Assembly: GCF_000143415.4 (NCBI RefSeq)
Contig: NW_003314270.1
Coordinates: 1,481,048 to 1,545,047, forward strand
Direction of reading: 5' to 3'
Length of the DNA: 64,000 nt
DNA from: Selaginella moellendorffii
Lineage: Eukaryota > Plantae > Lycopodiophyta
The notes beneath the pieces were generated by a model. The model was not told the origin of the DNA. It worked only from the letters and a program-made list of their open reading frames with translations, and did not search any database. Positions 1 through 64,000 of this stretch are shown here, piece after piece (position 1 is the first letter of the stretch; each line of letters begins with the position of its first letter). A program made the position numbers and the translations under genes.

Positions 1-833
<833 letters not shown>

Positions 834-836
<3 letters not shown>

Positions 837-1282
837 CATACAAAACATTTTGCTTTACAGCCCCCTGTGTGTGGGTGGTCCTTGCTACGCATTTCATGAT
901 CGACCATTCAAAGCTTGTGGTGGTCTAGAGAAGATTTGTAAAATCTCTTTACAGCCTTTAAAAATCTCTCGCTCACAGAGATTTCCTCACAGTCCAGCGC
1001 CAACAAAGAGGCCAGAGAGCTCAGGAGTAGTAGAATAGCAGTAGAGCAAGAGCATCCCCAGCCCCAGCCCCAGCTCAAGGGCCAGGCAGCCAACAAAGCT
1101 CTGTGGCCTCTTTGGACACTGTGAAGGCCATGGTTTTAATTGCAAGTTTGTCCTTCTTGGAAGAAAGAAAAAAAAGGAGAAAAAAAAGAAGAAGAAGAAG
1201 AAGAAGCAAAGATCTCCCCAGCCAGCAGTAGTGGAGGAGTGATTTGAGTGAGTGTAGTGAATGGTGGTTGCTTTCTTCTCCA
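834..1282 (+). repeat. Duplicated copy of 23668-24126 (region upstream of the 24360 ORF)
   Basis: Direct high-identity match (catacaaaacattttgctttacag... to ...ctttcttctcca). CAC microhomology at the left junction. Confidence 0.9.
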
Positions 1283-1345
1283 ATTTGACACGAGCCCAGA
1301 TCAAGATCTAGTGCTCTGGAGCGCAATGCTCGCCGCCCACAACAG
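1283..1345 (+). pseudogene. PPR-motif-like gene fragment
   Basis: Translates as FDTSPDQDLVLWSAMLAAH, resembling the PLS-class PPR boundary motif F..MP.RD+V.W.AM+AA. Confidence 0.45.
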
Positions 1346-1624
1346 CTGCAGCAGCAACGACGACCCCCGGAGCTCGTTACCTTTCCAAAAATTCGACGAT
1401 CCCACCCGGAGAGGCACACTGCTTCAACCCGTAGAAACTCTCCAAACGTAAGTAAGGACATCACAGAAAAACAGACCTTCGCAAGTATGTTGTTGATGAG
1501 ATTGTTATGGTGAATCTTCGAATCTAGGCACTGTTTACAACAAAGGGACGCAACATAAGTTAAAAAGTTAAGCTGGGAAAACGATTTGCGATTCTAGATT
1601 CTTATCGTTTCTTCTGTTTGACAG

Positions 1625-2102
1625 TTCATGGTGAAAAAGGGACGTGTTTTGACGCCCTCGGCGGATTACTGCTTACCAGGAATCACACGAGAAACCGTAA
1701 CAACTTTCCAACTGAGCTTCTCATCTCACTAACTCCTTGACTCTCCTTGTCCAGGTTATTGAGCTCGTGAAACAAGAAAAAATCGCAATGATCGAGAGAA
1801 GGATTTCATTGACAGAGTTTCACACAGCAGACGAGGTAGCTTTAGTAAACCCGTCATCATCTAGATTGACTTAAGAGTTGTGTTCTTCCAACGCTATAGG
1901 TGTGGACAACGGGAACAATGGGAGAGCTCACACTGGTATTTACTAGCTTTCCATATCCTTTCATGTGTGAATTTGCAAAACTCCTGATGATCTAGGTCAT
2001 AGAGATCGATGGCCGACGAATTGGAAGCTCACGTCGCGAGGATCCAAGCCGCTTATAAAGCTCTCACAGACAAAGAAGGTGAGCCCATCCCTTGCAAGTG
2101 AG
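1625..2102 (+). pseudogene. 3' exons of a class IV aminotransferase (BCAT-like), no 5' part
   Basis: Spliced peptides FMVKKGRVLTPSADYCLPGITRET / VIELVKQEKIAMIERRISLTEFHTADE / VWTTGTMGEL / VIEIDGRRIG with GT-AG introns. Confidence 0.8.
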
Positions 2103-2209
2103 AGATAGCCAAGTACCATGTATTTCTTTTCTCTCGGTGACTTTGAAAAGGTCAGTGGCTTTGGTTTGTTAATTTAAGCTTAAACTGTGGGTTTAATTGG
2201 TGAAAAGAT

Positions 2210-2800
2210 TGGAGAGAAGGCTAAAGGTAACAGTAACGTGATCAAGAAGGGAAAGAACACAAAGTGGCAGCAAGAGGAGGAGGGACAAGTAGGAAGTAAT
2301 AGCCATCCCAAAGAAAAGTCTGAGCAGCAAGGAGATTGATGAGTTAGATATCACTTAGCATCAAGATTTCTATAACTTCTGGCCACGACCGATGTCCAAG
2401 CTATTGACACCAGACTACCTCCACTGTGCTGGAGCTCTACTGCATCCAAGAGAGAAGAGATCGCGACGATGATGATGAGAGGAATGCTCAGCTCTTGGTG
2501 GTGATTGGCGGGACAAAATGCTACATGATGAGGCAACTCGAGGACCTTTGCAACTCTAGAAGATGCACGGGAGACAAGGTCTGGTATGGGGTTCAAATCA
2601 AAGAAGGCAAAAACTTTTGCATGCTATTCAAGTAAAAGTTTGATAGGACGAGAGCAAGCATGATCTGGGAGATGTCCAAGCAAATCCATGCCCAAAATTG
2701 CATGAAGAAGACAAATAACATGATTCAAGAAATCCTCTCCCATATATCATTGAGAATGGTTACTTCTGTCCAATCTTTATGGAGAGCATTCACTATTGAT
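2210..2800 (+). pseudogene. Degenerate copy of the 224-aa ORF at 11958-12632
   Basis: Clear nucleotide homology (ELYCIQERRD...NAQLLVVIGG...KVWYGVQIKEG) with stops and deletions. Confidence 0.85.
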
Positions 2801-2851
2801 CTAAATCAGTGTATTTATTGATTGTAAGAACATTAAAACCTAGCCATGTTC

Positions 2852-5800
2852 GCCATAGCCATGTTTGCCAACACTGCCACTGGATCGAGGCCCACAGGCC
2901 CGACCACTAAGTCCCACGGTCCTCTGGGACTTCCTCACCACTTGACTGTATCCTTAGTCACTACACTAGAGGATTACTCCTCTTCCTTTCCACAATCTGG
3001 GCCTTTGGGACAACATTTCGGAATACTGTGGCCCTACGCGGGCCTCATGGGTACTCTCCCCGCCTTCTGCCTTTGGGTGCTCTAGCCATGGGCTTAGAGC
3101 GAGGTTTTGTTGAGCCACGCCAGGTATCCAAGTAGGTAGTGCCACCCACACTTGGACTGGGAGCATCGGCCAGTCGATCTCCCAAAGAAACTAGAGTCGG
3201 CTCTTGAACACTGCACCAAGCTACCCCGCTTGTTGGTCCGTATTCACTTTAGTCTTGGACTTCCCAATGGTCAGTTCATCACCCAACACTAGGTATGGCC
3301 TTCCTAGGCCAAACTAGCCTTTCCTGGGCCAAACTAGCCTTTCCTGGGCCAAACTAGCCTTTTCTGGCCAAACTGACTCCACTGGGCTCCAACCCCCACA
3401 CTCTCCCTACTATACTTTTGGAACCCCCTACAGCCGCCCCCCCCCCCTCCCCTGCCCAAGGGACGATCGCTTTGGGCATTCACCCAACTGCTTGTATTAG
3501 TATTCAAACTCGAACTCGAACTCGGTCTCAATCCCGGTTTCGGACTCGGACTCAGACTCGGTCTCGATCTCAGTCTCAATCTCGGTCTTGGTTCCATCTC
3601 GGACTCCATCTCGGGTTTCATCTCGGACTCCATCTCGGGTCCATCTCGGACTCCATCCCGGGTCCATCTCAGACTCCATTTCGGACTCCATCTTAGACTC
3701 CATCTCGGGTCCATCTCGGACTCCATCTCGGACTCCATCTCGGACTCCATTTTGGACTCTGTCTTGGGTCTATCTCGGATCCATCTCAGACACTTCCACG
3801 TGTCATGTGTTGGTCCTTTTTGGGTCCCTTTTTGGAGCCTTGCTTATTGGTTGCCTCATGCTCGCTTGTCGAGCACTTTGTTGGGAGTTCCACTCCCGCT
3901 CTCGACCTTCTAAGTCAGAGCTTTTAGTCCAAACGTGTTACGCTCATTTGGCTTTTGCTTCAGCCACTACCATGTGGCACCCTTTCTGGCTCCACTTTGG
4001 GGCCTAGGGATTTTGTGTCTCACAAATCCACCACCCATAGACGAAGTTCGATGTCCTCATCGAACGATAAACTATTTTATAAAGTAATATCAACTTGTAT
4101 TACCATTTCCATCCTTGGCCCCTCACCAATATTCGTCAATGGTTTGATATTGAAGGCTTGCCATGCCTTGCCCATCCTCTAAGGAGGATAGTCTCTCCAA
4201 CTTAGAGACTGATTAGACCACTTGTAGTGGTTCTCTCCTTTTATTGGTTTAGTTCTCGCTAAACCTGTTAAAGATATCGTCTATATCTCAATCCTGCTAC
4301 TTCTCAAGTAGTCTCAGTTTCCATCGACATAACCTTTGCACTTTGGAACATTTACTTTTGACTTCTTGAAGTCAATTTCCTAGGTGTCTCCGACACCTTG
4401 CATTGCACATATTGTGCAAGTCCACTTCCCTATCCTAGGAAGTTTTTTACTTGAGGGCACCATCATCTTCTTTTCTGTTTTGTGCCACCCTTGGCACTAT
4501 GTTCCAATTATCATCATTTGTGCCAGAGCTGTCCACAGCCCTATCCTTTGGTTACTTTGTTGCTCCTCACATGGAACTTTTACTTTGCCAAATTGGAGCA
4601 CTTGGGAATCTATCCTTAGAAGTCCACTTCCTTTCCCGCAATCCATTAACATCAAACACATTAGTGTTCCTTGGCTAACCTTGCCATTTGGATTCCTCCC
4701 ATTAAATTCCATGGCCCAAACTTGGCCACTAGTCTTTTGCTCCTATTCATTGATTGTTGCATCAAGCAACATACCTCCCTCCTTGAGGTATTCTTTTAGT
4801 TCCATGGCAAAGCTCCACTTCACCAAGTCTAGAGGGTGCTCACCCCTAGTAGGTCTCTTTAGCAACTTCTGCAATGGGCCCCTTCCACGGCCCAACATTG
4901 TGACCCTCCCATAGGTCCTTTCTAGAGACTACTTTCTTGAACTCACAATACCATTGTATCGTCATAGTTCATTTCCCTTAGGTGTCCTTCCCACTTGGTC
5001 ATCTTGACCAAGCCACACCATTATCAATAGTTCAAATCAACGTTTTGAACTAGGAACTTTGTTCCTTAGCCTCACAAGGACCTCGTCCTTGTTTAGCCGT
5101 ACGATCACCTAGTGATTTAATCTTGACACCTTAACAAGTTTGCCAATAGGTACTAGGTCTTCTAGACCTTTAACTTGTTGACCATGACCCTGGGGGCATC
5201 CCCCACATTTGGCGGTGCACCCAAGCCAGCCCTTCTGGCCAAGGATCCATAGCAACTAAGACTGGGTGTCCCCATCTCATTCACCACGTCCTCAGTGTTA
5301 CTCGCACCAAAGTGTTCAAGTTAGATATGCTGAGCCACACTAAGCAATCTAACTGTGCATCATGACTCCGGAGCATCCCCCGCTTGGCGGTGTGCCCAAG
5401 CCAATCTCTTCACTGAGAGTCCATGACCACCGAAATATGAGTGTCCTCATATTCCAAACCATCACCACACCCTAGTGATTTGGGACTCGAACCCAAGCAC
5501 TAAAGGGTCGGGACTCGAACCCAACCTCTGTGTAAGCTCCTGAGTTTGGACTTCCCGGGAGGTCACCCAACCCAGTACTATTCAAACCCAAGGACGCTTA
5601 ACTCCAACTATCCCAAGACCCTTAACTGATTGGAAAAGGGGGTGCACTTTTATTCATAGGCCCTTTCCCTCTATATTTGAACCCCTATGGATCGTCTCTC
5701 AAGTCGTTCCCTTTGGTTGCTTACACTCTGTATATGCATCTACGGACGGCATCACCCAGGATGCCTGGCGTGACTCCCCACGCCGGTGCACCAACTTATA

Positions 5801-8800
5801 CTTAAAGCGCGCTATAGATCACAGCTTAGGAACTTAATTCCTCCACACTGCTAAGTCCTCTCACTTGACACGTTTGTGATCATGCATGGACTCCTCCACA
5901 CTTGGCCCCATGGCCCCCCTTTATGAAGTTATCACTTTCAATTAGGGTATTTGTTCCCCCGACTTGCCAATCTCGCTTGGCAAGTCCTTCAACCACCGTA
6001 ACATGGTTCTTGCATAAGCGTGAAAGTCCTTGACCATCGACTTTCATTCAAAGCCCTCTCTTTGAACACTCAGGAACTACTTCCCTTCCCAAAGACGATT
6101 CTAGGTAGCTTAGTACCTAGAAAGGCCAAGTGTAAATGGTTCATGGAACGCATGAAACCAAAGTAGCGCAGCAAAAGTGTGGTCTTGAAACTTGCCAGGA
6201 GGCAAGGCTATCAAGGTTACCTTAAAGGGACTCTATCCCTTAGCTTGCCTAGGCCTCCCTTTTTGCAAGCTTTCTAGTTGCTATATAGTCTAACATGGAC
6301 AATTCCATATTTTAGACTCTCTATAGCATCAAGGTTGCTAACAACAATACCCTCGAGCCCCCACTTGATTCTCCACTCCCAGCTGGCATAACCAACCTTG
6401 GTCATGCCCTTCGATTCCTACGGTTCGGTTCTATCCCCTTACTACTTGCTTTTGGCTTCACACCTTTCCTTCGGTCATTCTCCTCCAGACTAGGAGGATA
6501 GCTTCGCACTTTTTATCATGCTTTAGCAAGTATTCTTAGGGATGAACCTACCTGATAGCCTAAGGAGTGGTTCCTCAATCCAGGTATACTCATTTTATAA
6601 TCCCACACACCGGGATTAACGTTGTTGCTCATGGGCCTTCACTAGCCTTGCCAAAATTCCATTTTTGGTTTTATCCAATTCGGGTAGACAGTTTTCTCCC
6701 GTCTCTGCAACCTTGGACATTTGGATAGCACCTTCTATCCATCATTCGCTAAGGATTTAGTCCCTTGGGCATTATCTATTGCCCTCGCGACACTAAATAC
6801 CACCTCCTGGTGTTCCAGAGTGTTTGGGTGTCCCAATGATGGTCTCCTTGACAATGAATATTTCCTTTTACGACATTAACTCACTATATCGCAACATAAG
6901 CAATTTATCCCCTGTAAGGGTATATCTAACTTCTTTATGCCATTAAGAAGTCTTGAGTATCTATCTTCTACCTGTTTAACCAATTATCTTCACACCTCTT
7001 GCTTAGTTGCCCCATAGTTGTCAAGTCCTACAACTCATTACTTGGTGCTTCCACACCTCCATCATTATTTGGGTCACCATACTCTAACCACATGCCTTCT
7101 AGCTTAGGCCATGCCATTTCTGCTTCCGTTAGGATTCCCTTGGCAAGGGGTTCTTATGAACCCACCATCATAACCTCAAGGTATCACACCTTGGCACATT
7201 TGGTGTCTCCACACCATCAGCCCCACGAGCCTACCCTTATGACACTACTTATTAGTGTTTAGGTCTTTGCCAAGACCAATATAGTTGTTCCTCATACTAA
7301 CTATTCGTTAGCACCACACCATAGTGTTTGCACCCAACTCTGGGCCAAAGTTGCTTTCTTCTGGGAACATTTTTCCCACAACTTTAGTATAGCACATTCT
7401 GCCATCAATGAGATACCTACTGTTCTCATACTTGGATCTTATGATCCTCCCCATACCTCATAGGGCTCCATACACCTCAGTCCAAATGTTTCAACCAATC
7501 CCTTAGGATTATTCCTTAACTCTTATTTGAGTCATCTAGCTTTTTGGACTTTATCATCCGACGACCCGTGATGTCCTACTTTTGAGGTGCTAACTCACTG
7601 GAATACAACTTCTTGTATTCAGGTCCTACTCGCAAGGACCATCTTTGCAAGTGTTACTCCGACACTTGTTTTGTTCTCTTGGGGCAACCTTTTGCCCCTT
7701 AAGACCACTTATCCATGTGATGAGAATACCAATTCATCCTCTGAGTACACCCCCAACTCCTTGGGTTGTTCTAGCATTTATTAAAGGTAGCCCCAGCTAC
7801 CATTTCGAGGACTTGTGTCCTCTTCCGTATTTGACCTCCCATGGTCTTCAATTCCGGTCTCAAAGTTATGAGCACTAGCCTCAACTATATGAGGGTAATC
7901 TTATGACTCCTTTATTGTTTTGGAGTCTGCATCTTTCCCGTGATCCTAACTATAGTTGTTTACCCCAACTACATTAGCCTGTTTGCTGCGTCAAACGCTT
8001 ATCTGTATCACATCCTCAACTCTTTGAGGAAACCCTTATACTGTTCCCAAGATCCCAAAGTCGTTCCATCATTGGCCCTTTTCTATCCACCACCTTGCCT
8101 ACAAGTTCACACATGAACTGTAATGGAGAGCCATGTCTTCCCGACTTGCTACTCCTCAAGCATAAGCCCACTCCTAGGACCTTCCGATGCTAATATTAGT
8201 GGTGATATACTTCAGCACCAATAAAAGTCGGACTAAGGAACAGCTCTGATACCAAATTGTGAGCAACTAAATTTTTCCATTCTACTTTAGTCACTTAACC
8301 ACACCTCCGACCACTTGGAGGAGTCTAAATCACAACCTCTATAAGTCCTATTTCGGGCTTGGGCTTGCTAGCCCCGAGAACAGCATCCCCGCCACTCAAC
8401 CTTTGCACTAGGTCCAAGTGCTCCACTTGTCCGGTCCCATGACCGACACCCCAAGGTACCATCGACATATTAGTTTGTTACGCTAAGGCCATGCCCCTCC
8501 ACCTTAGTCACACTGGGTGTCTAACACCACCTACATCACAGTCCCATCTCTCAAGGACATGGCCATCCATCCATGAGTGATCATTCTAGATCCACTCTTT
8601 AGCATCCTTAGGAGGCCCACAAACATGGGGATTAGCCTTCCCCAATATCCTTTTTCCAGTCCCCACCAAGCCCCTTTCTGCCCATAGCCATGTTTGCCAA
8701 CATTGTCACTAGATCGAGGCCCACAGACCCGACCACTAAGTCCCACGGTCCTCTGGGACTTCCTCACCACCTGACTGTATCCTTGGGCACTACACCAGAG

Positions 8801-9723
8801 GATTACTCCTCTTCCTTTCCACAGTCTGGGCCTTTGGGACAACATTTCGGAATACCGTAGCCCTATGCGGGCCTCATGGGTACTCTCCCCGCCTTCCGCC
8901 TTTGGGTGCTCTAGCCATGGGCCTAGAGCAAGGTTCCGTTGAGCCACGCCAGGTATCCAAGTAGGTAGTGCCACCCACACTTGGACTGGGAGCATCGACC
9001 AATCGATCTCGTGGGGGAACTAGAGTCGGCTCTTGAACACTACACCAAGCTACCCCACTTGTCGGTCCATATTCACTCTAGTCTTGGACTTCCCAGTGGT
9101 CAGTTCATCACCCAACACTGGGTATGGCCTTCTTGGGCCAAACTAGCCTTTCCTATGCCAAACTGGCCTTTCCTAGCCAAACTGGCTCCATTGGGCTCTA
9201 ACCCCCACACTCTCCCTACTATACTTTTGGAACCCCCTGCAGCCCCCACCCCCGCCCCCGCCCCCTGGGGACGATCACTTTGGGCTTTCACCCAACTGCC
9301 TATATTAGTATTCGGACTCGAACTCGGGTCCATCTCGGACTCCATCCCAGACTCCGTCTCGAGTCCATCTCAGACTCCATTTCAGACTCCATCTCGGGTC
9401 CATCTTGGACTCCATCTTAGTCCATCTCAAACTCCATCTCGAACTCCATTTCAGACTCCGTCTTGGGTCTATCTCGGATCCATCTTGGACATTTCCACGT
9501 GTCATGTGTTGGTCCTTTTTGGGTCCTTTTCTGGAGCCTTGCTTATTGGTTGTCTCGTGCTCGCTCCTCGAGCATTTTGTTGGGAGTTCCACTCCCGCTC
9601 TCGACCTTCGAAGTTGGAGCTTTTAGTCTAAATGTGTTACACTCGTTTGGCTTTCGCTTCGGCCACTACCATGTGGCACCCTTTCCGGCTCCACTTTGGG
9701 GCCTAGGGATTTTGTGTCTCACA
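2852..9723 (-). mobile_element. Non-autonomous (LARD-like) LTR retrotransposon, copy 1
   Basis: 5' LTR 8258-9723 (TGTGAG...CTCACA). PBS TGGTATCAGAGC (tRNA-iMet) at 8243-8254. PPT-like ATGGGTGGTGGA at ~4027-4038. 3' LTR 2852-4024, truncated by ~430 bp. Internal region has no long ORF. Confidence 0.92.
5531..5725 (-). mobile_element. Cassandra-like solo LTR carrying a 5S rRNA-derived segment
   Basis: TGTAAGC...GCTTACA termini and CTCTG TSD (5526-5530, 5726-5730). Absent from the homologous site in copy 2 (~61876). Minus strand of 5548-5603 reads AGTTAAGCGTCCTTGGGTTTGAATAGTACTGGGTTGGGTGACCTCCCGGGAAGTCC, matching the 5S A-box/IE/C-box region. Confidence 0.9.
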
Positions 9724-11499
9724 GAAATCTTATTTGCTGTGGAAGGTATTAATCAATTTGGTACGATCAGGTGTTCCAGGCAAATAAACAACTGGTAAAC
9801 AAATTGAGTATAATTGGCAATGACCCTTCTCAAAAAAGTGATTACTTTGAACTTTATAAATGTTTTTCATGGATAATTAAAAAAATTATTTTTCTAATGA
9901 GAATATATTATATTATTATTTTATATAATACCATTTTATAATCAATTGAAAAAAGGATAAATTTTTTAAATAGAAAATTTGTAATTTTTATAGAAATTAT
10001 TCTTGCCTACCTAATGTCAGTATCAATATAAACTCTAGCAAGATATCCATTGGGATTAAAGCAAGTTGAAGGGGTGTCACTTAAGGATGTAGTATCCAAA
10101 GCTGGGTTAGTTGATATAGCGACTTGATATTCCAAGAGTGTTTATTATTGATTGTAAGAACATAACAATCCTATAATTGAAACCAACATAATAGAAGGTA
10201 TCAAAATGGAGAATAAAAAATAATATGAATGACAAGAGATTTTTCTAGTTGTTGATGAATGGTTTATAATAATAATAGAAGCATTCATTAATCATTACTC
10301 CAACCTATAGAAACTTTCTAAATGTAAGTAAAGTTGTTAAATTTTTGTAGTGTATATGGTTTTCACATTTTATCCTATAGTGATTTACTATAAGATAACC
10401 ATAAAGCAGAACCCAAGTTTAGGGTTATTGAAAAAAAAAATGAAGCCAAACCATTAAACATACAACTAATGAATAAAAGAATTGAAATGACTCCTAAGTG
10501 TTCAACCCAAAGAATGAAAGATAAAAATATAGAGTGACATCAGAATAGTTCTAAAGTATCCAACATCCTAATGCCAAAACAAAATAAAGTTAAACAAAAT
10601 TTAGTGTTATTTTGATATATTGGTGGCTTATTGTGATGATATATATATAGGATAGACATATAAGCAAGAGCCAAACTACGCTTCAAGTTGGTCGGCTAAC
10701 CTATTATCTCTACTATATATTTAGAACCCGTACATATTTTAGGCTTCTAAGTCAATCATGAAAACTTATTAAATATGAAATAATGTTAAATTGCAAATAT
10801 AGACATGAGAACAACTTTACTATGTTTAATCTCTATATTCCACCTAACTAGCAAATCTAGATTTTTCCCATAAATAGCCAATAAGACCTAACTAAATTAA
10901 CATATAGAGGAATGATAGTGAGAGTGCTTGACAATTATCACTTAGTGAGTATTGAGAGATCACACTTAATATCGCAAAAATTCCTACCACTAGCAAGTGT
11001 AAGTGAATATATGAGTTTCTCTAACTAAATTAAATATGCTTGACTAATAGCATTTAAGAATTTTGTTTTTATGCTCTTTTAACCAAGTGCACGTGAAGAT
11101 TAATTTCAAACTAGTTTGGGCAAAAACTAATAAAGGGTTAAACTAATCTCTAGTCATAGTGATAGTAAAAGAAGAATATCTAAAAGGATTTATATATAAT
11201 TAACTTTCAATACCCACAATTACATTTATGACATTTTTAGTTTTTTAACTTATATTGTGTCCCTTGTTGTAAAAAATGCATATAAAAAATGCATAGATTT
11301 GAAGATTCACCATAACAATCTCATAAACAAGATACTTCAGAAACTTAAGCACAGCTGTTTTCTCTATGATGTCCTTTTCAATGATTTGTCTTTCAGCATA
11401 GCAGACTCCAAGGGCTGCCAAAGTGGCAAAGATGGAGACCAAGGCAAAGATGGGCAAAGAGATCGCACAGAAAAATGCTACAAAAATAGTTAAGATGGC

Positions 11500-11805
11500 A
11501 AACCGATTTGTGAATCTAGATTTATATCGTTTCTTCTGTTTGACAGTTCATGGTGAAAAAGGGACGTGTTTTGACACCCCGCCAGATTACTGCTGACCAT
11601 AACATCTTCATTAACGGAATTTCACACAGCAGACGAGGTATCATCTAGATGGAACATTCTTCCAATGCTATAGGTGTGGACAACGGGAACAATGGGAGAG
11701 CTCACACTGGTATTTTCTAGCTTTCCATATCATTTTCATCTGTGAATTTGCAAATTTCCTGATGATCCAGGTAATAGAGATTGATGGCCGACAAATTAGA
11801 AGGTC
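11500..11805 (+). pseudogene. Second, more degraded copy of the BCAT-like 3' exons
   Basis: Homologous to 1579-2030 with internal deletions. Confidence 0.75.
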
Positions 11806-11957
11806 ATGTCGCATCTTTCTTTTTTCAAGGCCACCTTCTTGGTGAGTTTTGCCATCACATAATTTCTTGAAAAGGCTTAAACTGTGGGTTCCGTGAATTG
11901 CCTTTTCTTGTTCCATATAAATAGACCCTTTAGGTTTGACGAAAAGGATTATCAGCG

Positions 11958-12632
11958 ATGGAGAGCGTGGACAAGAAGGCCAAAGCTCCGATGGAGAGCG
12001 CCAAAGGTAACAGCGACGCGATCAAGAAGGGAAAGAACACGAAGAGGCAGCGAGAGGAGGAGGGACAAGCGGCCAGGGCCCCAAAGAGAAAGCGCCTCCA
12101 GGAAGTAGTGGCGAAGAAAAATCAGGTAGCATGTAACATTGATGGGTTAGATATCACTTGGCATCAAGATTTCCATGACTTCTGGCCGCGACCGACATCC
12201 AAGCTATTGACACCGGACTACCTCCACTGCGCTGGAGCTCAAGAGCTTTACAGGCTCCTCACCCAGGAGCTCTACTGCATCCAGGAGAGAAGAGATCACG
12301 ATGATCATGACAAGAGGAATGCCCAGCTCTTAGTGGTGATTGGCGGGACGAGATGCCACATGATGAGGCGACTTGAGGACCTGTGTAACTCTAGAAGATG
12401 CACGGGAGATAAGGTCTGGTATGGGGTTCAAATCAAAGAAGGCGGAAACTTTTGCACGCTATTCAAGTACAAGTTTGATGGGATGAGAGCGAGAATGATC
12501 CGGGAGATGTCCAAGGAAATCCATGCCCAAAACTGCGTGAAGAAGACAAACAACACAATCCAAGAGATCCTGTCCCATATCACGGGGAATGGTTACTTCT
12601 CTCCAATCCGTGTGGAGAGCGTCCACCATTGA
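11958..12632 (+). CDS. Intronless 224-aa protein of unknown function with an NLS-like PKRKR motif (possible restriction-endonuclease-like fold)
   Basis: Intact ATG-to-TGA ORF with TATAAATA ~40 bp upstream. A paralogous pseudocopy lies at 2210-2800. Confidence 0.6.
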   Translation: MESVDKKAKAPMESAKGNSDAIKKGKNTKRQREEEGQAARAPKRKRLQEVVAKKNQVACNIDGLDITWHQDFHDFWPRPTSKLLTPDYLHCAGAQELYRLLTQELYCIQERRDHDDHDKRNAQLLVVIGGTRCHMMRRLEDLCNSRRCTGDKVWYGVQIKEGGNFCTLFKYKFDGMRARMIREMSKEIHAQNCVKKTNNTIQEILSHITGNGYFSPIRVESVHH

Positions 12633-12725
12633 TCTAAAACAGTGTATTTAATGACTCTATCAAAATGGAGAACAAAAAATAGTGTGTTATTTCTCGTCTC
12701 TCTCTCTCTCGATCGATCGACATTG

Positions 12726-14294
<1,569 letters not shown>

Positions 14295-15153
14295 CGCCCC
14301 GCCCTCCCTGTGGCTCCTCCTCTCAAAGCATATTTCCTAGAGAATATTCCAAATCCCTAATTTATCGCCAAGAACCCTAAAAGCGTCGTCTTCTACTTCG
14401 GGTCCTGGAGAGTCTTGCGAGTCCTTCAATCCTACACGCGCTAGTGCCCAAACTGCGTCGTCCTTGTAGGATGAGTGGCCAATCAATCGATCCGACACGC
14501 CACAGAGGACAATGTTGGTGTGATACACGATTTAATCGGAACAAGGCAACAAACAGTCCCTGCTAAGATTCTTTCCCCTGGCCCATTTGTGATCGAGCGA
14601 CACACTGCCAAAACCCTCACTCGCTGGATCGTTCTCCATTTGGTCTCTAGCGATTAGCGTGTTACCGTGTGTGTGGCTTCCAATGGCGCTAACAAGTGTT
14701 TTTGTCCACGAGGGCATCCACGTCACAGAACGTGTCCACGCGGCAACGCAGGCGGCGGTACACGTGGCAGTCGCATTTATAATTCTTCTTTCCCCTTTCT
14801 CACAAACCATTCTCGTAGAGGGCTCTTTCTCCTCCTCCTTCCTCGAGCAAGCAATCAGCAACTTGGCTATGGCCACTGGCGCTTGCTCGATCTCATCCAG
14901 TCGCATAGGATAAAGGGTCTCTCGGGTTTGGGTCTCCTCGTCTTCTTCGCTACTCGCTCGATTCCTTCCGTGTCTTGTTGCGTGAGAGCACGCATTCCCA
15001 GCTCCCACTTTATGCCAGGATCCAATCCCCAAGCTCTCGGGCTGATGATCACACCAGCGGCCAGTCTCCCAGGACTCTGCTCGTCGCTGCACTCTCCACT
15101 CCCTCGAGCAGTGACCCTCTTGCTCGCGGCGGCGGCGGCGGCGGCGGCCAAGA

Positions 15154-16034
15154 ATGGAGCAGCTTATGCCCCGTAAGTTACCCAAGTCGTCCATGTCGCC
15201 GTCTTCCTCACGCTCGCAATCCACCTCGCGCTGTCCGAGCAAGAGGAAGAAGAGCCCACCACACAAGGATGGCTCCTCGCATACTCCCAGATCTTCCAAG
15301 CTGCCACCTCCACGGCCACACCATCCTGTGCATCCGCCTTACGGCTCCTCCTACTCGTGGGACTCCGCCCAAGGCCAAGCTTTCATGGACAAGGTCGCCA
15401 CTCGGACCCAGTCCGCTGCGTCGATCCATGACGCATCCCAGCAGCAGCAGCAGCAGCGGCAGGACGGCACCAAGGATACTCCATATCTCGCACTCGTTCA
15501 GCTCTTCAATCAGTTCCAGGTACCTTTCTTCTTCTGGTTCTTCTTCCATTCTTTCTTCCGGTTCTTCGTCGCTCAAAGCTTCTCCTTCTTCTCCTTCCAG
15601 GGGATGCCGATTGATACCAAGAAGACCCTTGTAACTGTGACTGTTCTCGGCAGCACGGGCCCTCTGAGGATGGTTGTCACCAGCGACGCCACCGTCAAGG
15701 AGGTGATGAAGATGGCGCTTCTCAAGTACGCACACGAAGGCCGTGTTCCAGCTCTCGGTCGTAGCACGCGGGAGTTCGAGCTGTATGATTCTCAGTTCAG
15801 TTCCCAAGGTTCGTCCCATCTCTTCTGCTCGTGGAAGTGTCAGTCTCACCAAACGTTTCCTGCCGCTTGGTTTTGTCAGCACTCAAGCCAGACGATCGGA
15901 TCGCCAACATGGGAACCCGGAACTTCGTCCTGTGCCCTGTTACCCTCAAGAACAGCTGCGGCGAAGAGTCCAAGACTTCTTCCACCTCCAAATCCTGGTG
16001 GAGTTACGTCACTGGCATCAAGTCGTTGGTTTAG
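15154..16034 (+). CDS. Conserved plant protein (At4g22758/DUF7054-like), 3 exons
   Basis: Motif LVTVTVLGSTGPLRMVV...V..ALLKYAHEGRVP.LG. GT-AG introns near 15520-15600 and 15809-15879. Confidence 0.75.
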
Positions 16035-16437
16035 CTCAACCGCAACGCAAGGCAAAGCCAGAAGAAGATATTTGCCGTGAATGGTTGGTCTATAGCGTAA
16101 GCCATCTCCGCCCATTGTGTTCCATCTAATCCACACGAAACCATTTCTTGTGTATATAAGTCTCCAACGTCGTGCGTGGTGATAAATCCCATCTGATCAT
16201 CTGATCGTGCCGAGCCTTTTTTTAAATTCTCGTGTCTTCGCATGATCCCAGACCGAAAACGGTCCCACGCCTGCTTTCCAGAAGCTGCCAGGAATCAAAT
16301 TCTTGCATGTACCTGTGACCACCACTGCGGTCAAACTTGTCGGTCGATCATCTTCCCACTGCACCGTCCACCAATCCATCTCTATCTCTGTCCCTGTCTC
16401 TTATGTCCTTGTCTTCTCCACTGCCCCTACCACCCGT

Positions 16438-17965
16438 CTACAAGCTGAAGGAGAAATCCTCGTTTTCGTAACGGACGGAACAGTGATTGCCCGAGTCGCC
16501 GCTGTCCTGCCACTTCACCACCCTTGACGAGCTCGAGCTCGTCCTTGTCCTGGAAACTCGCAGGCTGTCGCTGCTGAAATCGCTGGACGAGAGTGCCGAC
16601 TCGACGCCGTCGGCTCCACGCGGCAGGAGGGCGACGCCGTTCCACAGCATGACAAACATCTGGATCGGCTCCAGTGACTGCTTGTGCAAGGAGAGGATCT
16701 CGCTGATCAGTAGCGTGTCGAAACAGCGAATGGCGCCGGAGGACTGCACCATCCAGGGGGCGACTTTTCTTCCAGTAATCCGGGAAATCACTAGTAGCTT
16801 TCCGGCTGCACGCCCGGAATCATGCAGTTGCTTTAGTCCAGCACGGTCGGCTGCAGTTCCAAATTCGACCGATGATACGTAGAGAAAGCCCTGGAAGTTC
16901 TAGACGTATAAACAAAGAGCAGTAAAAACAAATAAATCCAGCATACCTCCTCGGTGTGACTGATGCCGACACCTAGTCTTTCGCTTTCATGTGGAACAAG
17001 ATTCAATGCCAACTCTGATGCAGCAGGAGCGAACCACAGACGAACTCCTCTCAGCACCCCTATATCGCTTCCAGCCTCATCGTGAACAGTATAGCTTCCC
17101 GAGTTTGCAACACTCGATGCCTCTTCTTGACCAGCCACGCCAAATCCTCTGGCACTCGAGCCCTGCAAACAGAATTTTGTTAAGAAAATTTAACTTGCTA
17201 CTAAAGGCAGTTACCTGTCTGAGAATTGGTTCTGTTTGGATGTTCACAAAAATGATAGGTACTCCTACCTTTTGTGAAGCCGACAGCCACGCCATTGCTC
17301 TTGCTGAAGTGTCGTCGACATCGTTGTAACCTGCTCCCAGTTGAGCTTGCTTAAACGGCATAACGAGCAGTGAGAAAACAATCGACGAATTTGGAGGAGG
17401 AAGAAAATGCTGCATCTTTTGTTGCCACGCGTACGAAATAACGCAGCCTCTCATCTGTGTGTTGGAAGTTCTGGACTTGCCTCTGCCTTCTAAAACCTTC
17501 TGCGTCTGGTCTAAAAATCGAAAAAAAAAAAACAAAAACAAAAACTGGTGAGTTGAAAATTCGACGCAACTGCTAAAAACGCAAGGCCTTACCCTGAATA
17601 AGAGCGCATTCCTCTTCAGTAGCATCCATAAAGGTGGCCGTGTAGCTCTTATCTTCATAATCTGCCAGTGCATAATGCTTTCGAAGCACAGACTCCTCAG
17701 CAACCACAGACGCAGTGATTTCTAGCCTCCTCCCTTGCCGAGAAATTCTCACATAGATCCTTTCTTTTGCAGAAGCAAGTTTCCGGAGCTCTCGACCAAA
17801 GCCAGTCTTCCCTCCCGAAAAAGGAGATTTTACAGCAGCAACCACCTGGCTTCCGGTTCTGAGCTGCTCGATCACGTCTCCCGGAAGAAACTTATCCTCG
17901 CTCCAGGCCTCTGATCCCGCAGAAACGCTTTTCACAGCCAGCACAGTCTTCTGGCCGACGCCCAT
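16438..17965 (-). CDS. Conserved uncharacterized plant protein with PDZ-like segments (multi-exon)
   Basis: Consecutive exon ORFs (LPGDVIEQL; AMAWLSASQKVGVPIIFVNIQTE; LGVGISHTEEG; SRITGRKVAPWMVQSSGAIRCFDT). Confidence 0.7.
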
Positions 17966-18388
17966 TTTACCCAACCTGTCGGAGATCAGAATCATGGACC
18001 CGGGAAGAGCATGGACCCGAAAACTGTCTCCAAACTACTCCGATCCAGCTATGTCCGATGTCAAATACTATCTGCAAGTTACAAATCAAAATGCTATCTG
18101 CCATACAGCGTTTTGCACTAGAAATTTTTCACCTTGCCCAGAACGCCCAACTCCTGATGGAAGTAGCCGGCAGCAGCACTACTTTAGGGCTGTCCTCCTT
18201 TCCCAGGTTAAAGAAACTCACTTTAACAGCTGGGCAGTGCGTCCTTTCGAAAATTCTCCTATTGTTCTGCAATCACAATCGCAGAGGTAAGTCAGCTACG
18301 AGACACCGAAGGAAAAGAAAAGAGGAGCCTCACGTTTAGTCTTATGTTGTTGACATGGACAGTAGAACCGTGTCCCCCTATCGTTGAC

Positions 18389-20263
18389 TTAGAGCAGTAT
18401 TTCGGTCTGAGCCCGGGCTCCGAGTAGCTCGCCGTCTGGATCGTAGTCTCTCTCAATCACCAGATTCGTTTTCTCTTCCAATCTCCAGCCAGCACCGATT
18501 CTCAGGACGCCTGCTGTGGTCAAATGGACGTATGTGTAGATGTCGCCTGGCAGCCACAGCACGGCCGGTTCTTGCTCGCTGCTGGCCGCTGGTATCCTCC
18601 TGCGCCTCTTGAACTCTGTGCAAGTGAATACTCCGCTATCCTGCTGTTGAGCGACTGAAGAATTTATCTCAAACACCTTCCAAGTTCCGACCAAGTCTTT
18701 TGATTGGAGGCGTGAGCGCTGTGATAGCAACTTGAGCTCGGGGTTGCTCGATGACCTTTTCAAGTTAACCAGCCATCAGTGCCAGGAATGTACTGCGAAC
18801 TTGATTTACCTGAAGCTTTGCTCATTTACAGGTCCTAGCCATTCTTCCTCGTACGCAGCGACGCGCAAGACTTCCACTTCGTCTGTTTCGTCATTCACTG
18901 AGATCGTGTGACATATCCGCACCCGCTTATGCCCAGCTCGAACTAGACACTTGAAAACACCGGCTTTCAAAACATGGAACCAAGAGAAAATGCCTACTCA
19001 CCTGCTCTATTTTGTGCGTTGGTGAGTAAAAGTAGCCTCTTGCAATGGTTGTGTCATCTTTCGCTCTGAGCAGGCGTGTTGGTCCTCGAGAAAAAGCTCC
19101 GTCCTGATGTAAAAAGAAAAAAAAAAGAGCAGAGGGAGTAAAAAAGAAACTGTTACTTGACACAAACAACAGGCCGGCTTTACCTCAAAGAACACAAGAC
19201 CCGGCTCCATGCCGATTGTTTCCTTCTCCATCACATCCTTCATGCCTTCGTATGAATGCTTGGCCTTGAGTTCACATAAAGTAAACGGTTCGACACTTCC
19301 TTCCTGAGACGTACTACCTTCAGTTTCAGAAGAGCTTCCTTCAGGATCTTCGGCCCCTGCAACATCGTCCGAATCTAGTTCTTCTTCGTCATCTTCATCA
19401 AAGTCATCCTCATCGTCATCAAAGTCATCATCAAGTTCCTGTTCGTTATCATCAAATTCTCCATCACCGTCCGTCAACTCTTCTTCACCACTAGTCCCAT
19501 CGGCCTCTCTCTCCACATCGTCTTCGTCCGAGGCTCCATCTTCTACAGAACCTTCTTCGCCACCACTATCAGTCTCCAAATCTAATCCTGCCTCCTCTAT
19601 CGCCAAATCTTGCTCAATCAATTCGTCTTGTGATTGGACCCTCTCCTGTGTTTTGCTAGCGTAAGGATTCTGCAAATTCCACAGCACTTCCCTGTCGATG
19701 CTTCTCTTCTCGGGAACAGACTCCACGAAACTGACGATCCGGCAGTCGTAGAGATACTCGTTTCTACCACCCAGACCCACTGGCTCCACCGCTGCTGTGT
19801 CTGGAGAAAAAACTGCTCCGACTCCTCTCCAAACACCATGGCTGTTGCTAGCAAACGTATTCCAAGCCGGTGTTGGGACTATTTCCTGCCAAGAAAACGA
19901 GAGTCACAAGAATTCTAAGGAGGTTGGGATGGAGAAACTTACTTCTTCTTGAAGAACTTCCTCTCGATCGATTATAAACATTCCCGACACATCCTTGGAC
20001 ACAGGTTTCTTCTTCTTCCATTCTGTCTTCTGTTTAGGACGAGGAGAGCTTCCATTCCTCTTCTTAGCCTCGTTCTGGAGCGCTTGGTTCCAGGCATTGT
20101 CGCTTTTCCTAGCAAAATTCCTGTGCTTGGGAGCCGCGGCGCAGATCCTCCGCGCCGGCATTCTTACCGAAAATGCAGCTGCATTTCGATGCCGCGGACT
20201 CGGCCAGCGATCGAAATCCACGCCGCCGCAGCGGAGGAGCGGCAATCCAACCAGCGCTGCCAT
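18389..20263 (-). CDS. Plastid-targeted protein, DUF3598-like, with a long acidic tract
   Basis: Transit-peptide-like N-terminus. Motifs GLVFFEDG and LWLPG...GAGW...LVIERDY..DG.L. GT-AG introns. Confidence 0.7.
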
Positions 20264-20265
20264 GC

Positions 20266-20295
20266 ATAAACCCTAAAAAAGAAAATAGGGTTTAT
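20266..20295. promoter_or_regulatory. Inverted pair of telo-boxes in a 116-bp head-to-head intergenic region
   Basis: ATAAACCCTA-N10-TAGGGTTTAT between the ATGs at 20263(-) and 20380(+). Confidence 0.5.
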
Positions 20296-20379
20296 AATGC
20301 CAATGGAGCATGAGCACCAATTTTCCGGTATGCGGCATTCCTCTTCTCCTCCCCAGCTAGGGTTCTTCTAGATGCGGCT

Positions 20380-21818
20380 ATGATGAATCCAACAGCGCTT
20401 TCGATAGCATGCGCGCCTCCAGGATGCCGGCCGATCGCCAGATCTCTCCGCAGGCTCTCGAGCAGTTTCGATCCGCTGACAATCCTCTGCAATCACAGAT
20501 TCCAGCGGCGGATTATCAGAGCGAGCAATTCGGAGCCGCGGGCCGTGAATCCGTCGCCGCCGCCGCAGCGCAAATCCAAGAGCAGCCTCAAGGCGCTGCT
20601 GGATTTTCCCCGGTCGATGTGGAACCAAATCTCGCATCCTCTGAGTAACTTTGGATTTGGAAAGAAGAGCCTGTGGGAGGCCGGGCTCGGCTTGTTTCTT
20701 CTGGGTGGAATCGTGCTGCTCGGGCTCACGCTGGCTTGGGTCAAAGGCACACAGCTGAGAGCTCGCTCTCGCAAATACTTTGCCACATTCGAGTTTGCCA
20801 AGGCTTGGGGGATCACTGTCGGGACTCCCGTGCGAATTCGCGGTGTCGACGTCGGGACTGTGATTCGTGTCAAGCCAACTTTGGAGAAGCTCGACGTGGA
20901 AGTCCAGGTATTTTTCTTCCTCGGTTTTTTTCCCTTGGTGTTTTCTTTTGTTCTTATCTTTTCTCTTTAGATTGTCGATGCAAACCTGGTGATCCCCCGC
21001 AACGCGCTCGTGGAAGTGAACCAGTCGGGCTTGGTGAGCGAGACGCTGATTGATATCACGCCGCAGCATCCCATTCCCAGTCCGACAGTCGGTCCCCTTC
21101 ATCCAGACTGCAAAGGCGAAGGCCTCATTGTTTGCGACCGGGAAAGCATTCGAGGCGAGCAAGGTGTCAGTCTGGATGAACTCGTCGGGATATGCACTAA
21201 ACTCGCGAAGCAGATAGACGCACAAGGAGTAAAGAGGCTTTACGACGTTGGCGAGCGCATGAGTCTGGCGGTAGAAGAAGCCAAGCCTCTTCTCGCCAAG
21301 GTAGGCATTTGTTTCCCAGTTTTCCTAGTCCCAAGTGTGGATTTTTGTCTAACAAAGTGATGCTGGCCCAGGTTCAATCAATGGCTGGCGACATGGAACC
21401 TCTGATCAAGGAAATCAGAGATGGCGGGCTTCTTAAAGAATTCGAGAAGCTGACAAAAGTTGCAGCGGAGGCCGGGGAAGATTTAAGGTGCCAAAGTGGT
21501 TTTTTCTCTTTCTCCTGTCTGCCACACTAAAGCTTATCCAGTTTTTTCTTGTAGAAAGCTCAACAGCTCAGTTTTGACGCCAGAGAACACGGAGCTGCTT
21601 CGCCAGTCGGTCTCCACATTAACAAAAACTTTGAAGCACATCGAGGTAAAGAAAAAGCTCTGTATTTCGATAGAACAGTACAGGGATCTCATCTCTGTCG
21701 CCTTTGGAATCTTGTCCAGAGCATTAGCGAGGACATCAGTGGGTTGACAGGAGACGCTGGAACACGCTACAACCTCAAGCAGCTCATTCAATCGCTGAGC
21801 CGGCTCGTGGCAGACTAG
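20380..21818 (+). CDS. TGD2: Trigalactosyldiacylglycerol 2 (MCE domain lipid transport protein)
   Basis: PLSNFGFGKKSLWE.G.GLFLL, GITVGTPVRIRGV.VG.V and VNQSGL.SETLIDITP. Five exons. Confidence 0.95.
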
Positions 21819-21930
21819 AAAACCCAAGTAAGAAGAATCTACGGTTTTTTTTTTTCAACAGCAAAGATGAAAACAATTCTTGGTTCTTTGCTTGCGAGAG
21901 GCTTTAACAAAATTCCAGAGCTAAAAACCT

Positions 21931-22364
21931 CTACTGCGCTCTCGGCGCCACAGGTTCCAGAGCTTCGATCATGGCGACGCTGTTTCCCCTGATCACCTGG
22001 GAGAGTAAAAAGAAAAAGGTGTGACGAAAGCTCGAGCAAAGAGTTTTGCTACCACTTACCACCATGCCAATCTCCGTTCTCTCGTTGCCACTGATCTCCA
22101 TGGTGTTGTCCAGGACGAGATTCATGAACTGATCGAATCCTCGCAGCACGCCCACCACAACTCGGTTTGCGTTGAGCTTGACTGTCAGAAACAAAGGAAA
22201 CGAAAAGAACCATAACGAAAGACTCGGAAGAAGAGAATACTCACTCATAAGCTTCAAATCCATGTACCTAGCGTCGGCGAAAGAAGGAAATCAGTCAAGC
22301 AGTGGCCCGAGGAAAACTTCTACACTTACTTCTTGAGATCCGGCGGCTGCCCAGACTTGCTCAT
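21931..22364 (-). CDS. SmG: Small nuclear ribonucleoprotein G
   Basis: MSKSGQPPDLKKYMD...KLNANR.V.G.LRGFDQFMNLVLD...IGMVVIRGNS. Four exons. Confidence 0.95.
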
Positions 22365-24359
22365 GGTGCTTTGGCGCTCGCTTCCCTCGCCAGGAACCCT
22401 AAAAAATGATCTTGGCTACGTGGCAGTATCCCAGCCGTTAGAGTACCCAAAAACGGCCCTAGGGCTTAGGGTTTTTAGCTTGCATTCACTTTCGATGGGA
22501 ATCTCTCTGATCAATGCACTTTTGTAGAAAGAGCTCTCGTTTTTGGTGATCAAAATGGCTCCAAAGGGCCTTTGACTATCTTACAATTCTTCGTGAATTT
22601 TCTCTGACCAAGCTTGGTTGCTCATCCATCATTTCATTGACCGGGAACCTTCTCTCGCGCCATTGTTTAGGAGTGTCCCATGGGAGAAGTCCAAGCGATG
22701 CCTGTTTTTATAAGCCTGGGGCGCCTCACTCCACAAGCTCTCCCCCACAGCCGGGATACGAATCTAAATCCCCTCGCTCGAGCCATGCAAGCTTGATCTT
22801 GCAAATCTCCACAAAACCTAGAAAAATGAAGAGTCGGTTAGGGTTCTTACGTGCCACCGTTGTACACGCCAGCGTTTGCAGGGGCGGTGGCATGCAAGGC
22901 TCGTGCTTGTGTTTGCATGTTGTGTCCTCTAACCCAGAAAACCCAACGTAGCCCCGTTCTAGCTCCCGCCAACTTTTTCTTCTTGTGGTCCTGGAGAAGG
23001 ATCATAGGGCAGAGAGCCTATAGAAATCTCGACCTTTTACCGTGAAATCTACCATTGTTAATCACGAAGCTTGAGGGGCGAAGGGTCCGTCCAAAAGATT
23101 TGTACTTCCTTCTGGGATTTTAGTATATAGGCTATGCGCACTGGTCTCTCTATTGACAAGAAAGAAACGTATGTATGATCAGTCCACCACGGGTCACTCA
23201 TCTCGCTGTGTCGGCTTTTTCTCCGTGCTAACAAGCAAGCCCCAATTCCCTACACACTGATTGAGTGGGGAGAGAAAGAGTGAATGAAGGGACGTGGTGG
23301 CTATGGCGACCTAATTGGATCCGTCGTTTAGTCCCAGTCGTATGTTAGGACTCTTCTTGCTTCTTCTCCCTCGCATTCGTCTTTATCTCCTCCACTGAAA
23401 GAAAAAAAAACAGAGAGTGAAATGTTCGTGTTCTTCCGGAATTCCCGATCCAATCGTCTCGGCATCACACACAACAACACCACTTTGGTTGGTGGATCGA
23501 CATTTTCTTTCCCCCGCTCTTTCTTTCCTGCGAGCCCCAAACTTTGCTTTCGTCACAGGAAACATGCCGGTATTTGTATTGTCGTGATAGAAAGTTAGAG
23601 CAAAGTCGATCGTGATCAATCACTCTCCCCACCTTTTCCCCCTGCTCTTTAAGATCCCACTTCCTTTCACCATACAAAACATTTTGCTTTACAGCCCCCT
23701 GTGTGTGAGTGGTCCTTGTTGCGCATTTCATGATCGACCATTCAAAGCTTGTGGTGGTCTAGAGAAGATTTGTAAAATCTCTTTACAGCCTTTAAAAATC
23801 TCTCGCTCACAGAGATTTCCTCACAGTCCAGCGCCAACAAAGAGGCCAGAGAGCTCAGTGGTAGAATAGCAGTAGAGCAAGAACATCCCCAGCCCCAGCC
23901 CCAGCTCAAGGGCCAGGCAGCCAACAAAAGCTCTGTGGCCTCTTTGGACACTGGGAAGGCTGGTGGTGTGTGCATGGTTTTAATTGCAAGTTTGTCCTTC
24001 TTCTTGGAAGAAAGAAAACAAAGGAGAAAAAAAGAAGAAAAGAAGAAGCAAAGATCTCCCCAGCCAGCAGTAGTGGAGGAGTGATTTGAGTGAGTGTCGT
24101 GAATGGTGGTAGTGCTTTCTTCTCCAGGAATCCAATTCAATTCAAAGTCAGACAGGAGACTTTAGTCCACCGCATCAGTGAGCAGTGTCTCAAAAGGGTG
24201 CAGTAGCAGAGCTCCCCAGTTCTTTGCCCCCCACAAGGAGAAAAGGAAAGAGGGGGAAAAAAAATCCCAAGAGACAAGAGGCATTTAACGCACACTGTCC
24301 CTTCTTCTTTCTTCGTTTGTTCTTCTTTCCTGTGAGTCGGATCGCATCTTTCTATAAAA

Positions 24360-24959
24360 ATGGGGAGAGCAGCAGCGCAAGCAGCAGCAGCAGACGTGCC
24401 TTCCATTCCAAGCAGCGCCAGCAGCGGTCTCGCTAGCGGCAGAAGATTCATCAGCAAGATCAAGCTCACGCGGCTGCCATACCATCGCCTGGACGAGATC
24501 CACGAGGAGGAGGAGATCGGGGGCGACGATCCGGTAGATTTGTTCCAGAGCTACATCGAAGAGGAGGAGGAGGAGGAGGAGGAGGAGGAGGAGCAGGAAG
24601 AAGAACAAAAAGGAGAGCAAGTTTCAAGAGCTCAAGAACAGCAGCAGCACCAGCGGTCGAAAACGAGGAGGATGTTCACTCGATCGTCCAGCAGCAATTC
24701 ATGGCGTGTGCCTCTCCGGGTGGGATCGGCGGGCTACCACGCGCGAAGGAGGAGCCGGTGGCGGCGGATGAGGCTCCGGATTTGCAGCCGCGTGCGATGG
24801 AGCTGGCTCTCGCCGCTCGAGTTCCTCAAGAAGCTGCGAAGGGCTTACATCCAGGCCATGATCGGCCTGTCCACCAAGGAGAGCCAGTGTGGGATCGTCT
24901 TGCTGAGCAGTCCCTGGAGCTTCCCAGTCGTCGTCCCATTCCGTAGTGGAATGTGTTGA
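24360..24959 (+). CDS. Uncharacterized 199-aa protein with a poly-Glu tract and basic C-terminal region
   Basis: Intact ORF with coding-like GC content and motif SPLEFLKKLRRAYIQAM. Confidence 0.6.
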   Translation: MGRAAAQAAAADVPSIPSSASSGLASGRRFISKIKLTRLPYHRLDEIHEEEEIGGDDPVDLFQSYIEEEEEEEEEEEEQEEEQKGEQVSRAQEQQQHQRSKTRRMFTRSSSSNSWRVPLRVGSAGYHARRRSRWRRMRLRICSRVRWSWLSPLEFLKKLRRAYIQAMIGLSTKESQCGIVLLSSPWSFPVVVPFRSGMC

Positions 24960-26135
24960 TCGATCCACCCATCGATCGCAAAGCTTGTTCCTTCTCGGTG
25001 TCTTCTCTTTTCTCTCTCGTGCTTGTGGGTCTTTCCAAAAGGGTGCTGGCAATTCATTTAGATAGGATTTGATTAATTTGCAAGAGCTCCGCGCTCGCTG
25101 TAAATACCCAGAGAAAGCAATAGCCAGATCGAGTGATCCATCGCTCCATCGATTGACAAAGCTGTCGTTTGACTCTGGATGGGTGGAAACGACGAGCAAG
25201 CGATCCTGGAGGAGGATCGGTGCCACCCAAAAAGATATACGGGCTGCGTGACAGTGCTCAGCGGTGGCAGATCATCAGGATTCAGGACAGTGGTGGCAGT
25301 GGAGCAATTTGCAGGAGAGAGAAGAAAATGCGCCGATCTCCTAGGTAGGACTCCGAGGGAGCACGGTAAGATAGAAAAAGCGTATGGATCGAAGAAGCAC
25401 ACTGTTCTTCCTGTGAGGAGAAGCGTGAAAGAGAGAGTGCTGCCTGTGACTGTGTCAATTCCCAGTCAGAGAGATCCTTGGAGGAAACAGGGGTATAGCG
25501 CCATGCCATACCGTAGCTAGAGAGTAGATCGTACCGTCTCGAAATGCGATTTGCCCACGTGGAAGCATCGCAGCGGGCATCATCCGTCGCCATAGAACGG
25601 GAGGCGCGCTAGCGCCGCTGCGACGATACCCATGGAAGCCGCCGCCAGCAGCATTAGCTCCAAAATCATGCGCCAGTTCGCCATTCCCGCTCCTGGCGAT
25701 CGATAGAAGAACCCTAGAGATTGGATCCAGAGGCAAACGATCACTCTTTCTTGCTTCCAATCGTTCTTGACATTTGAAATTCACGCGCGGGCTCGAATCC
25801 TGCCAAGCGCAACGAATGTATTACTCCATAAACCTGGAAAAACTTAACAAAAGTATCATTGAACCCAAAAGATTCTTTTTTATTCCACTGTCAGGAAATC
25901 TGGGCCGTTAATCGGGTGGCATTTTCCGGGTCGAAATAGTCAAACCTGCGCGTTTTCTTTTCAACCCCAAACCCTACAAGCGAGTTGTTGGGATGGATCG
26001 TCGTTTTGATGCGCTCTAGCTCGGTGTCGCGCGCGTGATCTTTCCGAATCGCGGCGAGGATCGTTTCGCGCGGATCTGGTATGATATTTTGATGCTTGGC
26101 CGGGGCTTTCACCGTGATTCTCCTCACAGATCGCA

Positions 26136-29100
26136 ATGAATCGTCTCACCACGAATGTGGAAGAGCAGCTCATAGTCAAGGCTATCCAAGAGGAAGTGAC
26201 ATGGGAAAATCTTCCCAAGCGTCTCAAGCTCTTCATGGCTTCCAAGGATGACTGGCACAGAAAGTAAGCGATCGATTCTATTTTCCAGTTCTAGGCTTTA
26301 AGCTTGGGCTCGCAGGATCAAAGAGTACTGCATCAAGAAGCGATTGAAGTGGAGCGAATGCCACGCTCGGAATGCCTGTAGAGAAGGCGAGTACTACGAC
26401 GATCTAATGCGCTACCTACGTAAGAACCTTGCGGTGTGCATTCCAACCTTCACGTTATCATTTGAGAGACTCTTTTCTCACACAATGTTGCTTTCTCTGG
26501 ACAGCTTTTCCCGTATCACCTCTCCGAGAACATATGCCGACTCATGCGAGTTTCTCCATTTCGATACTACTGCGATATGCTTTACGAGGTGATGAGAAAC
26601 GGTAAGGATTTTCTTCTTTCGTAGTGGCAGTGGTTTTACCTTTTTTTTTTTGCGATCATCAGAGAAACCATACGATAGTATTCCCAATTTTAGTGCGGCT
26701 GATGCTCTGAGATTGACCGGGATAGGAAGAAACGAGTTTATAGATACCATGAATAAGTCTAGAGGAAAGGTATTTTAGTGATTACGTTCCTCACTTTCTT
26801 CGAAAGGTATTTCACGTTGCTACTTTTGCAGAAGTTTATGTGGAAGATGAACAAGTCTATTGTGAAAGATATGCTGCCGACCGTGCCGGTGGATATTGCT
26901 ATAGAACCATGGTGGACTGTTTGCGTGGTTAATCTTTCTCTGGAGGAGTATCGGGTATAGTTTCTTTATTAGCTGTTTTCTTAGAGAGCTTACTGTTGTT
27001 TTTAGAAATTGTCTCCAGAGGAGCTGTACGTGATCGACAAGGTTTGTAAGGAGGACATAAAACTGTACTGCGAGTTTGATCCGAAGGTCGTGCGGAGTTT
27101 GTATCGCAGGGGACTCGTCTACTTCGACATTCTGGTGCTTCCAGATGACCGTTTTCAAGGTTATTGTTTTCTTCATTTGCAGCCTCTTGTCCTAAGAATG
27201 ATTTTTCTTCAGTATCGAACTTGGAAGGATTTGTCTCCAATCGAGAACAGTCATACGAGGATCCTATTGAGGAGTAAGTTATAAGGATTCTTGTGGTTTT
27301 GAGTCTAGTTTTGTGTTGTACAGAATTTTGTATGCCGTTTTCGTTGCCTCAAGTGAACACGCAACTATTTCCGAACTGGCAGCCACATTACAGGTCGATC
27401 TGGATCAGCTAGAAGGTGCCGTTTCGGTTGCCTGTCGCCTTGGATGGGCGACTAAAATGCTCGATCCAGCAGCACTATTGAATGACTCCAATCAACCCGG
27501 ATCACCTGGAAGCGAGGGCGAAGGTCTTTCTTTCTTTACAAGTCCAGGAGGTCAGAGTCCGTCACACGACGGAGGTGGAGGAGACCAACCCCGTTCCAAG
27601 TCCGGAATTCGAGTTGCATTTTTAATAGACGCAAACATGACATCGTACCTCATGATGGGATCTTTTTCACCAGGTATTCTCCTTGCTAGTGTATCTCCGA
27701 TTTACTCGGCTTCTGAACGTGTGCAGGGCTGAAAAATCATGCGGTGACTCTATATGAGGCTGGTAAGCTCGGTGACAGCAATATTGCTGAATTCTGCAGC
27801 GACTTGAAATCTTTAGAAAGTACAAAGCTTGAGGGGGAGCTTCAGCATTTCGTCGACCATGCTTTAAGCCTTCGTTACGCATTGGAATGTCTAAGGTCCG
27901 GAGGAACAGCTACAGACACTGACGACGAGCTAGAGGAGGCAGGTCCTGGGGTTGTCAATGGAGAGCTAGAGAACGCTTCAGACTTTGAGTCAGAGTTTTC
28001 CTTCATCAACGGGCAAGGGACGACCGCCAACAGGCTTAGCTTGTCAAGTGACACGGGGCTGGCAGGAATTGTCCGGGGGAAAGGGAAGAGATACTACAGA
28101 GTGGATGTTCTTCGATGTGAAAGCCTGGCAAGTCTGGCCTCAGCCACGCTTCAACGTCTCTTCCAGCGAGACTACAGCTTCGTCGTTTCTATGATCCCGC
28201 TGGCTTGTCCACCTCTAGTTGCCTCGTATAACGCGGCGGGTCCAGTGCACTTCGGTCCTCCATCTCGAGCTGCCGTGACGCCGTGGATGAAGCTGCTTCT
28301 GTACACTGTCTTCGAGTGTGGCCCCGTGTCTGTCGTTCTTCTAAGAGGCCTACGACTGCGATTGCTTCCACCACCTTTGGCAGGCTGCAGCAAGGCTTTA
28401 GTGTGGACGTGGGACGGGTCTACTTTTGCTGGGATAGGTGGCCGCCTGGAGGGGACCATGATTCCGGGAGCAGTTCTCTTGCATGGCTTGAATTCGGTGC
28501 TGAGGCATTCAGCAGTCCTCGTGCAGCCTTTTCAAGAAGGGCCGGACTCGTCTCCTGTCACGGTGGACGTTCCACTTCCGCTAAGCGAAGACAGGTTTAA
28601 GAGTCACCTTAGCGGCAGCGACGACGAGACACTCCAGTCGTATGCGGAGTCTGCAGACGAGCTCAGCTTGAAGACTGTTGGATACATTCGTTTCCTGCGG
28701 GTGGGAAGCCTCGAAGACAGTGTGCGCTGGGTCCCTCAGGCTGTGGAGTTCGGAGTGCCTCTTTCCGACACCGAGCTGTGCAAGGCTGTCTGCGAGGGTG
28801 CCGTTTCTTGCGAGCTGTTCCACTTGTTTTCGCTTCCGAAGCACCAGGATGCAATGCAGCAGCTGAAGAAGATGCTTCATGACTTTATTGGAGAGTACCA
28901 GGCAAATGGACCAGTGGCGAAGCTTGCTTATACGGCAGAAAAGACTGAGACGGGCAGGAGGCCAGAGCTTACTGTCAACTTTAGCAGCCGGTGGAACCCG
29001 TTTGCGGAGCCTGATAGCCCGTCGCCCAGGAAGAACCCACGCAGCAGGAGGAGGCACTCCAGCATGATGAGCTTCGACGGAGATATCTTGAGGTAGTGTA

Positions 29101-29373
29101 AAACTATAGCCCGTTTGTTTCAGGCACGACTAAATTCTGTCATGCAGAGCTTTCTCGCTTGCTCCAATCGATCACTCACCAAACGAGCCGTCCTCTGCAA
29201 GCAAGTCAGACCCTCTCGACGATCTGGACGTAGGAGACGTCCCTCTTCCGGGCGTAAACTTGGTGTTCGACGGCACCAGTCTCCTGCCTCTGGACATCGC
29301 CCCGTGCTTGCAAGGCAGCCTTGCTCCGAGTCTCGTCGCTCGGGCGAGCGCTCCAACACCGTCGCACAGATAA
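26136..29373 (+). CDS. FAM91A1: FAM91A1-like protein (multi-exon)
   Basis: [71 protein letters not shown]. Confidence 0.92.
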
Positions 29374-29489
29374 GTCTAGTTCTCCGTTTCTCTGGTCAAT
29401 TTTTTTCTTCCGGGGGTCAACACCGGGTCAGCGATCGTATATATATATATATATCTTCGACTTATGGGGTCCAGACAGCAGCAGCAGCT

Positions 29490-30815
29490 ATGGGGGAGGT
29501 TGTCAATCCCGCTGTGAAGCTCGGCATCCTGGGATGCGCAAGCATTGCCAGAAAGGTTTCCAGAGCAATTCTACTAGCAGGGGCCGGGGTTGAGCTCTAC
29601 GCGATTGCCAGCCGGTCCCTGGAAAAGGCACAGGAGTTCGCCAAAGCCAACGGATTCCCCTCTTCGGCTAAAGTCTATGGCAGCTACGATGAACTCCTGG
29701 ACGACGACGCCGTGGACGCCGTCTACGTTCCTCTGCCGACGGGGCTCCATTTGGAATGGGTGCTCAAAGCGGCTGCCAAGGGGAAGCACATTCTGCTGGA
29801 GAAGCCACTGTCGCTCAACAACGAGGATCTGGACAAGATGGTGGACGCCTGCGAGAGCAAGGGGCTGCAGCTCATGGACGGGACTATGTGGATGCATCAC
29901 CCGCGGACCGAGCGCATGCACAAGGATTTGCAGGCTCTCGGGGACATCAAAGAGGTACTTTTCTCCTTCCGAAAGTTCTCTCTGTTTCGCTTCTTGTTTC
30001 CATGCCAGGTGTTCTTGAGCTACAGTGCTTTAGATCTTTTGAGCTTGCTGTAGCGTTCATTTGGCTCCTTCTGTTTGTCTTTTTTCACCATCTTTGATTC
30101 ATCGTGATCCAAACTCATTTTTTTCTTTACTTTTTTAACTCCACAGGTCCGGTCGACTTTCAGCTTCCCGGCTCAAATCCTCTTCCCGGGCTTCCTCAAG
30201 AACAACATCCGAGTGAAAGCCGGGCTGGACGAGCTGGGGGCGCTGGGCGATATCGGCTGGTACTGCATCCGCGCCATCTTGTGGGCGCTCGACTACCGCC
30301 TCCCGGATCTCGTGACGGCCTTGCCCAACGCCACCATCAACGGGAGCGGCGTGATCACCGCCTGTTCCGCGAGGATGGTGTGGATAAAAAAGAATCGCCA
30401 GGACGAACAGGACGAACAGGAAGAGGACGAGACAACAGTGGCGACATTTAGCTGCTCCTTCCACGCCTTCATGACGATGCACGTCACGGTGCAGGGCACG
30501 ACGGGCGCGCTCGCGTGCGACGACTTCGTCATACCCTTCAGCGACGCGCGGGCTGCGTACCGGGTGCTGTCCAATGCCGGGTTCGCGGACATGGACCTGA
30601 CGTGGCGGCTGGAGTCGCGGGACGTGGTGGTGGACAACGAGGTGCCGCAGGAGGCGGCCATGGTGCGCGAGTTCGCGAGGATCGTGTCCGGGATCAAGCG
30701 CGGTGGCGGCGCGGTGGAGCGCGGGTGGCACGACAAGGCCAAGAAGACGCAGGCGGTGCTGTGCGCGGTGAGAGACTCCATCGCTGCGGGATACAAGACG
30801 ATTTCACTGTCCTAG
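29490..30815 (+). CDS. Gfo/Idh/MocA family oxidoreductase (At4g09670-like), 2 exons
   Basis: GILGCASIA, DAVYVPLPTGLH, KHILLEKP, MDGTMWMHHPR, GALGDIGWYCI. Confidence 0.93.
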
Positions 30816-31046
30816 GACAATGCGTCGGTACTACCCCTTCAAAAATAACAGTTACCGTGCTTTAGACGTGCTATTAAAAAAATAAAACCATCACCTTCGT
30901 ATTATTAAACAAAAAGTTGGACCGTACTATCACAACAAAAATTTACAGTGTCTCGAAGTATAAGTCATATTCCAACCCACGTTTATGCCCTAATCCTTGC
31001 TAGTCGAGGTTAGGGCAGGTTTAGTCCGAGTTTAACACAACCCACT

Positions 31047-33245
31047 CTAATTTAAACTTTGGATTCCAAACGATGCCTTTGGCGGCAAAATAGAGGAGAG
31101 CGTCTCGGCCACCATGGCCATGGACGGCCTCAGCACGGCCTCTTGCAGGGCGCAACACTTCCAGATCTCGCGCAGCCGTTGATCTTCCGCGGGCGCGCCA
31201 TCGCCGCCGTCGAGCAGCGCCGCAACAATGGCGCCAAACGCGCGCACGTCATCGCTGGGGTTTGGGGGCGGCCGGCGCATGAGGGAGGCCAGGCCATAGC
31301 GCGCCAGCCTAGGGCTCGAGCTCCCGCCGTGATCCAGGTCCAGGAGGACGTTCCCGGGGACGAGATCGCCGTGGACGCCTCCATTGGCGTGGAGGAAGGC
31401 GAGGCCTCTCGCGATTCCCAGCAGGATCTCCTTCTTGGCGCTCCATTCCAGGGTCGGGTGCTCCAATCCAGGGTTCTTGAGGATTTCGTCTAGCGATCGG
31501 CTGCCGCTGGTGCTGCCGTCGTAGATGATGTAGCGCTTCTTGCCGTGGATGCAGTAGCCGAGCAGCGCCACCAGGTTGGAGTGGCTTCCCAGGCGAGCGA
31601 TGTCGGCCAGCTCGGCCTGGAATTCCCGCGGCGAGCATCCCTGGAGCTGGACGACCGATATTCTCCGGGTGTTCTTGGCGGATTCGATCTCGGAGAAGGG
31701 GAAGCGCTTGGGAAGACCTGAGATCGTCTCCAAGAAGGCCTCCTCGTCCGAGTGGTGATTCACCTCGCCCTTGTTCTCGTCCCTTCGTCTGGATCGGCGG
31801 TAATAGCAGGCGAAGATCAAAGCGGCGATGGCCAAGAGCACAGCCAGCACGAGGATGGAGATTTGCAGGGCTCTCGAGGTATGGTGCGATCGGCCTCTCT
31901 TGGCGATCCGGATGAATCCCAGGTTGTGCGGGTTGGAGCTGGGCAGCATGCTTCGGATGGAACCCGTGTGGAAGCAGACGCTGGAATCGTTCCGGAAGAA
32001 GAAGGCCTTGCACGAGCAATTCCCGAGGCACAAGGCGCGGCATTCCTCCAGGGTCACTGTGGATACACCAAATGCCGCGACGACAAATCGGATCGCGAAG
32101 TAGTCCACGCCCTGGATCATCAGGAAATCATCCTCTGACGAGTTCTTGGACCGAGTCTCCATGCAAGAATTGGCATCCGCGGCATCACTCCGGCATCCTT
32201 TCGCGGCGTCTCGCGAATCCACAGGCAGGAAGGCGATGGTGGAGTTTCCATCTGCAGTTACCCCGACCGGGCATTTGCAGCTCTTGTTTTGGAGCTCGGA
32301 AGAGCAGATGCCATAGCTTCCGCAAGAATCCGGGAACTCACAGGGATCTCGGAGAGCAGCATAGTCTTCCACCATCCGGCCGCCCTGCCAGTAGTAGACG
32401 CGGAGGTTTCCATCGGGATCCAGGCGAGCTCGCCGGGTGAAATTCGTGGACGCCCTGTTCAAGCTCGAGAATGGCACGAAGTGGACGCGAGTTTGCTCGC
32501 TCTGGTAGAGGCCGATGTAGCCCTCGGGCTGGATTCGCATGTAGATGGTGGATCCGGTGCCATTGTCGTGCTCTTTGAGCGCGGCCTCGGTCCAGTATGG
32601 CTCGGAGCCTGCCAGGAGGAGTATCCGATCTCCCTGGAGCTGGAGCGAGTAGGATCCGGAGCGTGGATCTTGGTTGGAGATGGAGGAGACGAGCCGCATG
32701 GCCTGGGTGAAGTTCTGGCCCTGGAGCAGCGTGTCTGTTGGGTGATCGAAGCTCTGCCACACCACGCCAGCTTGATCATCGCTTGGAGGACTAGACGACG
32801 ACGATCGAGAAACGAGTCTCAAGTTCCCGGAATCCAAGAGCTCGAGAAAGTCTCCGCTCGAGGAGGAAGAGGGACTAGTGGTGGATGACGAGGAATTCCA
32901 CTGGACGTTTTGGTGGATGGTGACAAGGAGGGAGCCGGAGAAGAGGAGCTCCGGGGTAGCACGGAAGGGATCGTCTCTGTTGGCCATCCAGATGGTGTCG
33001 AGCGGCTGCGAATTGGCATTCATCCCAGCGACGGCGAGCGCGAAGTATCCTGTTGCTGGATCTCGCGAGAAGCCAGCGGCGAAGTCCCTGTTGGAGCTGA
33101 CGAGGAAGGCCGAGAAATCTCCAGCGCCTGCTGGTGGGCTGAAGCGAAATCCTCTGGGGACCGAGCCGACGCTCTGCGCGGCGGGGGAATGGAGGTGGAG
33201 GAAGAAGATGAGGCCGCCATAACAGAGCTTGGCGAGGCTCTCCAT
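31047..33245 (-). CDS. G-type (B-lectin/EGF/PAN) S-domain receptor-like protein with a degenerate kinase domain
   Basis: Signal peptide, IWMANRD, WQSFDHPTDTLL, C...C..NCSC PAN motif, TM helix, then a shortened kinase. Confidence 0.9.
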   Translation of the reverse strand: MESLAKLCYGGLIFFLHLHSPAAQSVGSVPRGFRFSPPAGAGDFSAFLVSSNRDFAAGFSRDPATGYFALAVAGMNANSQPLDTIWMANRDDPFRATPELLFSGSLLVTIHQNVQWNSSSSTTSPSSSSSGDFLELLDSGNLRLVSRSSSSSPPSDDQAGVVWQSFDHPTDTLLQGQNFTQAMRLVSSISNQDPRSGSYSLQLQGDRILLLAGSEPYWTEAALKEHDNGTGSTIYMRIQPEGYIGLYQSEQTRVHFVPFSSLNRASTNFTRRARLDPDGNLRVYYWQGGRMVEDYAALRDPCEFPDSCGSYGICSSELQNKSCKCPVGVTADGNSTIAFLPVDSRDAAKGCRSDAADANSCMETRSKNSSEDDFLMIQGVDYFAIRFVVAAFGVSTVTLEECRALCLGNCSCKAFFFRNDSSVCFHTGSIRSMLPSSNPHNLGFIRIAKRGRSHHTSRALQISILVLAVLLAIAALIFACYYRRSRRRDENKGEVNHHSDEEAFLETISGLPKRFPFSEIESAKNTRRISVVQLQGCSPREFQAELADIARLGSHSNLVALLGYCIHGKKRYIIYDGSTSGSRSLDEILKNPGLEHPTLEWSAKKEILLGIARGLAFLHANGGVHGDLVPGNVLLDLDHGGSSSPRLARYGLASLMRRPPPNPSDDVRAFGAIVAALLDGGDGAPAEDQRLREIWKCCALQEAVLRPSMAMVAETLSSILPPKASFGIQSLN

Positions 33246-33766
33246 GCTGTGCTTTGAAAGCGCTAGCGGCGAGAGGAGAGGACGAGGACAAATAAAGATC
33301 TCGAGGGAACTTACGAGCGATTACATCAGGAGCCAGCAATGATCCATCATCCGTGCGTGACCTACGGGCGAGCCCAACCATAGGCCGCTCGGGGCTACCA
33401 AAGTCAGCCATTGGCAATTTCGTGTCAACTCCATAGCGGGCTTCTTTGTCCTTCTTTCCGGCTGTATTAATGTTGAGATGCGCCACCCAACAGGCGCGAG
33501 AAAAGAAAAAAAAAGGCTGCTTCTTGGGCGTTGACTTTTGCTGCCCCGGACGGGACGGGGTCAAATGTCAACGCACCAATCGCGAAAAGAAAAACAGTAA
33601 CAAAACAAAACGGGGGCGCCGTTTGACTCGTGGCAATTGGATTTTAAAAGACCAACCCCGCCATATGTGGAAATGGTAAAACCCGCTGACCACGTGGCAT
33701 TTGACACTTTTTAGGGTTTTGTGAAGGATTTGGGGGTTGGACAGCTGGCTTTAGGGTTTGCGGATC

Positions 33767-34932
33767 ATGGCTGTAGAGAGCGCTTCCACCGACGGTGCGG
33801 GGCTTCTTCGTGTGGAGCCTCGCGAGTTGCAGTTCCCGTGTGAGTGGATCTAGCGGAATTTCGCTTGTGTTCTGGATCTGAATCTTTCTTTTTTGGCGGC
33901 TGCGATGAACAGTCGAGTTGGATCGGCAATTGTCGTGCAAGCTTAAGCTGGGGAATGACACCAAGCATTATGTTGCTTTCAAGGTATCAAGCTTCTTCGT
34001 TTGATCTAGAATCTCTTGTTTGCTGTTAGTTTTTGTTTGATCGAGAGTGTCTTGTTTCTTGTTAGTGCTTGTTTGATCGAGAATTTCTTGCTTGTTGTTA
34101 TAGTTAATGTTTGACCGAGGATTTCTTGTTTGTTGTTGCAGGTTAAAACAACATCTCCCAAGAGTTTTTGTGTAAGTCCCAGCACGGGTGTGCTCCAACC
34201 ACGGAGCGCTCTTGAAATTAGTGGTAATCCTCTGCCTGTATAAAAATCTTGGCTCTTTCCATAAGAGAAACTTGTTGCAGTTACTATGCGAGCACAACAT
34301 CGAAAACCGGTGGACGGGCAGAGCAAAGACAAGTTTTTGATCCAAAGTGTTGTTGCTCCGGATGAATTCCTGGCGAGTGACATCAACCAGGAAATGGTAA
34401 GTCGTGGCGATTTTTCTCTTCGCAGCTTTGATGGCGATGCAGTTCACAAAAGACCTGGGGAACGAGATCTTCGAGACCAAGATGAGGGTGTCATTCGCGT
34501 TCCCTGCGAAAGAAACGAGCAATGGAGCTCCGCCGAATTCTCATGACGTAAGTGTTTATCAGCTTCTCACTTTTTTTTACGTTCTTCCGCCGTTCTTCCA
34601 GGCTGGTTATCTGAAGGAGAAAATCCAAGAGGTTTGAGCTGTCATTCCTTATTTTCCTCGTTGTCCTAGCTCACTTTATTTGCAGGTAAATGCGGCTTTG
34701 ACAACCGTTTCGGAAGAACGAAACGCCGCTGTTGCATTGAGCCAACGCTTGCAGCAAGAACTGGTAACACATGAAACTTGCGTTGCTTGCAGCGACTGTA
34801 GCTTTGTTTCTTCAGGAAAGTTTGACAGCAAACAGGAACCGATCGGCCGCACAGAACGCTGGATTCTCCGTCCTGGTAGTCCTCCTGGTCGCTCTCCTTG
34901 GCATTGTGCTTGGATTCCTGCTTGGCACATAG
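33767..34932 (+). CDS. VAP27: VAMP-associated protein (VAP27, MSP domain, C-terminal TM)
   Basis: P.EL.FPFEL, YVAFKVKTTSPK.FCV.P, KDKFLIQSV, coiled coil and TM GFSVLVVLLVALLGIVLGFLL. Confidence 0.88.
34000..34135 (+). repeat. Degenerate ~35-39-bp tandem repeat (x4) in a VAP intron
   Basis: Recurring tttgatcgaga.t.tcttgttt unit. Confidence 0.6.
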
Positions 34933-35068
34933 CAGTAGTATCTCTTTCGGACTTGGTATGCACTCCAAAAAGCAGGCTGCGTGTTATATAATCGACTCTA
35001 CAAATTCTTTTCACCGCGTTCCCAGATGTTTCTACATCCTGTGTTCTCTAGTGTGTGTGAGAGAGAGG

Positions 35069-35766
35069 TCACGCAAGCCGGCCAAGCACGAGCGCCGCTG
35101 CTAGAACCCACGCAAGCTGGAAGCCCCGAAGCGAGGCGGGGGCGGTGGCGGAGGAGTCCGCCGGTGGTGATGGTGGCGGTGGTGGCGGAGCAAACTTATC
35201 AAAGTTGGGAAAGTTTAAGTCGTCGCCGTCGTCACTTCCATCCTGGGGAGAAGGCGCAGCCTTTGGCGTGGCTGGCAGTCCCTGGCCAAAGCTAACCTGG
35301 ATCGCGAATCTCATTCCCGAGTCTCGGCAGTGGGAGCCATCGTCGGCGGAGCAAAAGAAGTACGTAGTGCCGGTGGTGGTGAGCATCACGGTACTGGAGC
35401 CGCTCGAGGACCAGATCTTGAGCGTCTCGTCGTCGGCAGTGGCGTCGCACGACTGGTAAGTCGTCAGATTGTTGGTCTGGACGACAGTGTGGCTGGGATC
35501 ATATCGAAACACTGCCGAGAAGAAAAGAGAACTTTTCTTTTAGTGCTCGCTAGCTAGCTTGAGAGAGGCTTACCCAGTGAATCTCCGAGCGAGGCTGTCA
35601 AGCTGGAAGCCCAGGCGGTGTAATTCACGATGGTGTTGCTCGCCGTTGGGATGGTCCAGCCAGTGTCGCCCCCGACAATGTAGGTGGTGTAAGCTCCCAC
35701 GAGCTGGGACGCGATTTGGATCCACAGTGGCACAAGCAGCAGCAGCAGCGGCGACGAGTTCCTCAT
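35069..35766 (-). CDS. Phytocyanin (uclacyanin-like, Met axial ligand), probable GPI anchor, 2 exons
   Basis: Signal peptide, Y.VGGDTGW, HTV, FFC...HC...GM, Pro-rich linker and hydrophobic tail. Confidence 0.88.
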
Positions 35767-36102
35767 CTCTTGGAGATTGGAACTTGGAAACCGGTGGCCC
35801 TGCTCGCCGCTTGATCGCTTTGCTCTGCCTGTTGGTCCGTAGAGATGAATCTACTCCTGCTCGCCACGACGGTGATAGTTGTGAAAGTGTCGCTTTTAAA
35901 TTGGCTCCGACGTCACGTATGACAGGCCACGTCCTTCTCGCGGGTCCACTCTCGCTTTCAGCTGGAGGAGCTTTATACTTCATGTTGCGCGGTAGTGTTT
36001 TCCGTTTCTTCCATGTTCTTCCCTCTCGGTCGATTTGTCTCTAGGCTTTTGTCGTGAAACGCGGCTGGCTGGTTCTTATTGCACAAAGCGCCGAGGGAGT
36101 TA

Positions 36103-37704
36103 CTATCCTCCAGCCGAGCTCGCGGATCCTGGCTCTCGTTCCAGAATGTCCGCCTCGTTCTTCCAGTCGAATTCTCTAGCAGCCCGATCCACGACGGTCG
36201 TCGCGATTGCCAGTGATGAGGTGCAAGCCGGCGATGGAGCGTTCCTTACGTTGAGAACTCGACCAGCTTTGCCGCTCTCGAACAGAAAGTCGCTGATGAT
36301 TTTCCCTGTGTCGTCGATGGCGACGGCGTGGACTCCTGCCCAGCCTTTGGTCGTGTGTTCTACTTTCAGACTCGGGCAGTACCTGCGGCGACAACAGTTC
36401 GTGAACTATTCATTATTGACGATTCTGATACCTCTGTGCCTCCCCGACGAATGCTTTAATGTTGACGTCTCGCCAGATCTCTTGGAAAACGATCTTGGGA
36501 TTGCCAAGAACAAGCTTCCACAGGCCCTTGGTAGCAGCAAACGTGAGCGCGTCCTTGATGTTCAAGTTCCAAAATGCATAGCCTTCTTTCGAAAGTGCTA
36601 GAGCCGAGTTTGGGCCTATGAGCACCCGTCCATCAACACGAGGTGTCAAATGCACGCCAACCATGGGGAACCTGTTCGCTGCTCGAGATCAATTCTCTAG
36701 AAACAAAACACAAAATACTTACTTCGGATCGGGTACCGGATAGATATTGCGCTTGACGAGCTTCCGGTACTCGGGCTTTAGCTCATGATAATTCCCACGA
36801 AATGGAAGAACAGTCGGTCCCTTCGCACCACCGGCCAAGCGTGCTACGTAGTCAGAATGGAGCCCGGCACAAGTGATGAGCCACTTTGCCTTCACAGTCT
36901 CATTCCTCTGACTTGTAAGTTCCACACCTCGGTTCTCATCGGCATCGATCTTCTTCACTTCAAAACTACGCCCAAGATCGAGCTAGTGTCACGAAACTAG
37001 GCAAAAGAAAGAAAGAAAGAAAGAAAGAAATGGTGGCGACTTACTTGGTGTGAATTTCACCCCTCCCACTGTGAAGAAAGTCTCGAGCATACGATCGTCC
37101 CACAGCAGCATAGTCCACAATGCCAGTGTTGGGCGAATGAAGAGCTTGGAGGCAGCGAACGTTGGGTTCCAGCTCTTGTACCTGGTGTCCATCAAGCAAC
37201 TCTATGCCTTGTACCTTATTGGCAGTAGCTCGCTCGTACAAATTCTTTAGAATGGGGAGCTCCTCCTCGGCAGTGGCAACGATCAGCTTGCCCACCCTCT
37301 CATACGGCAGCTTGTTCGATTCGCAGTACTCGTACATACGGCGAGCTCCATCTACGCACAGCTTCGCCATCGCGCTGCCGGGCTCGTAGTAGATCCCGGC
37401 ATGAATCACTCCACTGTACACTGCAAGCTCAATCAAAACCCAGGAAAGAGAAATATTTCGATCGATTGATCGATCACCTGTTGTGCGACGTCTGGTGAGG
37501 GACTAGATCCTTCTCCTTCTCCACCACTGTGACGCTCGCCCAGGGAAATCGCGAGACGATCTCTCGCGCTGTAGCTAGCCCTACAATCCCCCCGCCAACG
37601 ATCGCGACATCGGATTCCTTGCCGGAGAGAGCGCTCATCCATCGCGGCTGGCGTGGATTGAAGCGATTCCTCGCCGATCTGGGCAAGATCCGAGCTGCCG
37701 CCAT
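36103..37704 (-). CDS. L2HGDH: L-2-hydroxyglutarate dehydrogenase, mitochondrial
   Basis: [58 protein letters not shown]. Confidence 0.93.
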
Positions 37705-37850
37705 CGATCCCTCGCCACTCCCACGAAGACCCACGAGAAAACACCAAGAAACAAAATTGGGACGCCAGTTGGCACGCATTTATTTGCTCGGCAAGGTAAA
37801 GGTTTTATTCCGGATTATCACTACTACAAGTTTAGTACTAGTCTCATGCT

Positions 37851-38372
37851 TTAGTATGTGGATCCATTATATCCAACATTGCTTCCCTGGATCATCGAGA
37901 AAACGACCAGATCAAAGAGTGTTTGCTCCAAAAATCACGAGAATTTCCAGAAGAGAAGCTCGAGAAGTGACAAAAGATGATAAAAATCTCACCTTGACAT
38001 CGTAGAACTTGATGTAGAACCTGGAAGGCGGCACCGAGAGCCTGGACTCGAGGATCCCAGCAAGAGCTTTGCTGACTTTGCGATTCGAGTCGGGTGCGAT
38101 CGCTCCGATGGAGACGAGCTCGCCATACGCCGCCGCTTCTCGGCTGCCCCCAAAGAGGATTGGAACTCGATCATTCAAAAGCACCATCATGCTCTAGAAG
38201 TTTGAGCGACAAAGAGTTAGACAAGGAAATCTGGGAGCAACGATCCATGATCAGAGCTTACACTCTCGGGCTTGCCAAGAACTCGGGCCACCGCGGCTGT
38301 GGCCTCCTGGAGAATGTAGAATGAGGTGCTGCTATCCACGCTTGTGTTGGTGCTAATGGTGAGAATCGGCAT
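37851..38372 (-). CDS. MDL: Macrophage migration inhibitory factor-like (MDL) tautomerase, 3 exons
   Basis: MP.L.ISTN (catalytic Pro), LGKPES, FGGS.E.AAYGEL.SIG, RFYIKFYDV, G.NGST. Confidence 0.92.
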
Positions 38373-39169
38373 GATTTCTTTCCCCTCGCGAGTGTTGCAA
38401 AGGCAGAGAAAGAAAGGTCTTCTCGAGCTCGAGAAGGAACTAGCAAGCAGCAATGCGAAGAAAAGAATGCCTTTGATCTCACAATGTCACGAAGAGGCCT
38501 TTTTATTCGGCTCCTGGAGCCACTGTAGTAGTCTCTCGCCTTTGTACCGCCAAAAGCTGAAAGATATTCGGAAGCTTTCCAGGCATATCCGTGGGGACCA
38601 AAGTACCAATACCTGTACTCGCGATGCCACACTGCGCGTCGCGAGCAAATGCGACCCAATCCATTCGATTAATGAGTCCAACCAGCACCTGAGGCAAATG
38701 GAACCCTAAACTATTGTGAAACCCTAAAATCTAGCGGTTTCCACGTCAGCAATGCATTGGGTTCGAATCTCTCTAGAGAAAAATTCGCTTGTCCCACGCG
38801 TGGAAAATTCATAATGGTATGAAAACAAAGAGACATTAAAGAGGAGATGCCTGCGTCAAAACAAAGACGCAGTTGGCTAAAACGTGAGAAGAAAAGAGGG
38901 GAAAAGAATGTGCGCCGGGGAAGGGATTCGAACCGGCCACCGCTTGGCCGCATAGACGTTATATTTAAATCCGGTTCTCATGTCCGTAGAAGCTCTCTTC
39001 TTCTTGGCCTAACGAAGGCGGGATACTTTCTTGACGCCGCCGCGCCCGGGAGGCGATCGATCGCGCGCTCTCTCCTCCACGATATTTCCTAGCTGCGCTG
39101 ATTGATCGATCAATCGACCGCCTGGATCCGCTGCCGTGCGTAAGACGCAGGGAAGTGGCAGTGCGCACA

Positions 39170-39872
39170 ATGCCTTCGTGGCGTTCTTCCTCCTCCTCGG
39201 CGCTCGTTGTGCTTCTATCCGCGCTGCTGTTCCTTGCCTCCCAGGATCGCGCGGAGGCGGTCCAGTTCGTGGTAGGGGGCAGCGCTGGCTGGACCTTGCC
39301 CTCGTTCGGCCATGTCAATTACACACAGTGGACGCTCGGCAACAGATACCATCTCGGCGACACTCTCGGTAAGATTCCTCTCCTCCGTCCTCCAAAATCT
39401 CTCGATCTCTCATTCCTCTGCTCGATCGGCTTCCCTCTTCTCGCTATGCCATTGCTTTGATCGAACAATGACCGATCCGGGGCTTTGATCTCTCGCAGTG
39501 TTCAACTACTCCAAGGATTTCCACAACGTGCTGGCGGTGAGCAAGGCGGATTTCATCGCTTGCAGCACCGCCAATCCGATCGCCACATTCCAGGACGGGC
39601 ACACCATCATCAATCTGGACACCACGGGCCCGCATTTCTATGTTTGTGGAGTGCCGGGCCACTGCGGCCAGGGCCAGAAGCTCCTGGTGGTGGTACGGAA
39701 GCCGCGGGTCGGGCGCCACCATGGCCCATCCCCGTCGCCGCTACCGGGCGCCCTCCCCGCCGTACGGAACCCGGGCAATGGACCGGCCGAGGGGCCTATG
39801 AGCGCCGCCAGCGCCGTACCGTGGACGTGGGCCACGGCCGTACTCGCGGTCGCGGCGGTGCTGGCGTTATGA
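39170..39872 (+). CDS. Phytocyanin (stellacyanin/mavicyanin-like, Gln axial ligand), 2 exons
   Basis: F.VGGSAGW, HNVL, CGVPGHC..GQK and hydrophobic C-terminus. Confidence 0.9.
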
Positions 39873-40523
39873 GGGGCGCCGCATTTCCGGTTCTTGGCGG
39901 GATTTTTTGTTCTCTTTTGCTGCCACCACCCCCACGGCCGTTCTAATTTAAAGCTCTATCCTTTTCTTTGCTCGTTGCGTTGCGTAGGGTGGAAGCGAAT
40001 TGACTGGGGGGATCTATGGAAAATCTCTGTGGCTTTAATGAGTGTTGTGTGTGTTTGGTGTGAAACAAAATCTTGTTGTGTTAGTTCGAGGAGGTGGCCT
40101 TTAAAAAGTCTCGCCCTGCCAGACTTTAAGGTGTGAAAATCACGGCAAAAGCTTTTCTTGTGATTGTGATTTTGAGGGAGTTGCTTGCGGTGGTGCTATG
40201 ACGCTAAGTTCCACTGATCGTGGTGGCGGTGGTGGCAATTCTAGACTCTCGATTGCCTTCCACCGGCCATTTCATCATAGCTAAGTTTATTTCATCCATG
40301 TAAAATGTGAAAATAGCGTAAACACGAGACGAAAATTAAGTTACCTCGCTCTTTCAGAGTTTTTGTCAACGCGAAAACACAAAACCCGACTTTTGATCGC
40401 TCAGAGATATTATTTCTTGCTCGCGCCCTACAAACAAAGCAACAACAAGATCTGTGTTTCAAGTGAATCCACCAAATTAAACTTAGACAAAGCCTTACTT
40501 CGCCAAAACATTTCGCTCCGTTG

Positions 40524-43500
40524 TCACAAGATCCTGAAAATGCCCTTGAGCTTCATTATGAGTTTCCACTCCTCGCTAGAAAGCTCAGTCTGCAACACAA
40601 AATAGCCGTAAACACAACAAGGATTCGCTGGGAACATGAATCCTACCCGGTAGTTCTCTTTCAAAACGTCGATTGATCTTCGTGTGATGTGGCTCACCAG
40701 CAAATCGTCGTAGTCAAAATGCCTTCCAAACATCTTCTGGTTCTCGTCACCCATAATCTGTGACACGACAACACTATGAGCAAACGAAAGAGAGTAAAAC
40801 CTGAGCTTGCCTTCATGGCCACCTCCTCGCCTTTCTTCGCAACGTCGACCACCTTGTGATTGATTTCCAGCGACGCGATTCTTCCCAGATCAATAAACTC
40901 GCCGTCTTTACTGGGAACACAAATGGGCGTTCCAACCTGCGTGAAAGACAAGCACACCGATTATCTCACATAAGATGGAGAAAGAAAGGTACCTTTGCGA
41001 AGCCATCAAGAACCACCACTCCGACAATGATTGGATCTTTTTTGTTGAAGACACAGTTGGGTAAGATCTTGAGGATGCACGGAAATATGGCTTCCTCCGC
41101 TGTATCCCTTCTTTTCTCCTCTCTTGTGTTCTTGAGATAGGCCGTGAACTGGTCGAACAAGTGATAGATGATGTCCGCCGTGAAGATCTTCACACCCAGC
41201 TCCTCGGCCAGCTCTCTTGCTTCCGGTGTCACCTTAACGTCGAAAGCAAGTATTGTAGCGTATTCTTTCTTCCTCTCGAGCATCACACTTGCACGCATGA
41301 TGTCTTTCTTGTGAACCGGACCGATACTGATGCCACTCACAGGAATGTTGACGTCGGGAGTTTTGAGGAACTCGAGCAAGGCTTCCAAGGATCCCAGTGT
41401 CGAGGCCTGAACGCAAACTCCCTCCCCGCTCTTGTCAATACGGCCCATAACGCTCTTCATGTCCTTCATCGCCTCCTCTTTGATGGTCTCCACGTCCTCG
41501 TCTTCTCCCACAACATAGAGTTGTGTTCCTGCTATCGCGTGCTCGAGACCCTGAGGAAAGCATTAGCAAAAGAACAGTCGTAATGAGGAAATACTAGAAC
41601 AAACCTGCGCCGTGATTTTTATTCCTTGGGCTGCTTTAAGCTCTTTGTGATGCTGATATGATCCCTGAAAGAAACAAGATAAGATCCTCTACTCAGTCGA
41701 GCTAAACCAACCTTCACGCGGAGCTCTTTCATAGGATGAGGAGTTAACAGCGCCCTGATAGTTGTCACAATTGGTCCCTGCAACCGAACGTCGTAAAGCT
41801 TTTAACCGAAATGAAAGCACTCGACTACGTACTTGCATCCCGCAGACCACGATCTGATCGCCTTCGTGCAACACGCCGTTTACCAACACGACGTCGATAG
41901 TCGTCCCAAGTCCTTCTACAACCTTAACTTCCAGCACCGTGCATTCGACCTCGCTTACATACATAAGCTTCTTTTCCATCATCTCTTGTGTCAGCAGGAC
42001 TAGCAAGTACAGGAGATCAGGTATGCCCTCGCCACTAAACGAAAACTTGAGAATTCTAGAGGAAAAAAATGAAAGAAAAATCAGCAAGCATGCCTTATCG
42101 CGCTTGTGGGAATTATGCTGACGGCCTTTCTCTTGTCTTTGTTCTTCCAGTAGAGCTCAGAGTTAAGAGACTGTTCTTGGAGCTGCACCATTATCTGCAA
42201 CAAGCAAATACCGCTTGATAAGGAAACTGCTACTAAGGAATGACACTTCCATGTCACCTGCTTGGTTCTCGTCTCAAATTCTGATTTCGTATGGCGCTCC
42301 TGCTCTTGCAGAGTAGTTCTTATCGGAGCATTGTTCCGGGGCTTCCATTGGTAGAGACGATCAACCTGCACTAGAGCATAAACAAGAGGTAAGGTACACA
42401 CAAAACACAGGAGTACGCACCTTGTTTAGAGCAACAATGAACGGTGTCTTTCTCATCCTTAGCAAGTTTATGGACTCGATCGTTTGAGGCTCCAGCCCAT
42501 GCATAATGTCGATCACCAAGATTGCAATATCGCACAGTCCGGAACCTCGAGAACGCAAATTTGTAAAGGACTCGTGACCAGGCGTATCTATAACCAGGAG
42601 GCCAGGAACGCGCATGTTGGCCGCTTCTGGTAACTCTTTGGTTCTCTCCCGTATGTTTTCCATCGGAAAATAAGTAGCTCCAATCTGCTGCGTAATTCCA
42701 CCCGCTTCTCCTTCTTGGACGTTAGTCCTACGAATGCAGTCGAGCAGCTTGGTCTTGCCGGTATCAACGTGTCCGAGGATACAGCAGATGGGAGATCGCA
42801 AATCGTCAGCGCTGCGCTTTGTGAGAGCTTCCGCCATCCTGGCTTCCCTTGAAATCGCTGGCTGCTTTGGTGGCTGTGGGGATGGTACTTCCTCAACCTT
42901 CGGAGCAACCTTCACGGGTTTTTCTGGAACAACCTGTTCCTCTTCCTCCTCGTCCTCGTCTGCAAATGCATCCTTCACGGTTGGAAGTTTGGATTCGTCG
43001 TCCCAACTCTTAGCTTCCCAGTCATCATCCTCGTCTTCTTCTTCTTCCTCTTCTTCTGCTTCTTCTTCCAGCTGGCCCCCTCCTTCAGGTTCATTCTCAA
43101 CTTCAGGCTCGTTCTCTTGCGCCTCAGTAGCCGTTTCACTTTGGACCTCGGCAGCCGCTTCACTTTCTTCAACGTCCGGTTTCACATCTTCCGAGCTTAC
43201 TACTTCCACTTTCTTCTTCTTCGTCTCGTACTTCGGCTTCCTGGGAGTTGGCGACTGCTCTTCACCAACAAGCGCGGGACTACTTGCTAAAATCTGCTCC
43301 TTTATCATGGCCAGACGACGAGCTTCCATCTTCTGTTTTCCAGTGAGATAAAGTCCCTTGGCTTTCTTTTCCTTGATTTTCTCCTTCTCACGTTGCTTTC
43401 TTCGCTGCTTCGCTTCTTCTCTTAACCTCTCTTCCTCCTCGAGTCTCAGCCTTTCTTCCTCCTCTTTCCGCAACCTCTCTTCTTCCTCACGCTTCCGGCG

Positions 43501-44706
43501 CTCTTCTTCCTCCTTGATTTTTGCAAGTCGCTCTTGCATTTCCCGAATATGCTTCGGGACCTTCTTGTCGACCACCTTTGGCTTCGCCTCTTGAGTTTCC
43601 GAAGGACCTTTCTTCTTTTTCTTTTTACTACTGCCAGTGGCTTCCGTCGTCTCTTCTCCTTTGGTATTATCCACAGCATCCACCTTCTCTCCTTCAACAT
43701 CTGGTACAGCCACTTCAACAGTCTCCTCGGCCTTCTTCTCCCCCTGTTTCTTCTTCTTCGACTTCTTCTTCTTGGCCCCCGTCAAGTCTAGCTTGTCTTC
43801 CTCCTCATCTGGAGCAGCAGCAGCAGGTACTTCACTATCTGGAATACCAGCTGCAGCCGCGGCCTCCGCAAGCTCTTCTTCAAAAGTTTTCTTACTGTCG
43901 TCCTGTTTCTTCTTCTTCTTCTTTTTCTTACTCAAGTCCAGCATCTCTTCCTCGTCATCAGGAGTAGCAGTAGGTTCTGGAGCAGCGACAGCTTCATCTT
44001 GAGCAGTACTAGGTACATCCCAATCTTGTGCAGCAACTTCCGGATAATCGTCGTCGAGAATCTTCTTCTTGTCCTTCTTCTTCGGTTTTTTCTTCTTTGC
44101 CGCTGTCAAGTCTAGCATCTCCTCTTCTTCGTCCGCCAGCGAGGGAATGTCCGGGGCAGTAGGAGCAACAGCAGGCTCTGGAGCAGCGACAGCTCTCGAA
44201 GAATCATCTTGAGCAGTACTAGGTACATCCCAATCTTGTGCAGCAACTTCCGGATAATCGTCGTCGAGAATCTTCTTCTTGTCCTTCTTCTTCGCTTTCT
44301 TCTTCTTCGCCGCTGTCAAGTCTAGCATCTCCTCTTCTTCGTCCACCAGCGAGGGAATGTCCGGGGCAGTAGAAGCAGGAGAAGGAGCAAGAGCATCCTC
44401 CTCCAAAATCTTGTCTTTCTTCTTCTTCGGCTTCTTCTTCTTCATGCCTGATAAATCCAGCTTCTCTTCTTCTTCCTCCTCGTCATCTCTATCTAAAGCT
44501 AATGCGGGAGCTACTAAATCATCCTTCTTCTTGTTTCTCTTGCTCTTGCTCAAATCCATCTCCATTACCAAATCCTCGTCGTTGCCGGCAGCTGCCACAA
44601 CCGAGGCTCCCGTCGTCGATCCAGCAACAGCCTCACCATCACCGTTCAACTCCTCGTTCCAATAATCGTCCAGCGATGGCGCGACCTTCTTCCCCTTCTT
44701 TCCCAT
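40524..44706 (-). CDS. eIF5B: Eukaryotic translation initiation factor 5B
   Basis: [45 protein letters not shown]. Multi-exon C-terminal half. Confidence 0.97.
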
Positions 44707-44986
44707 CGCGCGTGCGCGATGCCCTAATTTCCTAAACCCTAGCCCTAAACACTAAAGCCGACAGCGAGTAAAGGGCAAAAGCTCTCATTTCTTCTTTTTT
44801 AACTTCGTTTTTACCACATAGAATGTAAGCCCGGAGAAATAAACAAACCGCAAGAGATTTGGTGTTGTTGATTCGGGAGGCTCGTCACTGGCCATCCATC
44901 TCGACTAGCCCTTCTGCCAAGAACAAAAATTCTCTTTTTTAAGAACTATAGAAGATCAAACAAAGCCTTTGGAACTCGAGGAACAC

Positions 44987-47081
44987 TTACTCTCGAGCTT
45001 TGCGCTCGTTGTAGTCGAGTATCTGGGAACGGAGGACGTGATTCGGCCGAAGAGTTCTATCCACATTGTCTGGAGGAGGAGCTGGAGGCAGCTCGATTCC
45101 AGTGATCGGACTAGTTTTGTGCTCCCTGCTCAAACAAAAAAAAACCACTTTGGTTAAAGCTCGCGACCCGAAACAAAAGAACTTACTTCAGCCATGCTTT
45201 GATCGTCGATCGATCATACGAGTGCCCGTCAGCAGTGGTCACCGGATCCACCATAATATCACGAGTTATGCAATCCAAAAACTCCGGAGGAACGTTGTCC
45301 ACCTCGTAATCGTACTGCGGTAGCCAGCTGCTGGTGTCGAGCGAGGGTGACAGGCATATATCCTCTGGAAGCTGGATGCAAGGATCTCGCACGGTTTTCT
45401 GGGAGAACGGGCCAGGCCAGGCAAAGTCACTCGACACTGAACGTGAGACTGGCGAGAGCAGTGTCGGGGACATGACTGAATAAGTAGCATCGATGCTAGT
45501 CGGAGGTGGTAAGACGGTGGTCGATGGGAAGAACGAGGAGAAGAGGGAGGTGGAAGACGCGACTGGTTCGCTAGTCAGTGTGTTATGCTGTGGAGCAGAG
45601 ATGGGAGGAAGTACTGGAGCGGTACCTGGGAAGTAAATGGGATCGGTGGACACTGGAGTCGAGCCGCTAGCTTCTTGACAGGGAGGGGCTGCTGTTATTT
45701 CGGGTGATAGAGGTTGCGGCTTCGAACTTGTGGTTGTAGCAGCAGCAGCACTCTTTGAGAAGAATGAGCCACCATTTGCCAGTGGTTTTGGAAAAGCCTG
45801 TAAGTTAAAGTTAGCAACATCCACTGGAGAAAGATAAGAAAGCACCTCCGAGGAAGCGCTGCAGGCTTCCACTTTGGTGTTGGCTGCTCCACACAAGGCT
45901 TTGGACCAGCTCATCGAAGTCCCGGGGGGCGCCACCTCCTTAGGCGGAGCCGCACTAGTCGACTTCGCTGGCGCGTTCGTCCTAATCTTTGTCGAACTTA
46001 AGTTCTGGTGCTTTCCGAGAGGGGTTCCACCAGAGCTGGAGCTTGCTCTAGAGTTCCTATAGTCGCTGCAGTAGCTGTAACCCCTCCTCCTGCCAAAATA
46101 TCCCACCTTTTCAATCCTAGTCCGTGCCTCTTCTGTACTACTACCAGGACTACTACCACCAACACTCTTGTCGCTGGCCAACTCCTTCTCCTTGGGCGAC
46201 GCCTTAGTTTTCTCCTGCCTCTTCTTCTCAGCCTCTCTATCCCTCCTCAACTCGCGTTCCCTCTCGGCAGCGGCTTCTCTCTTACTCGCATTCTCGGCCT
46301 CAAGTAGCTCAGCACGAAGTTTGCTCCTCTCGTCTACGAGTCTCTTAAACTCCTCCCTGTCCCTCCTTTCCTCCTCCTCCTTCTTCTCCCTCTCTAGTCT
46401 CGCTAGACGCTTCTCCTCCGCCTTCCTCCTCGCCCTTCCTCTCTTCTCCTCCGTCTCGTCTATCTCCTTCGCGTTCTGCTGTCGACCCTGCGAGCCATCC
46501 CTGGAGCCATCCTGCCGGCAAAACTTCTTCCACAACCAGGCCAAAAGCTTCCCTGCCAGCTCCACCCACCTATGCACCAGATGGAAAAACCTCTGCTTGT
46601 CCAGCTCCTCCCAGAGCGATCTCCAACACGTCGAGTGGTCGATCAACTTTAAGTCCCTGGGCCGAGGATCCCCGGGGACGTGTAGCTCGGGCTTCTTCGA
46701 GGCGTGGCCACAGTTGGTGCACATATACTTGCCACTCGCCTGTGGAGTCTGGTCGCGGTAAGGACTGTGGCAATTCCGGCAGTGCTTGGTCGCCTCCTTT
46801 CGCCACCTTGCGGCCTTCTGTGCCTCTATACGCTGCCTCTCGCGGAGAAGGATCGCTCTCCTATCCCGCCACTGCGAGAGATTGGGGACGACGAACTCGT
46901 ACCAAAAGAGGCTGCTCAGAAGCACTCCCACGCATGCCAGCCTCGTGGACGTGATCTCGAAGCGGTAGCCGGGTGGCAGGAACTGCGAGAAGGCCCAAAC
47001 GATGACGAAAGGGATGATCAACCATGGTAGCATGGCGACGATGCGTCGCGAAAACTTTGCTCCAGCGCACAGTATGCACAT
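44987..47081 (-). CDS. Plant NST1-like membrane protein (At3g51640-like N-terminus) with a C-terminal U-box, 2 exons
   Basis: MCILC...LPWL.IP...RFEITS.RLAC TM region, CxxC/CxxC, coiled coil. U-box VPPEFLDCITRDIMVDPV...GHSYDR..I..WL completed by exon 44987-45125 (TSPITG...LRPNHVLRSQI). Confidence 0.85.
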
Positions 47082-47642
47082 TCTTCAGCCCAATGCGACC
47101 TGCTGAAGCCCTTCTCTATGCTCTAATCTTTCTTTTCCAGCTACAACCTGCTATAGCAACCAAAGAACCAATCAGCCGATCTGGCAAAGAGAAGAGGCGC
47201 ACAAAAAGAAATTGAGAAGAAAAGAAGCAAACTTGCAAGGGAGGCAATGCCGGTTCAAGCAGTTCAACACAGTAGCAAATCTTGGAGGGCGCCCATGGAA
47301 TCCTTACCCTAATCCCTGGCGCTATTGCTGCTGCTGATGCTACCGCGCCCTGGAATCGACACCGGCATTTCCTATGGCAGCCCCAAGAGGGCCAAATCCT
47401 CGCCCTCGTCTAGCGCGCGCCGGAGGAAACGCCCATCGCCAAGCTCCAATGCCGCGGCGCCTTCATTAGGTCTTGGTCGTGGACAACAAGCATCATTTCT
47501 CCCCAAAGCCGAAAAAAAAAAACTTGTTAAAATGGACGGCTGCCATGGCTGACACGTGTATGCCATCAGGCCGTTAAAATCAAATAGGGGTAATTTTCCT
47601 CTGTTTCTAGGGCAAAAAGAGTGAAACGAGGAGGAGCTACCG

Positions 47643-48958
47643 ATGGGTCGCCCGCCTCAAGCCGCCGGCGTGCCGGTGTTTCGATTTCTTCCACAGGAGG
47701 TATGGATCGATGGAAAGGATTCCTGCGCTGCATTCTATGGCGTGTGAATTCTTTGTAGGTCGCTCAAATGGAGAGGGCGCTGGAAGCTAACAACAACATA
47801 GCGTTGCCAAGGCCGGAATGTGACGACCTCGCGGAGGCTTTCACGTACGTATTTCCTCAAAGTTTGACATCGTTTTGCCTTCACTGAATTCTTCGTTCTT
47901 TTCTTTCGTTTTTTCTCTCAGCAATACTCCAGAACGGGCTGGGCAACTTCCAATAACAGGGAAACAGGTTCGTCCGGCTAGACGCTTTTCCTGTTTCTCT
48001 TCTCGTGTATACAAATAGTCCTGAAAGTTTGGCCTCTTCTGATAATTCTCCTCACCTTATTTGTGCTTCTTTTCCAGGTCTTGAATTGGTTCCAGAACAG
48101 GAGGCACTCGCAAAAGGCGAAGAAAATCCTCCAAATGCAGCAGCAACAGCAGCACCAAGACAGCGGTAGAGGCTTTACTCCCTCGCCTTTGGCGAACGCC
48201 GCAAGTCCCATGCAATACATGTACGCTCCGCCGCCAGGTTTGTTTCAAGTTCTCTTCCATCCCGCTTCTTACACGTCGGGATCTCACAGAAGTCGAGAAA
48301 GAGATGGACTTCGAAGCCAAATCTTCTCGTGACGGTGCCTGGTAAGAATGTATGAGTTTATAAACTCCGTTACTAAGACCTCTTCCAGGTATGATGTATC
48401 ATTGTTTCTGGCACATCGTATAGAAGCCTCTGAGCACGTAAGGCAGAAAGTTTTACTCTTTTGCTCCACATTTTGTCTGTACTGATTGATCCAACTTCTC
48501 AGGAGGTCCGTGTTCGTTTTGTTGGGTTTGGATCCGAGGAAGACGAATGGGTGGACGTGAAGACATCAGTCCGGCAGCGCTCTATGCCGTGTGACGTTGT
48601 GGAGTGCATGGTTGTCCTTCCGGGAGATCTCATCTTATGCTTCCAGGTAGAGGAAATGCAAAAACTTTGTTTTCTTTGTTAACTTCTTCGTTTCTTAGCA
48701 GGAGGGAAACGAGCAAGCCTTGTACTACGATGCCACGGTTCTGGACATCCAGAGACGGAGGCACGACTTAAGAGGCTGCCGGTGTCGATTTTGGGTCCGC
48801 TATGATCACGATCAATCAGAGGTAACATCAATCTAAGCTCTCATTTACAATCATTGTATTTTTCTTTTCTTTTTTTCTCGCAGGAAGTTGTGCCACTTAA
48901 AAAGATTTGCAGGCGGCCAGAGACGGATTTACGAATCCCCAGGAACAAACAGCACTAA
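47643..48958 (+). CDS. SHH2: SAWADEE homeodomain homolog (SHH1/SHH2-like)
   Basis: MGRPP...FRFL..EV..ME, QV.NWFQNRR, FEAKS.RDGAWYDV, VRVRF.GFG.EEDEWV, RRRHD.RGCRCRF.VRYDHD. Confidence 0.9.
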
Positions 48959-49062
48959 AGAAGCGTGTGAATATTTTTGTACGGATGACAATGAGATTAG
49001 GGTTCTTGGGTTTTACCTCCTTTTTCCTCTTTTTTCCCAAATGACGAGATTAGGGTTCTTTG

Positions 49063-50263
49063 ATGTTTCTCCGTCGCCCAGGCTGGGCCGAGGAGTTTGC
49101 TGCTGCGTCGGCATCCACCTCCTCGCCGCAGCAATCGGCGTGCAATGTGGTGGCGGAGCTGGTGGAATCGCTGGTGGCGCAGCGGCAGCGGCGCGAGGTT
49201 GCGCTGCGGCTGCGCGAGGCGCTGCGTGATGTGAGGGCCAATTTCTCCTTCGCCAGGGTCAAGGGCCTTCGCCGTCTGCTCGCATTCCTGGTGCTCGCCG
49301 CTGCGTCCGAGAGGGGTGTGGAGCTCTTCCGGGAGAGCCAGAGCTATCAAGAACTCCAAGGTGAGAATGTGTTTGGAGTAAATTCGATGGCTCTGGTTGG
49401 TGGATGCTATGAATTTCTTTCCTTTCCTAGAATCGTTGTTTGCTTGCGTGGATCAACTTTCTCATGAGCGAAGGTTCTAAGATTCTTTTGTGATCTTTGG
49501 TGTAGTGATACCGGCGTTGTTCAAGCACACATTGGCACAGCAAAAATCACCAGCGAGCGCGCCACCGGTGTTTAACTCCTCGGAAGAAGCGGCAGAAGTC
49601 TCGAATCCTCCCACCCCTGCGGAGATCGTCCTCGCACTTCGCGTTCTTGAGGGATGCTGCCTCGTCGACAACTCGAGCAAAGCGGCCGCGGCTCACCACA
49701 TGGCCGTCAAGGTGAGCGATGAAAAACACCAACTTTACCTGTTAAGAAGAGCTCCTTTTCTTGTTCCAGGAGCTGCTTGATCTGCTATCAGCGACTGGGA
49801 TCCCCGAGCGCACGGCTTGCCTGGACGCGCTCTTGGCACTGTTGCTGGATTCTCCTGCCAATCAAAAAGTACGTTCTTCTCTAAGATTGGCACGCAAACA
49901 ATCTCTTGTGTCGCAGGAATTCGAGTACTACCGAGGTGTTTCAAAGATCTGCGACTCGCTAAAGAATCGCCATGTCGACGTCGCACTCAGGTGATCCAAA
50001 AGCTTCCTCTCCTTCCTAAAACGCAACAATTTCTTGGCTGTTCCAGGACGAAATGCGCCGAGTTCTTGCTGCTGCTCGTGGGAGACATACTCCCCAAGAC
50101 GGAGGCGCTGCAAGATCAACTCAAGGAGTGCATGGGCACCGAATGCTGCGTCATTCTCTGGGACGTTTACTCCAACCTCGAGCCTGCCTTTGCCGATCCA
50201 GAGAGGAAAAAGAGGTCGCTCAAATCGCTAGCGGAGAAGATGCTAAGCCTTGTAGATAGCTAA
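49063..50263 (+). CDS. Cdc14 (SIN component)-like armadillo-fold protein, multi-exon
   Basis: LFRESQ...LQV.P.LF, EIVLALRVLEGCCL, ACLDALL.LLLDSP.NQ..FE, KCAEFLLLL. Confidence 0.75.
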
Positions 50264-50550
50264 GCATCGATGCTCAAGCCATTCGTGTAAAATTGTGCGT
50301 AACACCCGAGGAGTCTGGGCTGGGAAACAACGATCAAATCTTTTGTCAGGTTTTAAAAAAACATAAAAATAAAAACGAATTAGTAAAATCTAGAAAACGT
50401 TTTTATAAACCTTATTGGGTTGGAGTATAACTCATACTTCGAATGCATACTCAATTAATCTCTACACTATTTAAATAAAAGGGCAAGTGTAAAGCTTGCC
50501 CTAGACAGATTTAGCTATCTCAAGAACCCTAAAAACAGGGGAGAGGAGCG

Positions 50551-51235
50551 ATGGAGAACCTGGCGGCGTACGCGGTGATGGCATCGGCGTCGGTGGGGCT
50601 CTGCAAAGGTGAGTCGCTCGCCCACATTTGGATTGCCTTAGCGCCTACATTTCTTGGATCCAGAGCTCTTGTTTCCTTACGAGGACGATCAAGCGCCCCT
50701 GGGCAGCGATTCGAGCTCCTTCCTCCATAGCCGGCTGGCGGCGCTGCGGCGGCAGGAGGACGAGGACGACGACATGACGGTCGCGCTGCTGTCGACAATG
50801 TGGCAGGACGAGATCGTTGCCTGCCTCGCCGCTGACAACAACAGCAGCGGCCAGGACCACGATCTCCCTCCCGAGGAGGAGAAGATCCCCGAGAGGTCAT
50901 CGCCATCGCCTCCTCCATCCTCGTCTCGCCTCAAGCGCTCCAGGCAGCAATCTTTGGCGCCTCGCGCTCCTTACGAGGACGAATTTGGGCTGCGATTGAA
51001 TCTGGATAGCGGCAGCTATGCGCAGCAGCAGTTTGAGATCTATCCGGGATCCACGAGCGATCATCATCCCCGGCGCGTCCATCACTTCGACACCCACCAC
51101 GAGGATCATCCTCACGCTCTTCGCCATCGCCACCACCAGAGCTTGTCCGGCGACCTGGCCGAGCATCCTTTCTTGACGCCACACCATTTCCCTGGCGCTC
51201 CGTCGCGGGATTGGCCCCAGAGCTCGCAAGACTAG
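50551..51235 (+). CDS. Uncharacterized protein, probably 2 exons, His-rich C-terminus
   Basis: ATG at 50551, GT-AG intron ~50609-50662 and a GC-rich open frame to TAG 51235. Confidence 0.5.
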
Positions 51236-53438
51236 CAAGCTCGCCAACTTTTTTCCACTGTTCCCCCATATACTTGAGATCACAGTCTCATCTTGGAAGT
51301 AATCTGGCCATCTTCTCATCTTTGCAAAGAAATAGAGGACTTCTTCCAAGTAAACGAAAGAGAGTCTGGCATCGATCTGACCACGGGTCTCTAGTAACGC
51401 GAAACAAAAGATATAAAACGCACAGCGCACCTTTGACTTGGAGCAAAAGCTCGAGAACCAAATATTCCTGGGCGATTGACAATGCGAGCCGGGCAAACCC
51501 AAAGTAGTTTAGTCCCCCCTCGCATTGCTTGCATCACCCAAGGGGTCACTTCGCAGCGATAGATTTTGCTAGAAGATGGATGTGGCACACTTATTAGAAA
51601 AGCCCAAAGTACGCATGCCTTCGCGCAAAGCTCTAGCAAGCGTTAAAAGATAATTGCTCACTCACCCACCCCTTACACGCATGCCAAGCGAATACGTCCA
51701 CCTCCTCGAAAGCCGAGGAGAGTCGCTTAGAATAATCACTGGGGGGGGGAACCAGAGCATCTCCGCCTGCGAATGCAAACACAAAGGTAGAGTTAGAAGC
51801 CATTGCTTTTTTCCTTTTGTTTTTCTAAGGCTTTTTTGTTCTCTCTAGAAGGAGCCAGCAAGGAGCAGTCACCCATGCAAGCTTTGTTTCCAAGCACTTA
51901 TTATGAGACCAAAAGGTCGGAGGAGAGAATATAGAACGCCAGGCAAAGCGGTACGATGATTTGGCATATCAGAACCTGTATGCCTGGAATGATAGCAGAA
52001 ATCTAAGGTGCCATACCTTGACAAGGAGGAGGGAGTACTTCCACTCCTGGAGGAACAGGGAAGGCCCACGGATCTGAAAACCAAATTTGACAGCCGAACG
52101 AGACGACGAGCAGGATCAGGCAGGCGAGCTACAAGACAGAGGCCGAATAAACAACGAGGAAGAAAAGAGCATATATATATATCATGAAAAACTCACCCCG
52201 AGCGAGGAGATATGTTTTCTTTTCGTCGTCTCTTTTTCCCCTTTTTTTCTCTTTCGGGTTGAGTTGAGCACTTTAGTGGCCATAAGTAGCTGAGTTGTGT
52301 GCACTGTGCAGGCCAAAAGATTTTATCAGTCGGTGCTCTCCGCTGTATCTGGCTGGCTTGCCTCCTGGTAACGAGTGCTGCTTCTTCCAGTGACAAAGGC
52401 CATAATTCCTCAGGTGCTATTGAATTCCGATTCCAGGACGCTTGGCTTTGTCCACCCTGGGACGAAACATATCATGTTTGGTGTTGCGTGCTGCGCTGCA
52501 ATCGATCGAAGAAAGATGCAGAGCTACTTACTGTAAGCGTCTCTCCAGTTAGCGTTCACGAACGAGCAAGACAGCTTACCTCGCAAACAAAAACTAAGTA
52601 CCAACGCTGGTTTAATAAAACTGAGCAAACCTCTGTGTGCGTGTCTGCTGCTCCCGTAACAGCTTCGCCTACACATATTTTAATCCCGCGAGCCACTGCT
52701 TGCACTTCTGTGCGCTATTAAATTACGTCCCATGCGCTGTGTGCCGTGATGCCTTACAAAAAGAAAGCTCAACAAGAGAATGCGATTAGAAAACAGAGCC
52801 CCGCTTACCTGGTCCATGGATTGGATCGTCGCACAGCTCGAATGAAGCGCAAGTTAGACGCGCGCACACAAGGGAAAACAAAAAAAAAAAAAAACAACCA
52901 TGACAATTACGAGCAGCAAAGGAAAAAAGAGAGGATGTATTGAGATCTCACTCACCAGCTAGAGAGAGAGAGAGAGTGTGTCTTTTCAGCCTGGACCGCG
53001 CTTTCAATCCACAGTGGAGCTCCCACTCTTTTTCTTCTTTTTGCTCTGATATTTGCATTACTGCTCTCGCTCGTCGGGACGGGACGACAAGACAATATAT
53101 GTGTGTGTGCGCAAGTCGCACCTCCTTGACCTCTGCCTTGTTATTCCCCTCCATTTTGTTTTCCAGAAGTTGCTGCTCGTCTTGACTTGTTCGATCCTGC
53201 TCCCTACCTCGTTCTTCGCATATCATGTCAAGATGGAACGTCCTCTCCTCGTCTTCGCCATCGTCGTCTTGTTCGCATCTCACCTCCCGGCGATCCAACT
53301 TCGTCTCCGGGTCTGTCGCTGCATCACATGTCTTGACAGCCAGCACGCAATTCCGAGCATGATCAAGCCAGCACCACCCCTCCATGTCACCACCACTGTT
53401 CCCTGCTAAAACTCGTGCTTCTTCTTCCCCCAGTTTCT

Positions 53439-53439
<1 letters not shown>

Positions 53440-53478
<39 letters not shown>
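53440..53478 (+). repeat. (CT)n microsatellite in the 5' region of the SCPL gene
   Basis: Directly visible pure CT repeat of ~39 bp. Confidence 0.95.
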
Positions 53479-53480
<2 letters not shown>

Positions 53481-53542
53481 GAAAGAGCCACCAGCAGCAG
53501 TGAGTGAATGAGTGGCGGCCGAGCACGAGAAGGATCTTTGTG

Positions 53543-55557
53543 ATGAGCCGCCTTGTGCTGCTCCTGCTCGTGATAGCGCTGCTTGTGCTTGTCCAGGTGA
53601 AAGGCGCACCCGAGAGTGAATTAGTGTCGAGATTGCCCGGGCAGCCGCACGTTTCGTTTAAGCAGTACGCCGGTTACGTGACTGTTGACAAGAACGCCGG
53701 CCGTGCCTTGTTCTACTACTTCGCAGAGGCCGAAACGAGAGCCAGCTCGCAGCCTTTGACCCTCTGGCTAAATGGAGGTAACCATGCCTGTCTAGAGTTT
53801 CTTCTGCATCGTTTCTGGAACAAAAAAGAAAGCAAAACAGCATTGTCTTGTCTCAAGTCTCGACTGAGAGAAGTTTAACTTGGTTCTTACTCGATCGGCA
53901 GGTCCTGGTTGTTCCTCGATTGGTGGAGGAGCATTTACGGAGCTTGGACCCTTCTATCCCAATGCTTCTGGACAAGGGCTGTTAGTAAATCGACGAGCGT
54001 GGAACAAAGGTGCAAACCTGCATTTTCGATCGGTGCTTTAACCCCTCTTTCTTCGATCCAGTGTCCAATATGCTCTTCCTCGAAGCGCCTGCTGGAGTCG
54101 GCTGGTCCTATTCCAACAAAAGTTCCGACTATGAGCAAGTCACGGACAGGATAACAGGTAACTAGAGCTACTTAGAACATCAGAAGCTTACCTCGTGGTT
54201 GCAGCCGTGGACACGCTAAATTTTCTTCTCGGTTGGATGGACAAGTTTCCCGAGTACCAGACGAGAGATTTCTACATCACCGGCGAGAGCTACGCAGGTC
54301 CAAAGCTTTCGCCCATTTCCGACGAGCGTTCTTACAAGAGCTCTCAGTTTCCTGGTTGATACAGGGCACTACGTTCCTCAGCTGGCCGAGTTGATCATCA
54401 AGCACAGCCAAGTCCCCGGAAACTACGCTTTCAGATTGAAAGGAGTGGCCGTAAGTTAGTGAATCTAGATAGGTACGAGCTGACCTTGACGGTTGAGTCG
54501 ACTGGAGCAGATTGGCAATCCGCTCCTCAACTTGGCCGTGGATACATCAGCGATGTACGAGTACTTTTGGTCACACGGGCTCATCTCGGACGAAACATTC
54601 CAGGCGCTTTCCAACTCCTGCAAATTCGAAGACTATGAGCTCGGGCTCGCGGACCACAACGTTTCCAACGCATGCAACGACGGCATCCTCCAGTCCAACA
54701 CTGAAGTTGGAAGATTCATCAACAATTACGACGTCATACTCGACGTCTGCCTTCCATCAATCTTCTTGCAGGAAGTGAGGCTCAAGCAACAGGTAAAAGC
54801 CTCTCTGTTCCTTCTAAAACGATGAAAGAACCGTGGAAACAGATGGCTCAGAAAAGCTATGGAGTGGACATATGCATCGACAAGGAGAGGGACGTCTACT
54901 TCAACCTTCCAGAGGTGCAAAGAGAACTCCACGCGAACACAACTGGACTTCCATACTCGTGGAGTATGTGCACAGGGTAATCAAAAGAACAACGCACCAA
55001 AGTTTCGAAACTTAACGAAAAGACTTTTGCCATTTCCCGTGAAACAGGCCTGTGGACTACGCAATGCAAGACGGAAGCACAAACATGGTACCTCTTCTTG
55101 GAGACATCCTCAAAGCGGGACTCCGCGTTTGGATCTTCAGGTACGTAAGTGGAGCTAAAAAAGTTCTTCCCATTCAGAAAACGAAAGAGTTTGAAGCTTA
55201 CCGCGTGTCCTTTGTGACAGTGGAGACCAGGACTCAGTAGTCCCTTTGACAGGGACGAGATCACTCATTGGAGGCCTGGCAAAATCGCTGGGAATGCAAA
55301 CCACACAACCATACACGGCATGGTACCAAGGTGGTCAGGTATACAAAACCGTAGAGATCGATGAAAGAAAAGGAAAGAGGAGCAGAAACTGAAAAATTCC
55401 CTTGCAGGTAGCTGGATGGACTCAAAGCTATGGCAACTTGACATACGCGACAATACGAGGAGCGGCCCATATGGTTCCCTATGCCCAGCCGGAGCGCGCC
55501 TTGCTGCTCTTTCGGTCCTTCATCCGGGGAAATGCGCTGCCGATCAAGAGCGCCTAG
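53543..55557 (+). CDS. Serine carboxypeptidase-like, clade II (SCPL42-like)
   Basis: LPGQP, WLNGGPGCSS, GESYAG (Ser), SGDQDSVVP (Asp), GAAHMVP (His). Confidence 0.96.
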
Positions 55558-55643
55558 AATCACACACACACCGCATTCTTTCCAAAATGTACCTAAAGAG
55601 AATACAGAAAAAGACCTACCAGAACCCAAATTTTAAGCGAGCT

Positions 55644-55716
55644 GGTCCCATGGTGTAGTGGTTATCACGTCTGCTTTACACGCAGAAGGCCGCGAGTTCG
55701 AACCTCGCTGGGGCCA
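55644..55716 (+). tRNA. tRNA-Val(TAC)
   Basis: Full cloverleaf: acceptor GGTCCCA/TGGGGCC, anticodon arm TCTGC-TTTACAC-GCAGA, T-arm GCGAG-TTCGAAC-CTCGC. T6 terminator at 55717-55722. Confidence 0.97.
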
Positions 55717-55971
55717 TTTTTTATTTACTTGAGATGATAATAGATAAATTACTGACACAGCACATTTTATTTTGATTTTTGCAATTTTGTACTTGTTTAT
55801 CTAAATGATATACTAAACAACAACTTGGCATCTTTCCACAAGAATATCAGTGACACTATAACTAGCTTCTTATTAATTCATATATGCATGATAAATTCAA
55901 AGCAAACCAAGCTAACATAGCAAATTTTTATTTTTGCAATTTTGTACTTGTTTAACTTGTATATATATATA

Positions 55972-57521
55972 TGTGAGGGCTAAGTGTACGACTACGATGC
56001 CATATACTAATATTAGCATAGTGGGATTTTAGTAGCCGTCGGATTGGTTTCAATCTGGACCATTCGCTCCTGTATATAAGCTAGGGTTTTTGGGCTAATT
56101 AATATGCATATTTTTTATATTCCCTTTTCATATTCCAAGCACTCACATTGATGGAGATGAGGGGCACTTTTGATTGTCCCTGAGGAGTGCTTGGATTTAG
56201 GATTTTGGTTTAAATTTAACTTTTGCATTGTTTAGATCTAGCTTTTTCTATTTCCTTTCTTTTGTTCTTTTCTTTCAGGATTTTTGTTTAGATCTAGTTT
56301 TTTCCATTGTCTAGATCTTTCTAGCTTTTTGTCATTTCACTTTTTTTGCTTTTTCTTTTTCATTCGTCTCCATGGCAGATTAGCAATCTCCTCCTTTGAC
56401 CTCTAAAGCAGCAGTTGGTACAATTGTTTGATGCTATGTGCTTGCAATTGAACAACCAAACTTAGTTGATAGTGGCATTTACGGCATATGGTATAACTCC
56501 TCCTGCTTTTGGTGCCAATCCTCGTGTTCAGCTAAAGTTCTTTCGTGGGAATCCTAGAGATGATGTGTACCATTGGTTCGATCACTTCACGGTAATTGCC
56601 ACATATCATTCTTGGGATGATGCTCAACATTTGCATGAATTTCCCACGTGTCTCTAAGGGATAATGTTGCAATGGTACAATAGTTTGGGCGCAGCCACTC
56701 GTGGGGATTGGAGTGTTCTTCCAGATGTCTTCAAACACGCCTTCAGACATGCCGATGATTGTGATGATGCCTTCCAACAAATGCATTGTCTTCGCCAAGG
56801 GCCATCCGAGTCGGTGATGCAATTTGGCGTTCGTTTTCGAAGTCTTTTGCTTTATGCGGAGCCAAATATGTTGGAGCGGATCAAGCTAGGAATGTTGTGG
56901 CCAGCACTTCGTCAAGATCTTGTCGGACTTGTGCATGCATTTGCTCCTGTCGCGAATGTGACTTCAGGTATCGAAAGTTACCTGTCAGCTAGTCCTTTCG
57001 GATATTCTTACCTTACTGCCACGACGGCAGGAGGTCGGTATTGCTGGACCCTTTATCAATCCCTCTTGTGCTAGTGGAGTTAACTGGGCATTTCGAGTAT
57101 ACTTAGACCGGACGAGCATAAGGATGGAATTCCTACGTGTTATTAGCTAAGCATACTTAGCCCGGTAAGGAGTTCCCGTCTCGTTTTGTCTTGCACTTGC
57201 TAGTGACAAGAACTCTCGAGTATTGAGATTGGTCCCTCAATATCGCTGGATGATAGCTTACCGTGTTTGCCAAACACCCTCGCTATCATGCCCTTTGTGT
57301 TACTCTCATTTCGGTCCCAAATGCTATTTATGGAAAGTGTCCAGATTTCTCATTTGGCATATTTACGGAATGTAGAGATCGGCCTGAACACAATGGTGTT
57401 CGTCCCGTGTCCAAATTCGCAATCTAGGGACATTCCATATTTAGTAAGTTTTGAGCTTGTCCCAGAGACTAACTCCAGATACTAAGGGAGGCTTGGGGTG
57501 AAAGCCCAAAGCGTGTGTTCC
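55972..57521 (+). mobile_element. Degenerate Ty3/Gypsy-type LTR element (short LTR, tRNA-Ala-like PBS, disrupted gag)
   Basis: Putative 176-bp LTR 55972-56147 (TGTGAG...CTCACA, internal TATATAA) after a (TA)n tract. PBS TGATGGAGATGAGGGG at 56149-56164. gag remnants at 56466-57074 (F.G...DV..WF..F, QWY, W..L...F...F, LRQGPSESV..F..RF) with an in-frame stop. Confidence 0.75.
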
Positions 57522-60500
57522 TGTGAGACACAAAATCCCTAGGCCCCAAAGTGGAGCCAGAAAGGGTGCCACGTGGTAGTGGCTGAAGCGAGAGCCAAAC
57601 GAGCGTAACACGTTTGGACCAAAAGCTCCGACTTGAAAAGTCAAGAGCGGGAGTGGAACTCCCAACGAAGTGCTCGAGGAACGAGCACGAAGCGAGCAAA
57701 AAGCGAGGCTCCAAAAAGGGACCCAAAAGGACCAACACATGACACGTGGAAGTGTCTGAGATGGACTCGAGTTGGAGTCCGAAGTGGAGTCCGAGATGGA
57801 CTCGAGTTGGAGTCCGAAGTGGAGTCCGAGATGGACCCGAGTTGGAGTCTGAAGTGGAGTCCGAGATGGACCTGAGTTGGAGTCCGAAGTGGAGTCCGAG
57901 GTGGACCCGAGATGGACCCGAAACGGGGTCCGAGATGGAGTCCGAGATGGACCCGAAATGGAGTCCGAGATGGACACAAGATGGACCCGAAATGGAGTCC
58001 GAGATGGAGTCCGAGATGGAGTCCGAGGTGGACCCGAGATGGACCCGAAATGGAGTCCGAGATGGAGTCCGAGATGGACCCGAAATGGAGTCCGAGATGG
58101 AGTCCGAGATGGACCCGAGATGGAGTCCGAGATGGACCCGAAATGGAGTCCGAGATGGACCCGAGATGGAGTCCGAGATGGACCCGAGATGGAGTCCGAG
58201 ATGGAGTCCGAGATGGAGTCCGAGACCGGGACCGAGACCGAGACCGAGATCGGGACCGAGAACGAGACTGAGGCCGAGGCCGAGACCGAGCCCGAGCCCG
58301 AGTCCAAGTCCGAGTCCGAGTCCGAGTCCGAGTTCGAGTCTGAGAGGGTGAAAGCCCAAAGCGTTCATCTCCCAGACCCTGGGGGGTTTGGTGAGCTCCA
58401 AAAGTATAGTAGGGGGAGGACTGCAGTGGAGCCAGTTTGGCCAGGAAAGGCCAGTTTGGCCCAGGAAGGCCGGACCCAGTGTTGGGTGATGAGCTGTCCA
58501 CTGGGAAGTCCAAGACTAGAGTGAACACAGACCGACAAGCGGGGTAGCTTGGTGAAGTGTTCAAGAGCCGGCTCTAGTTCCCCCGGGAGATCGACTGGCC
58601 GATGCTCCCAGTCCAAGTGTGGGTGGCACTACCTACTTGGATACCTGGTGTGGCTCAACGGAACCCGCTCTAAGCCCCTGGCTAGAGCACCCAAGGGCAG
58701 AAGGTGAGGAGAGTACCCAGGTGGCTCGCGTAAGGCCACGGTGTTCCGAAATGTTGTCCCAAAGGCCCAGACTGTGGAAAGGAAGAGGAGCAGTCCTCTG
58801 GGGTAGTGACCAAGGACACAGTCGTGTGGTGAAGAAGTCCCAGAGGACCGTGGGACTTAGTGGTCGGGCCTGTGGGTCTCGATCCAGTGGCAGTGTTGGC
58901 AAACACGGCCAGGGGCAGAAAGGGACTTAATGGGGACTGACAGAGGGATATTGGGGAAGGCTATTCCCCTTGTCGGTGGGCATCCTAAGGATGCTAAGGA
59001 GTGGATCTGAGATGACCACTCACGGATGGTTTGCCTAGTCTTGGAGAGCCAAAATGGTGATGCAAGTGGTATTGGACTACCAGTGTGGCAAAGGTGATCG
59101 GGCATGGCCTTAGCGTAACGGGCTGCTATGTCAGTGGTACCTTTGAGTGTCGGTCATGGGATCGGACACGTGGAGCACTTGGACCAAGTGCAAATGTTGA
59201 GTGGCATGGATGCCATTCTCGGGGCTAGCAAGTCCCAAGTCCTGGATTGGACTTATAGAGGTTGCGAATGAGACTCCTCCAAGTGGTCAGAGGTGTGGTT
59301 AAGTGACTAAAGTAGAATGGAAAATTTAGTCGTTTACAATTTGGTATCGGAGCTGTTCCTTAGTCCGACTTTTATTAGTGCTCAAGTATATCACCTCTAG
59401 TGTTGGCATTGGAAGGTCCAAGGAGTGGGCCTATCCTTGAGGAGTAGCAAGTCGGGAAGACATGGCTCTCCATTACAGTTCATGTGTAAACTTGTAGACG
59501 AGGTGGTGGATAGAAAAGGGCCAATAATGGAATGACTTTGGGATCTTGGGAACAATGCAAGGTTTTCCTCATTGAGTTGAGGATGTGATCCGGATGAGCA
59601 TTTGTCTCAGCAAATTGGCTAAGGTTGTTGTGGTAAACAACTAAAGTTGGGATCACGGGAAAGATAGAGACTCCAAAACAATAAAGGAGTCACAAGATTA
59701 TCCTCATATAGTTGAGGTTGGTGCTCATGAATGTGAGACCAGAGGTAATGACCATGGGAGGTCAAATACGGAAGAGGACTCAAGTCCTTGAAATGGTAGC
59801 CGGGGCTACCTTTAATAAATGTTGGAACAACCCAAGGAGTTGGGGGGTGTACTTAGAGATGAGTGGTATTCTCATCGCATGGACAAGTAGTCCTAAGGGG
59901 CAAAAGTTGCCCCCAGAGAACAAAATCAAGTGTCGGAGTAACACTTGTGAAAATAGTCCTTTTGAGTAGGACAGGAATGCAAGAAGTGTATTCCAGTGAG
60001 CTAGTGCCTCACAAGTAAGACCTTACGGGTCTGTGGATTAACCAAGTCCAAAACTGTTGGATGACTCAAGTAGAGTCCAGGGATGGTCCTAAAAGTACTG
60101 ATGGAAGCATTTGGACTGAGGTGTGTTATACCCCACAAAGGATGGGGGGGGATCATAGGATCCAAGGATGAGAATAGAGGGTATCTCATCGATGGCAAAA
60201 TGTGCCATGCTAAAGTTATGGGAAAGGTGTTCCCAGAAGAAAACAACTTTGACACAAAGTTGTGTGTGACCTCTATGGTGCAGTGCTAACAGATGGTTGG
60301 CATGAGAAAGGGCGGTGTTGGTCTTGGCAAAGACTTAGACACAAATGGAAAGTGTCATAGAGGTAGGCTCGTGGAGCCGATGGTGTGGAGACACCAAATG
60401 TGCCAAGGTGTGATACCTTGAGGCTATGTTGGTGGGTTCATGAGAACCCCTTGCCAAAGGAATCCCAATGGAAATGGGAATGGCATAGCCTAAGCTGCAG

Positions 60501-63500
60501 AGCATGCAGTTGGAGTGTGGTGACCCAGATAATGATGGAGGTGTGAAAGCACCAAGCAATGAGTTGTAGGACTTGACAACTATGAGGCAACTAAGCAAGG
60601 GTGCAAAATAACTAGTTAAACAGGTAGAAGGTAGCTACCGAGGACTTCTTAATAGCATAGGGAAGTCGGATATACCCTTACGGGGGATAAGTTGCTTGTG
60701 TTGCGATATAGTAAGTCAATGTCATAAAAGGAAATACTCATTGTTAAGAAAGCCATCATTGGGACACCCGAACACTCTAGAACACCAGAAGGTGGTGTTT
60801 GATATCGCAAGGGCAATGGATAAAGCCCAAGGGACTAAGTCCCTAGCGAATGATGGATAGAAGGTGCTATCCAAATGTCCAAGGTTGCGGAGACAGGAGA
60901 GGACTGTCTACCCGAGTTGGACAAATCCAAAAATGGAATTTTGGCAAGGCTAGTGATGGGCATGTAAAGGCCCATAAGCAACAATGTAATCCCAGTGTGT
61001 GGGATTATAAGGTGAGCATACCCGGATTGAGGAACCACTCCCTGGGCTATTGGGTAGGTTCATCCCTAAGAATACTTGCTAAAGCATGATAGAAAGTGCA
61101 ACGCTATCCTCCTAGTCTGGAGGAGAATGACCAAAGGAAAGGTGTGAAGCCAAAAGCAAGAAGTAAGGGGATAGAACTGAACCATAGGAATCGAAGGGCA
61201 TAACCAAGGTTGGTTATGCCAGCTAGGAGTGGAGAATCAAGTGGGGGCTCAAGGGTGTTGTCGCTAGCAACTGTGATGCCATGGAGAGTCTAAAATATGG
61301 AATTGTCCATGTTAGACTAGGTGGCATTTGGAAGGCTTGCAAAAAGGGAGGCCTTAGCAAGCTGAGGGACAGAGTTCCTTCAAGGTTCCCAAAGACGATT
61401 TTAGGTAGCTTAGTACCTAGAAAGGCCAAGTGTAAATGGTTCATGGAACGCGCGAAATCAGAGTAGCGCAGCAGAAGCGTGGTCTTGAAGCTTGCCATGA
61501 GGCAAGGCTATCAAGGTTAGGGAAGTAGTTCCCGAGTGTTCAAAGAGAGGGCTTTGAACGAAAGTCGATGGTCAAGGACTTTCACGCTTATGCAGGAACT
61601 ATGTTACAGTGGTCGGAGGACTTGCCAAGCGAGATTGGCACGTCGGGGGAACAAATACCCTAGTTGAAGGTGATAACTTCAAAAAGGGTGGGCCATGGGG
61701 CTGAGCGTGGAGGAGTCCATGCATGATCACAGACATGTCAAGTGAGAGGACTTGGCAGTGTGGAGGAACTAGGTTCCTAAGCTATGATCTGTAGCGTGCT
61801 TTAAAAATAAGTTGGTGCACCGACGTGGGGAGTCATGCCAGGCATCTTGTGTGATGCCGTCCGTAGATGCATATACGAAGGTTGGGTTCGAGTCCCGACC
61901 CCCTAGTGCTTGGGTTCGAGTCCCAAATCACTAGGGCGTGGTGATGGTTTGGAATATGAGGACACTCATATTTCGGTGGTCATGGACTCTCAGTGGGGAG
62001 ACTGGTTTGGGCACACTGCCAAGCGAGGGATGCCTCGGAGTCGTGATGCACGGTTAGATTGCTTAGTGTGAAAGCTCGGCATATTTAACTTGAACGCTTT
62101 GGTGCAAGTGGCACCAAGGACGTGGTGAGTGAGATGGGGACACCTAATCTCAGTTGCTATGGACCCTTGGCCGAAAGGGCTGGCTTGGGCGCACCGCCAA
62201 GTGTGGGGGATGCCCCCGGGGTCGTAGTTAACAAGTTAAAGGTCTGGAAGACCTAGTACCTATTGGCAAACCTGTTAAGGTGCCGAGGTGAGATCACTAG
62301 GTGATCTTGTGGCTAAATAAGGACAAGGTCCTTGTTTGGGTTAAGGAATAAGATTCCTAGTTCAAAGTGTTGATTTGAACTATTGATTATAGTGTGGCTT
62401 GGTCAAGGTGACCAAGTGGGAAAAGCACCTTAGGGAAATGAGCTATGTCATTGCGATGGCATAATGTGTCCAAGGAAAGTAGTCTCTAAAGAGACCCATG
62501 AGAGGGTCACAAAAGTGGGCCGAGGATAGAGCCCACAGCAGAAGATGCTAAAAGAGACTTACTAGGGGTGAACACCCTAGTCTTGGCAAAGCAGAGCCTT
62601 TGCTATGGAATCAAAAGAATACCTCAAGGAGGGAGGTAGAGATTCGATGTTGCTTGGTGCAACAATCAACAGATAGGAGCAAAAGATGAGTGGCCAAGAT
62701 AGGGCCGTGGAATCCCTTGGAAGGAATCCAAGTGACAAAGTTAGGCGAGGAACACTAATGTGTTGGACGCTAACAAATTGCGGGAAAGGAAGTGTGTTTC
62801 CAAGAATGGATTCCGAATTGCTCCGATTTGGCAAAAGTGGAAGCTCCAAGGGAGGGAGCGGTAAGGTAGCCAAATGATAGGGCGATGGACAACCCTAGCA
62901 CAAGGTGTGATAAATGGAACTTAGTGCCCAAGGTGGCACGAAATAGAAGAGAGGATGATAGTGCCCTCAAGTAATGAACTTCCTAGGATAGGGAAGTGGA
63001 GTTGCACAATTTGTGCAATGCAAGGTGTTGGAGACACCTAGGAAATTGACTTCCAAAAGTCAAAAGAGTAAAAGTTCCAAGGTGCAAACATTCAATAGAT
63101 GGAAATTGAGACTACTCGAGAAGGAGTAGTGGGATTGACTTAGAGAAGGGTCTCTAAGAGGTTTAGCAAGAATTAAACCAATAAAAGAAGAGAACCACTA
63201 CATGTGGTCCAATAAGTCTCTAAGTTGGAGAGACTACCCTCCTTAGAGGATAGGCAAGGCATGGTGAGCCTTTGGTGTCAAACCATTGAGGCATATGCAA
63301 AAGGCATGGTGAGCCTTCAATGTCAAACCATTGACAAATATTGGCTAGGTGCCAAGGATGGAAATGGTAACACATGCGAGGGTTACTTTACAAAATGGTT
63401 TACCGTTCGATGAGGACATCGAACTTCGTCTATGGGTGGTGGAGTTGTGAGACACAAAATCCCTAGGCCCCAAAGTGGAGCCAGAAAGGGTGCCACGTGG

Positions 63501-64000
63501 TAGTGGCTGAAGTGAGAGCCAAACGAGCGTAACACGTTTGGACCAAAAGCTCCGACTTGAAAAGTCAAGAGCGGGAGTGGAACTCCCAACAAAGTGCTCG
63601 AGGAACGAGCACGAAGCGAGCAAAAAGCGAGGCTCCAAAAAGGGACCCAAAAGGACCAACACATGACACGTGGAAGTGTCCGAGATGGACCCGAGTTGGA
63701 GTCCGAAGTGGAGTCCGAGATGGACCCGAGTTGGAGTCCGAAGTGGAGTCCGAGGTGGACCCGAGATGGACCCGAAACGGAGTCCGAGATGGACACAAGA
63801 TGGACCCGAAATGGAGTCCGAGATGGAGTCCGAGATGGAGTCCGAGGTGGACCCGAGATGGAACCGAAATGGAGTCCGAGATGGAGTCTGAGATGGACCC
63901 GAAATGGAGTCCGAGATGGAGTCCGAGATGGACCCGAGATGGAGTCCGAGATGGACCCGAAATGGAGTCCGAGATGGACCCAAGATGGAGTCCGAGATGG
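57522..64000 (+). mobile_element. Non-autonomous (LARD-like) LTR retrotransposon, copy 2 (3' LTR runs off the window)
   Basis: 5' LTR 57522-59338 (TGTGAG...TTACA). PBS TGGTATCGGAGC at 59342-59353. PPT-like tract at 63432-63444. 3' LTR from 63446, nearly identical to the 5' LTR. Homologous throughout to 2852-9723 in reverse. Confidence 0.93.
57755..58345 (+). repeat. LTR-internal minisatellite (GGAGTCCGAGAT / GGACCCGAGAT 11-12-mers grading into CCGAGT/CCGAGA hexamers)
   Basis: Directly visible. Also at 63680-64000, ~3505-3790 and ~9310-9490 with different copy numbers. Confidence 0.95.

What the first reader, a model, noticed from the sequence alone, without database searches (positions are those of the whole stretch)
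59354..63445. A ~4-kb non-coding retroelement core built as a string of dozens of short, covarying hairpins
Seen: no long ORF or recognisable gag/pol, but short inverted repeats follow one another almost continuously, separated by A-rich linkers. Examples: TCCTCA-ttgagt-TGAGGA 59566, CCTCA-tatagt-TGAGG 59702, GGTAGC-cggg-GCTACC 59795, CAAGTGT-cggagta-ACACTTG 59927, GACTC-aagta-GAGTC 60063, GGGAA-aggtg-TTCCC 60220, TGGTGT-ggag-ACACCA 60381, GGCATAACC-aaggtt-GGTTATGCC 61197, AATATGAG-gaca-CTCATATT 61953, TACCTC-aaggagg-GAGGTA 62620. Against the diverged copy 1 (4025-8242, minus), many changes fall in loops or swap Watson-Crick for G-U pairs. One hairpin shows a true compensatory change: ACACA-aagt-TGTGT (60252-60265) versus GCCCA-gagt-TGGGT (revcomp of 7332-7345). 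A few hairpins are not preserved. Loops are purine-rich and often contain RAGU or GGAG. Known: LARDs have conserved non-coding internal domains, and retroviral nucleocapsid binds G-rich loops such as GGAG. Inference: selection acts on sense-strand RNA structure. This could be a multivalent array of Gag-binding/packaging hairpins that lets a parasite RNA hijack a helper's capsid while avoiding long dsRNA.
Basis: partly seen in the sequence, partly recalled or inferred. Interest (0 to 1): 0.85.

Follow-up and report, generated by a model that had tools for sequence, protein, structure and literature searches.

The report
Parasitic retrotransposon strung with short hairpins
An abundant plant jumping gene with no recognisable protein gene has a 4-kb core holding about a hundred short inverted repeats, five times what chance gives, which are predicted to fold its RNA into a string of small hairpins that likely help it get packaged and copied by a related retrotransposon's machinery.

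Summary
The hairpin array is real and extreme: 100 perfect stems of 5 bp or more against 19.7 in shuffles (z=17), 81 against 21 in the second copy, no excess in four control regions; density is 2-3.6 times that of phage MS2. The element is a LARD-type non-autonomous LTR retrotransposon (1.8-kb LTRs, iMet-type PBS, PPT, no gag/pol trace) of a land plant, in a very large family. Stems diverge less than matched controls (6.3% vs 9.9%, p=0.011), so purifying selection is likely. New lead: the last hairpin, 19 nt before the 3' LTR, recurs at the same spacing in coding chromodomain-gypsy elements elsewhere, which show a milder hairpin excess. Best reading: a chromovirus-dependent parasite that carried a lineage trait, local stem-loops on the genomic RNA, to saturation, likely for packaging. 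Function is untested; RNA reads were scarce. The scan earlier noted smaller hairpin arrays in retroelement DNA of three other genomes (unchecked).

The parts
57522..59338 (+). 5' LTR of copy 2 (1817 bp, TG...CA)
   Evidence: Repeats at 63446 and at 9723/4024 minus; 68-69 contigs per run end with unlike sequence behind 59338 in X1 and X2; sequence
57754..58348 (+). Tandem array of 12/23/35-bp units inside the LTR; the unit is itself a small inverted repeat
   Evidence: 100-nt windows fold at z -3.0 to -6.0 on the + strand
58381..58410 (+). G tract followed by a TATA-like word; promoter inferred, not tested
   Evidence: Sequence; the same word follows longer G tracts in both LTRs of copy 1
59342..59353 (+). 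Primer-binding site, initiator-Met type, 3 nt behind the LTR
   Evidence: Sequence; 11 of 12 (copy 2) and 12 of 12 (copy 1) letters match the PBS printed in PMC7215508
59354..63431 (+). Non-coding core: array of about 87-125 short hairpins (stems mostly 5-8 bp, almost purely Watson-Crick; loops 3-8 nt, 70% purine, 8% C; median linker 20 nt)
63405..63424 (+). PPT-proximal 8-bp hairpin with AGGA loop, identical in both copies, shared in sequence and 19-nt spacing with coding chromodomain-gypsy elements
63432..63445 (+). Polypurine tract (imperfect) directly before the 3' LTR
   Evidence: Sequence
63446..64000 (+). 3' LTR of copy 2, cut by the window end; 2 differences in 228 bp from the 5' LTR
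2853..9723 (-). Copy 1: 5' LTR 9723-8258, PBS 8254-8243, core 8242-4025, 3' LTR from 4024, truncated near 2853; LTRs 7.2-7.5% apart; core about 14% from copy 2
5531..5725 (-). Solo LTR with a 5S-rRNA-like segment (Cassandra-like) inserted in copy 1, 7-bp inverted ends, 5-bp target duplication; absent from copy 2
   Evidence: Rfam RF00001 E 3.7e-4, 34 bits, below the gathering score of 38; boundaries from sequence
6086..6219 (+). 134-bp segment of copy 1 inverted relative to copy 2 (61386-61519)

Best explanation
This is a high-copy, non-coding LTR retrotransposon of the LARD type whose 4.1-kb core holds about a hundred short inverted repeats, likely kept by selection as a string of small stem-loops on its genomic RNA, which likely serves in cis to get that RNA compacted and packaged by the Gag and Pol of a chromodomain-gypsy helper. 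Shown: LTR-PBS-core-PPT-LTR anatomy, no coding trace, hairpin excess, family abundance, shared terminal hairpin and spacing with coding chromoviral elements, and a 2-6-fold hairpin excess in those elements too. Inferred: transcription from the LTR, folding as beads on a string (nearly all C is locked in stems, leaving purine-rich single strands and no long duplex), dependence on a chromovirus helper, and many weak Gag contacts rather than one signal. The array would be the lineage's ordinary taste for local stem-loops carried to saturation once the coding constraint was gone, with the core also keeping the RNA near helper-genome length.
For: Anatomy. Hairpins 24.4/kb (stem>=5) and 13.0/kb (>=6) vs MS2 12.3 and 3.6, E. 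coli rRNA 5.4 and 1.6. Unbiased test: sites flanked by 2+2 Watson-Crick pairs in both copies differ at 22 of 348 (6.3%) vs 3023 of 30388 (9.9%) in controls with equally conserved neighbours, p=0.011; among the 134 of 174 focal pairs that pair in at least one copy 13 of 268 sites differ (4.9%, hand count), 7 of them Watson-Crick/G-U swaps, which is about the decay expected after insertion. Of 38 listed core variants in the family, 2 weaken a stem of this copy vs 10.5 expected, 6 pair better vs 2.8 (partly ascertainment). Pair 59410/59420 is U-A here while C (49%) and G (78%) are common in the family, unphased. 94,443 of 2,800,581 contigs of run X1 lie on this stretch. 10 of 65 metagenome matches of the terminal hairpin have a purine tract at the same 19-nt offset, 8 of them followed by TG; L060 encodes gag-PR-RT-RH-IN-SH3-chromo, has a Met-type PBS and hairpin excess in coding region (15 vs 6.4), 3' segment (6 vs 1.2) and LTR (8 vs 1.3); three related 3' segments show G-U excess 14 vs A-C 1.8, an RNA-strand sign. 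Dispersed stem-loop packaging signals are described for ssRNA viruses.
Against: No binding or packaging data. No helper found in this organism; no genome held. Beyond the 20-mer the core does not align to the chromoviral loci (best E 0.15). No shared loop motif survives control for loop composition and 15 tests, whereas packaging signals usually share one. Compensatory changes at chance level. Both strands fold about equally; G-U excess inside stems is small (10.5 vs 168 Watson-Crick), though MS2 shows the same. The simple stem-versus-loop contrast (9.6% vs 15-16%) is inflated by defining stems on one copy. Only two full copies could be compared. RNA-seq gave 10, 17 and 13 reads from 9.2 million records each, 1 of 40 at 99% or more identity.
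Confidence: 0.45

Rival explanations
1. The hairpins are selected, but for RNA survival rather than Gag binding: short stems tie up C and U so that no long duplex forms, the RNA stays compact and escapes Dicer, decay or translation surveillance.
For: Longest perfect stem 10 bp; no distant inverted repeat above 12 nt; unpaired bases 68% purine, 10% C; no fixed loop motif; excess also in LTR parts (6 vs 0.7, 13 vs 4.9). In maize, strongly folding TE regions collect siRNAs (passages), so stem length matters.
Against: The family is nearly silent in three RNA runs, so escape from silencing is not evident; an unstructured RNA would also avoid Dicer (inference).
Confidence: 0.22
2. The hairpins act during reverse transcription on both the RNA and the single-stranded cDNA (pausing, template switching, keeping strands apart), which is why stems are almost purely Watson-Crick and symmetric.
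For: Excess pairs inside stems 168 Watson-Crick, 10.5 G-U, 1.1 A-C; equal z on both strands; real loops give slightly more stable DNA hairpins than permuted loops on both strands (z -3.0, -3.2) but not RNA hairpins (z -1.5, -0.1).
Against: MS2, an RNA genome, has the same low G-U share (0.03); median DNA hairpin energy only -3.4 kcal/mol; outer flanks of copy 2 favour G-U (21) over A-C (6) against 15 and 12 expected, though copy 1 does not (14 vs 12).
Confidence: 0.17
3. The hairpins are a by-product: short-range template switching during repeated reverse transcription or DNA replication writes perfect inverted repeats, and they pile up where no reading frame forbids them; no selection on structure is needed.
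For: Perfect Watson-Crick arms; no motif; hairpins unlike each other (only 2 internal matches at E<0.05); excess highest in non-coding parts and lowest in coding parts of L060; no covariation. The mechanism is recalled from the literature, not from a call.
Against: Lower divergence of paired sites; loops keep a strong one-strand purine bias (326 of 464 letters), which loop flips would erase, and none of the 87 loop pairs read as a flip by eye; other repeats and intergenic DNA of the window show no excess.
Confidence: 0.12
4. The core is a decayed gag-pol or a degenerate satellite of one hairpin unit.
For: Small local duplications exist (62002/62180, 63256/63301, 61882-61941).
Against: 0 Pfam hits in 12 frames while the same test finds a broken gag next door (E 5.8e-8); tblastn with L060 gag-pol gives nothing below E 0.4; no tandem period across the core.
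Confidence: 0.04

Closest known systems
LARDs (large retrotransposon derivatives; type family Sukkula of barley)
   Same: [quoted passage not shown]
   Different: Seed-free-plant-like host; core is a near-continuous run of about 100 unrelated short perfect hairpins. The passages seen describe no such array; the original LARD paper was not held, so its folds could not be compared.
Plant chromoviruses with Met-type PBS (Galadriel/Galahad-like; clade assignment inferred), represented here by loci L007, L015, L019, L059, L060
   Same: Same terminal AGGA-loop hairpin 19 nt before the LTR, Met-type PBS, 770-nt non-coding segment between pol and PPT with hairpin excess. SM1-Galahad LTRs are over 1 kb with variable G tracts (PMC3350952 passages), as are these LTRs.
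   Different: They encode gag-pol and chromodomain; hairpin density 3-11/kb vs 13/kb; no alignable similarity beyond the 20-mer.
Multiple dispersed packaging signals of ssRNA viruses (MS2, STNV)
   Same: Many short stem-loops along a packaged RNA, low G-U content.
   Different: There they share a loop motif and bind a known coat protein; here no motif passed control, no partner is shown, and density is 2-3.6 times higher.
TRIMs with structured RNA: Cassandra, Helenus/Ajax, retrozymes
   Same: Non-autonomous LTR elements with conserved predicted structure.
   Different: Short, with 5S/tRNA promoters or hammerhead ribozymes in the LTRs; Rfam finds no such family in copy 2.

Membership tests
LARD | Two LTRs with TG...CA ends | tested here: met
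   57522-59338 and from 63446; 3' end of the 3' LTR lies outside the window
LARD | PBS and PPT in place | tested here: met
   59342-59353; 63432-63445, PPT imperfect
LARD | Long core (element over 4 kb) without gag/pol | tested here: met
   4.1-kb core, 0 Pfam hits in 12 of 12 frames
LARD | Core conserved across a multicopy family, not one decayed copy | tested here: met
   Two collinear copies; all 30 bins covered by tens of thousands of contigs in 3 runs of one sample and 249 of 7406 in a second sample
LARD | Target-site duplication | not testable with these tools
   Copy 2 is cut by the window end, copy 1 has a truncated 3' LTR
LARD | Mobilised in trans by an autonomous element | not testable with these tools
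   No genome held; helper inferred from a shared motif only
Sukkula family itself | Sequence similarity to Sukkula | not tested
Chromovirus (autonomous) | gag-PR-RT-RH-IN-chromodomain | tested here: not met
   works with, at most, not a member
Chromovirus-dependent element | Shared cis ends (PBS type, PPT-proximal motif) with a chromovirus | tested here: inconclusive
   Same 20-mer, 19-nt spacing and Met-type PBS as L060 family, but from another source and without wider alignment
Dispersed packaging-signal array | Many stem-loops along the RNA | tested here: met
   Predicted only
Dispersed packaging-signal array | Shared loop recognition motif | tested here: not met
   Best of 15 patterns p=0.004-0.006, none passes correction; GGAG p=0.12
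Dispersed packaging-signal array | Binding to the capsid protein | not testable with these tools
   Needs bench work
Cassandra / Helenus / retrozyme | 5S-, tRNA- or hammerhead-derived part in the LTR | tested here: not met
   No such Rfam match in 57500-64000 at E<=5; the 5S-like match in copy 1 is a separate insertion

The most novel reading that the evidence does not exclude
A satellite-RNA-like parasite inside a plant genome: the 4-kb core is an evolved scaffold of about a hundred independent stem-loops that out-competes the helper's own RNA for Gag by sheer valency, the first case of dispersed packaging signals carried to saturation in an LTR retroelement, and the cause of the family's expansion to thousands of copies. 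Similar arrays noted in euglenid-, diatom- and fungus-like DNA would make it a recurring, overlooked design.
Probability: 0.3. Interest if true: 0.85.

Novelty: new variant of a known kind. Interest (0 to 1): 0.62.

Why it matters
How non-coding LARDs are recognised by a helper, and why they keep kilobases of conserved non-coding core, is open. Here the core has a simple, countable architecture in a family with very many copies, so selection on each base pair can be measured at scale and Gag preference tested hairpin by hairpin. It also suggests that local stem-loop excess is a general, unnoticed trait of some chromoviral genomes, and gives a sequence-independent way (short-hairpin density) to find such parasites, which domain-based annotation misses.

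Tried and rejected
LTR-start pattern: 0 matches in metagenome and viral contigs; no copy of the family among the 65 loci of the second scan; no match in phages. No RNA holder listed for the core; the few RNA reads cannot show start, end or level. Rfam: only a tRNA at gathering level in the window; SCARNA18, MIR2933, STnc380 matches are far below their thresholds and rejected. Decayed gag-pol rejected. The plain stem-vs-loop divergence (p=6e-6 to 1e-11) was set aside as biased, since neutral decay from a hairpin-rich ancestor gives a similar contrast; the focal test replaces it. Loop-motif excess against linkers (GGAG p=0.002, AG p<0.001) was set aside because linkers hold imperfect stems; against loop letters it fades. 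Low G-U content as proof of a DNA-level role was rejected by the MS2 control; the rRNA control was too weak to inform. RNAalifold on four chromoviral 3' segments gave 15 of 215 pairs with a double change and a covariation term of -4.4 kcal/mol, not tested against a null and open to CpG-type double transitions. The flanking gag found no longer homolog. Nine literature searches listed no paper on such an array or on the terminal hairpin; the library lacks most subscription journals and the original LARD paper.
Full report
Setting. The window is gene-dense land-plant DNA (S-locus lectin kinase, U-box, eIF5B-like and other genes). A neighbouring oxidoreductase has its best named hit in a fern at 68% identity, with seed plants at 65% or less, so the host is probably a seed-free vascular plant; this is an inference.

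Anatomy. The finding is the core of an LTR element: 5' LTR 57522-59338 (TG...CA), 3-nt spacer, initiator-Met-type PBS 59342-59353, core to 63431, an imperfect PPT, and a 3' LTR from 63446 cut by the window end. A second copy lies at 9723-2853 on the minus strand, with a 134-bp inversion and a nested 195-bp 5S-like solo LTR with a 5-bp target duplication. Copy 2's LTRs differ at 2 of 228 sites, copy 1's at 17 of 228 and 31 of 428: copy 1 is older. The core has no stop-free stretch above 105 codons in copy 2, no Pfam family in 12 of 12 frames read with X at stops, while the same scan finds a broken gag in the flank, and no tblastn match to a chromoviral gag-pol. In public runs of the same organism the stretch attracts 94,443 of 2,800,581, 125,214 of 3,702,345 and 31,201 of 2,366,061 contigs (one sample) and 249 of 7,406 (a second sample), over all 30 bins. 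Repeats shatter into many contigs and summed depth is no copy number, but depth of 1-2 million against 112-265 for the listed diverged contigs of X1 points to thousands of copies (inference). It meets the tested LARD criteria.

The observation. Perfect stems of 5, 6 and 7 bp or more number 100, 53 and 20 against 19.7, 5.0 and 1.7 in local dinucleotide shuffles; copy 1 has 81, 53, 20; four control regions show no excess. Mean window z is -1.8 on either strand against about 0 in the flank; 550-nt pieces reach z -6.35 and -5.79. Local folding predicts 125 hairpin loops, 48% of bases paired, unpaired bases 39% A, 29% G, 10% C. Density of stems of 6 bp or more is 13.0/kb against 3.6 in MS2 and 1.6 in E. 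coli rRNA. The hairpins are not copies of one unit and there is no distant inverted repeat above 12 nt. A smaller excess runs through the LTR as well.

Selection. Stems of copy 2 differ from copy 1 at 9.6%, loops at 16.3%, linkers at 15.0%, but choosing stems that are perfect in one copy biases this. An unbiased test, which conditions only on neighbouring pairs in both copies, gives 22 of 348 differences (6.3%) against 9.9% in controls with equally conserved neighbours, p=0.011; the control was not matched for base composition. For the 134 focal pairs that pair in at least one copy the figure is 13 of 268 (4.9%, hand count), close to the 4-6% expected from decay after insertion, with 7 of 13 being Watson-Crick/G-U swaps. 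Of the 40 best-supported family variants shown (192 more were not shown), 38 lie in the core; 2 weaken a stem of this copy against 10.5 expected and 6 pair better against 2.8. This shows that the family is at least as well paired as this copy; among the 21 polymorphic places alone the deficit (2 vs 5.7) is small. So purifying selection on stems is likely but rests on two copies.

What failed. Double-sided changes number 8 (copy 2 as reference) and 2 (copy 1) against 5.6±2.2 and 4.3±2.1 in the null, and 0 of 174 focal pairs; several of the 8 sit in poorly aligned stretches. One suggestive pair, 59410/59420, is U-A here with C and G common in the family, but unphased. Loops are purine-rich (326 of 464 letters), yet GGAG (6 vs 3.4) and RAGU (7 vs 3.9) are not enriched beyond that, and none of 15 patterns survives correction. 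Strand signals are weak: G-U vs A-C 29 vs 17 (p=0.10), outer flanks 21 vs 6 in copy 2 but 14 vs 12 in copy 1. Stems are almost purely Watson-Crick, which first suggested a DNA-level role, but MS2 shows the same share. RNA evidence is thin: 10, 17 and 13 reads from 9,211,280 records in each of three runs of one study.

The helper lead. A scan for the last hairpin found 65 metagenome loci, none of this family. Ten have a purine tract ending exactly 19 nt after the motif, eight of them followed by TG, the spacing seen in both window copies. One, L060, is a broken but complete gag-PR-RT-RH-IN-SH3-chromodomain element with a Met-type PBS. It and its relatives carry a 770-nt non-coding segment between pol and PPT, bracketed by two such hairpins, with 5-6 stems of 6 bp or more against 1.2-1.6 and a G-U but not A-C excess (three related sequences pooled). 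L060 also has excess in its coding region (15 vs 6.4) and LTR (8 vs 1.3). The window core does not align to these segments. Passages of PMC6317226 say Tcn1 elements mostly lack a tRNA PBS while Galadriel occurs across vascular plants; passages of PMC3350952 describe SM1-Galahad with a Met PBS and LTRs over 1 kb with variable G tracts. A Galadriel/Galahad-like helper is therefore my guess, untested.

Mechanism. Most likely the element is transcribed from its LTR, primes with tRNA-iMet, and uses a chromovirus's Gag and Pol. Local stem-loops appear favoured along the genomes of this lineage; without a reading frame the parasite could fill its core with them. The predicted result is a compact RNA with no long duplex and many purine-rich loops, the kind of substrate proposed for dispersed packaging signals in ssRNA viruses (PMC6281560 and PMC13455556, passages). 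I give packaging 0.45, RNA survival 0.22, a reverse-transcription role on both strands 0.17, a mutational by-product 0.12, decayed coding or satellite 0.04. That the hairpins are real is near certain; that they are selected, about 0.8.

Novelty. LARDs and TRIMs are said to specify conserved RNA structures (PMC7215508, passages), and structured regions are common in maize LTR elements (10.1101/2022.10.17.512609, passages). I also saw passages of PMC10886601, 10.64898/2026.03.01.708851 and PMC2851119; none described such an array. The original LARD paper was not held and is known to me only by recall; its figures could narrow the novelty. Nine searches (listings only) showed no paper on a saturated short-hairpin core or on the terminal hairpin. 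No supplements were read. The scan's notes hold three smaller hairpin arrays in retroelement DNA of other genomes, unchecked, and nothing for this genome or its relatives. Verdict: new variant of a known kind, interest 0.62.

Noticed in passing
window 5531-5725 (-): Cassandra-like solo LTR with a 5S-like segment and 5-bp target duplication nested in copy 1: a parasite inside the parasite.
   Followed up: partly
window 59339 joined to 61636 (run X20, one 2580-nt contig): A short form lacking 2296 bases of the core including the Met-type PBS; the LTR is followed after 2 nt by TGG, as a PBS would be. Its indels (e.g. 62923) also dominate in run X4 but are absent or very rare in X1-X3, so samples may differ in their main subfamily.
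   Followed up: partly
window 61882-61941: Two tandem 28-nt units with a GGTTCGAGTCC word that resembles a tRNA T-loop/B box (resemblance recalled); both are predicted hairpin loops.
   Followed up: no
window 56560-57520 (+) and 10761-11232 (-): Both copies lie just downstream of relics of one gag-bearing repeat (65% alike over 267 bp; gag E 5.8e-8), and the flank at 57496-57514 shares 19 letters with the LTR at 58346-58364; possible insertion preference or old kinship.
   Followed up: partly
L007 5250-6040, L019 5248-6040, L060 (oriented 5251-6040), L059, L015: Chromodomain-gypsy elements carry a 770-nt non-coding segment after pol that begins and ends with the same AGGA-loop hairpin plus purine tract, like a doubled PPT region; hairpin-rich with G-U excess.
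   Followed up: partly
window 61953-61972: A second 8-bp hairpin containing the same ATGAGGACA word 1.45 kb before the terminal one, echoing the doubled motif of the chromoviral segment.
   Followed up: no
L032 / L062 (oriented 290-6050): An old LTR element with Met-type PBS and the same terminal hairpin but 0 Pfam hits in three sense frames; possibly another non-coding derivative, with only slight hairpin excess.
   Followed up: partly
window 1-836 vs 12888-13683; 834-1282 vs 23668-24126; 2214-2821 vs 11994-12654: Other repeated segments; 13700-14000 (-) is a succinyl-CoA ligase gene piece, so the first looks like a duplicated gene fragment.
   Followed up: no
window 27717-47084, 54490-54825, 55643-55717: Ordinary plant genes: FAM91, Gfo/Idh/MocA oxidoreductase, S-locus lectin kinase, eIF5B-like GTPase, U-box protein, serine carboxypeptidase, tRNA-Val(TAC).
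   Followed up: no
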